NCBI GenBank assembly: GCA_964247055.1
Contig: OZ176057.1
Coordinates: forward strand, 2,294,001-2,358,000
Source: Paragordius varius
Taxonomy: Eukaryota > Animalia > Nematomorpha
Reading direction: 5' to 3'
Length of the DNA stretch: 64,000 nucleotides
The notes beneath the pieces were generated by a model, which saw nothing but the letters and a program-made list of their open reading frames with translations, made no database searches and was not told where the DNA came from. Positions 1 through 64,000 of the stretch are shown here, in pieces. A program made the translations under genes and the position numbers. Each line of letters starts with the position of its first letter. Positions within the stretch are counted from its first letter, which is position 1.

Positions 1-163
1 TTATCTATGAAAGGTCTAAAAATCTGATAAAATTTTGTAAACGAAACAGCTTTGAAGCATTCAGTTAGCGGAAATAAATATATTATAAAAATTTTCTAGT
101 CATTTATGATACCCGTGCTTTTAATACAATTCCAAAATAACACATAGATTTTTATATCCGCAG

Positions 164-1139
164 AAAATATATGGAAAGATATGTATTGATGGACCCCAAA
201 ATATTATTGTTAACATTTCACATACCCCAATTGATAACAAAATACATAGCATGCATGATAACGAACAAGTGATTTCTGGAATCACCACAATTGGTCAACT
301 AAGTAATGTTAGATCTTTGGCTACAAAAAAACAGGTTTCCGACGAAAAGATAAGAAATGTTATTCGCTCCTTAATTATAACAACTGTGTTTCACATTTGT
401 GTGTGGGTCCCTCTATATGCTGTTTTCATGACTGAAGTATCGTTACCAATTCATTTCTTATAAAAACTATAGTTAGATATATCAGTATATTAGAAAATAC
501 TCTACCATTTTAAACGTTGCAGAGATATATTAGATTTAAGCATCTATAATATCCTGCTTTTTATAAAAATATCGAATGACTTCAGCCAAAGGTTTGTAAA
601 TCTAATCCAAAAAATGTTTCTGAAAAATATTTATATTTTATTGTATCTAAAAACGGACAACGTTATAAATGTGATTTAAAATTGGAGTTAGATTGCATTA
701 AAAAGATGGTTTAACTTAACATGCGCTCCTTTATAAAAACGGGATAGGTTTTTGTGGTCCCAAGACTACTTTTTAAAATACATACAATATTATTAATGGT
801 TGATGACCATATAAATATTCAGAAAAAATATGTTTAAAGTCACATGATGGGACGTGACAATAAAAAGTTATAAAAGATAAAAAGACATAATATGAATAAG
901 GTTTAACAGCATATCATATATAAATATATGTAAGATCTCATATATAATTTGCCATATTTTTTATATGATTCATTTAGAAAATCAAGTATACTCGGGGAGC
1001 ATTTCAACGATCAAACATTCTAACCGATCAAATGTTTTTATTCTTTTCCACTATTGCGTTATTATATAACTTTTTTATATATCTTTACTTTGATACAGTA
1101 TTCCGCCGACAATTACTTAATTTAGTGCACTTTGTCTAG
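164..1139 (+). CDS. Class A (rhodopsin-like) GPCR-like gene, last two exons only (5' part is upstream of the window)
   Basis: Exon 164-436 (ccgcag acceptor, GAA|gtatcg donor, phase 0) reads KIY...long polar loop...EKIRNVIRSLIITTVFHICVWVP, fitting TM5 end, ICL3 and TM6 with a CWxP-like motif. Exon 978-1139 (tttag acceptor, phase 0) reads ...QMFLFFSTIALLYNFFIYLYFDTVFRRQLLNLVHFV*, fitting TM7 with an NPxxY-like NFFIY and helix-8 FR. Family assignment is by motif recall. Confidence 0.7.
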
Positions 1140-3783
1140 GTGGTAAATTTTTTATACATTTTTAAAATTATCCTTATTAATGTTGTTGTCTTATTATTTA
1201 TATACTCATGTATTTTTATATGTACATCGAATTATGTTACTATCCTTCCATTTTCAAAATGTGAAAATTATTAATTTTATATGTAACATAAATTTGTTAT
1301 CCGTGTGTCAAAATTCAATAAAGTATTTTATAATGGGTCGGCTGAAAAAAGTTACGAAAGTCGCTTGTTTAAGCTAATAAGGTTACGGTTAGAAATTTTG
1401 TGCAAAATCGTAAATAAATTACATAAATTTATCTTATATTTTTTATGGTTCCACGAAAGATATTATAAATGTATATATTCTGATGAAAAATGTATCATAG
1501 TGCTTTTGGTTTTAAGCCTTATGCACGTTATAAATATAGAATTTTTGTAATAATTGCTCAATATCAGTAAAAATTTGTGCACCTTTTGTTTAATAAGTTT
1601 TGTGATTGGGCGATATAAGTTTTATGTATGTGCTTAAATGTAATAACAAAAAAATGTTTTTTTAAAAATCGATAATTTGTTAAAAAATTATTAGCGAATT
1701 GGAAGGATTTATTTATAAAGCATAAAAAAATCTGAAATTTCCTACATTTCAATGATGCTAACGTATTATTAAAATTAATTTAGAAGACTAACGTATTATT
1801 AAAAAATTTATGCATTTTTTTAAACCTATTCTATGCATATGTTAATTTTATTTATCAATCCTCTACATTTTTGCGTTTATTAAATGAGAACTACCCAATT
1901 TAGAAAGACAAAAAATCTGCGACTTTATAATCCAATCTAGTAAATAAATATATTTTCTTTTTAATATCATATATCATCTATTTTTTTGTCAAGAGCATAT
2001 AACTTTTACAAAAAAAATTTTTTTAAATAATATTCCCTTATTTTGCGATTTTTATATTTAGAAAATCTATCAGAATTCATATAAACTATTGGCTTTGTTA
2101 GAATTTTCTCGATATTAAATCTCAAAATTAACTGACATTTTTAAATCTTAAAAAATATTATTATAATATATGTAGTATATACATATATAGTGTCCACAAA
2201 TAAATATCCTGTTAAATTATATATTCTGATAAAAAATGCAACATAGTTTTTATGGTGCTTTTGGTTTTGGCAATATATAAATGATTGTTTCTTTAAAAGT
2301 TTTAGATTTTAGATGTGTATTACGAAAGTCTTTAATCCGACGGGCAAGTTATCTTTTAATATATGCAAAAGGCTGATAATGAGCTAAAATTTTTATTGGA
2401 GAGATTATGAGACAAAGGAAATATTTTTGAAAAGATGCATATATTATTTAGTTTTTAGTAAAATTTTGTTGAAGTATAATGCTATTTGAAGCATCTAAAT
2501 AGTATGAAAATGATTTTAGATACTATAAAAGCAGATTTTTTTATACGATGATTTTGAACATTTCTATCACCTTAATAATTTGAAGGATACGCTTTCAAAT
2601 TTGGGTGTTTGTAAAAATAATAATTCATATTTAACATAAATTCACTTGGTAATCGGAGTTACTAGTGACTACATACCATATTTCATTATTACTATTAAAA
2701 AGCTGCTGAAAGGGAAGTTTACAATTAATTATGTTTCTGCCTAAATTATATATCAGAGACAAAACATCCATATAAAATTTTGAAAAAAAGTCCATATCGA
2801 CGTCATTTTTATTTACGAACTTTCGGTAAGATAGTATTGTTTAATAACGCTATAATAGAAGTTAATTTTTTATAAAATAACACAACATTGATTCAAACGG
2901 ATTATGTAGGTTTATTTAGAAATAACTTTTATCTTAAGCTAAGGCACGCTTTTGGCTAAATTTTTTCTTTGGGTTTATCCATAAAAATGTAAAATCAGAT
3001 TTTTTTGAATGAGTCTTTTTTATCTTTCGGTTCATCAATGTTGTATGATTACTTACTTTTTCCATCGATATTTATTCCATTTTTTTAAATATTGAATTTA
3101 TACAAGCCTGGGGTCCCAAGTCCCCCCCCCCCCCATTTTGTATCAAAGTACTGAAATGAATGAGTTGTATCCAAGTCCTAAACAAAACTCTGAGATTAAA
3201 AAAATGTTAAACGTCATCATTCAAAAGTTTTATATTAGAAGTTTTTATAACATTTCTATCATGCCTCAAATTAGTATGAAATGCGCTTTAATAAAGTTTT
3301 GCTAAAACAATTAAAGGTTGATTTTTTTTATAAAAATCGGCATCTTTTCCTATTTTAAAAACTCTAGCCAATTTTAGAAGGGCAAAAAATTTTGGAACTT
3401 TGTGCCCTCTATCAAATTAAACCTTTTTAATGCAGTTAATATGATATTATAATATTTGGATCGAGAATTTTGACAAAAAAACTTTATTAAATAAAACATG
3501 TTTAAATTTTACCATCTTATGAAATTACGACAAAAGCCTTAATTTTTTTAAAACTTGTAAGGACCAAATCCAAAAGGATAGATATATATATTGATATATA
3601 TTTCCTCAGGATATTTTCATACCCCCTTTTTTTCACAGTCACTCTTATAAATTTTTTAAGTAAAACAGAAAAAATTAGTTATGCAAGATGACAAATGTAC
3701 AAATTATTAGATTATAAAAACTTAACTTATTTACAATATATGTAACCATTAAAAAATATTTTATATGTGCTATAAAAAAATAA

Positions 3784-3929
3784 AATAAGATATTTATTGG
3801 AATAGCAAATTAAAAAATAGTCTAACATGATGACTTATAACACGGTGACTTTGAAATCTTTTGGAGATTTCGAAACTAGTCACTTTGATAAACTATTTTT
3901 TAATTTGCTATTCCAATAAATATCTTATT
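3784..3929. repeat. Foldback/MITE-like element with perfect 38-bp inverted arms
   Basis: 3784-3821 aataagatatttattggaatagcaaattaaaaaatagt is the exact reverse complement of 3892-3929. The spacer holds nested inverted motifs gtgact/agtcac and gaaatct/agatttc. Confidence 0.8.
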
Positions 3930-4489
3930 ATTTATATATAACCATTTTCATTATTAATATTATTTGGATTATGTTAAAAATTTTTACAAATTTTCAAACT
4001 TATGCAGAATTTTTTAGATATTTTTTTAAAGTGGCTATTATAACAGGAGTAGAATATGTTTAAAAGTTTTTAAGTTTTTGAATATAATTCGAATTTATTC
4101 CCTTTTTGTAATGTAGAAAAATTAAAATTGTGAAAAATATTAATATATTATCTAATACAGGATAAACATTGTTTAAAAATTATTTTAACGAAACAATTTT
4201 TATATTACTTTTTTATAAACTAAGCGGGAGTAAAACCTATTATTGTGATTATTCACGAACATTATTAATGCTTTATATATAATGGAATAACGTTATAATT
4301 GAGCATAACCCAAAAAGACACAACTTTTTCACCTTATCAACCTTATCAAATATATATTTATATATATACCATTTAAAATTCAAATTCACCCTTGAACAAT
4401 TCAAATCATCCTCGAAAAATTCGAATTCACCCAAAATAATTATGTCTTATTAAGGTTAAATATTACTTTTTTGTATATTTGTTTCTGTA

Positions 4490-6344
4490 TTCCATTTTTT
4501 TCTATTTTGAAATTTTTATTGGATTTCTTTTTTGTATTTAATCAAGCTTTTCACCCAAACTTGCCTATACATATTTCTTTTCATTGCTATCCTGCATCAT
4601 TTTTTATAACTCCCATAAAATATTTTTGAGATCAACATCATTAAATTTTTACCTATTTTTTATAGCATAATTCATATATGCTTATTTTTTGCAAAAATTT
4701 ACATAATATTATAAATTCAAAGGATGACATTTAATGCTAATAAACGTAAATTATCCAATAAAAATCGCTCTATAGAAATTAATGGGAAGAAAAATTCTTT
4801 GTCGTTTTTAAAAATGTTAATACCTGCCTTATATGCAGGGACAACATAATTATAAAAAAATATATTGAAAGACATTTTACAATCCATCATTTCATAAATT
4901 ACCAGAAAATCATGAGGAAAGAAACGAAAAAAAATAAAAAATTAAGGAATTATACCAGAAAGAAAATCTATTATTTTTATAGCTTGCTCCCAGGAAAAGC
5001 TGTAACATTAGCTTCGTAGGAAATTTGTTATATTTTAGGAAAAAATATGAAACCGTTTACTGATTCCCAACTAATAAAAGAAAGTGGTAGCACTTTTTTC
5101 AATAATAATGGTATATCTATGATAAAAATTGGTTTCGATCTGCACAGATGGCTGTCCCTCTATGAAACGAAAAATTTATCCCTCTTTTGAAAAACAAATA
5201 TAATTTGAAAAATATTTACTCAACAGCAAAACTTGCTTTCGCGTGTAAAAGATGAATCACTCAATTCAGTAATTAAAACGGTTGTGGATATAGTTAACCA
5301 CATCCGAGAGAATTTAACAGCCGTAAATTCTAAACCTTCTGAAAGATATTCACAGTGAGTTTGATGATATTCTTTTGTACACCGCTGTGAGGCTAAGCCT
5401 TAGCAAAGTATTAAATAGATTTTTTGTTTTAAGACATGAGATTGTATTATTTATAAAAGATAACAGAAAGTTTGACGAGGAAATTAATAGTGACTAATGG
5501 TGGGTTTTATTGCCTACCTTTGCGACATTAGTCTTAATACAAGTTTTCAAGGGAGCAAAATAATAACCCAATTTGCTAATCAAATATTTGATTTTCGAGA
5601 AAAATTAATAATATATAAACAAGAATTTATAAATAAAATACTCACATATTTTCCAACATTTAAAATAGACAATCATTTAGCATTTTTATCTAATGAAATG
5701 ACATTCAGATTTGAAGGACTAAGAAATATTAAAAATTGCTTAAAACTCGTGGAAAATCCATGTATGGATATATCCAATATTAAGCAACTTGAGCATCTCG
5801 GTTTTGATCAGGCGCATATCATTGAAGAATTCGTAGATTTTAAAAGTGATTTCGATTCAGAGGCTATATATAAGGAGAATCGAAGAGAAGAAAGATATGT
5901 ATGGTTTTGGCAAGATGTGCCAAATAAATATGAAAATATAAAAAAATGTGCTCAAGTTATCCTAACTGTTTTTTCTCAAGTTACCCGTGGACAGCATATT
6001 CAAAATAAGGTATCTCAAGAATAGATACAGAAATCGCTTAACCGATAATCATATGGGCGACGTATTAAGATGGGTCTGTCATGAGGAGAAACCAAATTTG
6101 TCGAAAATTATTGGTTAATATCAAAATAAATGTTGTTATTAAAATATTTATTTTAAACTAAATGGTGCAAAACGAGTTTTTACTTGGATTTACATGCGAT
6201 CCGCAAAAAATTAATTCTGCTGATTTAGAGTATAAATATGTGCATATGTCAAATAGCTATGGAATATTTGCCATTATAAGATTCTGGCCCTCGAAAAAAA
6301 TATATTTTATTTGGCCCGTCAAATTTTTTTCGTGAGTACCACTG
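4490..6344 (+). mobile_element. Decayed, internally deleted copy of the Buster/SPIN-type hAT element at 32105-34556
   Basis: Colinear with about 32290-34556, with frameshifts, stops and deletions (the roughly 32880-33200 equivalent is missing). It ends in the same right terminus (gtgagtaccactg, ending 6344). ORF 5497-6024 is its C-terminal remnant. The left TIR was not found. Confidence 0.9.
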
Positions 6345-6634
6345 ATGTAGAGCATGAACTCATCGTAATAAAAATAGTTGCCTAACATCTCACCATCCTG
6401 AATTTCGGATGAAAGATCGTTTTGAATTTAGTCAATTAGTACTACCAAGTTTTAAAATATTATATCAGGATTCAACACAAATGGTTTCGTGGGCCGCTTT
6501 TTCTAAAAATCGACAGGCTGCATTAAAAAATTACGTTTACTCGGCATTTGTAAATCGTTGGAAAATTAAAAAATTTGTATTCACAGCCTACATTTTATGT
6601 CAGAAAGTTAAATTTATATTAAATCAAATTTTAA

Positions 6635-6910
6635 TTATAGATTTTTATGGTTGTCTATATAATTTAAATTAGCCTTGCTGGTTTTAAAATAATGTATTAA
6701 GATATTTTACTTTAGTGCGCAAATACCCATGTAAAGATTAAAAAACCCTGCAATTGTTATTATGTATTAAGATATATAATTTTTACGGTATAATTAGGAA
6801 CTTCGAGCACGGTTACTCCATCTCAGTAATATTTTCATATATAAATTTAAAAATCATAAATTTACCTGGTTGTGCTGGTTGGGATACGGGAAATGGCTTT
6901 GTGGTTGAAT
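6635..6910 (-). CDS. Candidate 3' end of an unidentified gene with mini-introns
   Basis: Phase-compatible minus-strand exons 6910-6866, 6821-6787, 6748-6711 and 6677-6635 (stop TAA), separated by GT-AG introns of 44, 38 and 33 nt. Peptide: STTKPFPVSQPAQPDGVTVLEVPNYTGFFNLYMGICALNKANLNYIDNHKNL*. One acceptor is an atypical GAG and I recognise no homology. Confidence 0.35.
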
Positions 6911-7599
6911 CTAAAAAAATATCCAATAAGGTTAATTCAACATAATATGTATTTTTAGAAAGTAGCCCACCAAAAACAAGTCAATTTATCATACAAATAT
7001 TAAAAATGTAAAACTATAACAAACTCAATCATAGATTAAAAAATTGATTGTTAGCTATTATTTATAGTAACAATACAGGTAAATTTTACTACAATATATA
7101 TGCTATGCTTTATATCTTAAATATGTATTAAAACTATATGACTTTTTTTATAATTGTACGCGATGATATTTCTGGGTAGTTTTCTTTCTTAAAGCTTAAG
7201 TAGTGAATACTACTGTTTTAAAGGTTGTTGGTTAAAATTTATACTCAATTCTTCTCTTTTGTTTTAGATATAGAGACTTAAAATTTTTACGGTTTTAACT
7301 CTTAGCCCAAACTGAGACAGCTCCAAAAGATGATTTAAACAAACAGCTGATATTTTAATTATTAAATATTAAATTTTTTTGCTGGTATATTGTAATTTAA
7401 AATCTCTTTCAAAATGATTATATTTCTAAACCATAATAAACATTTAGCTGCCGGTTGTTTTCACGAATTAAAAAAATTAAAGGAATGGCGAAGAAAAAGT
7501 TCGAGTTTTTTATTTTACATGTTTTTAAAAAATATGTGTATCATGCGCCTAAGTTTAATTTTTAAGCTGAAAAAATTGTGTTTACCAAGCCAATAGATA

Positions 7600-8058
7600 A
7601 ACACCAAATTGCCTAGGAGAAGACCACGCTTGGTGACTATGGGATCAAGGCGGTAGGTATCATGAATTCGTGACACCCTTAATGAATATCCATTCATTAA
7701 TCGAGAACTGATTGGGATGGGCCACAAGACATGGCAAAGTAATTCTGCATAATCTGTTTCACAAAGCCAAAACCATTGACTTGTTGTAATCAATTCGATG
7801 GGAAATTATTTGAAATCCGGGGAAATCTCCTGATCTAAAGGCATCTAACTTACAGCTTATACCAATGCAGCAAACGCTCCCAGAACAGCACTTCAGTAAC
7901 GAAATAACTATCTTGGCGAATAATTTTCTGCCACAACATTCACATATTACCCGTAGGATGGGCGAAATGTGTAAAAGCAGATGAAACATTTTTTGAATAA
8001 ATTGTATTCCTCTCAACAATTCCCCAAAGCCCCTAACTTATGATTACAGTTGTTAGTA
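7600..8058 (+). mobile_element. Mariner (DD34D) transposase relic, C-terminal half, Mos1/mauritiana-like
   Basis: Plus-strand translation with stops: WDQGGRYHEFVTP ... RHGKVILH ... SIRWEII*NPGKSPDLKAS ... MQQTLPEQHFSNE ... DETFFE*. This matches the mariner motifs WDQ.GV.YYELLKP, RH.KVILLHDNA, WEVLPHPPYSPDLAPSD, EQHF and DGQYFE*. Confidence 0.8.
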
Positions 8059-9256
8059 TTAAATGTCACCTTCCTTTTTCGTTTTTTTATAAATGAGTAG
8101 ATATTGGCGTTTTATACCCTAAATATTAACTTGTAAATTAACTATGTTTTAAAAGTTTTGGTTAAAATTACCAAACAATACTGTATTGAATGAAGAGTCT
8201 TATATTTAATTTATACCCTAAATTTCAAATTAGGGCAGTCCAGGACCTAATTGAAACAAATACTTATAAAATCAATAATATCATTAATCTGTTAAATTTG
8301 AATTTATAAGCTTTTTAATATAAAATTTTTTAACAGTTATATACGAATATTTGAATTATGGTATAAATTTAGAAATAATGTAGCAGCGAAAAAGATTTTA
8401 TATTATATATCATGGATAAAAATGCATATGATGTTTGCTTTACCTAAATATTAAAAATTTGGAAAAACTTTGTTAGGCTTATATTTAATGGTATTTTTAA
8501 GTATGGTAAAACAATAAGTTTTTCCACTAATAATTGCATTCATAATATTCAACATCTTTAATATTCTAATGCAATTTTTCTGTTTTGATTTCGTATGTCT
8601 TAAATTTTTTATTGCTATAAACATCAGCCCTTTTGCATTTATTTTTAAATAAATAGCTCATTTTACCGGAGTTCAAATGTTTAAATCCTAACTTAAAATA
8701 TGGGTTGCTTTTTTATTTTAGTTATCCACTACTTTTAACGATATTTTGTGGGGAAAAGCATTTATCTTTCTACGTTTTTTGATGTCGTACATAAGCTAAA
8801 CAGTGCAATTAAAATTTTATTCACTCCCAAAAACATCATGAGAATCAGATAAATTTTTCTTACCGTAAAATATATATTTAATCAGGATATATTTTGTATG
8901 TGAATTGTGTATTATGTCACTTATTCAGATATAAAACTGAGCGTTAATAAATATTTAAAATTTAAAACAAAACTAAAAACTTAGACACTATATTAATTGG
9001 TCAACCAATTCTAGGTATTCTATTACCGATAACATATCTTTGGCATGATAATTTTTTTATTTTACCGAGATTATTGAAATTAATGCTGGAATATGGCAAC
9101 TATTTATAAAACATATAAATATATAAAAAACACTTTATTCCATATATAGATTCTAAATTGAATCAAGAAATTATTTGCTGTTATTAATTTTAGTATTATG
9201 TGCACATATATTTTAGTCAAATTATTAATTTTAATATTTAGCGGGTAGTACATGGC

Positions 9257-12090
9257 TAAAATGACCAGATTTTTTCAAGAAAAAAGCGGGACAAATCTGA
9301 GAAAGGGGGGCATGGGGGTCCAACCAAAAATTTTAATACAAAAAATTATTGTAATATTTATTTATTTTTAACACAAATACATTATATATATTTATAAATA
9401 CTAGCGTAAATCTCGTGCTGCTACGCCGTCCGAGGAAGTCATTCGGACTTCTGGGGGGTGGAAAAATGGCATTTTATGGGGGGAGCGGGTAAAAAGAGGG
9501 ACTAAATTAAAAAAGCGAGACGACCATGTTCGGCGCAAAATAAGTAAACAAAAATCATATTTGAAATTGAATGATCCAACACGTTCACCGCAAAATTGTC
9601 TCAAAGACACGATTTTTGTGGACTTCTGTTTTCAAAAAAAACCCGTTTCCCACACGGGGTGGGCCCTAACTGAGGGACTATTTCAAAAAAAAGATGAAGC
9701 TATTGTCGGGACATTTATTAATGATTATATTTTTTCGATATTTGGTGATTGGGTCTACCGGTTTTCCGGTACCAGATCACAAAGCCAGCATTTTCCATAT
9801 TGATAAATATATAGATTTTATTTTTTGGTATATTTTTTTATTTGAGGGAATTCGTTTTAGCAGATTATCATCCTTTTTTAAAATATAAGTCTTCACAAGT
9901 ATTTGTCAAATTATATTTGACAGATAAATGGCCTAAAGTTTCGACATGTAAATTTGATTTTTCCGATGTTCACACCTGATTTAGTGTGGAAAAAACGCGC
10001 TCAGTAGCAGCGTTGGTTTTAGGTAAAAGTACCAATTCCACAATTTTTAAAATATTGTATGGAACATAGGTTGTTTCAAAATGATGAAATATTTCTAACA
10101 ATTTCTCTACTATATTTGTAGTCCATAATTTAAGTTTGTTATTAATATATTTTTTAACTCTTCAGAAAAAGGATCATTTTTTTGAAAGATTACTTTTTGG
10201 GAATTTTTGGGAGATGCAGATGTAATCAAATGATTTTTGATCATCACACCAATTAAATTTTGTTTTTAATGTTATCCATTGATCATTGGATTGCACCGTC
10301 CAGTCTTCCAAATAACCTTTACAGTTTGTATAAAACATTTTTATATGGTACAGGATATCTTGGCGATTTATTAAGCTATGTTTTTCTAAATTAATTATAA
10401 TATTGCGGATGGTTAATGTTATAAAAAAATTTTCTAACCTTTCTTGACATTGGAATTTTTGGTTACCAACTTCATTGGCTCTTTGATTGCCAAAATTTTG
10501 TCACCTTCTACCAATTCAATAACATTTTGAAAGAGAGAAGCTTGATTATGTAGGAATAACTATATTTTTGAAGAATCACTTTCAAAAAACTTTTCGAAAG
10601 TTGTAGGACATTTGTCCTGTGATAAAAAATAGGATTTTTAAGAATCATACATTTTTAAATTCTTTCAATAGTTGACATAAGAACTAACCACCGAGTTTTA
10701 CAATATCCAAGCATTTTTTGATAATAAACTTCTGCATTTTCACAGAATTCCCTTAAGCGTTTCAACGCGTACCGTGTATATATAAAAATAGGAATGTATT
10801 TTAACAACTACATTTTCCATATCTATGGATATCAAATCAGCAGCTGTATGAATAGATTTGTTTAATATATATGCACCCCAGCGCCAGATTATCTGCTAAT
10901 TTATGAAAAATATTTTTTGTTCCCCTTCTTGCTTTTCTACCGAAGTTGGTATTGGTGTTGTCAGCGCAATATGCGATGATTTTGTTTTTGAAATTATTTT
11001 TTTCTAGAATATTCATTAGTAAAAATTATGTCGGAATTTTCACCGGGTAGAGAAATAAAATCTAAAATTTTAATTTTTACTCTGGCTGGATCAAAATATC
11101 TTATTACAGTGGGAAATAATTTTGTTTCCATGTGATTTGATGCAGCAGAGTATAGCGATATGAAATTAATTTTCGAATCTTTTTGTATTTCAGAAAATTG
11201 TGGCGAAAGGACATTGCATACAATGACTTCAGCCTTTGTGCGGGCACATGTAAATTTTTATTGAATAAGGTACGAATAATCTGTGAGGTACAATCCATAG
11301 ATCCAAAGGAATGATTGTGATTAACCGCGTGAAAAGATAAAACGCCTTCGGCTAGTGCCAAATTCTTTTCTTCCTATCCAAAAGCGGTTTTTCGATAAAA
11401 ATCGCTCATTTTGTAAGATGATGCCGCCACATCTAAACATATTTCATGTTTCTGTGTATCCATATGCTTTGTAATATCATGCTTGCCACCATGTGCTAGG
11501 GTTTACCCCTCGCATATAAAAAATTTAAAAGATGATTCATTCTTTGTTTTTTTGATAAAAGGAAAATCTTTCATTAATTCATTGTTGAATTAATGACCTC
11601 TTTTTGTATTCATATTTTTTTACTAATATTAGTTTAAAAAAATATTACCTTAATTTTATGGAGTAAACGTATATGCTGCCGATTTTTGGTATTAATTTGT
11701 CTATTTGATAAGATTGGCAGGTAATATAACTAAAATATTAGTATAAAAATATATTTTATTACCTTAATTTTATGAAATTATATAAGCCACCGATTTGTGG
11801 TATTAATTAGTCTTTTTGATAATGTTGGCAGTAAGAGTAGGAAGCAAAGTGTATAATCACATGATATAAATATGAAAAAAATAATAAAAAATTGTAATTT
11901 AGAATTGATATAGATTTTAAAGATAACTAATCATAAAAAATTTAAACGAATAAAAAAAATAATTTTTTAATAAAAAATTTAAATGTATTTAAAAATTTAT
12001 TTTTTATATAATCTTGAAAAAGCGGGATATTTCCAAGACGTAGCGGGACGCGGGACAAAGTGTGAAAAAGCGGGACGTCTGGTCACCTTA
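9257..12090 (-). mobile_element. Degenerate hAT element (Tip100-like type), distinct from the Buster family
   Basis: Termini taaaatgaccagat (9257) and tctggtcacctta (ending 12090), with subterminal cgggac repeats. Minus-strand remnants include LAHGGKHDITKHMDTQKH (BED-like zinc finger), AEGVLSFHAVNHNHSFGSMDCTSQII (ORF 11104-11361) and VVVKIHSYFYIYTVRVETLK. Many stops and frameshifts; no clean TSD. Confidence 0.75.
9398..9435 (-). mobile_element. Possible Helitron-like 3' terminus
   Basis: Minus strand reads a GC-rich weak hairpin cggcgtagcagcacg followed by ...cgCTAG|T. A similar end occurs at 59597-59620 (cgcgcgactgggccagCTAG|T). Only the terminus pattern supports this. Confidence 0.3.
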
Positions 12091-12169
12091 GGTACTGCTT
12101 TAAATGTTGACAATAAACAATATCGCTTTAATCTCATGAGGCACATAGCATGATCGTTTTGCCGAAGCG

Positions 12170-12560
12170 ATTTAGCCTTGATGCAGCAATAATGTTTAAT
12201 TCTATTGATCCTATTTCGAAAATTAGTCAGGTGCTTAAATAGGAGCTGGCTAAGGCTCTACATGTTGTAAAATATAAAACACCTAACTTTAAAGCTGATT
12301 TTTTTATATACCACATAAAATTAATGCTTTCAAGCAATTTCTTCGAAAACATATGAGACCACATGAACTATTGTGTTTTTGCTATATAACTGCAGAAAAT
12401 AACTCTTCAAAATACCCTAAAAAAGCCAGAGAAGAACAATAGTTAAGTTTTTTTCGGAGACGTAGAAAGTTTAAGGCTTTCAATAGTAACCCCACCCTAT
12501 TTATAGAGTCGAAAGCCTTTTCCCAAATCGATTATGATTAAATCAATGCCTTTTAATTTT
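12170..12560 (-). mobile_element. Non-LTR retrotransposon reverse transcriptase fragment (degenerate)
   Basis: Minus strand gives IIDL(G)K/AFDSINR...LLKAL at 12480-12540 with one frameshift, matching the RT motif F.DL.KAFDS. FKHL near 12235 resembles F.YLG. Confidence 0.5.
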
Positions 12561-14111
12561 TAGGAAAAAGTTAAGACCCATTTATATAGTATATATAATT
12601 TTCTAATGGTGCAAACATAATACCGCCATTTTTTGACAAGGCTCTTGTGAGTTAATATCACTCCCTAGAAAATTGACATCTTTCAGTTGAATCTCTAAAA
12701 TTATTAATGAAGAATGAGAACACATAAATAGATAAATGGCCAAATCTTTTTTTTATAAGTGACTGTAGAACAACCCAATCAGTGGCCTTACCCTTTACAA
12801 AATCCTTTTCAAATTTAAGGTATAAACATTAGAAAAATGTTTAAAACCATATTTAATACTTTTCATTTTTTGGCTAATATGGAAAAAGCTTAATATTTTT
12901 CACTAAATATTGTATAAACGTAAAGAATTTCAAAATTATTGATAGCTTCTAAATTTTTTAAAATGAACGTTTTTGTTATTTACTATTAAAAGATATTAAA
13001 CACACGCTTTTGAAACCTTGATCTTATAACATAGTTACAAATATTTTGATAAAATATGGATATTCTGAAAGAAAAGTTTATAAGAATCATTTAAATACTT
13101 TTGAATTCAGAACTTACGAGTCATTTAATAAATATATTAAGATATTGTGATAACTGCTCCATATCAATTCGTTTCCAATTTTTGGGTGAATTTTTGTAAA
13201 ACACATTTATGTTTGAATTTAATTTGACGGAGAATACTTTTAACGTGATCATAAGAGCATTCATATGTTTTATAGAAGTTTATTTATTATAATAAACCTT
13301 TTTATACCGTTCTCATTATGCTTCAAAATAAGATTTAAAAAAAATGCATGTTTCGTCAAAAATTCTAGCAAAATTTTGTTGAATCCTAATTTATTTTTGC
13401 CTTTATCTACCATACATTTGAAAAAATTGGAGCCTTGGCATTTTTGCCTTTATTTAAAGAAGTAGCTCATAGAGGGGGCACGAATTTGAGACTTTCGGTG
13501 CCCAAATCTTAAAATTAAAATATTATAAATTTCATTTATTTATATGATAATTTTTGGATGAAATTATTTGGCCTTTAGCTGTTGGCAAAAAATTTATTTA
13601 GGTTAATGTCCGCTATTTACTGTATCGGGAAAATACCATATAGAATAAATTTCTTATATCATTTCTTAGCCCCAAAGCCAAAAACACCATGAGAATCTCG
13701 AAATATTAGACTATATATATATATATATATACATATAATTAGGATTTTAATTTATACCGCCCGATTTTGTGCGCACTGTAATACCTAAATGATTATAATT
13801 TTGAAACATGTAGTTTAGTTAATCAATTTATATCTTTACGTCTTATTTTGAAACCAAAAATAAGTTTTATTTAAAATGATCAATTTAATAAAGTATGGCT
13901 CGCTGAAAAAGTATTTATCGTAAAAATTTTACGTGTTTATAAATTTAAATTTTTAATATTATATAAAAATATTTGAATAGACAATAATTTTAAAATAAAC
14001 AATTAGTGTTCATTTAATTGTAAATCTTAGCGAAACCAGAAAATCAGTTTTCATACATGTAACAAACATTAGAGCCTAAATGTTTTATTTATTAAATCCA
14101 TTATATATTAT

Positions 14112-14266
14112 ATGTAAGTGTACATTGTTAGAAAGTTAAGCAATATTATTGGCTAACAATAGTAAAAAGTAAAAAAAATAACTATAAGATAATTATACTG
14201 CACTTTATTGGATTTACTATTTGGCAATAATTAATAACTTTCTAGCAATGTATAATTATCATATGT
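14112..14266. mobile_element. Degenerate copy of Tc1/mariner-type MITE family C
   Basis: Shares gtacattgttagaaa and tttctagcaatgtata arms and the internal tattattggcta...agtaaaaagt sequence with 41897-42089. Confidence 0.65.
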
Positions 14267-14541
14267 AATACACACTTATTTAAAAGTTATAGCCAAAATA
14301 AATAGCTTTATTTTTTGTTTTTTTTTTTCATTTATTTTAATTTTTCGTTTTTGAGATTTATAAATTATTACAATACTTGTAATTAACTCTTAAGCAAGCA
14401 CACCTCTCCAATTATTATTCCATTTTAGTAGTAAAATAAAAAAAGATATAAGAAATGACATTTATTATAGTTGGTATATTTTCGGATATAAATATAGTGC
14501 CTTACAATAAAAATTAAAGATAAAAATAAAATTAGTATGCT

Positions 14542-17517
14542 TTAATAATCTATAACCCACGGATTTTGAGCTATGTAGGCATCAACCACTTCCTTCATAA
14601 CTAAATTAGGGATTAACTGATCCGCAGTTAAGGGTGTACGCGTGATGGGGTCAAAATGACCTACACGCTATAAAAAAGTAAAAAGCAAAAAATTAAAATT
14701 TATGTGATCATAAAGACAAAAACATATTTAAAATGTATAAAACAAGAGTGTGGAACATAATTAGCTTTACAGACTATATTTTCAGAAAAATTCGAAGGGC
14801 TACATTCGTAAAATATATGGACATTAACAAATATGTCACTAGATTTAAATATAAAAGTGTAAAAACTAATATTTTTTTTAAACATTTTAGGCTAGTTCGT
14901 TGCCAAAATTTGGAAAAATCAATTCAGAAGGTTTATGTTTAACAAAATCAATTTTACTTATATTGTAAAATTTTGTTATGGATTTCATGGTTAAACACGC
15001 CCGGTATAAAGGATTAACTCAATAAATATATTTATTTGCAAAATAAAGTTAAAATTAATATTGCACAGATTAAAGACAAAACAAAAAAACTAAAAAATAC
15101 TGTTATTTAACTCTATGTTTAAATAGCAAAATAAGGAATAAAAATGTAAATTGTTCACAAATGCATATCAATTTTGTTTTTAAGTTTTTGAGAATTAAAA
15201 AATTAAAGTTTTTAAATATGGTTATATTTTTGTCTTTCACTAGTTACGATTCATCTTTTTAGACATAATTTTTAATTAATACCCATATTTTTTGACCATG
15301 GTGTGTGAATTAATAAAATTGCTGGTTTATTATTGTTAGAAAATTTACAGTTCATTTTTGGCTAAAATGAAGAAAGATGGAAATACATTTCTTTAGTTAA
15401 ACACTTAAAAAATGTTTTTTGTCGACAATGTCTTTGTTTGGTATTTAAATATGCTTTTATATTATAATAATTAAATTTGAACTTTTAAAGTCTATTCTTG
15501 GAATATTAAAAAAATTTTATGTGTGAAATATTTAAATTATTTAATAGCGCGAAAAATTATATACCTTTTACATCCAAATTCACCCTCGAACAATTAAAAT
15601 TCATCCTAAAAATAAATCATGCGTTTTCATGCTAAAACAAATCCTTAATATGTAATATATCTTTATGACATAGTTGAATATTTTTTCAGTATTATCAAAC
15701 GATATTTCATTTTTAGGTTAGTATTCAAAAATACTTAATTTATTTTCGAGTAAATTTAATTGTTCAAGGGGACATTTGAGGTGTAAATGGTGTATATATA
15801 AATTTAAAAAAAACTAAATAAAAAATAACTTGTAAATGTTCTTCAATATCTTTTCGATCGTAAGTTATTCCGCTAGGGGTTATAACTGGGTCCGTCATAA
15901 TTTCATAACTAATTTTTCCACACAAATAATCTGGTATATCTCTTTTCTGATTTAATAATAAATATCATATAAAAAACTATTATTTTTTAAAAAAATAAAA
16001 AAAGTGCAATATAAAACCTTATTTTTTAGATTAATATTTAATTTATTTTATATTTACGATAATATTGAACTAAATTTTCCATTTTTTCTAGTTTTAAACC
16101 TAGTAAATTGTTTAATTACAATTTTCGGTTAAATGAAGGCATTTCAAATAAAAATAGGCTATAAAATTTTGCCTTTTTTAACAAAATATTATGCCTATAT
16201 CATTATAAAAAATTTATTTCACAAATATAAATAAAAGGTAAAAACTAGCATAAATCTAATTCAATCCCTTTTAAAACCAGAAAATTATATACAAATATAT
16301 ATATAATTAATTGTAATAATGAAAATTAAAATATAAATTAAACTTTTCTTTGTTCATCAATTTGTTGAAACATGTGTAATAATTCTTGTTGGTAATTTTG
16401 CTACAAAATAAATAAAAATGAAAATCTAAAAAAATATTTTTAGCAATATTGTTAATAATGAATTAGTCAATATTTTTTAATAATTACATAAAAATATAAT
16501 TTATGTTTATAAAAGTACTTTGTTGTCCGTGTTAATATAAGATTGTGCATTTAAGAGGTTACTTATATTATATTATATTTGAGCAATTCTAAACACAGTA
16601 GTGTATGGGAAAAACAATAAAATGTGGATTGTGTTGCAAATTGCCCAACTATATTATTTTAAAATAAGCAACCATTAAATGCATACTGTAATTACCAATT
16701 TTAATTCACCCTCGAACAATTTAAATTCACCCTCAAACAATTTAAATTCATTCTAAAAATAAATTATGTGTTTTTGAACTTATATAACTAATTAAAAATA
16801 TGATCATATCTTTGCATAGTTTATTATTTTTTTTATTTTAAATTAAAACAAATATTTTATTTTACAAAATTATAAAAATATAGGTAAATTTGAATTAAAT
16901 AACATATGTTTCATTTGAGGGTAATTCGAATTGTTTATGGGTGAATATGAATTGTAAATGGTATATTATGAATTTTATATATATTTATAATATAACTCAT
17001 TATATAATTATTATATACCTTTTAATTAACTTATATTTTAAAGGCAATTTTAAAATTAAATTTTGAAAAATCAAGACCTAATTATATGGACAACCAGATT
17101 TTTAAAACAAATATCAATTTTTGAGACAACAATAAGTTGCAAAATATTTACAAGTTTATACTAAAAATTGTAAAAATATTTAAAATGGAAAATTCTTTTT
17201 ATTTCAATAAAATTATTACATATTTATCTTCTATGGCTAATTGTTGGGATTCTAATGCAGAAATATTTTCATTTTTGAGATTATCAGGGTGATCATTTAT
17301 GTTTGAAAGCTTAGATATTTCACTATAAACCAATACAATTATTAATAAAAAATATTGAAAAAAAAATCATAAATAAAATTATTTAAATTTGTTGTAAAAC
17401 AATATATAGACGGTTTTTCCCAAAAATTGGTTAATTTTTAAGGATATACTATAAGTTTAAGACGTATAGATTAGATAGGTTTCAAATCAATTTCAACTTA
17501 ATTTAAACAAATGTAAG

Positions 17518-17552
<35 letters not shown>

Positions 17553-19414
17553 GAAAATATAAATAACTTCGTAAATGCAATTATCAATATTACAAACGTT
17601 TTTTTATAAGAATTTAAAGATGAAACTGTAAAAACTACTACTTATTTTCACAATTTTTATTGGCACACTTAAAAATTTGTAGTGTGACTTATTCAGAAAA
17701 TTTGTTTAAGAAAATCAGTTTTATATTTAGAACATTTGAAAACTTTATATTTAAAATTTTTCGCGGGTTTATAGAAATATTTTGGATAGCTGCGTATGTG
17801 TTGGACACCCTTGCTCTAGACTAAAGTATGGCATTCAAACGGATACATAAAAACAAACCAAAAAAACTAGCTATTGATTTTATATTAAAAGTGAAATGAT
17901 AAACAGTTTTAAAAAAAATTTATTATATAAAACTAGTTTTGATTGAAATTTTTCTTTTTTTTAATTCATAAAATTTAATTATATTTTACACCAATACTTA
18001 AAATTTGTTTTATATCATATGATAAACATATCTATTATCGATCAAAACCAATCCTTAGTTTTTTACAATAATGCATCAAAAAATTAGTATAATTATAAAT
18101 GATGTGGTTTTTAATTTTACGAGTTTAAAATTAAAAATTCTTATCAATATTTACTTTTTGCCTATCACAAGTAATGGCAGCTATACAAAGCAGGAATAAG
18201 ATCAGCTATAACTTATGATTATCAAAAAATGAACAAAAATTAAACAAAACTCATAACTAGGAAAAACCGAAAACTTAAAAGATGCCCACGTAAAAATACC
18301 AACAGTCATTAAAAAACCGATAAAATTCATTATATCAGGAAGAGATTTAGTCTGCCCTTAAAAAACCAATGAAAACATTAATGTGTTGCTCTGAAAATAA
18401 AGTCTAAATATGATAATATAAAAATAGAGACTGGAAACGTTTACGAAACACCTTACCCATAAAAGAATGTAAAATTTTCAAAAGTGTGATAAGGAAATAA
18501 TTATTGGAAATTCAGGAATCCTAACTTTTAAACACATCTATGTGCTGCCCGCGATTTATCTTAAGTATTACCAATACAGTTTTCACAATTTGAAAAAACA
18601 TAAGCTCACAAAATGCTAGTAAATTTGATATTTCTTAAAAGCAAATTAGTGAATATGTTTTTCCAATGGGCAAAACGAACCAAATATAATTAGTTATTGA
18701 CATTTTATGCGATTTTTTTTCAAAAACTCTTATAAGTTTTAAACATACATGACCCCCGTATATTTTTACTGTTTTTGTGGTTAATACTTTAAGTATATAT
18801 GCTATTTACAGTTCAAATTCACCCTTAAACAATTCAAATTGACCCTTGAATAATTCAACTTCACCCTAAAAATAAATTATATGTTTTCGAACTAATATAA
18901 CTCATTATAAATATGAAATGTATGTTTCTGGTATAGGTTATTATATTTTCAGTATTATTTTAATTTGAAACAAAATTTTTATTTTTTTAAAATATACAAA
19001 AAATATAGGTAATTTTATAATCTTAAAAAGCATATATTTTATTTGAGGGTGAATGCGAATTGTTCAAGGGTGAATTTGAATTGTTCAAGGGTGAATGCGA
19101 ATTGTTCAAGGGTGAATGCGAATTGTTCAAGGGTGAATTTGAATTGTAAATGGTATATAGATATAGGTAGTAAAAGTAAAAAAAGTCAAAAAATTTCATA
19201 AAAATTGACTTTAATTTCCGTTCCTCAAGTAATTCCAACAATAATTTTTCCAATTCAGCTTCGCGTGATATACGACGCTTTTCTTGTTCGGCCCAACGCT
19301 TAGATTTGGCTATCCTTAGGTATTGCGTTATATCATCACCAAAATTTATACCCGTATCTCGTGATATGTTAAGTGCTATATATGTATATAAGGGGGTGTA
19401 AAGTAATTGAAATC

Positions 19415-19467
<53 letters not shown>

Positions 19468-22388
19468 TTTTAACACTTGAATACAACACATTCATTTCAG
19501 TCCTTCGATTGAAATTGGGGTAGTTGGATACCCGGAGCCTGTTTAAAATTAAAATCTTTAGAGAATATGGAAGGAATCGAAACCATGGCAAATTTGCAAT
19601 ATACCATTCTTAAACCGAAATATATAAAAAGATTTATTCAAAATACTTGATATTCGAAAACCGAAAGGCAAAAAATTAATCAACGTGACATGTTTGCAAT
19701 GGTAAAATCTAAAAATAATACAAAGTAAACCGCATTTTCTATTTCTATCATGTTGTAATTTAAATAAAATTAGCTTTAATTTTACCAAAATTATATCAAG
19801 ACGATATAAAAAATGGCGTCAAGGTAGTTTTACATGGAACTATTTTTCAAAACAAAATTTCATTTAGATATTTTGGCATATCTATAATATTCGGATAGAA
19901 GCATAAATTTAAATTCCGTTTCCTTAAGTAGTTTTTTAATCCCAAATTAAATTTAGTCTATGGTATTTAGATAGCCCGATTTGAATCGAAATTTTAATGG
20001 TTAATTATATCATACTATAGTTGGGGGGCAAATCGGAACATAGTAGTGTATGGAAAAAAGAGCAATAAAATGTTAAATACTTAATCTTTCATTTCTTTGA
20101 TACACTACTGTGTTGCAAATCGCCCTGCTATAGTGTGAAATAAGCAATTATCAATAAGTAAAAATTAAATTATACGGACAAAACGTAAAAATACAAAGAT
20201 GACATATATTTTGTTTCAAATTAAAACACTACTTTTTAAATCTTAATTCATTTGAATATAATTCAATAAAGTATAAAATAGAGATGTATATTGGTAACAC
20301 ACTCAATTACATATTTTACGATTCTTATTTAGTGATTTTAGAGCATAAGGTTAGAAAAAATATGGTTGGTTTTTTTTTTGAAAAAATTTGTCCTATAGAT
20401 AAAAAATTAAAAATATAAAAGCAAATAAATATGTTTCTTTAAAAGACAGCCATTAAACTACCAATCAATCAGAAACCTCATAATTCATTCCCAAAAATAA
20501 TTTGATTACAATTGTATTATTGTTGAATACTGCTTCATACTTTTGAAATTTAAAACATGAGTTAGTTAATTTAAAGATATCAAGTTTAAAGTAAAACGAT
20601 TAAAATATGTGTTTTAATTTTAACATTTTGTCCGTATATTTTAAATTTTATTGTAATTTATTAAAGGCTAAACAGTAAGGAGTTCAAACATCAGGGAATC
20701 TGAAAAAGTTTTTTTGCGACAAGTTTTAATTCATGATTTATTTGAATTCGCCTAATATTATTTGGCTTTGTCCTAATTTTGATAGCAATTATGAAATAAA
20801 GAGTCTAAAGATTTTGTGTTTGCAGGACCTAATTTTTTAAAAAAAATCATTTGGGTTAAATAAGTTAAAAAGGCAACTCTAAAATATGGTAAAGACTAAA
20901 TTTTGAATATTCGAAAATGAAAATTAGAAGATACACAAGAATTTAAAATTTCAAGGGTATATTTATGATATTTCAAGGGTATATTTATGATATTTCAAGT
21001 GTGTATATTAAAATTTTGAAAGTATATTAGATATAAGTCATAAAGTTGCAGAATGCATATATTTATGCTGGATTATTCACATTATAGTTAGTCAATTAGT
21101 AACACAGTTGTAAGGTATGAAAAAAGAACAAAATGGTAAAATCAAACAATTTTTTGCTATTTATCCTACAAGCTTACCTCTTTGTGCATAAAATTATGGA
21201 CAACGTTCATTTTTTAACACACGCTACTGTATAATTACAAATCGATTAATTATAATGCGAAAAGACCAGCGTAAATGAGTACATAATATAAATTAATTAA
21301 GGGTATCCAAAAACAACCCTTCAAAATTCTAAATACAAAATTCTAAATACAAAATTCTAAATACAAAATTCTAAATACAAAATCAAATCTAAGTAATTAT
21401 TTTCTTAAACAATTTTTCTTTGATAAATCTTTCCAATTTCGGCAATAAAATAGCAAAAAAATGTTAAAAAATTAATATTGATAGATGTAAAAATTGGAAT
21501 TATACGGACAAAGCGTAAAAATAAAAAGACAAATATTTTTTTTCAACGACAACCATACTTTTTGAAACCTTAATGTTTCCCATGTAAGCTATTTGGTTAC
21601 AATCGTAAAATATAGAATTGATTATGTTAGTAAAATATTTATCTATATTTCCTAAATTTAATTAAAAAGAATATATTATATTAAAATAAATCCAAGTTAT
21701 AAAAGGTATATGGTTATCTTTTAGATACAAATATTTGTCTTTAAAATTTTTACGTTTGTCCGTATAATTTGAGTTTTTACTGTAAAATTTGATAAAATTT
21801 AGCCCAATGCAGCTCTTAAAGTCAGATTTTGTTGGATACCCCCTGCAGTGAATGTTTAAGGGATTTTTTTTATATTAAAGTATTAACCTTTCTGAAATTT
21901 TATGATAGCTTCATCGTAGTAGGATTGTTCTAGGAGTGCTTGACCAGCAAAAACGTAAGCTTTAATATTCCAGGGATCTAGGGTTAGTGCTTGAGTACAG
22001 TCCTGTAAACATGCATCCCATTCTTGCAATTTGATGTGGGCCAATGCTCGATTAGTAAACAGTTTAGCATCTTTTGGATTTTTGATCTTTCGATAATATC
22101 ATATCTTATTTTATCGTTTTTTAATTTAAAAGTTTTGTTTAAATCAATAATTTAAAATACAATGTTTTTTGTTCCAATAAAAAAGATACTACAAAGTACA
22201 AAAATTTTGCGCATAGTTTTATTTCAAATAATTTTACAATATTTCAAATTAATATTGTAATTATTAATTCCAGATTAAATTTTAAAAAATACTATTGCTT
22301 GGGTATAGGATTGAATAGCATCTTGATATCTTCCACTAGAAAAATAACGATTTCCACGATTTTTTAATTCTTCAGAAGTATATGCCAT
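14542..22388 (-). CDS. STUB1: E3 ubiquitin ligase CHIP (TPR + U-box), complete, 7 exons, 287 aa
   Basis: Exons 22388-22293, 22086-21888, 19375-19210, 17322-17220, 16400-16344, 15946-15830 and 14667-14542 are all GT-AG and phase-consistent (864 nt). Motifs: [43 protein letters not shown]-box [47 protein letters not shown]...[12 protein letters not shown]...WVIDY*. Confidence 0.97.
15563..15791. mobile_element. MITE family A (21-bp repeat arms) in CHIP intron 6
   Basis: Left arm aattcaccctcgaacaatt; right arm ttgttcaagggg...tgtaaatggtg. Confidence 0.7.
16693..16962. mobile_element. MITE family A in CHIP intron 4
   Basis: Left aattcaccctcgaacaattt x2-3; right gggtgaatatgaattgtaaatggtata. Confidence 0.75.
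18801..19154. mobile_element. MITE family A in CHIP intron 3
   Basis: About 3 left units (aattcacccttaaacaattca) and about 5 right units of the 21-bp gggtgaat(gc/tt)gaattgttcaa, ending tgtaaatggt, flanked by TA. Confidence 0.85.
19421..19464. repeat. (AT)22 microsatellite
   Basis: Directly visible, at the edge of repeat family E. Confidence 0.95.
19480..19995. mobile_element. Interspersed repeat family E (MITE-like); inverted copy at about 24720-25270
   Basis: ttcatttcagtccttcgattgaaattggggtagttggatac and ggtatttagatagcccgatttgaatcgaa are near reverse complements of sequences at about 25215-25255 and 24721-24755. A related end occurs near 3140-3175. Confidence 0.65.
21322..21383. repeat. 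14-bp tandem repeat (caaaattctaaata) x4 plus a partial unit
   Basis: Units start at 21322, 21336, 21350 and 21364. Confidence 0.95.
21498..21769. mobile_element. MITE family B
   Basis: Inverted arms aattatacggacaaagcgtaaaaat / atttttacgtttgtccgtataatt, with internal gacaaccatact / gtatatggttatc. Related copies near 20167-20640 and 31273-31460. Confidence 0.7.
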
Positions 22389-22476
22389 AAATCTTACCTT
22401 TAAATTTATTATATATAGAAAATAAACTAAAATGGGTTGTTAAAACATATGATTAACTAAGAGCAGTTTGTTTAAA
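22389..22476. promoter_or_regulatory. Putative bidirectional promoter between STUB1 and RANBP3
   Basis: Divergent start codons at 22388 (-) and 22477 (+) leave 88 bp. Promoter function is inferred from the geometry. Confidence 0.55.
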
Positions 22477-25400
22477 ATGCTTCAAAAAAGTAAATTTTTA
22501 AAGCCCTCATCAATCAATGCAAATCCGATTTCCACATCAACAACATGCTTATTTAACAGTGCTAAAAGTTTTATTAAAATTAATACATTAGATGAATCAT
22601 CTGAAACTATAAAAGTTCCGACCCTTAATTTATCCTCAAATTTTACAAATCTTACCAAAACAAGTATATATTTTTTGTGTAAAGCATTTATTTTAGAAAT
22701 CCAATTGCCGACAAAAAGTCTGGATGAAAAGTAATCTATAATATCAAAATTTTATTTTAGATCCAAAGATATATCTCATTCCGAAACGATTAAAAGTTCG
22801 GATGAAAATAAAGCACCTACTTTTGTTTTTGGCAAAAATTTAATTGATAGAGTCGAGGTTTGTATTCCTATTTTTTATACTTTTTTAGAATTTAAAAGCT
22901 GACAATTTACTCTCATCAAAGGCCGATACTTTACCGCCTACTTTTGATTCACGAGAAATTGAAAGTAAGATTTTATTCAAAAAACTATAGATATATTAAA
23001 TTATAAGTGGTTTATCATTATTTCACTTTAAGGATTTTCGAGTAATCAAAAAAAAAATGATTTTGAACGAAATGAATCTAATTTTTGTTTAATATATTTT
23101 TGAGATATTTAATATTGGTTAAAATAAATATCCAAAAATATAAATGTAGCAGATATTTTTTTAATTGAACGCTGTTCTCACGATCTTACATCGTATTTAT
23201 TCGCATCATAACTATTTTTTTCAAAATAATTGAATTTTTAAATTTTGACATATTTCAGTTTTTTCCCAATGTTTCAAATATAATAATTTAATTTGCCTTG
23301 TTTTAAAAGTCCTGGTATGTTCAACTTTAGAAAAAGATTATTATTTTAATCCAATTTCATATATTTAAAATTAACAAAGAACGGACTGAGTTTATATACA
23401 TTTATTTATATTATTATTTTTACGCTTTTCTCATTTAATGTAATTTTTGTTATGCCATAAAATTGATTTTCAGAATTTTTAATGTGATTTATTTTACTTT
23501 ATTTTCAAGAGTCTCTTATAGAAAAACTTTTTTGGTTTTTTTATATTCTTTCCATTATAATTTGTAATAAAACCATTAAAATAATTGTTTGTTAGCACAG
23601 AAATTGAAATAATTAAAGTGACAATTATAAAAATAGAGTATTAAATAGATAAAAATGTTTAAGATCTGAATTAATAAACATCATACTTCTAAAACCTCAG
23701 ATTTTAATTTTGTAACTTATTTTTACAAATAAACTATTAAAACATACATACCAAGTAATAGGATAGGATGTGATCAACCAATGTTTATATATATTATATA
23801 TAAATTTCATTTTCAAAATACTTTCATATCTATCCAAATTTACCAGCATTATATATTTTTAGGTTAGTGTTACAAATGTACACCCCTTATTGATTATCAA
23901 GTTTTTAAACTAAAATTACTCAAATTATTAGCAATTATCCCTAAGATTATTTGTTAGTATGTCTTCTTAAAACACTTTCTTCAAGGATTACAGTTATGTG
24001 TTTTTCAACTTTAAACAATAAAATATAACCGTTTAAATTGAGTTAAACCCCTAAAGTTGATTTTATTAAAAATCGCAAAAAGATAAAACTTAAAAAGTGT
24101 GAATTCTTAAAATCTCGAAAGATATCTCCAATTATAAAATTTTATTTTTTTTAGCCAAAAAAATCACGAAAGAATTGCCCGAATTAAGCGAAAAAACCGC
24201 TAAAATTGACTCTAATATTAATAATGAAAACAATGAAACAACTCCAAATGATAATAATAAAACTTTAAACCTGAATGAGTCCGCACAAAAATATGCCACC
24301 TTCCTTAATTCAACCCGAAAAATTGAGGATAGTTTATTGCTCGATTCTCAACAAGCTAAATTAACTGGCGAAGAAAATGAATCTACTATATTTCAAGTTT
24401 ATTTTTAATTAGTTTTCGGAATTATTTTAAATTTATTTGAATTTATATCTTATTTTTTTACATGCAAAACTTATCATAAGTTTCTATTTTTGTAATGTGG
24501 AATGTGTATGTAAAAATTTTTGGAAATACCAGTTAAAACTCCGGTGTCATATATGTTTTTTATTATAAGGAGTTTAATTTTATGTTGATTTTTAGGGACA
24601 TTTACTAATTTATTGATTCAAAAACAGCCCATATATAGCATTTTTTTGATTATGGTGCTTTACGATTTTATTTTTACACTGTCTTTTTACAATCAGATTG
24701 CTATCCATATATATTAACACTTCGATTCAAATCGGGTTATCTAAATACCCCAGACAATATTTAAGATAATATTTTTAAAAAGCTACACTTTTCCAATTTA
24801 AATTTTATGATTTTTATTTTAAAAAAATATCTAATAAATAATTGAAATTGATTTAGTTTAAAAAAAGTTACGTATCAAATTATTTTTACGTCATTTTTTC
24901 ACAATATTTTTGCAAAATATCATGTTTATTTGCATTTAAGGCCGAAATTAAGTTTACTTTTTTATTGAAATCATATCAAACATTTATATAAACAGAAAAA
25001 GTGGTATAAATTTCATTATATTCATATTTAGCTTATGCACACATATCATGGCTAAATTTATATCTTTGAGTTTTACCTCTGAAAAAGTAATATCAACTAT
25101 TTTTGTATAATTTTTTTATATTTCGATTCATTAATGTTATATAAGTGCAAACTTTTGCGATGGTTTTTATTTATTCTTTATTTTTTGTAATATTTAATTT
25201 TAACAAGTCTAGGCTATCCAACCACCCCAATTTGAATCGAAGGACTGAAATGAATACGATGTATCCAACTGTTAAACATTTTTGATTTAAAAATTTTTTT
25301 GTTTTTTAGTTTTTACGTTAAACTATTATTTTTATACATAATTTATTTATTATGAGAATTACCTTTTTTTAAAAAAAATAAATTTTAAGGTTTATGGCAA

Positions 25401-26149
25401 ATTGTATGAATTTGATGCAAATCTTTCGCTTTGGAATGAACGTGGAACGGGAAATTTAAAACTAAACGAAACCTTACCAATACGAGAAAAAGCAAATAAT
25501 GAAAACGGATTGATTTTAGACAATTCAGAATTAAAATGTCGATTAAGTGAGATTTTAAAACATTTACATATATATATATATACCATTTGCACTTTAAGAG
25601 TGTCCTTTATATACCTTAAGTTGGTCCTTGAACCTTTCAAATTGGTGTCTGAACCTTTAAAGTTTGAATTTAAACATAATTTTTGCATTTATTTGTTTTA
25701 TTTTTTTTATTTTCATTATTTATAATAAATTTTTATTCATTTAAATTAAATTATTTTTCATCTCAAAACTACTTTTTTGTTTCCAACTTATTTTTTCAAA
25801 TCAATTTTATTCGATTCTAAATGTTTTCAACTATTAATTGTGATTAATAACCCAGAAAACTTATAAATTTTTTCAATTACATGTTAAAATTATAAATTCA
25901 TATATTTTAATACGGTTTCTAAATTGGCATTGATTTAAAAGTTTGGTTAAATCAAGAGAATAAGTTAAAAATTATAAAATATATATTATTATACATGGTT
26001 TGATTGATTAAATTAAAAACAATGTAAAAAAAATGGAGGGCCAACTTGAGTTCTTTAAAGACCTGCTTGAAGTGCAATTAATATATGGTTTTTAATTATT
26101 TTATCCGAATAATCAATATATCTCTAGGTTATATTTTATTCTTGATTGA

Positions 26150-26199
<50 letters not shown>

Positions 26200-27060
26200 G
26201 AGAAAATTAGACAATAATTGTTATATAAATAAGTAATTTTATCGATATCTAAGCTTTAAGATTGCGGATTTCCGTTTTGAGAAAATATTTCATATTCAGC
26301 CTAGGTTTTTTTATTTAATTTGAAAGAAAAACACATATAGGGCTAATTGGTCTCAAGATTTTATAGTATTAGTAAATTATTCCATGATTTATCAATTGGA
26401 AAAATATAGCTTTAAAGTATTATATAAGCTCAATTTTAAATTCATAAATTATATATGAAAAAATGGTATTCAATAAGGTTTTTTTGCGAAATAAAATTAT
26501 TTTAATATTATTTATATCTTTGTCCTGAAATACATGAAAAAATATTTTATTAAATTGTTGGTTAAAAGTATCATATGATTTATTTCTACAAATAAAAACG
26601 TTTATGAAATTTATATTATAAAAATTGTTTTATTAATAAAAGATAACGTTATAATATATTAGGCTTATTCAATTGTGAGTTTGCCTATTAACCTTATTGT
26701 CTCGAAGTTTATGTTTTCAACAATTAATTAACTCAAAAATTTTAAATGTTTTCAAAAAACTTTTTATCTTCTTATATTTTGAAATAAAAAACAAAAATTA
26801 TAGTTTTATTTTCCAATAAATTTTTTATTTAAAACCTTTTTTTTGAAAAGCGATCTTGAAGAAAAATTCTTAAGTTTATTTAATACAATACGGTTATTTC
26901 CTAATGATAATCAAATAATATAAACTTAAAAATTTGGATTGATTTTAACTACGTTTTTAATTGTTTATAATTTATATTTTATTGAATTTTTTAACTTTAT
27001 ATATATATATAGCCAACAATCTACCTTAATTTAATGTTAATAAAAAAATTTTTATGTTTT

Positions 27061-27123
<63 letters not shown>

Positions 27124-29294
27124 ATTTACAGTTCAAATTCACCCTTAAACAATTCAAATTCACCCTCGATCAATTCAAATTCACCCTCACATAAAATATA
27201 TGTTTTTGGAGATTAAAAATTAGCTATATTTTTAAAAATTAAAATTTTGTTTTGAATTAAAATAATGCTGAAAAAATAATAAACTATGCTATAAAGATAT
27301 ATTTTATATTAATAGTCCGAAAACACATAATTTATTTTTAGGGTAAATTTGAATTGTTCAAGGGTGAATTTGAATTGTTCGAGGGTGAATTTAAACTGTA
27401 AATGATATATATTAATTTTGACTGTATGATATTTAGTAATGCGTAACATGGGCAATTTACGTTTAATTTTGAATACACCAGTGTTTGCTCAAATGGCCCC
27501 CGAAAATCCAAATTCAAAATCTATCCGATTTTTGGCTCATAGTAATATAAATTTTTTATTAAATTTACTTAGTATTCCACAATGAAAATTCTGACATATT
27601 ATGAAAATATAAGAGATAAAATTTTATTCAAAAAATACTCTTTTTTATACTTTTTTATTATCTTTGATTAATAAACTAATTAATTTCAATTTTGAAATAT
27701 GTTCATCCCTTTCCCTATTTTGAAATCAAACGATGAATTATATCCAAAAAAATCCAAATTTGATGTTGTCTAGTTTTTACTGTAATTAATTTAGATTTTT
27801 AATGTATAATATTTTTTCATAGCCGAAATTACACCTAATGCCAACATTGATAAGTCAGAAACTCAGACAAATAGTAAACCCAATAAATTGGGCGTCTTCT
27901 TATTAAAGGTAAAAAATTAATTTGTTGTTTTTTTTGCAATTTTTTGAGATACAGATAAAAATAATATTATATGACAATTTGGCTTAAATTTTTATTTCTT
28001 GAACATACTTTAAGGGCATATATTTTTAATTAGTGTTAGATATATTTGTTAATTTATATTATAAATTGAGACGCTTGAATTTAAACATACATACCATTGT
28101 AAATTTGGAATATACGAAAATAATTTGTCTTACATATCATGTTTTATCACATAACTAATTATGAAAGTTTTTCATTTATTTTAATATTTTGTTGTTATTA
28201 TTATAAAACCCTAATGAGAAATTTAAACATTTTTTTAAAATATTTCTAGGATACTAATTTTATATCCCAACTATAATTATAAAATAAATTAAGAATAAAG
28301 AAATTTGAATAATTTTATCATAATTTTTTAAATAAAAAGAAAGCAAGATCATTCGCATATAATCCGTATATATTTTTTCTGTACCTATCTTAATTTTTAA
28401 CCCAATATAAAATATATGTTATGTTGCGTTACATAAACAGGGAACTAATATTACTGATATAGCAAATATGACTGAAGCCCTAAAACATCGTATAAAAAAG
28501 CAACAATCGGAAAACCACTATATTAAAATTAATGATGAAACGCAATTGACACAAAATACGGAAATTAAACATAAAGGGCAAAATATGTCCGAAAATATAA
28601 AAAATGAAATACTTAAGCAAAAAACTCCGACTAATGTTGAACCTCTTGATAACAAACTTAAAACACCGTCTAAGAATGAAAAAACGGATAATATTTGTTT
28701 AACATTAAGCAATGAAAAATCTATCCCGACTATTAAGATTGAAACCACGGAGGTAAATGATAAATTGATGACACCACAATCAAACGTTAGTTTGGAAAAA
28801 TCAACTGTTTCTGATGATAACCGAAATATTTCACCTTCTAAAGTAATGCTTTTTTGCAAAAAATTTTGTTAATTTATAAATTTGGTCAATAAAATTTTGT
28901 TGTCGTCAAATTTTTTGATTAATTTTCGTCATCTAAGGAATATTTAGTAAATTATGAGAAATAAAATTTTAAAAAAGCAGAAACCGGTTAAAGATAAAAT
29001 TAATATCAATGATACACCTATAATTTCTCATATTAAAACATTTTTTACGGATAACTAATTATTCTGGAACACAAAAAATTAAATAATCTTGTATAAATTT
29101 TAAATTTTTCAGTTAACATTCAAATTCATCCGTCGTATAGTAAGTCGATTTACTAATGAAACAACAAAATTTTGTAATAGGAAAACCCTTATTTAATGAA
29201 GTTTTTAGTTATATAATCTTTTCATGGAAAAACTTTATTCACATATTTTTTGTTTTAGGGTACAAAACGGAAATGTGAAGAACCAGAAAGTTAA
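22477..29294 (+). CDS. RANBP3: Ran-binding protein 3-like (FxFG motif + RanBD1 domain), 10 exons, 473 aa
   Basis: Exons 22477-22663, 22697-22730, 22761-22857, 22889-22964, 24155-24396, 25390-25546, 27437-27541, 27823-27908, 28441-28842 and 29259-29294 are phase-consistent (1422 nt). Motifs: FVFGKNLIDRV, LNESAQKY, LTGEENES, KLYEFD...WNERGTGNLKLN, RLIMRNMGNLRLILNT, KSIRF, GVFLL, ALKHRI. The first two exons and the last exon are less certain than the RanBD exons. Confidence 0.92.
27064..27121. repeat. (TA)29 microsatellite directly abutting a family A MITE
   Basis: Directly visible; followed immediately by ccatttacagttcaaattcacc. Confidence 0.95.
27121..27406. mobile_element. MITE family A in RANBP3 intron 6
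   Basis: Left accatttacagttcaaattcacccttaaacaattcaaattcaccctcg; right gggtgaatttgaattgttcgagggtgaatttaaactgtaaatgat. Confidence 0.85.
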
Positions 29295-29413
29295 AGCGCC
29301 AATCGTTGGTTTTTTTGCCACCCAACATATTTTTTGTCATTTTTTTGGGATTTAACATTAATTTTACTTATATATTTCTTTAATGTACATAATATTTTTG
29401 TGCTTGATTATAA

Positions 29414-29444
<31 letters not shown>

Positions 29445-29869
29445 TTCTATTTATTTCTAATATTTAAAATAAAATTTTAAAGTTAATTAAAAAATCAAAA
29501 GTTTTCATTTTTATATTTTTGCTAAGGTTTGACACATATTCTTCAAAGCTTCTTGGTAAAAATTTACATTTATTGTTTCTCTAGTTTTTACGTGCCTAAT
29601 ATCATAAATATAGCCTTAAAAGGCTTCAGTTAAATTACTTATAATCAGCAGTTTGGTCCATTTTACCTTTCAGTATTTATATGTTACAAAGCTAAAAATG
29701 TTATCTTTATACAAGGAAATTAACCGTGATTTCGCAATAAATTTGTTTAATACCAAAAATTTACTTACCCTATTTTGTTTATCTGACATTAAACAACACA
29801 CAATAAGATGAGTTGGCCAAAACTAGCATTGTGTTTTATCATTCAGTAATCATGTCAAAATTTGTTACT

Positions 29870-31030
29870 GAAAAAGAATATTCGCGGCACGCATTGCCAT
29901 CTAAAAACCAGACTGTTGAGATTTATTAGCAAACACATGAACATACTTTATTGATTAACACATGTGAGGCATTCAAAATTAAAAGTTTTAATTTTTTAAA
30001 AGAAAATGGGCTCTATAATATACCTGACAACTACAAGGACTCTAAAGTGCAAGAATGATCTGATGATCCTAAAACTTAAGAAAAAATAAGTGTTGCGCAT
30101 CTCATGTATTAATAAAAGCAATCAATAGAAACCTACAAACAATTAGTAACACAAAAGCTAGTTAAATAAGTCTCCAGCAATATTTGGTGATTTGAACGAA
30201 AATTGGCTCGAATTTTGCTTCCACGCCACGAAAAGATATTTTTAATTTAGGATTATAACAAATAGATTTCTAAAATTAAAGCAGAATTGGCTTTCACGCC
30301 AAGCGGGTCTATGAGCACCAGTGTAAAATCGATTCAGGAAAAACGTGATCTGTGCCAAAGTGATTTTGTGTTTTCTTTTCTTTTAAACGGTGAAACCGCA
30401 ATTCACAACGTTATCGCAGAAGGCATGGCAAAGTGATTAACTACATGACAATGTTCCGTCCACAGTAAAACAATAAATCACACCTTAAGATCGCTTCGAT
30501 AGGAAATTTAACATCCGCTGAACTCTCGTGACCTGATTCAAGCTGATAGTGCGATTTCACATGATTGAGACTCTGAGCGGCACTACGATAATTTTGACGA
30601 CGTTGGAAAATAGCTTAACAAATGGTTTTCCGCTAATCTGGCACGGCACACATATATTACCTGAGAGATATAGGCAAAATGTGTAGAAGCTGATGTACAT
30701 CCAAAACTAGATGTTTTTTTCCCGAAAATCCGGTGAAAACTTATGATGACTTTGTCTTCATCACTGACGTTATTATGAAAAATAACCAGTTAGAAATCAT
30801 GCCTACTCATTATACTGCATCTATTATATTTTCATAAACCCATCTCTTAATTTAAAAAGCTATGTAAACAAGGGATCAATTAAATTGCATAATTTAGTTT
30901 TCACATAGTGTTTTTGAGAAAGGGCAGGTAGGGATTTGCTTAGACATATCATGGCGTGTTTTTATATTACCATAGTGTTTTTCGTAATCTAAAATGGTCA
31001 GCTATTTGCAAAAAGCACAATAAAATTATT
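29870..31030 (+). mobile_element. Heavily decayed Tc1/mariner-superfamily transposase (Tc3/rosa-like)
   Basis: Locally higher GC. Remnants include LLNG followed by N-R-N-S-Q-R-Y (like FHLNG.VN..N.RYW) near 30380 and *FK.DSAISH (like WFQQDGAT.H) near 30535-30565. Many frameshifts. Confidence 0.5.
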
Positions 31031-32104
31031 TTTTGATAAAAAATTTTAATGGACAACTGAGGGACAATTATAGTATGGATTTATGACCCCATTATAAACA
31101 AAAATTATTTTAAAAATTTAATAAATGCAATAGTTTACATATTAATTTGTATACGTCATATTTTATTGGTTATAATTATCCCTGACTTTTATTTTAATAT
31201 ATATGGGAGCAGAGAAATTTGTCAAATTCGATCGAAAGAATCAGTAAATCTTAAAAAACTGTAAAAAATAAAATACGGACAATATTTTCCAATGACAACC
31301 ATACTTGTTCAGTCTCGATTTTTGAACTTAAGCCGATGTTTAAAATTGCAAAATTTTTAAAACTAGACGTATATTGGTTACACACATTATATATAATTTA
31401 TGAAAAATTTATCAATAAAAAAGTATGGTTGTCTTATGAAAAAAATTTTTGTCTTTATACCTAATTTCAGTTTTACTAGTTTTTATACTTTTTGAATAGT
31501 CCCTCAACTAATTAAATAAATAATAAAATTAAAAAAATAATCAATTTGGAAGACTTCATAAAAAATAATACAACATATGGCAATAATTATAAATTTTGAC
31601 ACTCAAAAACTGATTACCATATTGTCATACTTACTAATTTTTATAATTATATCCATTGCCAAAATGTATATACTGAAGTGCCTTCTTTAAATTTGGCCGA
31701 ACTTAAACAAGTATAAAAATAATTTATGGTATTATAGTTTTTAATTCTAAAATTTTGGAATAACCGCTCCTTTAAATGTTAAATTTGTTGTTAAAAACCC
31801 AAAGTATTTTAACCCAAACTTAATTTAACAATACAACTTCCAGATTGCTTAATGCATATTATTATAAAGTATTAATATGGGACCAGTGTTATAAAATGAA
31901 AAATATTTTCACCCTAAGAATTACTGAAAAATATAAAGAAGATTTATAAATATAGAATCGTGATATATTTGGGACTTTTCATGGGCCAACAGTTAAGAGG
32001 CATAATTATATTCTTTTTACGTCGTCGAATCTCAATTCATTATATCAAAAAGTCAGTAACACGCAAAAAAAGATTCTCCTATCCAAGCAAAAATCAGTCT
32101 AAAG

Positions 32105-34556
32105 CAGTGATAATCAAACCGCGGCCCGCGGGCCGCATGCGGCCCGCAGTGTGCTTTAAAAATGCACTATGACTAATATTTAATTTTTTTTAAATAATAT
32201 TTATTTTTTACCCAATTTGAAATGTAGAAAATTTTCTACATTAAAATGATTTTAAAATTTATGATTTATAGGCACACGTTGTTTCTTCTTCTTTTCTTTT
32301 TGAAATTTTTATTGCATTTCTTTTTTGTTTTCACCCATTGCACATACATTTCATTGCTATCCTGCATCATTTTTAAAACTCATTCTCATAAAATATTTTC
32401 AACTCAATATCATTAAATTTCGACCTGTTTTTTATAGCATAATTCAATTTATATTCCTATCTTTTTTACATAATATTTAAACATAAATTCAAAGGATGAC
32501 ATCTAATGCCAAAAAACGTAAATTATCCGATGAAAATCGCTCTTTTAAAAAAGAATGGGAAACTAATTTTTTTATCGTTTTAAATAACAATGTTGCTACC
32601 TGCCTTATATGCAAAGACAATATATTTATAAAAAAATTCAATATTGAAAGACATTTTAAAATCCATCATTCTCATAAATTACCAGAAAATCTTGAGGAAA
32701 GAAATGAAAAATATAAAAAATTAAAGGAATTATACGAGAAAGAAAAATCTATTATGGCCATAGCTTTTTCCCAGGAAAAAGCTGTAACATTAGCTTCGTA
32801 TGAAATATGCTATATTTTAGGAAAAAATATGAAACCGTTTACTGATTCCCAACTAATAAAAGAATGTTTAATAAATGGTTGCACTTTTTTATTTGATAAA
32901 TTCCATAATAAAGATCAAATCATGAGGCAAATTAAAAAACTTCAACTTTCTGATTCAACATGTGCTCGACGCATTGAAGATATGTCTAAATATATTTTTA
33001 ACAATACATTATTGGCTCTGAAAAATTGCAAATACTTCAGTATTGCAATCGATTCTAGCACTGATATAAGTTCAACACCTCAATGTGTGCTTTTCTTGAG
33101 ATTTTGCAACGACAACAAAATCAACGAGGAATATTTGAAATTTTTACCAATGAATAATACCACAAAAGGCAGTGATTTTCTTGAAGTAATTAGCACCTTT
33201 TTCAATAATAATGGTATATCTATGAAAAAATTGGTTTCGATCTGCACAGATGGCTGTCCCTCTATGATTAAAATAAACAAAGGGTTTATTTCTCTTTTAA
33301 AAAACAAATATAATTTGCAAAATCTATTATCCTTTCACTGCTTTATTCATCAGCAAAACTTGGTTTCGCGTGTAAAAGATGAATCACTAAATTTAGTAAT
33401 TAAAACGGTTGTCGATATAGTTAACTACATCCGTGGCAGAGAATTCAATCACCGTAAATTCAAAAACCTTCTGAAAGATATCCACAGTGAGTTTGATGAT
33501 ATTCTTTTGTACACCGCTGTGAGATGGCTAAGCCTTAACAAAGTATTGAATAGATTTTTTGATTTAAGACATGAAATTCTATTATTTATAAAAGATAACA
33601 GAAAGTTTGACGAGGAAATTAATAGTGACAAATGATGGGTTTTATTAGCCTACCTTTGCGACATTACTTATTAACTTAGTACTTTTAATACAAGTCTTCA
33701 AGGGAGCAAAATAATAACCCAATTTGCTAATCATATATTTGCTTTTGAAGAAAAATTAATAATATATAAACAAGATTTTATAGATAAAACACTCCTACAT
33801 TTTCCAACACTCAAAACGATTTATTAAGAAAATATGGAATTTACCGCGGATATTAATTTAATAATAGACAATCATTTAACATTTTTATCTAATGAGATGA
33901 AATTCAGATTTCAAGAATTAAAAAATATAAAAAATTGCTTAAAGCTAGTGGAAAATCCATGGCATATGGATATATCCAACATTAAGCAACTTGAGCTTTT
34001 CGGTTTTGATCAGGCGGTTATCATTGAAGAATTCGTTGATTTTAAAAATGATTCCAATTTGGAAGCTATATTTAAGGAAAACCGTAGAGAAGAAAGATAT
34101 GTAGAGTTTTGGCAAGTTGTGCCAAATAAATATGAAAATATAAAAAAATGTGCTCAAGTTGTCTTAACTATTTTTCCATCAACTTACACATGTGGACGGC
34201 ATATTCAAAAATGAAGTATATTAAGAATACTTACAGAAATCGCTTAACTAATGATCACATGGACGACGTATTAAGAATGGCCTGTCATGAGGCGAAACCA
34301 AATTTGTCAAAAATTATTGGTTAATATTAAAATAAATGTTGTTATCAATATATTTTAATTTTTAAAACTAAATGGTACAAAACGAATTTTTAGCTGGATT
34401 TACATGCGACCCGCAAAAAATTTATTGTGCTGATTTAGAGTATAAATATGTGCGTTGTCAAATAGCTATGGAATATTAGCCATTATAAGGTTCATGGCCC
34501 TCGAAAAAAAAATATGTTTTATTTGGCCCGTCAAATTTTTTTGGTGAGTACCACTG
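32105..34556 (+). mobile_element. Full-length (2452 bp) Buster/SPIN/Charlie-type hAT DNA transposon
   Basis: Perfect 8-bp TSD gtctaaag at 32097-32104 and 34557-34564 (nnnTAnnn pattern). Imperfect TIRs cagtgataatca / tgagtaccactg. The 5' subterminal GC palindrome is cggcccgcgggccgcatgcggcccgc. Confidence 0.96.
32496..34324 (+). pseudogene. hAT transposase (GTF2IRD2/SPIN-like) with 3 premature stops and 1 frameshift
   Basis: BED-like CLIC...HFKIHH, IDSSTD, CTDGCPSM, HCFIHQQ, VRWLS and PSTYTC motifs are present. In-frame stops occur at 33633 (TGA), 33672 (TAA) and 33825 (TAA). A 1-nt loss near 34196 shifts the tail AYSKMKYIKNTYRNRLTNDHMDDVLRMA, which ends in TAA at 34322-34324. Confidence 0.93.
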
Positions 34557-35559
34557 GTCTAAAGCCTGTAGCTTCTTGTTTATCGTTGAGCACATCATGG
34601 ATGTGTAATTTTTGTCGCATTTATTACCAGAATACCTACATTGTTAAAAATAAAAAAATTTTCATATTAGCTGTAGTTTAAAATGATAAGCGTTATAGTT
34701 AAATCATTAATTATTAGTTTACACATAATTTAATATTCTTTTACTCAATATGAAAACTAAATTTTATAAAACATATAAAGTTGACGCAAAAATACTTAAT
34801 TATTGAGGACCACATTGAAGGCAAAATCCATATAATATACATTATTTTAATATGAAATACACATGCATTTTAGCATGGCTAAAAACACTTTGATAATTTA
34901 ACAAAAACATAAGACAAAACTATTTATAAAAACAGGTGTCCAACCCAAGGTCCTCTCAAATATTATAAAGGGCCAATGGAAAATTGGGAAATAAAAAATT
35001 TCATAATTTTCAAAATATGTATTTTTATTTAATGAAAGTGGTATTTCTTAAATAAATCATTTGAGTATCATTGGAAATTTTGTGTACGAACTACAGAAGC
35101 TTAGCTTAGATTTCTACGCCCTGCGTATGAATCCTTGATGGTGTTCACCTCTATACGACCCCTTGCATTCTAAAAAAATAAGTAAATTTAAACCGTTGTC
35201 ATGACCACTTATAAAAAGCTGTTTATAATAACTATTATTATTTACTTACGAACTGTCAAAAATTGGTAAAATAAATTATATTTTCATTGGGCTAATATTT
35301 TATTTTACAATCTTATGTTTGAAAATCGAATAAAATATAAATACCATTCATTATGTTTTTCAAAATGCGGTCCGTGAGGCCATTAAAGCACCACTGTATA
35401 AAGAAATAATTTAAACGGGGTCATAGTAAAGACAATTAAATTAATTTAAACTGGTTTAGGCCAGGTCCAATCTAGTCATATCCAGTCATGATGCCCTTTG
35501 TTATATTTAATGCAATATTAAAATATATATGATAAAATTGAAACATTTTACCATGTTTA

Positions 35560-35598
<39 letters not shown>

Positions 35599-35894
35599 AC
35601 CCTTTTAACTGTAAAAAGCTCATTGAAATTTTATCATGCTTAATTAAATATTTGTAATATACCAAATCAATCAGTACGTGATAATAAAACGGTTAAAAGA
35701 AAATCGGTCCTAAAAAGAGCCTATGCTGACCTAATTTCATAAGATTCGTTACAGATAAAGGGGGGTTTAAATTAAAAATCGAATTGAGGATTGCATAAGA
35801 TTTCAAAATAACCAAATATATTAAAAAAACTATATAAGCCAGGAGGTGTCCGTTGTAATATTATTATAAAATTCCTTTAACGACTTTTTATGCT

Positions 35895-37833
35895 ATGGAG
35901 TATTCACTACTATTAACATCCATCTATCTTTTTTTCGGTAGTCCTTGGGGGGTAAAACTCATTTTATGGTTATCATATGTATAGAATGGGTTTTTTCCTA
36001 TTTTAAAACTTCATAACCTTTTCTATTAGATTTTTTAAATTTAAGATGGCGGCCAAAAGGTTTGAGGTGAGGATTTTTTTGCAATTTCACATTTTTTTTA
36101 AAAAAAATTCCATTATCTACCTAAAAGGATAAAGAAAGCACATTTATATATTCGGCCTAATACCTTATCTACTTTTTAAATTCTCAAATTTCACATTGCT
36201 TTGATAAATAAAAGACCCAAAAAGTTATGAAGTAGTAAAAGGCACATTATAATTTAATTTTTTGTTTATAAAATTTTATTTTTGAAATTTTTTAACATTA
36301 TACATTATATTATTCATTTTCTATCAGGATACTATGTAGGGGAACCTTATATTGGGGATATTAGATATACGGAATATTATAAAGATAGACCATACCATGT
36401 ATAAATATTATAAAATAATTTTATGTTGTAGCTTAGTTAATATTAACTGACCAAATTTTTTATATTTTTTTAATCTATTCGATTTCCTTATTTTAGGTTA
36501 AAATAGTATTACCATCCAAAAATTGTCAAGGAAGCTATGTGTCACGAAAACACATTTTAACATTAAAGGAGTGCGTGGAAGGCGTCGAGTATGTTGAAAA
36601 AATATCATTTACAAAATTTAATATTTTTTCTGATAAATTGACATAAGAATCAATTTTTCATACTATATGATAGGATTAATATATTTACATTTGGAAAAAA
36701 CGAATTTTTATTTTACATATAATTCTTTAGTCCGAATGCCATATTAATCCAGGGGGGAAAACCTTTAAAAGAATTTAACATCCAAGTAGAACGGGTTATA
36801 AATGGGCCTGAAAACAATCCCTTATCATTGGTCTTACTTAAGGAGGAACAAAATGTGGTTCCAACGCTATCTGTGAATGTCCCACTACCATTATTAAATC
36901 TATCGCTAATAAATTTACCATCACTGCCTTTTTACATGCAACACTACAACAATCCGTGCCATGTTTTTAGATTTGGCGTATACCAAGGATTCCTCAATAA
37001 AGTGGCCTCTTGTATGTTACATTTCTATGATCATGTTAAGAAGATTATTCGCACATTTTAAAGATTAATGACTCTGATTTCATATTTCATTTAATGTAAA
37101 ACAAACTTTAAAAGCATTTTTGTTATACTCTTTTGGCATACATATATACATATATAATGTCTTTTTCAGTTTTCCACATAAGTGAGCAAACTATAGAACA
37201 AGACGCGGAACGCCATTATCACAACGTATATCCGAACGATATAGAAAGCAAAAACAGTTCTAATATTGTTTTAGTTGAGAATAAGAGAGTAGAGGATCAT
37301 GATTATGAATGCCAAGTATGACATATTTCATATATTTAGTGTCGCAATCTCATTTATGTGAGTATATATATAACTATAAAAATATTTAAATTTTATTATA
37401 TCACCTCAAAGATTTATAATTACATTATGTAACAGTAGATATAAAATAAAAACAAATGTATGTAGAAAAAATAATACATAAGAATCCTATATCATTAATT
37501 CCTGTATATCTTTTATAAAACCATATGATTACACTTGAGATAGTATGTTTTAAATTTACATCTCTACTCATTATTTTGCGACCTAATAATTTATTAGGGA
37601 ATATAAAAATTAGGTTTGTCTTTTATTGTTTTTGTGTTATTTTTATGATTATTATTTAGAATGACTTAGGAATGCCTTTGATTTGTTATCATTATGGTGA
37701 TATTCTATTAGCCGTACGAAAAGATACGGTATGTCAACGAGACAAGCAAGTGTATTATTCGGTTCACCATTATAGCGATTTCATCAAGGTGGAATTGGGG
37801 AGAAAAGATATACCGAAATTAAAGATAGTTTAA
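35895..37833 (+). CDS. Probably secreted trypsin-fold (S1A) serine protease homolog, catalytically dead, 6 exons, 268 aa
   Basis: Exons 35895-35937 (signal-like MEYSLLLTSIYLFFG, tentative), 36328-36398, 36497-36588, 36731-37011, 37170-37315 and 37660-37833 are phase-consistent (807 nt). Motif matches: PYHVKI=PWQVSL, CQGSYVSRKHILTLKEC=CGGSLI..WVLTAAHC, NPLSLVLL=NDIALLKL, CHVFRFG=C.VSGWG, ECQ|NDLGMPLIC=CQ|GDSGGPLVC (phase-0 intron at the classic position), VYYSVHHYSDFI=VYTRVS.Y.DWI. Confidence 0.8.
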
Positions 37834-39447
37834 AATTTTTGATGAAAATTAATTGTGATTTATGCAAATCTATTTATCATAATACTGTGATTCTAATGAT
37901 ATAGTATAGTGGGATTAAAACATAATAAAGTGTCGCATTTGGTTTAAAAAGTATTGTGTATTGGATACATTTTGAAGATTAAAGCATGGGGACTTTTAAT
38001 TTTAACGTTGAATCCTAAAACGGTTCTTACCCATCATATATAAAGTAATTAGCACTGAAATTAGCTAGGTTGCATATGATGCTATTTGTTGATATGATTT
38101 TGGGTATTTATTGGTTGCTCTGAGGTGATATATTACCTAATAATAGGAGTAGTACTGTTTTGGTAAAGTAATACACTCATTGTAAAAAATATTCGGTAAG
38201 GAAAATGATGACAAAAGGCGAGATTGCTATTTCATAAACTCCTCCATTCACGCACTGATACTAATGGCTGGAAATATGCAAAATTAATTTTTATATCCAA
38301 GAATTTGAGGCTTTCGGACCCAAATCTAAAATTTCAAATTGAATAAAAATATTGTTTTCTTTTTTATACGTAGTTTTTGGTATAATTTAGTGATATTTTT
38401 TGGATGAAAAAATTAGCCTTAATCAAAAAAAAATTATTAAAACAAAATGTGCCCAAATTTTGCCCTTTTCTGCTTTAGGGCAATTACCACAAAATTTTAA
38501 TAACTTTTAAAGGCCAATATATACCATGATAATCCTGATACATTTTACTACCAGAACATATATTTTATTCACCAAACTATATTTGGAATATGTATATATT
38601 ATTGGGTTATCTTTTTCTAGCCTCCGATATACACTGTGTATATCAGGTAGTAATTTTTTAAGACGTTATATAACCGCATCATGACTAGTTATATTAAATA
38701 TTCAAGATATATCATTTTAAAAATTAGGGTTGGGAAGAATAATTTTCTAAGGGGTATGTATTTACGAAACAAATTATTTCAACAAAACAGGTTGAAAACA
38801 AAAAAATAATATTGTTTGAAAACCATTATTACCGAAATCTCGATTTATATTTCTTGTGATGTCACAATAACCATTGTCATACCAATCTTTACTCATTTAA
38901 ATAATTTTATATTTTTACATCAAACAATCTATATTTTTATTTATATGTATAGGAGGTTGCAAGCGAATTTTAAAAAAATTATTTCCGCATAAGGTTTAAA
39001 AATAGATTTAGTTTGAAGCGAATACTCCGAGAGTTACTGAACCTTGTCTAGTCAATTTTGCCCTATTAATGGACCTTGACCAAGGGACTTATATTTAAAT
39101 AATGATTCAGATAATATATGAATATATAAATTAAAAAAATTCTATTTTCGAATTCGTTTTCAGGTTTCCAAACCCCATTTTAACCCGGAAAAAAAGAATC
39201 AACCAACAATACAACAAAATTCCATTTTTATAAGCGAATAAGCCTAAACATTTAGAAAATGTTTCACCCAAAAAATATTTGGATAACCTATGTTTAAGAA
39301 GGGGACGGAACTGATAGGTTAAAAAAATCTGTCACCATCAGTGCATTCTTAATTAAACAAATTCATTATAACATACCTAAAAATCAAACAGATATTAGTT
39401 TAAAGGCTATTTGCCCGGAAAATTTAGTTAAGATTTGGAATCCAGGA

Positions 39448-39667
39448 CAGAGCCTGGCTAGAGGGGGGAAGGAGGACTGACGCACCTGGTGCCATAGTTG
39501 AAGGGTCACCAGATTTCAAGAAATTTTAATTTTATTTCAAAAAATAGGTATTTAAAAGTTATCATTTGAAATAATACATAAGATTTTCATTTATGAGTGG
39601 TAATGAACACCGTTAGAATTTGATTATTTTTTAATATGGGGCGCCAAGAATGAAATATAAGCCTCTG
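39448..39667. mobile_element. hAT-type MITE (220 bp), also present in the duplicate at about 57970-58190
   Basis: Termini cagagcctggct / aagcctctg with degenerate 8-bp TSD atccagga / atttagga (copy 2: atccagta / attcagga). Confidence 0.55.
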
Positions 39668-40769
39668 ATTTAGGAGTAATTTTTGTTTATTGTAGCGGAT
39701 CATTGAGCCACATTAACCTTATTTTAACCCTCCCCTGAAAAATAGGATGTGTGAACAATTAATGGAATTTTCCCGAAACTTTTATGTCCATTTTATTCAA
39801 AATGATTAATGAAATGTGCTGTGGGTGACCATGTTGTTTTCCTATTGCCATTGTTTAGACCCCTTTCTTTCTAAAATATGTATCAAAACAAAAATTATGG
39901 TTATTCTATTCTCAGGCCCTTCAGTTTACCTGTACCCTCTGGAAAAACGGTTTTAAAAAATTGCCTTAAGGCAACTTTTAAAAAGTGTACCCCATTTCAA
40001 ATTAAAAGGATCATTTTAATAGTGTTTTGAGGGTAAGGGGGCATTTTTTAGCATTAAGTCTACTTAGCCCACACCTGTAAATAAGGATTCTTTTTGTAAA
40101 AATATTAAGGTTTTGAACCAATTTTTTGCTAATAATGTAGGTTCATTTGATTTTAAAATTGGAATTTTTTTCCATTTATTAATACGCATATGATGACTGA
40201 ATTTTTTTGATTAGCTCAGTGATTTCACCAATTCCACATGAAAATACGGTTTGGAAACTTATATTAATTTTGAAACAATTTTCTGTGAAACATGTTTAAT
40301 TAATTTTTATAAATGTCCCGACAGTGATTGAACCCGTTATGAACCATGTATATGTATTTATCTGCGCGTTTTTTTCTATAAACTATGTATCCCAAATAAA
40401 ATCCTTGAAATTTTATTGGGCACACTTATAGGGGCATATAATTTGGTTTATGGTTTTATGCTCTTATTATTTCGCTTGACAGTGCTTTTACTGGCTGTAT
40501 AAGGCTCCCCACCTCCTTTAAAACATACCCAAACAAAAATATCTTAAACACATTTCCCGCCTCAATAAAAAAATACAAATACAGTTTAGACCTTCTTTTT
40601 CATTAAAGAATAAGGACTTAAATTGTATCCGGACATGTGAAGGCTTTAAAACACGCCTGCTCAGCGCTGACAGTGATGATGTAAAAATTGCGTAGTTTCG
40701 GATTTCAATCTCTGGAACGAAGAGTCCGCCGCCCTCTCTATTATACCATCCAATATGTCCGATTTATTA

Positions 40770-40860
40770 ATTGAATTATGGTCGAGCGACTGTTTTACTC
40801 CTATGATTAATCCTAGATTATTTGTTAATACAATATCCAATATTACATCGAACCTCTAAA
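40770..40860 (-). mobile_element. Possible APE-endonuclease fragment of a CR1/L2-like LINE
   Basis: Minus strand ILDIVLTNNLGLIIGVKQSLDHNSI resembles LDLVLTN...LV...SDH..I. Confidence 0.35.
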
Positions 40861-41896
40861 ATTAAGTTGTGTATAAATAGATGTATGTTAACTTTATTAA
40901 AGTGTAGAGTATTTAATATAGGGAATTTCGTTTATGATGACAATAATAGGGATGAATGTGAAATAAAGAGATGGTAAGATATTTTTTGGTATTTTTGTGT
41001 CGGGCTTATTTATCTCTTTTATCCATAAGGTCAGTTTTTTAAAAGTTTTCATTTTATGCCGATTTATCGATCGAAATAACCATATTGCAACGCGCGACTG
41101 GGCCAGTTAGCATTTCAATCAAATTCTCCCGGTTATCTGCTTTAATATTATAAATTTATTGTTATATAAGTAAAGATTGAACCACCAAAAAAATTTCAAA
41201 AAAATAAACCGCTAAAATAAAGATTGTTCATTATAAAGTGAATGAAACAGAACTAGAAGCAAAATATTTCAAAAACTAATCATAAGATCATAAAATTTAG
41301 TTTGTTCTGAATTTGGGTATATAATTTTACTGAGTTACTTTTTTTATGATGTGAAAAAAATAAATGCCAATATGAAACAATCCTATCAGTGCTTTTATGT
41401 GATTGAATACCATTTTTAAACTCCAAGTTATGAAATACTCAGCGTGTCATATTTTAGTTTTTATATAAAATATATAAATATTACTTTTGAAAAATAGGAA
41501 AAAATATTTAATTATTACGAAAATATATATGCATACTACTGTGTATACCTCCTTTTTTCAACTCTATATATTATATATTTACCTGTATTTTTTTCATGTT
41601 TTTAAATGACAAAAATATATCTAATAACATCTACTCTATACCATTTGGCCCGAAGCCTTTTCTGGGCTTTATTTTATGACGAAAAACGACATTTTTTGCT
41701 ATTCTAATTTTGTTTCGAAATTTTCCCCATCTTTTAAATGGCATAAACCATCCATTTTTTTAAATATTTTTTAAATTTTAATATACAAACTTATTCGGTG
41801 TCGGAAAAGGTATGTATATATAAATGATAATTTTATTATTTTTGTGGTTTAAGTGCCTTTTTTAGATAATATTAGATTCAAACAAGGATTGATTTA

Positions 41897-42089
41897 CAGT
41901 ATGAGTAAGTATACATTGCTAGAAAATTATTAATTATTTCCAAATAGTGAATACAACAAAGGGCAATATTATTGGCTATGAATAGTAAAAAGTGAAAAAA
42001 ATAACTATAGGCCAATAATACTGCCCAAGTTTTATTTACTATTTGGCAATAATTAATAACTTTCTAGCAATGTATACTTACTCATACTG
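41897..42089. mobile_element. Tc1/mariner-type MITE family C (193 bp)
   Basis: Perfect TIR cagtatgagtaagtatacattgctagaaa / tttctagcaatgtatacttactcatactg with flanking TA on both sides. The duplicate is at 60438-60631. Confidence 0.9.
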
Positions 42090-42873
42090 TATACCTTTTT
42101 CGATGACATAACGATTAGTATTTATTTTAAATCATAAATTATTCGATGAAATTTATTTAATTTAGGGGAGGGAGGGGGGGCACAAATTGATTTATTAGTT
42201 TTTAAGATCGTAGGAAAAGATTTAATAAAAAAACTAATCCCGCCGTTTTAAATTATAGTGGATTTGTTGTTTGAAAAAATAATTAATTTATTTTTATTGT
42301 TTAAATAAAAAGCAGGTAGTAGAGACCAAACTACCACCTATAAAGTATTATAGTCTATGAGCATTTGCATTTTAATTAAAATTAAGATTAAAATGCAAAC
42401 GCGCACCTCTTAAATGCCAAAAAATACGAAACACGAATCAAGGTGTATTTTAATCCCTTCCCCCCCCCCCCCCTTTTTTTTCGTTATATAATTCTTTTTT
42501 TTCAAATTTAATCAAAATTTTTTATAATACCTATATATATAGGGTTTGATAAACTTTAATAATAAAATCAATAGTTTATTTTTATTCAAAATTTTTTTAA
42601 AAAATTTAATTGTTATAAATGCATTTTAACAAATTTATATAATTTTGGAATTTGATACTTTTTGCAAGACTTATTATTACACTTTAATTGGAGCGTTCAG
42701 AAATTATCCGAATTACATTGCCATAAAATCAATTCACATCTCTTTAAGAACCTTGTTTTTATGAGAGCATAATATGTGCCAATATTGGTATATAAAGGTA
42801 TAAATTGAAATTATATCCAGAAAAATTCTATATGGACAGATAAAATCTCCAGTTTTACTTATATTGTTGGATC

Positions 42874-45800
42874 ATGATCTCCGCAAATACAGCCACAGAT
42901 AAAATTCATAACATTATTGAGGATATATATAAGGTATAATTTTAAAATTTATATTTTTTGAAATTACAATTAAACTTATTTTGGCGACTAATCTTTCCTC
43001 TTGTTCACAGAAATATATTTTACAGACACATATATATTAATGATTTAATGTATTACTTATGTTTTAGCAGACAAAAGCTTTTTTCAGAATTTCAAATGGT
43101 TTTAAAAGGACTGTATATATCTTTAAAACATTTATGCTTAGTATTTTTGATAAATAATACTTCTTTATGATAGCTTAGAAACTCTCTTTTATGTTTTGTC
43201 ATACTATCTATTTTTTAATTTTATAGTTATTTTATCAATTTTACAAAAATTTTACAAATTAAGTGAAAGTTATTTATAGACTTTTTTTCGCCTTATTTTT
43301 CCCTTTCCATCATTGTGTAAAGTATAAATGAACTAACAAAACAGTATAATCTGTGCTTAACCTTGATTTAATTTTTGAAAGTTTTTTCTACTAATTTTTA
43401 CTACTGTTTTTAGTTATTAGGTTATATTAGGTTATATATCTTCTCATATTACCAAAGACACATAGCGAAACATTTTCTTTTGCGCTATAATATTAAAAAA
43501 GTCTATCCTATGAGAGAAGATATTTAACAGATGTGAAATATAATTTTTAAAAAAATGTTTATATAATCTGTTAGTTTAAAAATGAAATTTTATATATGAA
43601 AATAAAATCTAAAAACATTTTTTAGTTTAAATAATTTAAAAAGAAAGTTTTTGAAATTTTCATCACACATCTAAGTAATTCTATCATATCGAAATTCGAA
43701 AAATCTTCGCACATTAGTATATATTATACTGATTGTTGAATGCCTTATTCCAAATTATAAAATTTTAAAAAAATTAGTAGGCTCTGAAAGTCGCCAATTA
43801 TTTTACAAGAGACTTGATTTATTAAAATAAACGCAAAGGCCCCAAGCTTGCAGTTATTTGAATGAATGCTAGAACGGCCTCAATAAAAATTAGTTTAATG
43901 TATGTTTTTGATTTAACTCGATTTTGAAAATTTAATTTTTCATTAAGATGATAGAAATGATAAGTATCATCGAAGTATATAAAATAGTGTTTTGAGATCC
44001 TAAAGCCACCTTTTCCACCATGCTTTATGATACTATAAAATGCGCTCAAACAATTGTTAAATTTAAATCTTAGAAGCAAAAACTAAATTTATTTTTTGAA
44101 TTATAATCCAAGATATATTGGTACTTTGGGGAAGCAAACTGATCCATTTAAGGGAGAAGGGGATAACAATTTGAGATTTCCGGAACCAACTTTTAAAATT
44201 AAAATTTTATTTATTTGCCATTAATTGAATCATGTATTTCATGATGTTTTTTGGTGAACTCAGCTTTTATCAAAAAACTATTTAGCATTAGATGCTCAAA
44301 TTTTGCGATTATTGCAGGTAATTTTTATACCTGCAATCAAGTCCACCGAGAACACGTCTATAAGTGGAAAATTAGTTAACAACTCTAAGTCAGAATTCAG
44401 TTCAATTTTTAGCACCTGTTTAGCAATTATTTGTTTACCTTATCTTAATTTAAAATCCACAATTAGTAAAATTGTGCAAGTGGATCCTGTTCAGTTTAAA
44501 TAGAAGCATTCTTTAATAAAGAATCGGTTTACATCCGTAACATAAGGATCAACTCTAAAACCAAATATTTAAAATATTAGAAGCTTTTTTAAATAGAGTT
44601 TCTCAATGGGTATTTTGTTCTCGTTTTAACTGAATTTTAGATTGATAATAATCACAATCATATTTTAATGGATTAAAAATACTCTTATTATGCATTGTTT
44701 TGGCCATAAGTTTCATTACGACCGCGGGTTAAATTATTTAAAGTAGAGAGCATTTTTCAATTTAGATTTAAATTTTAATATATTACACAATTAATAGTGA
44801 AAGGTTTAATTATATGTCTTTCGTTTTTCCATTTCTCCTAAAACTTTATATTTTAGTGCCAAATAATTTTTAAGGTTTTTTTTAAAAGGTCTCACTTTCT
44901 TTTTTTACAATTTAATTTAGTAAATATACACGTGAATCATTAATTTTTAACATTATGATTTATGATGAAATGACAATTTGATAAAAATTATATGATAATA
45001 CAAATTCAATTAATTTACCATATCATTATATAGAATCTCATGGAAAATTATATTCCTTTGAGTCGACACTTGGTGCAACAAACCAAACTGTTTGTTAAAT
45101 CATTGAATGGTAAGCTTATTCATTCCTTTAAATCTGGGGTGTCCAACACAAATAGCTCCACAGTCCCTCATTTTTGGATTGAAAAATTTGGTGGGCCTCA
45201 TTACCAAAATATACTGGCATCAACAAATATTTTGTTAGATTTTACACTTAAGTTTGTAAAACGACCATATGTTTCAACATTTTTTTGCCAGTTCATGGAA
45301 GGGAACTTTATTCAAAATATTGTCAAAGAAAATCAAATTTTCTTAAATTTCCTAAGATTTTGTATTTTCTGAAATTTATCGCCAGGCTGCAAAACTATTT
45401 TGGAGAGCGACGTGTTGGACACCCCTGCTTTAAATTAATTTAAAAAATGAATATTTTTCTTATTTTTAATTTCTAATAAACTTTAAGCTGCTTGCCATTC
45501 TGAGAAATGTTATTTTGAAGCCCTCAACAAAATCGGTCAAAATGCGGGTGAAAGATGGGGCGATACTAAAGACATTGGTAATTTTAGCTGATAGTTTTTT
45601 AAAATAAATACAGTAAAAAAAATAAAGCATAAAACAGCTATGAATGTGTTAAAAAACTAAACTATATTTCTTTTTATCGTTAAATAATTAAATTTAAAAT
45701 GCGGTTATTAGGAATATAAATGTTTAGACTTTTACTTTTTTTAAGTAATTTTTGCAGAACTCAGATTTTTGCATATTAATTTTATTTTTTTCAATTTTAT

Positions 45801-48800
45801 GAAACTCAAATTAGGCGTCTCCTTGATGGATATGGCTGATGCTTACCGTGATATTAATATACAATCATCAATGATGGTATTTTTTTCTTATTAGAGTAAA
45901 CGAAAAACTTCAAATTGAAAAAATTTAAAAGCATTAAACGAAGTAAAACATGCTTTGAACAGTGTATTTATCGAAGAGGTCATCGAACTCAAATTTTAAG
46001 GGTACTTATACTAAATGGGAAAATTTTTGTATAGTATGTAACTGTTAACTTTTTCCTGAAAAAATATTTATCATAATGTGGGCGGATTTAGCAATTTTAA
46101 GATTTTGGATGGCTAAATATAAATAAATTACAAAAAGATTTTAGAGCTAATTACCCTTCTAAGAATAACACTATTTATGCCCTTATGTTTTAGTTCATTG
46201 GTAAATGCATTTTCGTAAATTTTTTTAATTTTAATCCCGTCAATATTTTAAATTATTAATAATATATCCGATAATTTAGCTAAAATCTTTCAATCTTGAT
46301 TGTGTAACACTTATGGAAACTATAGTGGAACAGGATGCCAAAGCCATTCAGGTACTTAAGGGATTACCAAATATTTTTTGGAATCGGAACTATATATTTA
46401 AATAATTTTAAAACGTCGCTTTCAAAAAATATTTTTTTTAGTTTTTTTCGTTTTTTATCGACAACTTTAGCCTTATTTTATATTTTTCCTTTATTCTTTT
46501 GGTTATATATGTCTAAAGGAATTTAATCTCGAAATCCTTTCTGACTTGCTAATAAAGGATGGGACCGGTTAACAAAGCACAATGATTTTATACAATATTA
46601 ATAATAAAATATTTTAAGGTTTAAATTTATATAGTAAATTGTGGTATTTTTAATTTTAATAGAGTCAAATACTAATAAATATTTTATTAGCTAAACAGTT
46701 TATTATAATAATTACAATATATAATTAAATGACAAGAGAATGTTATAACTAAAAAGTTTTTTTAAAAAAAATAACCATACTTTAATCTTTGATATTATCT
46801 ATAATTACAAATGAATAATGCATTATTGTCTCTATTCTTTATTTTTTAATCAAACCGCGATAGTTGGTTATATTTCAAATCAAGGTTTTTAAGATGTCTT
46901 TAGAAATAATTATATTACGTTTTGTCAGTATAATTGGGATTTACTGTATATCATTTCCAGATGGAATATAAAAAATATCATGGGCACCATAAACGACTCA
47001 AGGAACGCTACGTAAAGCTGTTTAATGCTTTAAGAAGTAAAAATGCTGGAAAGAAACATAGAAAATCATTACTTATGCCAAATATCAATACTACTCTTAA
47101 TGGTAATATTGTTAACAATATTGATGTTAATAAAACGGACAGTCCAGTCCAAATTCCCGAATTTGGTGGAGAAAGCATATATGGAACTATTCCAAGATCA
47201 CTTTTAAACGATTCTCAAACGGGCCATGGGGCACTTAAGACGAATCAATTGAAAGTGAGTATTGATATACATATTCGAGGTAATGTATATGACCGCTTTC
47301 AAGATATATCATTTTCACTTCAAGGGTGTCTTGAACACTTGAACTTGGTTCCTGAACTTCATGCATTTATTGATCTATTATTTTTATTAAAACTAATATA
47401 TTTTTAGTATTTTTTCATAAAAATATACGGTTCTTGAATGTAAAAAATTAGTATTGATTTCAAAGAAGACGTGCAATAGTTATATTATTTTTTATTTAGT
47501 ATTTTATTTGTGGTAAAAAACTACTTTTTGAACGGAGTACCATTTTAATCTTTTTTAATAATAATGATGGGTTGTACAGCTGACTTTTGGGTCTAAAGAC
47601 TATTTATCAAAAATTTTTGCACACCGTTAAACTTATTAAATTAAAAACAAGCCTATTTTTATGCTAATAATCACGTTTTGTGATGGCTGATGATCATTTT
47701 TTACATAGAAAACCTATATATAAATAAAATAATTGTAAAAGAAATTTAAGTATTCAAAATACATGTGTTATATAAAATAACATTTCAAGATTATTGAAAG
47801 CAAAATGTTTGATTAAGTTTTACCAAATACCAACAATATGTCACTAACTAGGGGTGGTTAAGATGCGACCCTTCCTGATTGTTTGTGCGGCCTGGAAAAG
47901 TTTAAATTAAAAAAAAATTAACCTTGGCTTTTAATAATACAAAAATTCTTAATTTTTTTGGCTTTTATATAAAGAGTAATTTGATTACACTAGACAATAA
48001 ATTTTTCTGCCACTCGAGTTTTTTGAATTTTCTGATATTTAGTATCATTTTAACAGTATTTCTGAAATAAAAATTATAACTCGTTGGAAGAATTTTGTAT
48101 TTTGATTTTTTTGATTATGCGCCCTCTTTATCAAAATTTTACTAAATATTTTTTTTGAAAATATACAAGTAATGCCCATTTGTAATATATCATTCGAAAG
48201 AGTAATAAAAACTCTATAAATGCATACTAATATGTAATACATCGACAGTTACTATTGGACACAAAGAGCGACAAACGCGCGAAGCGAGAGCATTTTTGTT
48301 AATTATTATATTTTTAAATCTAATGGATGAAAATAGCTCATACTTTGTTTAGATGGTGATGAATGTCCAAAAAAGATAACACAAAAAAGTTTTTTTGATT
48401 AAACCATTTTTTTATTGCTTTTATGTCACTCAAAACAGCCATTTTTACGTTTTTTTGTTTTTTTAAAAATTACCATCTCATCAATATTAATTTATTTTCT
48501 TTACAAGGCTGATAATTTCGAAATTTTAAAGATAAAAACAAAGTTTAAGGTATTTTTGATCTTTTATAGCCATTATAATAAATTTACAGTTATAACTATG
48601 CATTTTAGTATCCACTAGGTAAAATATTTATGATAATAATAATTTTTATTAAAAAAGCAAACCAAAAGCTTTTTCAAACATTTTTTTAAATTAAATACTA
48701 ATATAACCCTAATAATTATATTAAAATAATTTATATGATTTTCAAATTAGTTTGTCTGTGAAAATTCTTGACTTATTTAAGGATTCAAAATTTCGACCAT

Positions 48801-51800
48801 TTAAATCCAAATAACTTTTACATCCGATTGATTTAAATGACTTACTACCATTTAAAAGATGCAGATTTTTGCGCTCTTTCGAATGATATATAATACATGG
48901 CTTCATACCTAAAACTTTTTATTTTCGAAATTTCGAGTTTAATGTTAAATCGGGGTCAAAAATTATCGATAAACTCTAATAAAAAAAATTCTTCCATGCT
49001 AGACCAATTTTCTTTTCAGATATACTAATTATGCACTTTAATGAAATAAATTTTAAATTTACAAGAATGGCAGTTAAAAAAAGTTAAAATTTGTTGTCTA
49101 GTGTTATGCAGAGTCTCTCAAGTTAAAACTACCCATGATTTACTTCCAATTTCGAATGTTTAATTTTTTATAACCCAGAAATATCTGAAAAAAAGATGTA
49201 TATAGATAAAATTTAAGCCATTTTATAAAAAAACTTAATAAATAAATCTCACAAATTATAGTAAAAATTAAATGTATACAAACAAAATATAGGAATCTGA
49301 CAAATATTTTTTAAAATGGACAACCATACTTTGAAACGTGATTAAATAAATTAAATTTATCGCTTTGCATTGCAGATACGGGAAAAGAAATGTAAATTGT
49401 TAAAATAGTCTATGGAGAAAATCAAGGCTTGAGGATAGCAGTTTTTTTTAAAAAAATATTTTTTTATGTTTCAGTTTCTCTGCGAAATTATAATTTTTAC
49501 TGTATATCATAAATTACAAATTTATTGGCTCATATATGCAATTATTCCGTACAATCATATATTAATCATCTTATATCGAATCTAGATTGCATATCAATTG
49601 GCTGACAGTGAGAAGGAATTAAATGAATATCGAATTCAAGCCTTAAAACAAGTATTTTTACTTTTATTTATTTTACGTCATTTATAATTTAGATACAAAA
49701 AATTATTTCCGAATTAAATAATCTCTATGTAAATACCTACAACTTATGTAAATGAAGCTAGAAATATAATTTTTTATATTTTATTTTAACAAAATTGATT
49801 GTTTACTCAAAGAGTAGTTCCGATTTATAATTGAAATTGTCATAGAGCATGAAATGTATAAATTAAGGTATCAAATGGATACCATACTTAGAAAAGAAGT
49901 AAATAATGTTCGAAAATAAATTTAATATTATCTTTTACCATATTCTGTATTTCGATGAAACCAATAAAAATCATATTTTACGAATTAATTATACAACTTT
50001 TTACCATCATTCATTAAACATTATCTAACCTTTGACAGTGCTATCAGCATGTCAAATTTTACCGAATCAATGAAGCCTATTTTATCCATTTTATATAGAT
50101 AATAAAGCCCTTAACGATGACATAAAAACATTTTTTTAATTTCAATGCTGCTGTTCCACTTCAGTAATAAATCTGTCGAATTTCTAAAAGAACATTATAT
50201 ATTTAGATTTGGCAATTGCATATTTAAGGTATCATAACTCATCAACCAACAATCAAAATTTGCCATAAATTAAATTATTAAGGACATGCATTTTATTTGG
50301 GGATAGCATAACCAATAAATTTTTAGTATTTGTAGCATTCGAAAATTCATTCAGGTTTTCAAGCATAAAAATAATTGGCATAATTTGACCTAATTAAGCA
50401 ATTTTTGGATAATTATCACCAAAAAATAGTGTTTTAAAATTCGTAACCTCTACAACCTATGGTACCATGACCTAATGGTTTCTATCGAAGATATATAAAA
50501 TACTGTGTGCAAAAATTTTTTTAACAAAATAATTTTTTTTCATGAAATAACTTATGATAAAAGAATTCATTCGCAAAAATTTTATTTATTGAGATTTAAA
50601 CAGATTGTTGGATGATATTCCACTACTTTCAAGTTTTATTTTTCATAAATTATATAACTCCCACTGTAAAATTCTAAAATAAAACATTCTTTATACACTC
50701 ATAAACCAGATGACAAAATAAAAAAAACAATATATTAGTTTTATTTTGATATAGAAGTTATTTTACTGAATAAAATATGAATGTTAAGATTTTAATAGTG
50801 AGTTTAGCTAGTAAATAATAAAAAAAATATTTTAACATATTAAGTATGTTAAAAGAAACACCCCATCTTTTGATCTGAATTTTTATGAACCCAACTATAT
50901 GTTTTAGGCTTTTTGCAAATTGTAAATATCTGCTTAAACAATAATAAATCACAATATCTCAACTTTATTATTATATTTTTAATTATCCTTAATTATGCTC
51001 AACTTTCACTTAATTTTATTCTCTCTAAATAATTCAAAAACTAGATCGTCAACAAAATTAAATTTGCGGCAAATGAATGCGGTCATAAGCTATCTCAAAA
51101 AAATTTTTTTTGTTAAAAAAATTAAGCCGCTTTTTTGATATATATATATACATACATACATACACATACATAATAATTATTAAAAGGCATATCGAACGGA
51201 AAAAAATTGTTATGCAAAATTGTTGGAAAAACAATGCACAAGAATCCGAAATATCCTCGTTGAAACATCAAAGGTAAAAAAATAAACTAATACTAGTTCC
51301 TATTATTTTAGTTATTTGCAAAACATTTATTTTTATTTAGGTAGATTTTATAAGGTTATATTGTGCTGTTAGGTGAATATTTTGTTCAGTCCGCGGTTAC
51401 CTTTATGGGAATCAATACTGACTAAAATTCAAAAAACAACTACCGCAGTAACCACAACTGGAATTTATGGCTCTCAATACAATGATAATCCTACTATTGA
51501 TAATAACGATGTTTATGGAAATCCATTTTCTATTCTTTGTCGCGATCAAGGTATAGAGAAGTTTTATGAAAGCCTTGTTAATAATCAGAGCAGAAATCAA
51601 CGAAACTTTATTATACCTTCAAATGATCCACGTCAACAAAATGTGAATGAGTCCTACTACAGTCAAAATAATTTAAATCATCAAACCGCTTTCCAGAACA
51701 ACCACTTAAATAGTAATTTTAATTGTTATCGCAATACGCCTTCTTATTATCACCCCCCTAATCAACGTGACAAAGAATATAATGCGAGTAATAATACAAC

Positions 51801-53572
51801 TAATACCTCAAACAGCCTTTCCTATTGGGATGTTGCCAATAAAATTCAAGTAGAGCCTATAGCTGATGAATATCCAAAAGTATATAAAATAACCTAATGA
51901 AAAGCTATAAAGATAATGAATGTTTTGTAAATATGTTGCATCTACTAAATTTGCAATTTTGGGAACCGTAGAAATACAGTATGAATACATAGACATTCCC
52001 AGTTTTTCTTAATGTTAGATAGCACATATATAAAGAGCTTTTTTATTATTGGTGAACGCGAAAAAGTGAAAAAGTATGTGCCAATAATATCTCTTTCTGT
52101 ATGCGCTATCTGGCAATAATTATAAAAAACCAGCTTGATTCTACTGCATTATAACTGATCTACCCGCTTAAAATGTAGTTTTAGATCATAGCTAAAATTA
52201 ATACCAAAAAAATTATATACACCTTAAAAGTATAATTATATTGCTTTTATAAATTAATAATTTTCAATCATTAGCATGGAATAAAAATAATTAATCGATA
52301 TTATTTTAACCATTTACGTTTTATATATATGTTAAAATTTTAAAAATTTTAAAAAGCAGTCGCAGTCATCATTGCGTTCAAATAACTTAAAAACTTCAGC
52401 TTTTACAATTTAAATTCAACATATATATCCAATTTTGACAAACATCTTTTGTTACTTTAATTGTAGAAAATTTTGTTGACATCTATGATATTCTTTTCTA
52501 AATTCGTAAAGCAAAAGTTAAAATTATTTTTGATTTATATTTCCATCAATGGGTTTATGCATATTGCATTTTTATTTAACTTAATCGAGTGGGAATTGTA
52601 TAAATTGGTGATGTTTTTTATTGGTATTAACACTTTTCCTACAAACTCTAAGATTGTGATTAATATTAAATGATTCTAAGCTAATCATCATAATGTAATC
52701 ATGTCTTCTCATTAGCAAGGTGTAAATTTAAGACAATAATTTTATATCATATTGAAAGTAATTAACCAACTTTAAAACTCAATATTCTCTCAAATTTTAT
52801 CTAGTTAAATTCGGCATATTCAATGGTTGATATAAGATCCTCGTTGTATGGAACATACTTTCCCACACCAAACGCGGTACCGCAATCTTTAGTCCCTACT
52901 AATGATGATCATAGGATAGTTAACAAAAATAGTTGCAGTATAGATGGTGACTTGGAATCCACCGTAGTATCGAATTGTGGAACTAATATGCATCAAATAA
53001 AACGTGATTACAACAACGAATATCGGAAAAAGGAATCGATGGATAACATAAACAAAGGAAACGGTTCCATAATAAATCTTAAAGCTTCCAATGAAACTGG
53101 CAAAAAGGCTAATGACACTAACAATAAATGCGGACGCAGTTTTTCATCCTCTGGTTGTTCATCGATAAATTCTGCCGTTGCTCAAAATAACTTATCCATA
53201 GGTTACACATATTATAATAATTACCTTTCAAAATGTTTTCACTAAATGTTTTTCATAAATTAAGTCAATTTGTATAATACAAAAAGTTCTTGCATAGAGC
53301 CGTCTTGATACGAGGTTTAATATTTTCTTTATGCGCGATTTAGTAAAAATATTACAATTGATTTTTATTGCCTCGGAGGATTATAAAAATGAGAGTCATT
53401 TAGTTAAAACTAATTATTAATCAACTATTATATAATATGTTTGTTATAATTTGTATAATCAACTTAGATAATTCAACACAAGCATATGGCACCAATAACC
53501 ATACAAAGTATTGTTCAAATAAATGGATACATTGAATATAAAACAATATTTTTATAAATCTTTATAATTATT

Positions 53573-53606
<34 letters not shown>

Positions 53607-55503
53607 AACTTGCCAGAGTTATATGCAATTTTAATCCTGAATCGTATTCAACATATGCTGATGGGAACACACTCGGGTAGATTGGTTATGTTTTATATAT
53701 ATTAAAATATGATCTGTGCAAAATTTTTCAAGATTATATATGTTATTTAGAATTGGTTAACCGCAAAATGTATGGGTTTTTATTACTTTTGAATTTCATT
53801 TTATAAACTATTAACCATAAAATAATTGCCAGAGAATGGGCCTTAAAATTTATTATTTTTATATAAAGTCATATTTTTTGCACCGGAACATATGAAAATG
53901 TTAAACATATGATTAAACCATTTCATCTGGGTATTTTAAATGCGTTCATAGTCACGACTAGTAAGCAGCCTCTCTTACGAGGTGCAATAATTTTACGAAC
54001 GAACAAATGTAATTATTTTTTATTATATTAATTGTGACTTTTTTAAAATTTATTTATCGCCTGTGATTACTAACAGCAATGATTTAGCATGCACTATGAT
54101 AGAATTAAATGTGGATGAAATTGTTCACGTTTATGAAATGCCTCATGTAACTCAATGTAATGGATGGTCGTATGGCAAAAATATTAACAATTCCAAGTAA
54201 GGAGAGAGAAAGTGTTTTTTGTAATATCCAATAATCCTACTTATTTTAAATGGCGTTTAAAAATCCGAATTTTTTATACTTTACTTATAGCGTTAATGTT
54301 ACAAAAATTCAACATAGGCAATTATTATTTTATTTGTATTTAGAGTGGGATGGTTTCCTGAAAGTTTCACAATACCATTTTCTCCACCAATTTCCCATGC
54401 CCCAAGACCAGTACATTAACATTTTATATAATATTTTTTTATCTAAGGAACCACGGTAGATTCGAAAAAAAATTATAGATATTCTTTTAGGTGAAGCATA
54501 TGATCATATTCTTTTAATATAATAACAAACTATGAATTCGGTATATAATGTGTTTTTATATTTTGCGACGTACATTTGTATTTACCTTGAAAGACTTATA
54601 AATCCGTAGTTTTGAGGTTAGAACGCCATATAAGATAAATAAATGCAAAAAACCAAATTGATGTGGTCACATATATTCCTAATGCCTTCAAACCACAACC
54701 AATCATTAAGCATATAATTTGGAACAAAAATTATAAAATTTCATATAATATATCATATTTTACTTTAGGTTTTAAATGAGTGCTCACTCATTGATCCAAC
54801 TTATGAGTCGCCTCAACGACTTTTACGTAAACAAAAAATTTTGTCTGAAAATGTTTCACTTACAAGCACGACACTAGAAAATGAAACTCCCGCAAATGAT
54901 GAGATTGAAAATAAGGATACAAATGATAATAAACAAAGGATAAAAAACAAAAGCTTAGAAAACATTCACAAACAGCATTTATTGCAATTGGGATATAATT
55001 GTTCGATTGCTACGCCCTCTTCTACTCACAGCGAACAAGATTCAAGCTTAAAAGTTAGTAATAACCATGAAGATTATGAGAAACATGATGTTGAGCCAAC
55101 AACGATTGATAAAAATAGGCATAGTATTTTAATCAAAAGTATTGATAAAATTGGTGAAACAACCAATTCAAGTATAAATATTGATAAATTGGGGAATAAA
55201 GCCACACCCGCACCAAGCTCTGGTAAATTGAATGAACTTCAAGACATAGAGAAAGAATTTGATAAACGGGCCAGTTTATTTAGCGAACTTAAGGATAAAT
55301 TGAGACAAAAGTCTACATCAGTTACCATGGAGACGGGAAATTCAATGGCATTGGAAATAGTCAATACTCATAAGCAGCCAAATAATAGTAATCAGGGATC
55401 ATTAAATACAGATTGTGTCAAAACAAGTGCTGTTAATACAAAGTTGGAATTGAAAGAGCCACCCCTACCACCTCCATTGCCACCGGCCAATAGAAATGGG
55501 TAA
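42874..55503 (+). CDS. BAIAP2: IRSp53/BAIAP2-family I-BAR (IMD) + SH3 adaptor, copy 1, 15 exons, about 914 aa
   Basis: Exons 42874-42933, 45034-45109, 45488-45577, 45815-45876, 46280-46351, 46961-47254, 49586-49651, 51187-51273, 51373-51879, 52805-53201, 53468-53507, 53605-53676, 54077-54196, 54344-54410 and 54769-55503 are phase-consistent (2745 nt). IMD motifs: IHNIIEDIYK|NLMENYIP, YFEALNKIG, KDIGVSLMDMAD, LKSFN, EKNCYAKLLEKQC, PRLPLW. SH3 motifs: ARVICNF, GWSYG, VGWFPESF. The C-terminus may instead splice on via 55541-55558 and 55585-55612. Confidence 0.88.
45134..45427. mobile_element. hAT (Buster-type) MITE in IRSp53 intron 2
   Basis: TIR ctggggtgtccaacac / gtgttggacacccctg with perfect TSD ctttaaat at 45126-45133 and 45428-45435. 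Also present at 63605-63909; a solo end lies near 17800. Confidence 0.9.
53576..53603. repeat. (TA)14 microsatellite forming the 3' splice-site region of an IRSp53 intron
   Basis: The last A of the TA run is the A of the acceptor AG (53603-53604). Confidence 0.85.
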
Positions 55504-55618
55504 ATATTTCTGAATGCGTTGTAAAATTATATTTTACCAGGAGTTTCCAACACCCCAAGTAATATTTTTTATACCAAATTTTAGGAAATCTAAGATAAAT
55601 CAATTTTATTAAACAATA

Positions 55619-56226
55619 CGGAACGCCATTATCACAACGTATACCCGAATGATATAGAAAGCAAAAACAGTTCTAATATTGTTTTAGTTGAGAATAAGAG
55701 AGTAGAGGATCATGATTATGAATGCCAAGTATGACATATTTCAAATATTTAGTGCCGCATTATCATTTATGTGTATATTTATATAACTATAAAAATATTA
55801 AAATTTTATTATACCACCTCAAAGATTTATAATTACTCTATGTAACAGTAGAAATATAATAAAACAAATTGTGTAAAGGAAAAATATTTCATAAGAATCC
55901 TAAATGTTTATTTCTGTATATCTTTTATAAAACCATATGATTACACTTGAGATAGTATGTTTTTACATCTCTACTATTGCGACCTAATAATATCTTAGGG
56001 AATATGAAAAATACGTTTGTCTTTTATTGTTTATGTGTTATTTTTATAATTTTTATTTAGAACTTAGGAATGCCTTTGATTTGTTATCACTATGGTGATA
56101 TTCTATTAGCCATACGGATAGGTATGTCAACGAGACAGGCAAATGTATTATTCGGTTCAGCATTATAGCGATTTTATCAAGGTGGAATTGGGAAGAAAAG
56201 ATATGCCTAAATTAAAGATAATTTAA
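55619..56226 (+). pseudogene. 5'-truncated, frameshifted remnant of the pseudo-protease gene (part of exon 5 plus exon 6)
   Basis: The exon-5 part differs from 37206-37315 by 2 synonymous changes. The exon-6 copy (56061-56226) has a 3-nt deletion in NDLG, a net 5-nt deletion near 56115-56125 causing a frameshift and early TAG, and several missense changes. Confidence 0.85.
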
Positions 56227-59173
56227 AATTTTTGATGAAAATTAATTGTGATTTATGCAAATTATTTATCATAATGTGATTTTTTTAATAATATAGATGT
56301 GGGAATTATAATAAAGTGTCGCATTTGGTTTAAAAAGTAGTGTGTATTGGATGTATTTTGAAGATTAAAGCATGGGGACTTTTAATTTAAACATTGAATC
56401 CTAAAACGGTTCTTACCCATCATATATAAAGTAATTAGCACCGAAATCAGCTAGGTTGCATATGATGATACTTGTTGACATAATTTTGGTATATATTCGT
56501 TGCTTTGAGGTGTATATTACTTAATAATAGGAGTACTCCTGTTTTGGTGTGGTAATACACTCATTGTAAATAATATTCGTTGAGGAAAATGGTGACAAAA
56601 GGCGAGATTTTTTCATAAACTCCTCCATTCACGCACTGATACTAATGGCTGGAAATATGCAAAATTGATTTTTTATACTGGTATTAAGGCCGACGTCTAC
56701 TAAGAAGGAATCAATTGACACTATCAAGGCTTTAGAATCACCGTCAATGTATTGTAGAGAGTTGTAATGCTAAAAGACGGAAAGAGACTTTTTCTATTTT
56801 ATAGGGTCCAAGAATATGAGGCTTTCGGGACCCACATCTAAAATTTCAAATTGAATAAAAATATTGTTTCCCCTTTTATACGTAGTTTTTGGTATAATTT
56901 AGTGATATTTTTTGGATAAAAAAATTAGACTTAATCAAAATAAAATTATTAAAACAAAATGTGCGCAAATTTTGCCCTTTTCTGTTTTAGGGCAATTACC
57001 ACAAAATTTAAATAACTTTTAAGGGCCAATATATACCATGATAATCCTGATACATTTTACTACCAGAATATATATTTTAATTCACCAAACTATATTTGGA
57101 ATATGTATATATTATTGAATTATCTTTTTCTTGCCTCAAATTTTTTACACTGTGTATAACAAGTAGTAATTTTTTAGGACGTTATATAACCGCATCATGA
57201 CTAGTTATATTTAATGTTCAATATATATCATTTTAAAAATTAGTGTAGGGAACATTAATTTTATAAGGGGTATGTATTTATAAAACAAATTACTTCAACA
57301 AAACAGGTTGAAAGCAAAAAAATTGAAATATTGTTTGAAAACCATTATTACCGAAATCTCGATTTATATCTCTTGTGATGTCACAATAACCATTGTCATA
57401 CCAATCTTTACTCATTTGAATAATTTTATATTTTTACATCAAAAAATCTATATTTTATTTGAAAATGTAGAGGAGGTTGGAAGCGATTTTTTTAAAAAAA
57501 ATCCCCATAAGTTTTAATAATATATTCAATTTAAAACGAATACGCCGAGAGTTACCGAATCTTGTCAAATTGGCCCCTCAATTTCAATGCACATTGACCA
57601 AGGGACTAATATTAAAAAAATGATTCAGTTAACATCGGCATATTTATAGATGAAAAAAATCAATTTTCAAATTCTTACAGGTTTTTGGGTTTCCAAACCC
57701 TAACACGACAAAAAAAATCAATCTCCCTGGGCCCAATACAACAAAATTCCATTTTTATAAGCGAATAAGCCTAAACATTGAAAAAATGCTTCACCCAAAA
57801 AATATTTTCAAAACCTATGTTTAAGAAGGTAACACTAATGAGTTAAATAACTCTGTCACCATCAGTGCATTCAATTAACCAAATTCATTATAACATACCT
57901 AAAAATCAAATAGATATTAGTTTAAAGGCTATTTGCCCGGAAAATTTGGTTAAGATTTGGAATCCAGTACAGAGGCCTGGCTAGAGGTGGGGAAGGAAGG
58001 GCACCAGGCCCCATAGTTGAAAGGTCACCAGATTTCAACAAATTTTAATTTTATTTAAAAAAATAGGTATTTAAAAGCTATCATTTAAAATAAAACTTAA
58101 AAAATTCATTTATTTATGAGTGGTAATGTCCACCGTTAGAATTTGATTATTTTTAAATAGGGGCGCCAAAAATGCAGGCTACGCCTCTAATTCAGGAGTA
58201 AATTTTGATCAATAAATGTACCGAGTCACTGAACCACATTTTGATAACCCTATTTTAACCCTCCCCTGAAGAATAGGATATGTGAACAATTATTGGTTTC
58301 GTAATTTTCCCGAAATTTCATTTTAATTAAAATGTAAATTTTCTAATTTATTGATTATTAAATGTGCTGTGGGTGACCATGTTTTTCTAATGCTATTGTT
58401 TAAACCCCCTTCCTTTCTAAAATATGTATCAGAACAAAAATTAATATTAAATCAATTCTACGACCTTTTGTAGCCTCTCGAAAAACGGTTTTAAAAATTG
58501 GTAGCAACTTTCAAAAAATGTACGCCAATTCAAATTAAATGGATCTTAGTAAGAGGGCATTTTTTAGCATTAATCTCTACTTATTCAGACGCATGTAAAA
58601 TAGGTTTTTTTGTAAAAATGTTGTGACTTTAAACCAGTTTTTTGCTAATAATGTAGGTTCATTTGATTTTAAAATTGGAATTTTTTCCATTTATTAATAC
58701 GCCTATGAGGACTGAATTTTTTTAATGTTTAAGCTTATAATAATTTTGTAACCATTTTCTGTGAAACGTGTATAATTATTTTTTATAAATGTCCCAAGAG
58801 TTGAACCCTTGAACCATGTATTTAGCTGTGCTTCTTAAGTTTTTTTCTCAAAAAATATGTATCCCAAAAAAATCTTAAAAATTTTTGGCACATAGAGGCA
58901 TATTATGGTTTTATGGTCTTATGATTTCGCTTACAGAGAGGTATTTGAGAGTTTGGCTGCTTAAGGCTCCTCACCTCTTTGAATTAGGCCCGAAATATTT
59001 TAAACACGATATCCAACTCAATAGATTCCATTTATCGTCGAGTGATTGTTTTACTCCTTTGATTAATCCTAGCTTAATTGTTGATACAATATGCAATATT
59101 ATATCGAACATTCAAAAATAAGTTGACAGTGAATGCGAAATCAAGAGATGGTTAAGACATTGTTTTCATATAT

Positions 59174-59501
59174 ACCATTTACAGTTTAAATTTACCCTTG
59201 ACTCAAATTCACCCTCGAACAACTCAAATTCACCCTTGAACCTTTCAAATTCACCCTACATTTCAAATTCACCCTTGAACAATTAAAATTCATCCAAAAA
59301 TAAATTATGTGTTTTCTAACTAATATAAAACTTATTATTAATATAAATTATATCTTTTTTCAGTATTATTTTAATTTAAAACAAAATTTTATTTCTTAAA
59401 AATATATTAAAATATAGACAATTTTTAATCTTAAAAAGTATGTTATTTATTTGAGGGTGAATTAAAATTGTTCAAGGGTTGAATGGTTTAAGGGTGAATT
59501 T
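59174..59501. mobile_element. MITE family A present only in duplicate copy 2
   Basis: accatttacagtttaaatttaccc...aattcaccc repeats on the left and gggtgaatt on the right. The orthologous copy 1 position (about 40985) lacks it. Confidence 0.8.
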
Positions 59502-60074
59502 GTGTATTTATTACTTATCTCTTTATATTCATAACGTCAGTTTTTTAAAAGTTTTCATTTTATGCCAATTCATTATCGATCGAAATAACCATAGTGCAAC
59601 GCGCGACTGGGCCAGCTAGTATTTCAATCAAATTCTCTAGGTTATAATTTATGATGATAGTTTAATATCTAAAAATTCACACCACCAAAAAAATTTCCTA
59701 TGCAAAATAAACAATAAACCCCCAAAATAATGATTGTTCATTATAATGAACAATCAATGAAACAGAACTGGAAGCAAGAACGTTAAATATTTCAAACACT
59801 AATCCTTATAAGACCATAAAATTTAGTTTGTTCTGAATTTGGGTATATAATTTTACTGAGTTATTCCTTTTTATGATGTGAAAAAAATAAATGCCAATAT
59901 GAAACAATCCTATCAGTGCTTTTATGTGATCACCATTTTTAAAATACACAGCGTGTCATAAATTTTTTAGTTTTTATATAAAATATATAAATATTACTTT
60001 TGAAAAATAGGAAAAAATATTTAATTATTACGAAAATATATATATGCATACTACTGTGTATAACTCCTTATTTC

Positions 60075-60120
<46 letters not shown>

Positions 60121-61328
60121 TTTTACCTGTATTTTTTCGTGTTTTTTAATGACATAAATATATCTAATAACATCTTCCCTGTACCATTTTGCCCGAAGCC
60201 TTTTCTGGGCTTTATTTTATGACGAAAAACGACATTTTTTGCTATTCTATTTTTGTTTCGAAATTTCCCCATCTTTTAAATGGCATAAACCATCCATTTT
60301 TTTAAATATTTTTTAAATTTCAATATAAAAACATATTCGGTGTCAGAAAAGGTATGTATATATAAATGATAATTTTATTATTTTTGTGGTTTAATTGCTT
60401 TTTTAGATAATATTAGATTCAAACAAGGATCGATTTACATTATGAGTAAGTATACATTGCTAGAAAATTATTAAGTATTTCCAAATAGTAAATACAACAA
60501 AGGGCAGTATTATTGGCTATGAATAGTAAAAAGTGAAAAAAATAACTATAGGCCAATAATACTGCCCAAGTTTTATTTACTATTTGGCAATAATTTATAA
60601 CTTTCTAGTAATTGTATACTTACTCATACTGTATACCTTTCTCAATGATATAACGATTTAATTATTTTTAAATCAGAATTATTCGATGAAATTTATTTAA
60701 TTTAGGGGGGGGGACTTAAAGCATAGGAAAAGATTAAATACAAAAAACTAATCCCCGCCGTTTAATATTATAGTGGATTTGTTGTTTGAAAAAATAATTA
60801 ATTTATTTTTATTGTCTAGGTATAAATAAAAAGCAGGTAGTAGAGACCAAACTACCACCTATAAAGTATTATAGTCTATGAGCATTTGCATTTTAATTAA
60901 AATTAAGATTAAATGCAAACGCGCACCTCTTAAATGCCAAAAAAATACGAAATACGAACAAGGTGTATTTTAATCCCTTCCCCCCTTTTTCGATATATAA
61001 TTCTTTTTTTTTCAAAACAAATTTAATCAAAAATTTTTATAATACCTATATATATAGGATTTGATAAACTCAAATTTAATAATACAATCAATATTTTATT
61101 TTAATGTTTTTTAAAATATTTAATTGTTATAAATTTAAATTTATAAAAAAAAAATCAATTTGATTTTTGCAAAACTTGAAGCATTCAGAAATTTCCGCAA
61201 TATATTGCTATAAAATTAATTCATTTCTTTAAAAACCTTGTTACAATGAAAATGAATAAAATGAAATTATATCCAGAAAAATTTTATAAGGACAGATAAA
61301 TCCCCAGTTTTGTTAAAATTGTTGGATC

Positions 61329-64000
61329 ATGATCTCCGCAAATACAGCCACAGATAAAATTCATAACATTATTGAGGATATATATAAGGTATTTTAAAAT
61401 TTATATTTTTTGAAATTACAATTAAACTTATTTTGGTAATTGATCTTTCCGCTTTTTGACAGAAATATATATTACAGACACATATATTAATGATTTAATA
61501 AAATATTATTTATGTTTTAGCAGACAAAAGCTTTTTTCAGAATTTCAAAGGGTTTTAAAAGGACTGTATATATATTTAAAACATTTATGCTTAGTATATT
61601 TGATAAATAATACTTCTTTATGATAGTTAAGAAACTCTCTTTTATGTTTTGTCAAACTATCTATTTTTTAATTTTAGCTATATTTATAAAAAATTTTACA
61701 AATTAAGTGAAAGTTTTTTATAACTTTTTTTCGCCTTATTTTTCCCTTTCCCTCATTGTAAATAAAGAATAAATGAACTAATAAAACAGTATAATCTGTG
61801 CTTAACCTTGATTTAATTTTTGAAAGTTTTTTTTTACTAATTTTTAGTACTGTTTTTAGTTATTAGGTTATATTAGGTTATATTTCTTCTCATATTACCA
61901 AAGACACATTTCTAGCGAAACATTTTCTTTTGCGCTAAAAATGTCTATTTTATGAGCGAAGATATTTAACAGATGTGAAATATAAAATTTGAAAAATATG
62001 TATATAATCTGTTGGTTTAAAAATGAAATTTAATATATAAAAATAAAAAAAAACTTCTTTTAGTTTTAATAAGCTAAAAAGAAAGTTCTTGAAATTTTCA
62101 TCAAACATCTAAGTAATTCTATCATATCGAAATTCGAAAAATCTTCGCACATTATGTAATAAATATTATACTGATTGTTGAATGCCTTATTCCAAATTTA
62201 TAAAATTTTAAAAAAATTGGTAGGCTCTATAAGTCGCCAATTATTTTACAAGATTTATTAAAATAAACGCGCTTGCAGGATATTATATGAATGAATGCTA
62301 GAACGGCCTCAATAAAATTAATTTAATGTATGATTTTGGTTTCCCTCGATTTTGAAAATTTAATTTTTCATTAAGATGATAGAAATGATAAGTAACGAAT
62401 TAAGATAGTGTTTTGACATTTTAAAGCGACCGTTTCCACCATGCTTTATGATACTATAAAATGCGCTCAAACAATTGTTAAATTTGAATCTTAGAAGCAG
62501 AAACTAAGATATATTGGTACTATAGGGTGTTTTTTATGCTAACTAGGCCATTTAGGGAAGGCAAAATTTTGACATTTTCGGAGCCCACTTTTAAAATTAA
62601 ATTCGATATAAATATTGTTTTGAGATTAATACAACTTATCATGTATTTAATCATGTTTTTTGGTGAACTCAGCTTTTATCAAAAATTGATTTATCATAAG
62701 ATGCTGAAATTTTGCGATTATTCGATTGTCACAGAAATTGCATTAACGTTCTAACGTGGCTCAAAAAAACAGAATTTTTGAAACATTAATCATAGGATAA
62801 TATGTGTTTCATCAGTAATTTTTATACCCGCAGTTGGTTCACTAACACGTTTATAAGTGGATGATTAGTTAACAACCCCAAGTCAAATTCAATTCAATTT
62901 TTGACACCTGTTTTGTAATTATTTGTTTACCTTATCTAAATTTTAAATCCATAATTAGTAAAATTGTTCAAGTGGGCCCTGTTTAGCTTAGATATAAGCA
63001 ATTTTTATCATGAAGAATCGGTTTAGATTCGTAACATGAGGATTAACCTCCAAACCAAATATTCATTGTCAGCTTTTTTAAATTTAGTTTTACAATGGGT
63101 TTGTTCTTGAGCTTTTAACTGAATTTTAGATTCATAATAATCAAAATCATTTTTTAATGGATTAAAAATACTCTTTATATGCATTGTTTTGGCCATAAAT
63201 TTCATTACGACCGCGGGCTTAAATGTTATTAATTTAATTGATTAGCATTTAATGTTAATAATAAAACAAATTATAAAAACGGTAAAATTATATGTCATCC
63301 GTTTCTCCTAAAACTTTTATTTAAGATGCCAAATTATTTTGGTTTTTTCTAAAGGTCTCACTTTCTTTTTTTACAATTTAGTTTTAGTAAATATACACGT
63401 GAATCATTAATTTGAGACAATAAAATTTGTGATAAAATGCCTATGTGATAAAAATTATAAAGATAACTCAAATTCAATTAATTTACCATATCATTATTAT
63501 ATAGAATCTCATAGAAAATTATATTCCTTTGAGTCGACACTTGGTGCAACAAACTAAACTGTTTGTTAAATCATTGAATGGTAAGCTTATTCATTCTTTT
63601 AAATCAGGGATGTCCAACATAAATAGCTCCATAGTCCCTCATTTTTGGATAAAAAATTTGGTGGGCAGCATTCGCAAAAATATACTGGCATCAACAAATA
63701 TTTTGTTAGATTTTGGAAATATAATTTGTAAAAACGACCATATATTTCAAGATTTTTTTGCTAGTTCATGGTAGAAAATTCCGGGAACTTTATTTAAAAA
63801 GTTTGTTAAATAAAATAAAATTTTCTTAAATTTCCTAAGATTTTGTATTTTTAAAATTTCTCGGCTGCAAAAATATTTTGGAGGGCGCCGTCCGTGTTGG
63901 ACACCCCTGCTTTACATTAATTTAAAAAATAAATATTTAAATATTTTAATTTTGTAATAAACTTTAAGCTGCTTGCCATTCTGAGAAATGTTATTTCGAA
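61329..64000 (+). CDS. BAIAP2: IRSp53/BAIAP2-like gene copy 2, first three exons (continues beyond the window)
   Basis: Exon 61329-61388 is 60/60 identical to copy 1. Exon 63505-63580 has 2 differences (M>I and one synonymous). Exon 63969-64000 has 1 synonymous difference. Splice sites are intact. Confidence 0.85.

Follow-up and report, generated by a model that had tools for sequence, protein, structure and literature searches.

A trypsin-derived gene family with replaced catalytic residues in the horsehair worm Paragordius varius, and one copy of doubtful integrity

The locus described here lies within a 64,000-nucleotide stretch of Paragordius varius DNA (the window) and raises the question of whether a gene that resembles trypsin in outline, and that appears to have lost every residue of the catalytic triad, is a true member of the S1A serine proteases, whether it is maintained and what its product might do. 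The initial annotation had assembled a six-exon gene by hand and described its product as a secreted pseudo-enzyme on a trypsin scaffold, with His57 and Ser195 replaced by Glu and Leu, respectively, and Asp102 apparently by Pro. This model was rebuilt exactly from the raw sequence. Its six exons sum to 807 nt, which corresponds to 268 codons and a stop; all five introns are of the GT-AG type, with phases of 1, 0, 2, 1 and 0. The motifs TLKEC, NPLSL and CQ-NDLGMP, the last of these interrupted by a phase-0 intron immediately before NDLGMP, were all found, together with exactly six cysteines. The window, with a GC content of 25.8%, is strongly AT-rich eukaryotic DNA that does not resemble human sequence; the exons of the gene have a GC content of 35.7%. 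As had been noted, the bacterial-style list of open reading frames gives only fragments of this gene; the same list contained no convincing minus-strand gene overlapping the locus.

Table. Coordinates of the gene, its exons, the neighbouring features and the related loci. Positions without a megabase unit are those of the window.
Feature	Position	Strand	Remarks
hAT-type transposase remnant	32496-34214		upstream of the gene
Gene under study	C8, 35895-37833	+	family locus
Exon 1 (as modelled)	35895-35937	+	ATG, hydrophobic signal-like stretch, one base of a split Gly codon
Exon 1 donor in the model	GT 35938-35939	+	G, then gtagtc; cryptic donor
Remainder of ancestral exon 1	35938-35951	+	up to the homologous donor gtaaaa, GT 35952-35953
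Exon 2	36328-36398	+	variable N-terminal segment, ends ..KDRPYH
Exon 3 (His57 exon)	36497-36588	+	C42, C58, TLKEC; 30 aa
Exon 4 (supposed Asp102 exon)	36731-37011	+	NPLSL, variable insert, PC..RFGV; 93 aa
Exon 5	37170-37315	+	unrecognisable middle segment, ends ..YECQ (C191, Q192); 48 aa
Exon 6 and stop (Ser195 exon)	37660-37833	+	NDLGMPLIC, C201, C220; 57 aa
Segmental duplication	37206-45519, matching 55619-64000		80-89% identity, at least 8.3 kb (blastn)
Partial second gene copy	55615-56223	+	part of exon 5 and whole exon 6 (tblastn, blastn)
Closest paralog	C4, 6.222 Mb		63-97% identity per exon
Paralog pair	C3, 1.557-1.573 Mb
Seven-copy array	C3, 10.33-10.55 Mb		between canonical trypsin genes at 10.19, 10.59 and 10.76 Mb
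Partial family copy	C5

Genome scans with tblastn-type and profile searches were carried out on the 110.6-Mb assembly and revealed a family of 12 loci. The six-exon gene is not a chance assembly of open frames, since the 11 further loci carry the same exons, splice sites and phases. All six exons are intact in at least four copies (L027, L029, L031 and L036), and two are broken, L028 by a stop codon in exon 5 and L030 by a stop codon and a frameshift. The paralogs keep an exon 2 that ends in ..KD.P.H directly before the gt of its donor.

The descent of this family was examined exon by exon rather than with a joined protein. Each exon was compared singly with Pfam at E≤10, and no family was matched at all; PF00089, the trypsin domain, was thus not matched by any single exon. 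A six-frame scan of the genome with PF00089 gave 95 exon matches elsewhere and none at the locus. Family alignments of exons 3, 4, 5 and 6 were then built from the paralogs (A3, A1, A8 and A2, respectively) and set against the matching exons of genuine PF00089 genes of this animal (A5, A6/A9, A7 and A4). The exon 3 profile matched the canonical His57 exons (hhalign P of 83%, E = 9e-6), with cysteines placed over C42 and C58, Glu under His57 and a C42-C58 spacing of 16 residues that is identical to that of S1 proteases. The exon 6 profile matched the canonical Ser195 exons (P of 85-88%, E of 3-6e-6); here D-L-G-M-P-L-x-C was aligned over D-S-G-G-P-L-x-C, a second cysteine over C220 and Y..DFI over Y..DWI. 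In the four-by-four matrix of exon comparisons all 12 off-diagonal pairs had an E of at least 0.1, and in column shuffles (40 each) the exon 3 and exon 6 scores lay about 7.5 and about 15 z units above the null, respectively. The trypsin-domain check suggested with the initial annotation was negative for every single exon in Pfam, whereas the comparison of exons 3 and 6 with the local trypsin exons was significant.

Searches outside the genome were consistent with this result for exon 6. When its profile was compared with the PDB, the top 15 matches were all plasma kallikrein catalytic domains (best E of 0.023), and the alignment spans D194 to the C-terminal helix (DSGGPLVC..C..Y..W). In the ESM Atlas, 24 of the 30 clusters nearest to exon 6 were Trypsin. 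An AlphaFold2 prediction of the exon 6 fragment alone, made with the family alignment, had a pLDDT of 51 and was unusable. The exon 3 and exon 4 profiles gave no S1 match in the PDB, and exon 4 had no match in the ESM Atlas. When exon 4 was compared with the canonical Asp102 exons, a collinear alignment was obtained (E of 0.008-0.06) that placed NPLSL over NDIxL and PC..RFGV over C..GWG; its score was no better than that of shuffled controls and the alignment is not significant. Against a deeper profile built from 18 canonical Asp102 exon sequences, exon 4 again scored no higher than the shuffles, and exon 5 had no hhalign match to the canonical exons.

The gene structure was also shared with the trypsin genes of this animal. 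The canonical exons fall into classes covering about residues 18-46, 47-134, 135-177 and 177-220 of PF00089, and these classes are mirrored by exons 3 to 6, while exon 2 lies where S1 proteases have their IVGG..PWQ segment. The canonical genes have a phase-0 intron right before GDSGGP, the same place as the intron before NDLGMP, which the initial annotation had described as classic. The family phases of 0, 2, 1 and 0 are matched by 2, 1 and 0 at the last three junctions of two canonical genes (L038 and L042), and a third (L041) has a phase-0 acceptor at the place that corresponds to the first of these junctions. The positions of the introns agree to within one residue; only the exon 4/exon 5 junction is shifted in the family, by about seven residues downstream. 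Taken from the exon 3 and exon 6 profile matches, the kallikrein match in the PDB and the common intron positions, descent of the gene family from S1A proteases has good support at both ends of the core, and the scaffold claimed initially is upheld to that extent. We infer that the whole two-barrel fold has been kept, a step beyond the alignments because exons 4 and 5, about half of the protein, carry no significant S1 similarity.

It might be argued that the resemblance to trypsin arose by chance and that the family encodes an unrelated cysteine-rich secreted protein. The empty Pfam result and the lack of significant S1 similarity in exons 4 and 5 would fit such a view, as would a protein search that was conducted with the exon 4 family profile. 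In this HMMER scan, which covered in full the 1.84 billion representative proteins of a collection that leaves out the genome of the window itself, no relatives were found; there were only three matches, all of them to unrelated bacterial or simple-repeat proteins. A word-index protein search with exon 4 also returned nothing, a weak negative given its length limit. Against chance, two independent exons matched the correct S1 exons, in the right order and no others, both PDB and ESM Atlas pointed to S1 for exon 6, the C42-C58 spacing was identical and four intron positions and phases agreed with the local trypsin genes. A chance resemblance is therefore very improbable. The same scan suggests that the family is likely to be lineage-restricted; this is graded only as likely because the collection may also omit genomes near to that of the window and because exon 4, the query, is the least conserved exon.

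To place the catalytic positions, the significant exon alignments were used wherever they reached. Glu occupies the His57 position in all family copies, as read from the alignment of exon 3 with the canonical His57 exons. Leu occupies the Ser195 position in nine of ten copies (the exception, L035, has Arg), in agreement with the exon 6 alignments both to the canonical exons and to kallikrein in the PDB. Both of these replacements had been proposed initially and were borne out. The third, Pro at Asp102, fared less well: NPLSL is present in exon 4, and with an alignment no better than its shuffled controls the assignment is a positional one, by which Pro occupies the likely Asp102 position. Around position 195, Asn193, Asp194, Gly196, Met197 and Pro198 are invariant in the family, so that the Gly193 of the oxyanion hole is replaced by Asn. 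Further along exon 6 the S214-W215-G216 strand reads R-K-D in this copy, followed by a C-terminal ..Y.DFIK segment, and R-K-D or a close variant across the family.

The six cysteines are likewise invariant across the family copies. Four of them (C42, C58, C201 and C220) were aligned by the significant exon 3 and exon 6 matches, and C136 and C191 were placed by position only; all six cysteines that had been equated with those of S1 proteases are thus present, with that equivalence significant for four. The exon 5 alignment showed no C168/C182 pair in any family copy, consistent with the joint loss of this disulfide as first described. An N-x-S sequon in exon 5 was found in six of the seven full-length exon 5 copies that were aligned.

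As judged from Glu57, Leu or Arg at 195, Asn193 and R-K-D at 214-216, changes by which both the nucleophile and the general base of the triad are lost, canonical serine-protease catalysis is impossible in this family. Hydrolysis by non-canonical residues, for example by the Glu at position 57, would be compatible with the invariance or near-invariance of Glu57, Asp194 and their neighbours, because conservation of this kind is also expected of an active site. There is, however, no nucleophile at position 195, where Leu, or Arg in L035, is found, and the changes at Gly193 and at 214-216 count against such an activity as well. To our knowledge there is no precedent for cleavage by an S1 fold that lacks Ser195, and we consider a surviving hydrolase highly unlikely.

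Selection on the family was assessed from paralog pairs by Nei-Gojobori counts, summed exon by exon. Over exons 3 to 6 the dN/dS ratio was 0.12-0.24 for all pairs; for the gene and its closest paralog, dS was 0.70 and omega 0.205. A ratio near 1, which had been named beforehand as a sign against a maintained gene, was not observed in these paralog comparisons, and the values point to purifying selection. Exon 3 alone had an omega of about 0.01-0.16 and is conserved more strongly than any other part of the family. Gene conversion was considered as the cause of this conservation and rejected, since synonymous differences are no fewer in exon 3 than in the other exons; its near-identity is attributed to selection because its dS is 0.3-1.0. 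These codon counts indicate that the family is kept by purifying selection, which is strongest on the remodelled 'active-site' exon. When changes were polarised with outgroups, this copy had accumulated 13 nonsynonymous and 13 synonymous changes on its own branch and its sister 12 and 16, respectively; no sign of relaxed constraint was detected on the branch of this copy.

The integrity of this particular copy is a separate matter, since its exon 1 differs from that of its relatives. In the paralogs, exon 1 has 58 nt and encodes a signal-peptide-like sequence (M-x-x-[ST], 10-11 hydrophobic residues, then ..S-L-G) that ends in a G before the gt of a phase-1 donor. When exon 1 was aligned at the DNA level across seven loci, the distance between the ATG and the homologous donor was 57 nt in this copy and 58 nt in the six paralogs; the missing nucleotide falls within or next to the six-G run at 35947-35952. 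Because of this single-base shortfall, splicing from the homologous donor (gtaaaa) would give a premature stop: the acceptor of exon 2 requires a phase-1 donor, and from the homologous donor exon 2 is out of frame and reaches a stop after three codons. Neither a phase-0 acceptor for exon 2 nor an alternative start codon that would rescue the homologous donor was found. The open frame of the model depends on a cryptic donor 14 nt upstream of the homologous one, the use of which removes the ..S-P-W-G tail and the cleavage-site region that are kept in the paralogs. Use of this donor is possible because two paralogs, L029 and L035, have GTAG-type donors at the same junction. The frame described as intact over six exons is thus intact with the cryptic donor and ends in a premature stop with the homologous one. 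The 268-residue protein can be made from this copy only if the cryptic donor is used or if the G run was miscounted in the assembly; otherwise the copy is freshly disabled.

Three explanations for the shortfall remain, namely a homopolymer miscount in the assembly, rescue by the cryptic donor and a very recent pseudogene. The last of these, in which this copy is a recently disabled member of a functional family and its open frame an artefact of the cryptic donor, is a serious contender that we place a little below even odds. It would account for the 57-nt exon 1, for an exon 2 that has no phase-0 acceptor and for the loss, in the cryptic-donor model, of the ..S-L-G cleavage region that the paralogs retain. 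Transposon remains and a broken partial duplicate of the gene lie nearby, and other copies of the family (L028 and L030) are clearly broken. However, exons 2 to 6 are intact, and nonsynonymous changes are as infrequent relative to synonymous ones on the branch of this copy as on that of its sister; any inactivation must therefore have been very recent. A shortfall within a run of six G in a genome of 26% GC is also a typical spot for an assembly miscount, and the GTAG-type donors of L029 and L035 lend the cryptic donor some plausibility. The view that the gene was probably not a pseudogene is thus left in doubt by the single missing base and is favoured by the absence of relaxed constraint. 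The pseudogene explanation overlaps with the reading that we prefer, because the latter holds at the level of the family.

The nearby duplicate forms the start of a larger segmental duplication, which begins in the middle of exon 5 and reaches the end of the window. The second copy is thus limited to a portion of exon 5 and the whole of exon 6, and this exon 6 is frameshifted. As a separate observation on the same assembly, the mitochondrial contig contains hairpins that have no loop and arms of 97-131 nt, and perfect palindromes occur in arrays beside cox1; such hairpins and palindromes have been described as a hallmark of Nematomorpha (PMC6649704). The nematomorph genomes studied so far are 200-300 Mb in size according to a preprint (10.1101/2024.06.11.598342); the present assembly has the 110.6 Mb given above.

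The preferred reading, to which we assign a probability of about 0.72, is that these 12 loci form a lineage-restricted family derived from S1A proteases, catalytically dead and maintained by selection, whose products are probably secreted and bind without cleaving. Serine protease genes of the S1A type would have given rise to a family in which the triad residues were replaced. Secretion is suggested because the paralogs have a signal-like exon 1, the six cysteines are invariant and the N-x-S sequon is largely conserved. By analogy with other dead S1 proteins, the family proteins may bind a partner without cleaving it, making contact through the remodelled former cleft. A candidate partner would be a protease cascade of the host haemolymph, or a component of an endogenous cascade; the host cascade is put forward, speculatively, because the animal is a parasitic horsehair worm. 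A more specific version of this idea is that the proteins are secreted S1-fold decoys, a nematomorph invention, which would use the invariant remodelled cleft (Glu57, Asn193-Asp194-Leu195 and, at 214-216, Arg-Lys-Asp) to capture some component of the protease cascades in insect haemolymph, for example clip proteases or the serine protease homolog cofactors of prophenoloxidase activation, and by which the juvenile would blunt melanisation or immunity during its growth inside the host. This version is conjectural and we give it only a small chance of being correct.

Dead trypsin homologs are common, and the basic finding is not in itself surprising. What is added is a gene family, backed by evidence of selection, that standard domain scans missed wholly, in a phylum for which functional annotation is nearly absent. 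A horsehair worm family that is probably secreted, and whose remodelled cleft is under strong constraint, is a reasonable candidate for parasite-host interaction. The analysis also indicates that exon-wise profile comparison, together with intron positions, can assign genes that would remain orphans with PF00089. The intactness of this copy should not be assumed without reads or RNA.

Among known systems, the arthropod serine protease homologs, such as spheroide of Drosophila (PMC5718610), offer one comparison, and a large share of the S1A genes of insects is non-catalytic; in a study of Tenebrio, the triad is reported to be kept in 137 of 269 S1A genes (PMC11172050). By analogy, the hairworm family would resemble these proteins in being derived from S1A proteases, secreted and multi-copy, with replaced catalytic residues, and in being thought to bind rather than to cleave. 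In contrast to the immune homologs of arthropods, which usually carry a clip domain at the N terminus and are detected by PF00089, the hairworm family has neither feature: no clip domain was found, and all that separates the signal-like exon from the S1 core is exon 2, with about 23 variable, cysteine-free residues. The arthropod homologs also belong to another phylum than this nematomorph family, for which the exon 4 profile found no sequence relatives among 1.84 billion representatives.

The inactivated protease paralogues of the scabies mite, SMIPP-S (PMC4031079), offer a further comparison, as a lineage-specific expansion of secreted, dead S1 proteins in a parasite, which the hairworm family would resemble. 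SMIPP-S have been shown to inhibit the lectin pathway of complement, a kind of role that would be conjectural for the hairworm family; the two belong to different phyla, have no detectable sequence relationship and carry different replacement residues. In vertebrates, azurocidin (HBP), haptoglobin, HGF/MSP and protein Z are non-catalytic S1 proteins in which the fold was reused as a binding module after loss of the triad. These are of independent origin, are mostly recognisable by PF00089 and are often multi-domain; the hairworm proteins, in contrast, consist of one domain and have diverged much further in the central part of the chain.

The nematode DUF316 family (PF03761) is a diverged trypsin-like family from another phylum of ecdysozoan worms. 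A cluster carrying DUF316 occurred among the ESM Atlas neighbours of exon 6, at rank 19 with a score of 0.89; membership of DUF316 was considered and set aside as unsupported, since no exon matched PF03761 at E≤10. An S1-derived domain, replaced residues that are conserved across copies and purifying selection are features that the hairworm family shares with the pseudoproteases of the S1 kind. The family is best filed as a highly diverged member of the dead-S1 kind that stands within none of the families compared here.

On contig C3 of the same assembly, the seven-copy pseudoprotease array has trypsin genes of the canonical PF00089 type on either side (10.19, 10.59 and 10.76 Mb). Since the array lies among these genes, its position suggests that the pseudoprotease family originated by tandem duplication at this site. 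Two of the copies, L032 and L033, are protein-identical over exons 3-6, which points to a recent tandem duplication of approximately 13 kb within the array.

The window also contains a segmental duplication. The duplicated segment is at least 8.3 kb long, with the match extending as far as the window end, and it starts midway through exon 5 of the dead trypsin-like gene; the downstream copy of the gene is therefore a truncated 3' fragment. Microsatellite tracts of the (TA)n type were repeated at many sites across the whole window, one of them 300 nt upstream of the start codon of this gene. In the hAT-type transposon remains, a 379-aa ORF gave a weak match to DUF4371 and a 126-aa ORF a weak match to the hAT dimerisation domain.

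Features of the window and of other contigs in the assembly
Feature	Location	Strand	Remarks
Segmental duplication	window 37206-45519 and 55619-64000		collinear, 80-89% identity
Dead trypsin-like gene, 3' fragment, second copy	window 55615-56223		truncated, frameshifted
(TA)n-type tracts, examples	window 35545-35599, 19416-19475, 26150-26208, 27044-27128, 60076-60131
hAT-type transposon remains	window 32496-34214	+	weak domain matches of two ORFs
Piece related to hAT-type remains	window 5497-6024	+	near window start
Seven-copy pseudoprotease array	G000:C3, 10.33-10.55 Mb		within region 10.19-10.76 Mb
L032, L033	G000:C3:10362123-10363092 and C3:10375261-10376230		family copies within array
Mitochondrial contig repeats	L059 (G000:C44:5980-10320), 53-314, 773-1472, 4064-4257

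The mitochondrial contig carries zero-loop hairpins whose arms measure 97-131 nt and, immediately upstream of cox1, a tandem array with units spaced 72 nt, each containing a perfect palindrome of 49-52 nt. These hairpins and the palindrome array fit the description of Nematomorpha mitogenomes as palindrome-rich.
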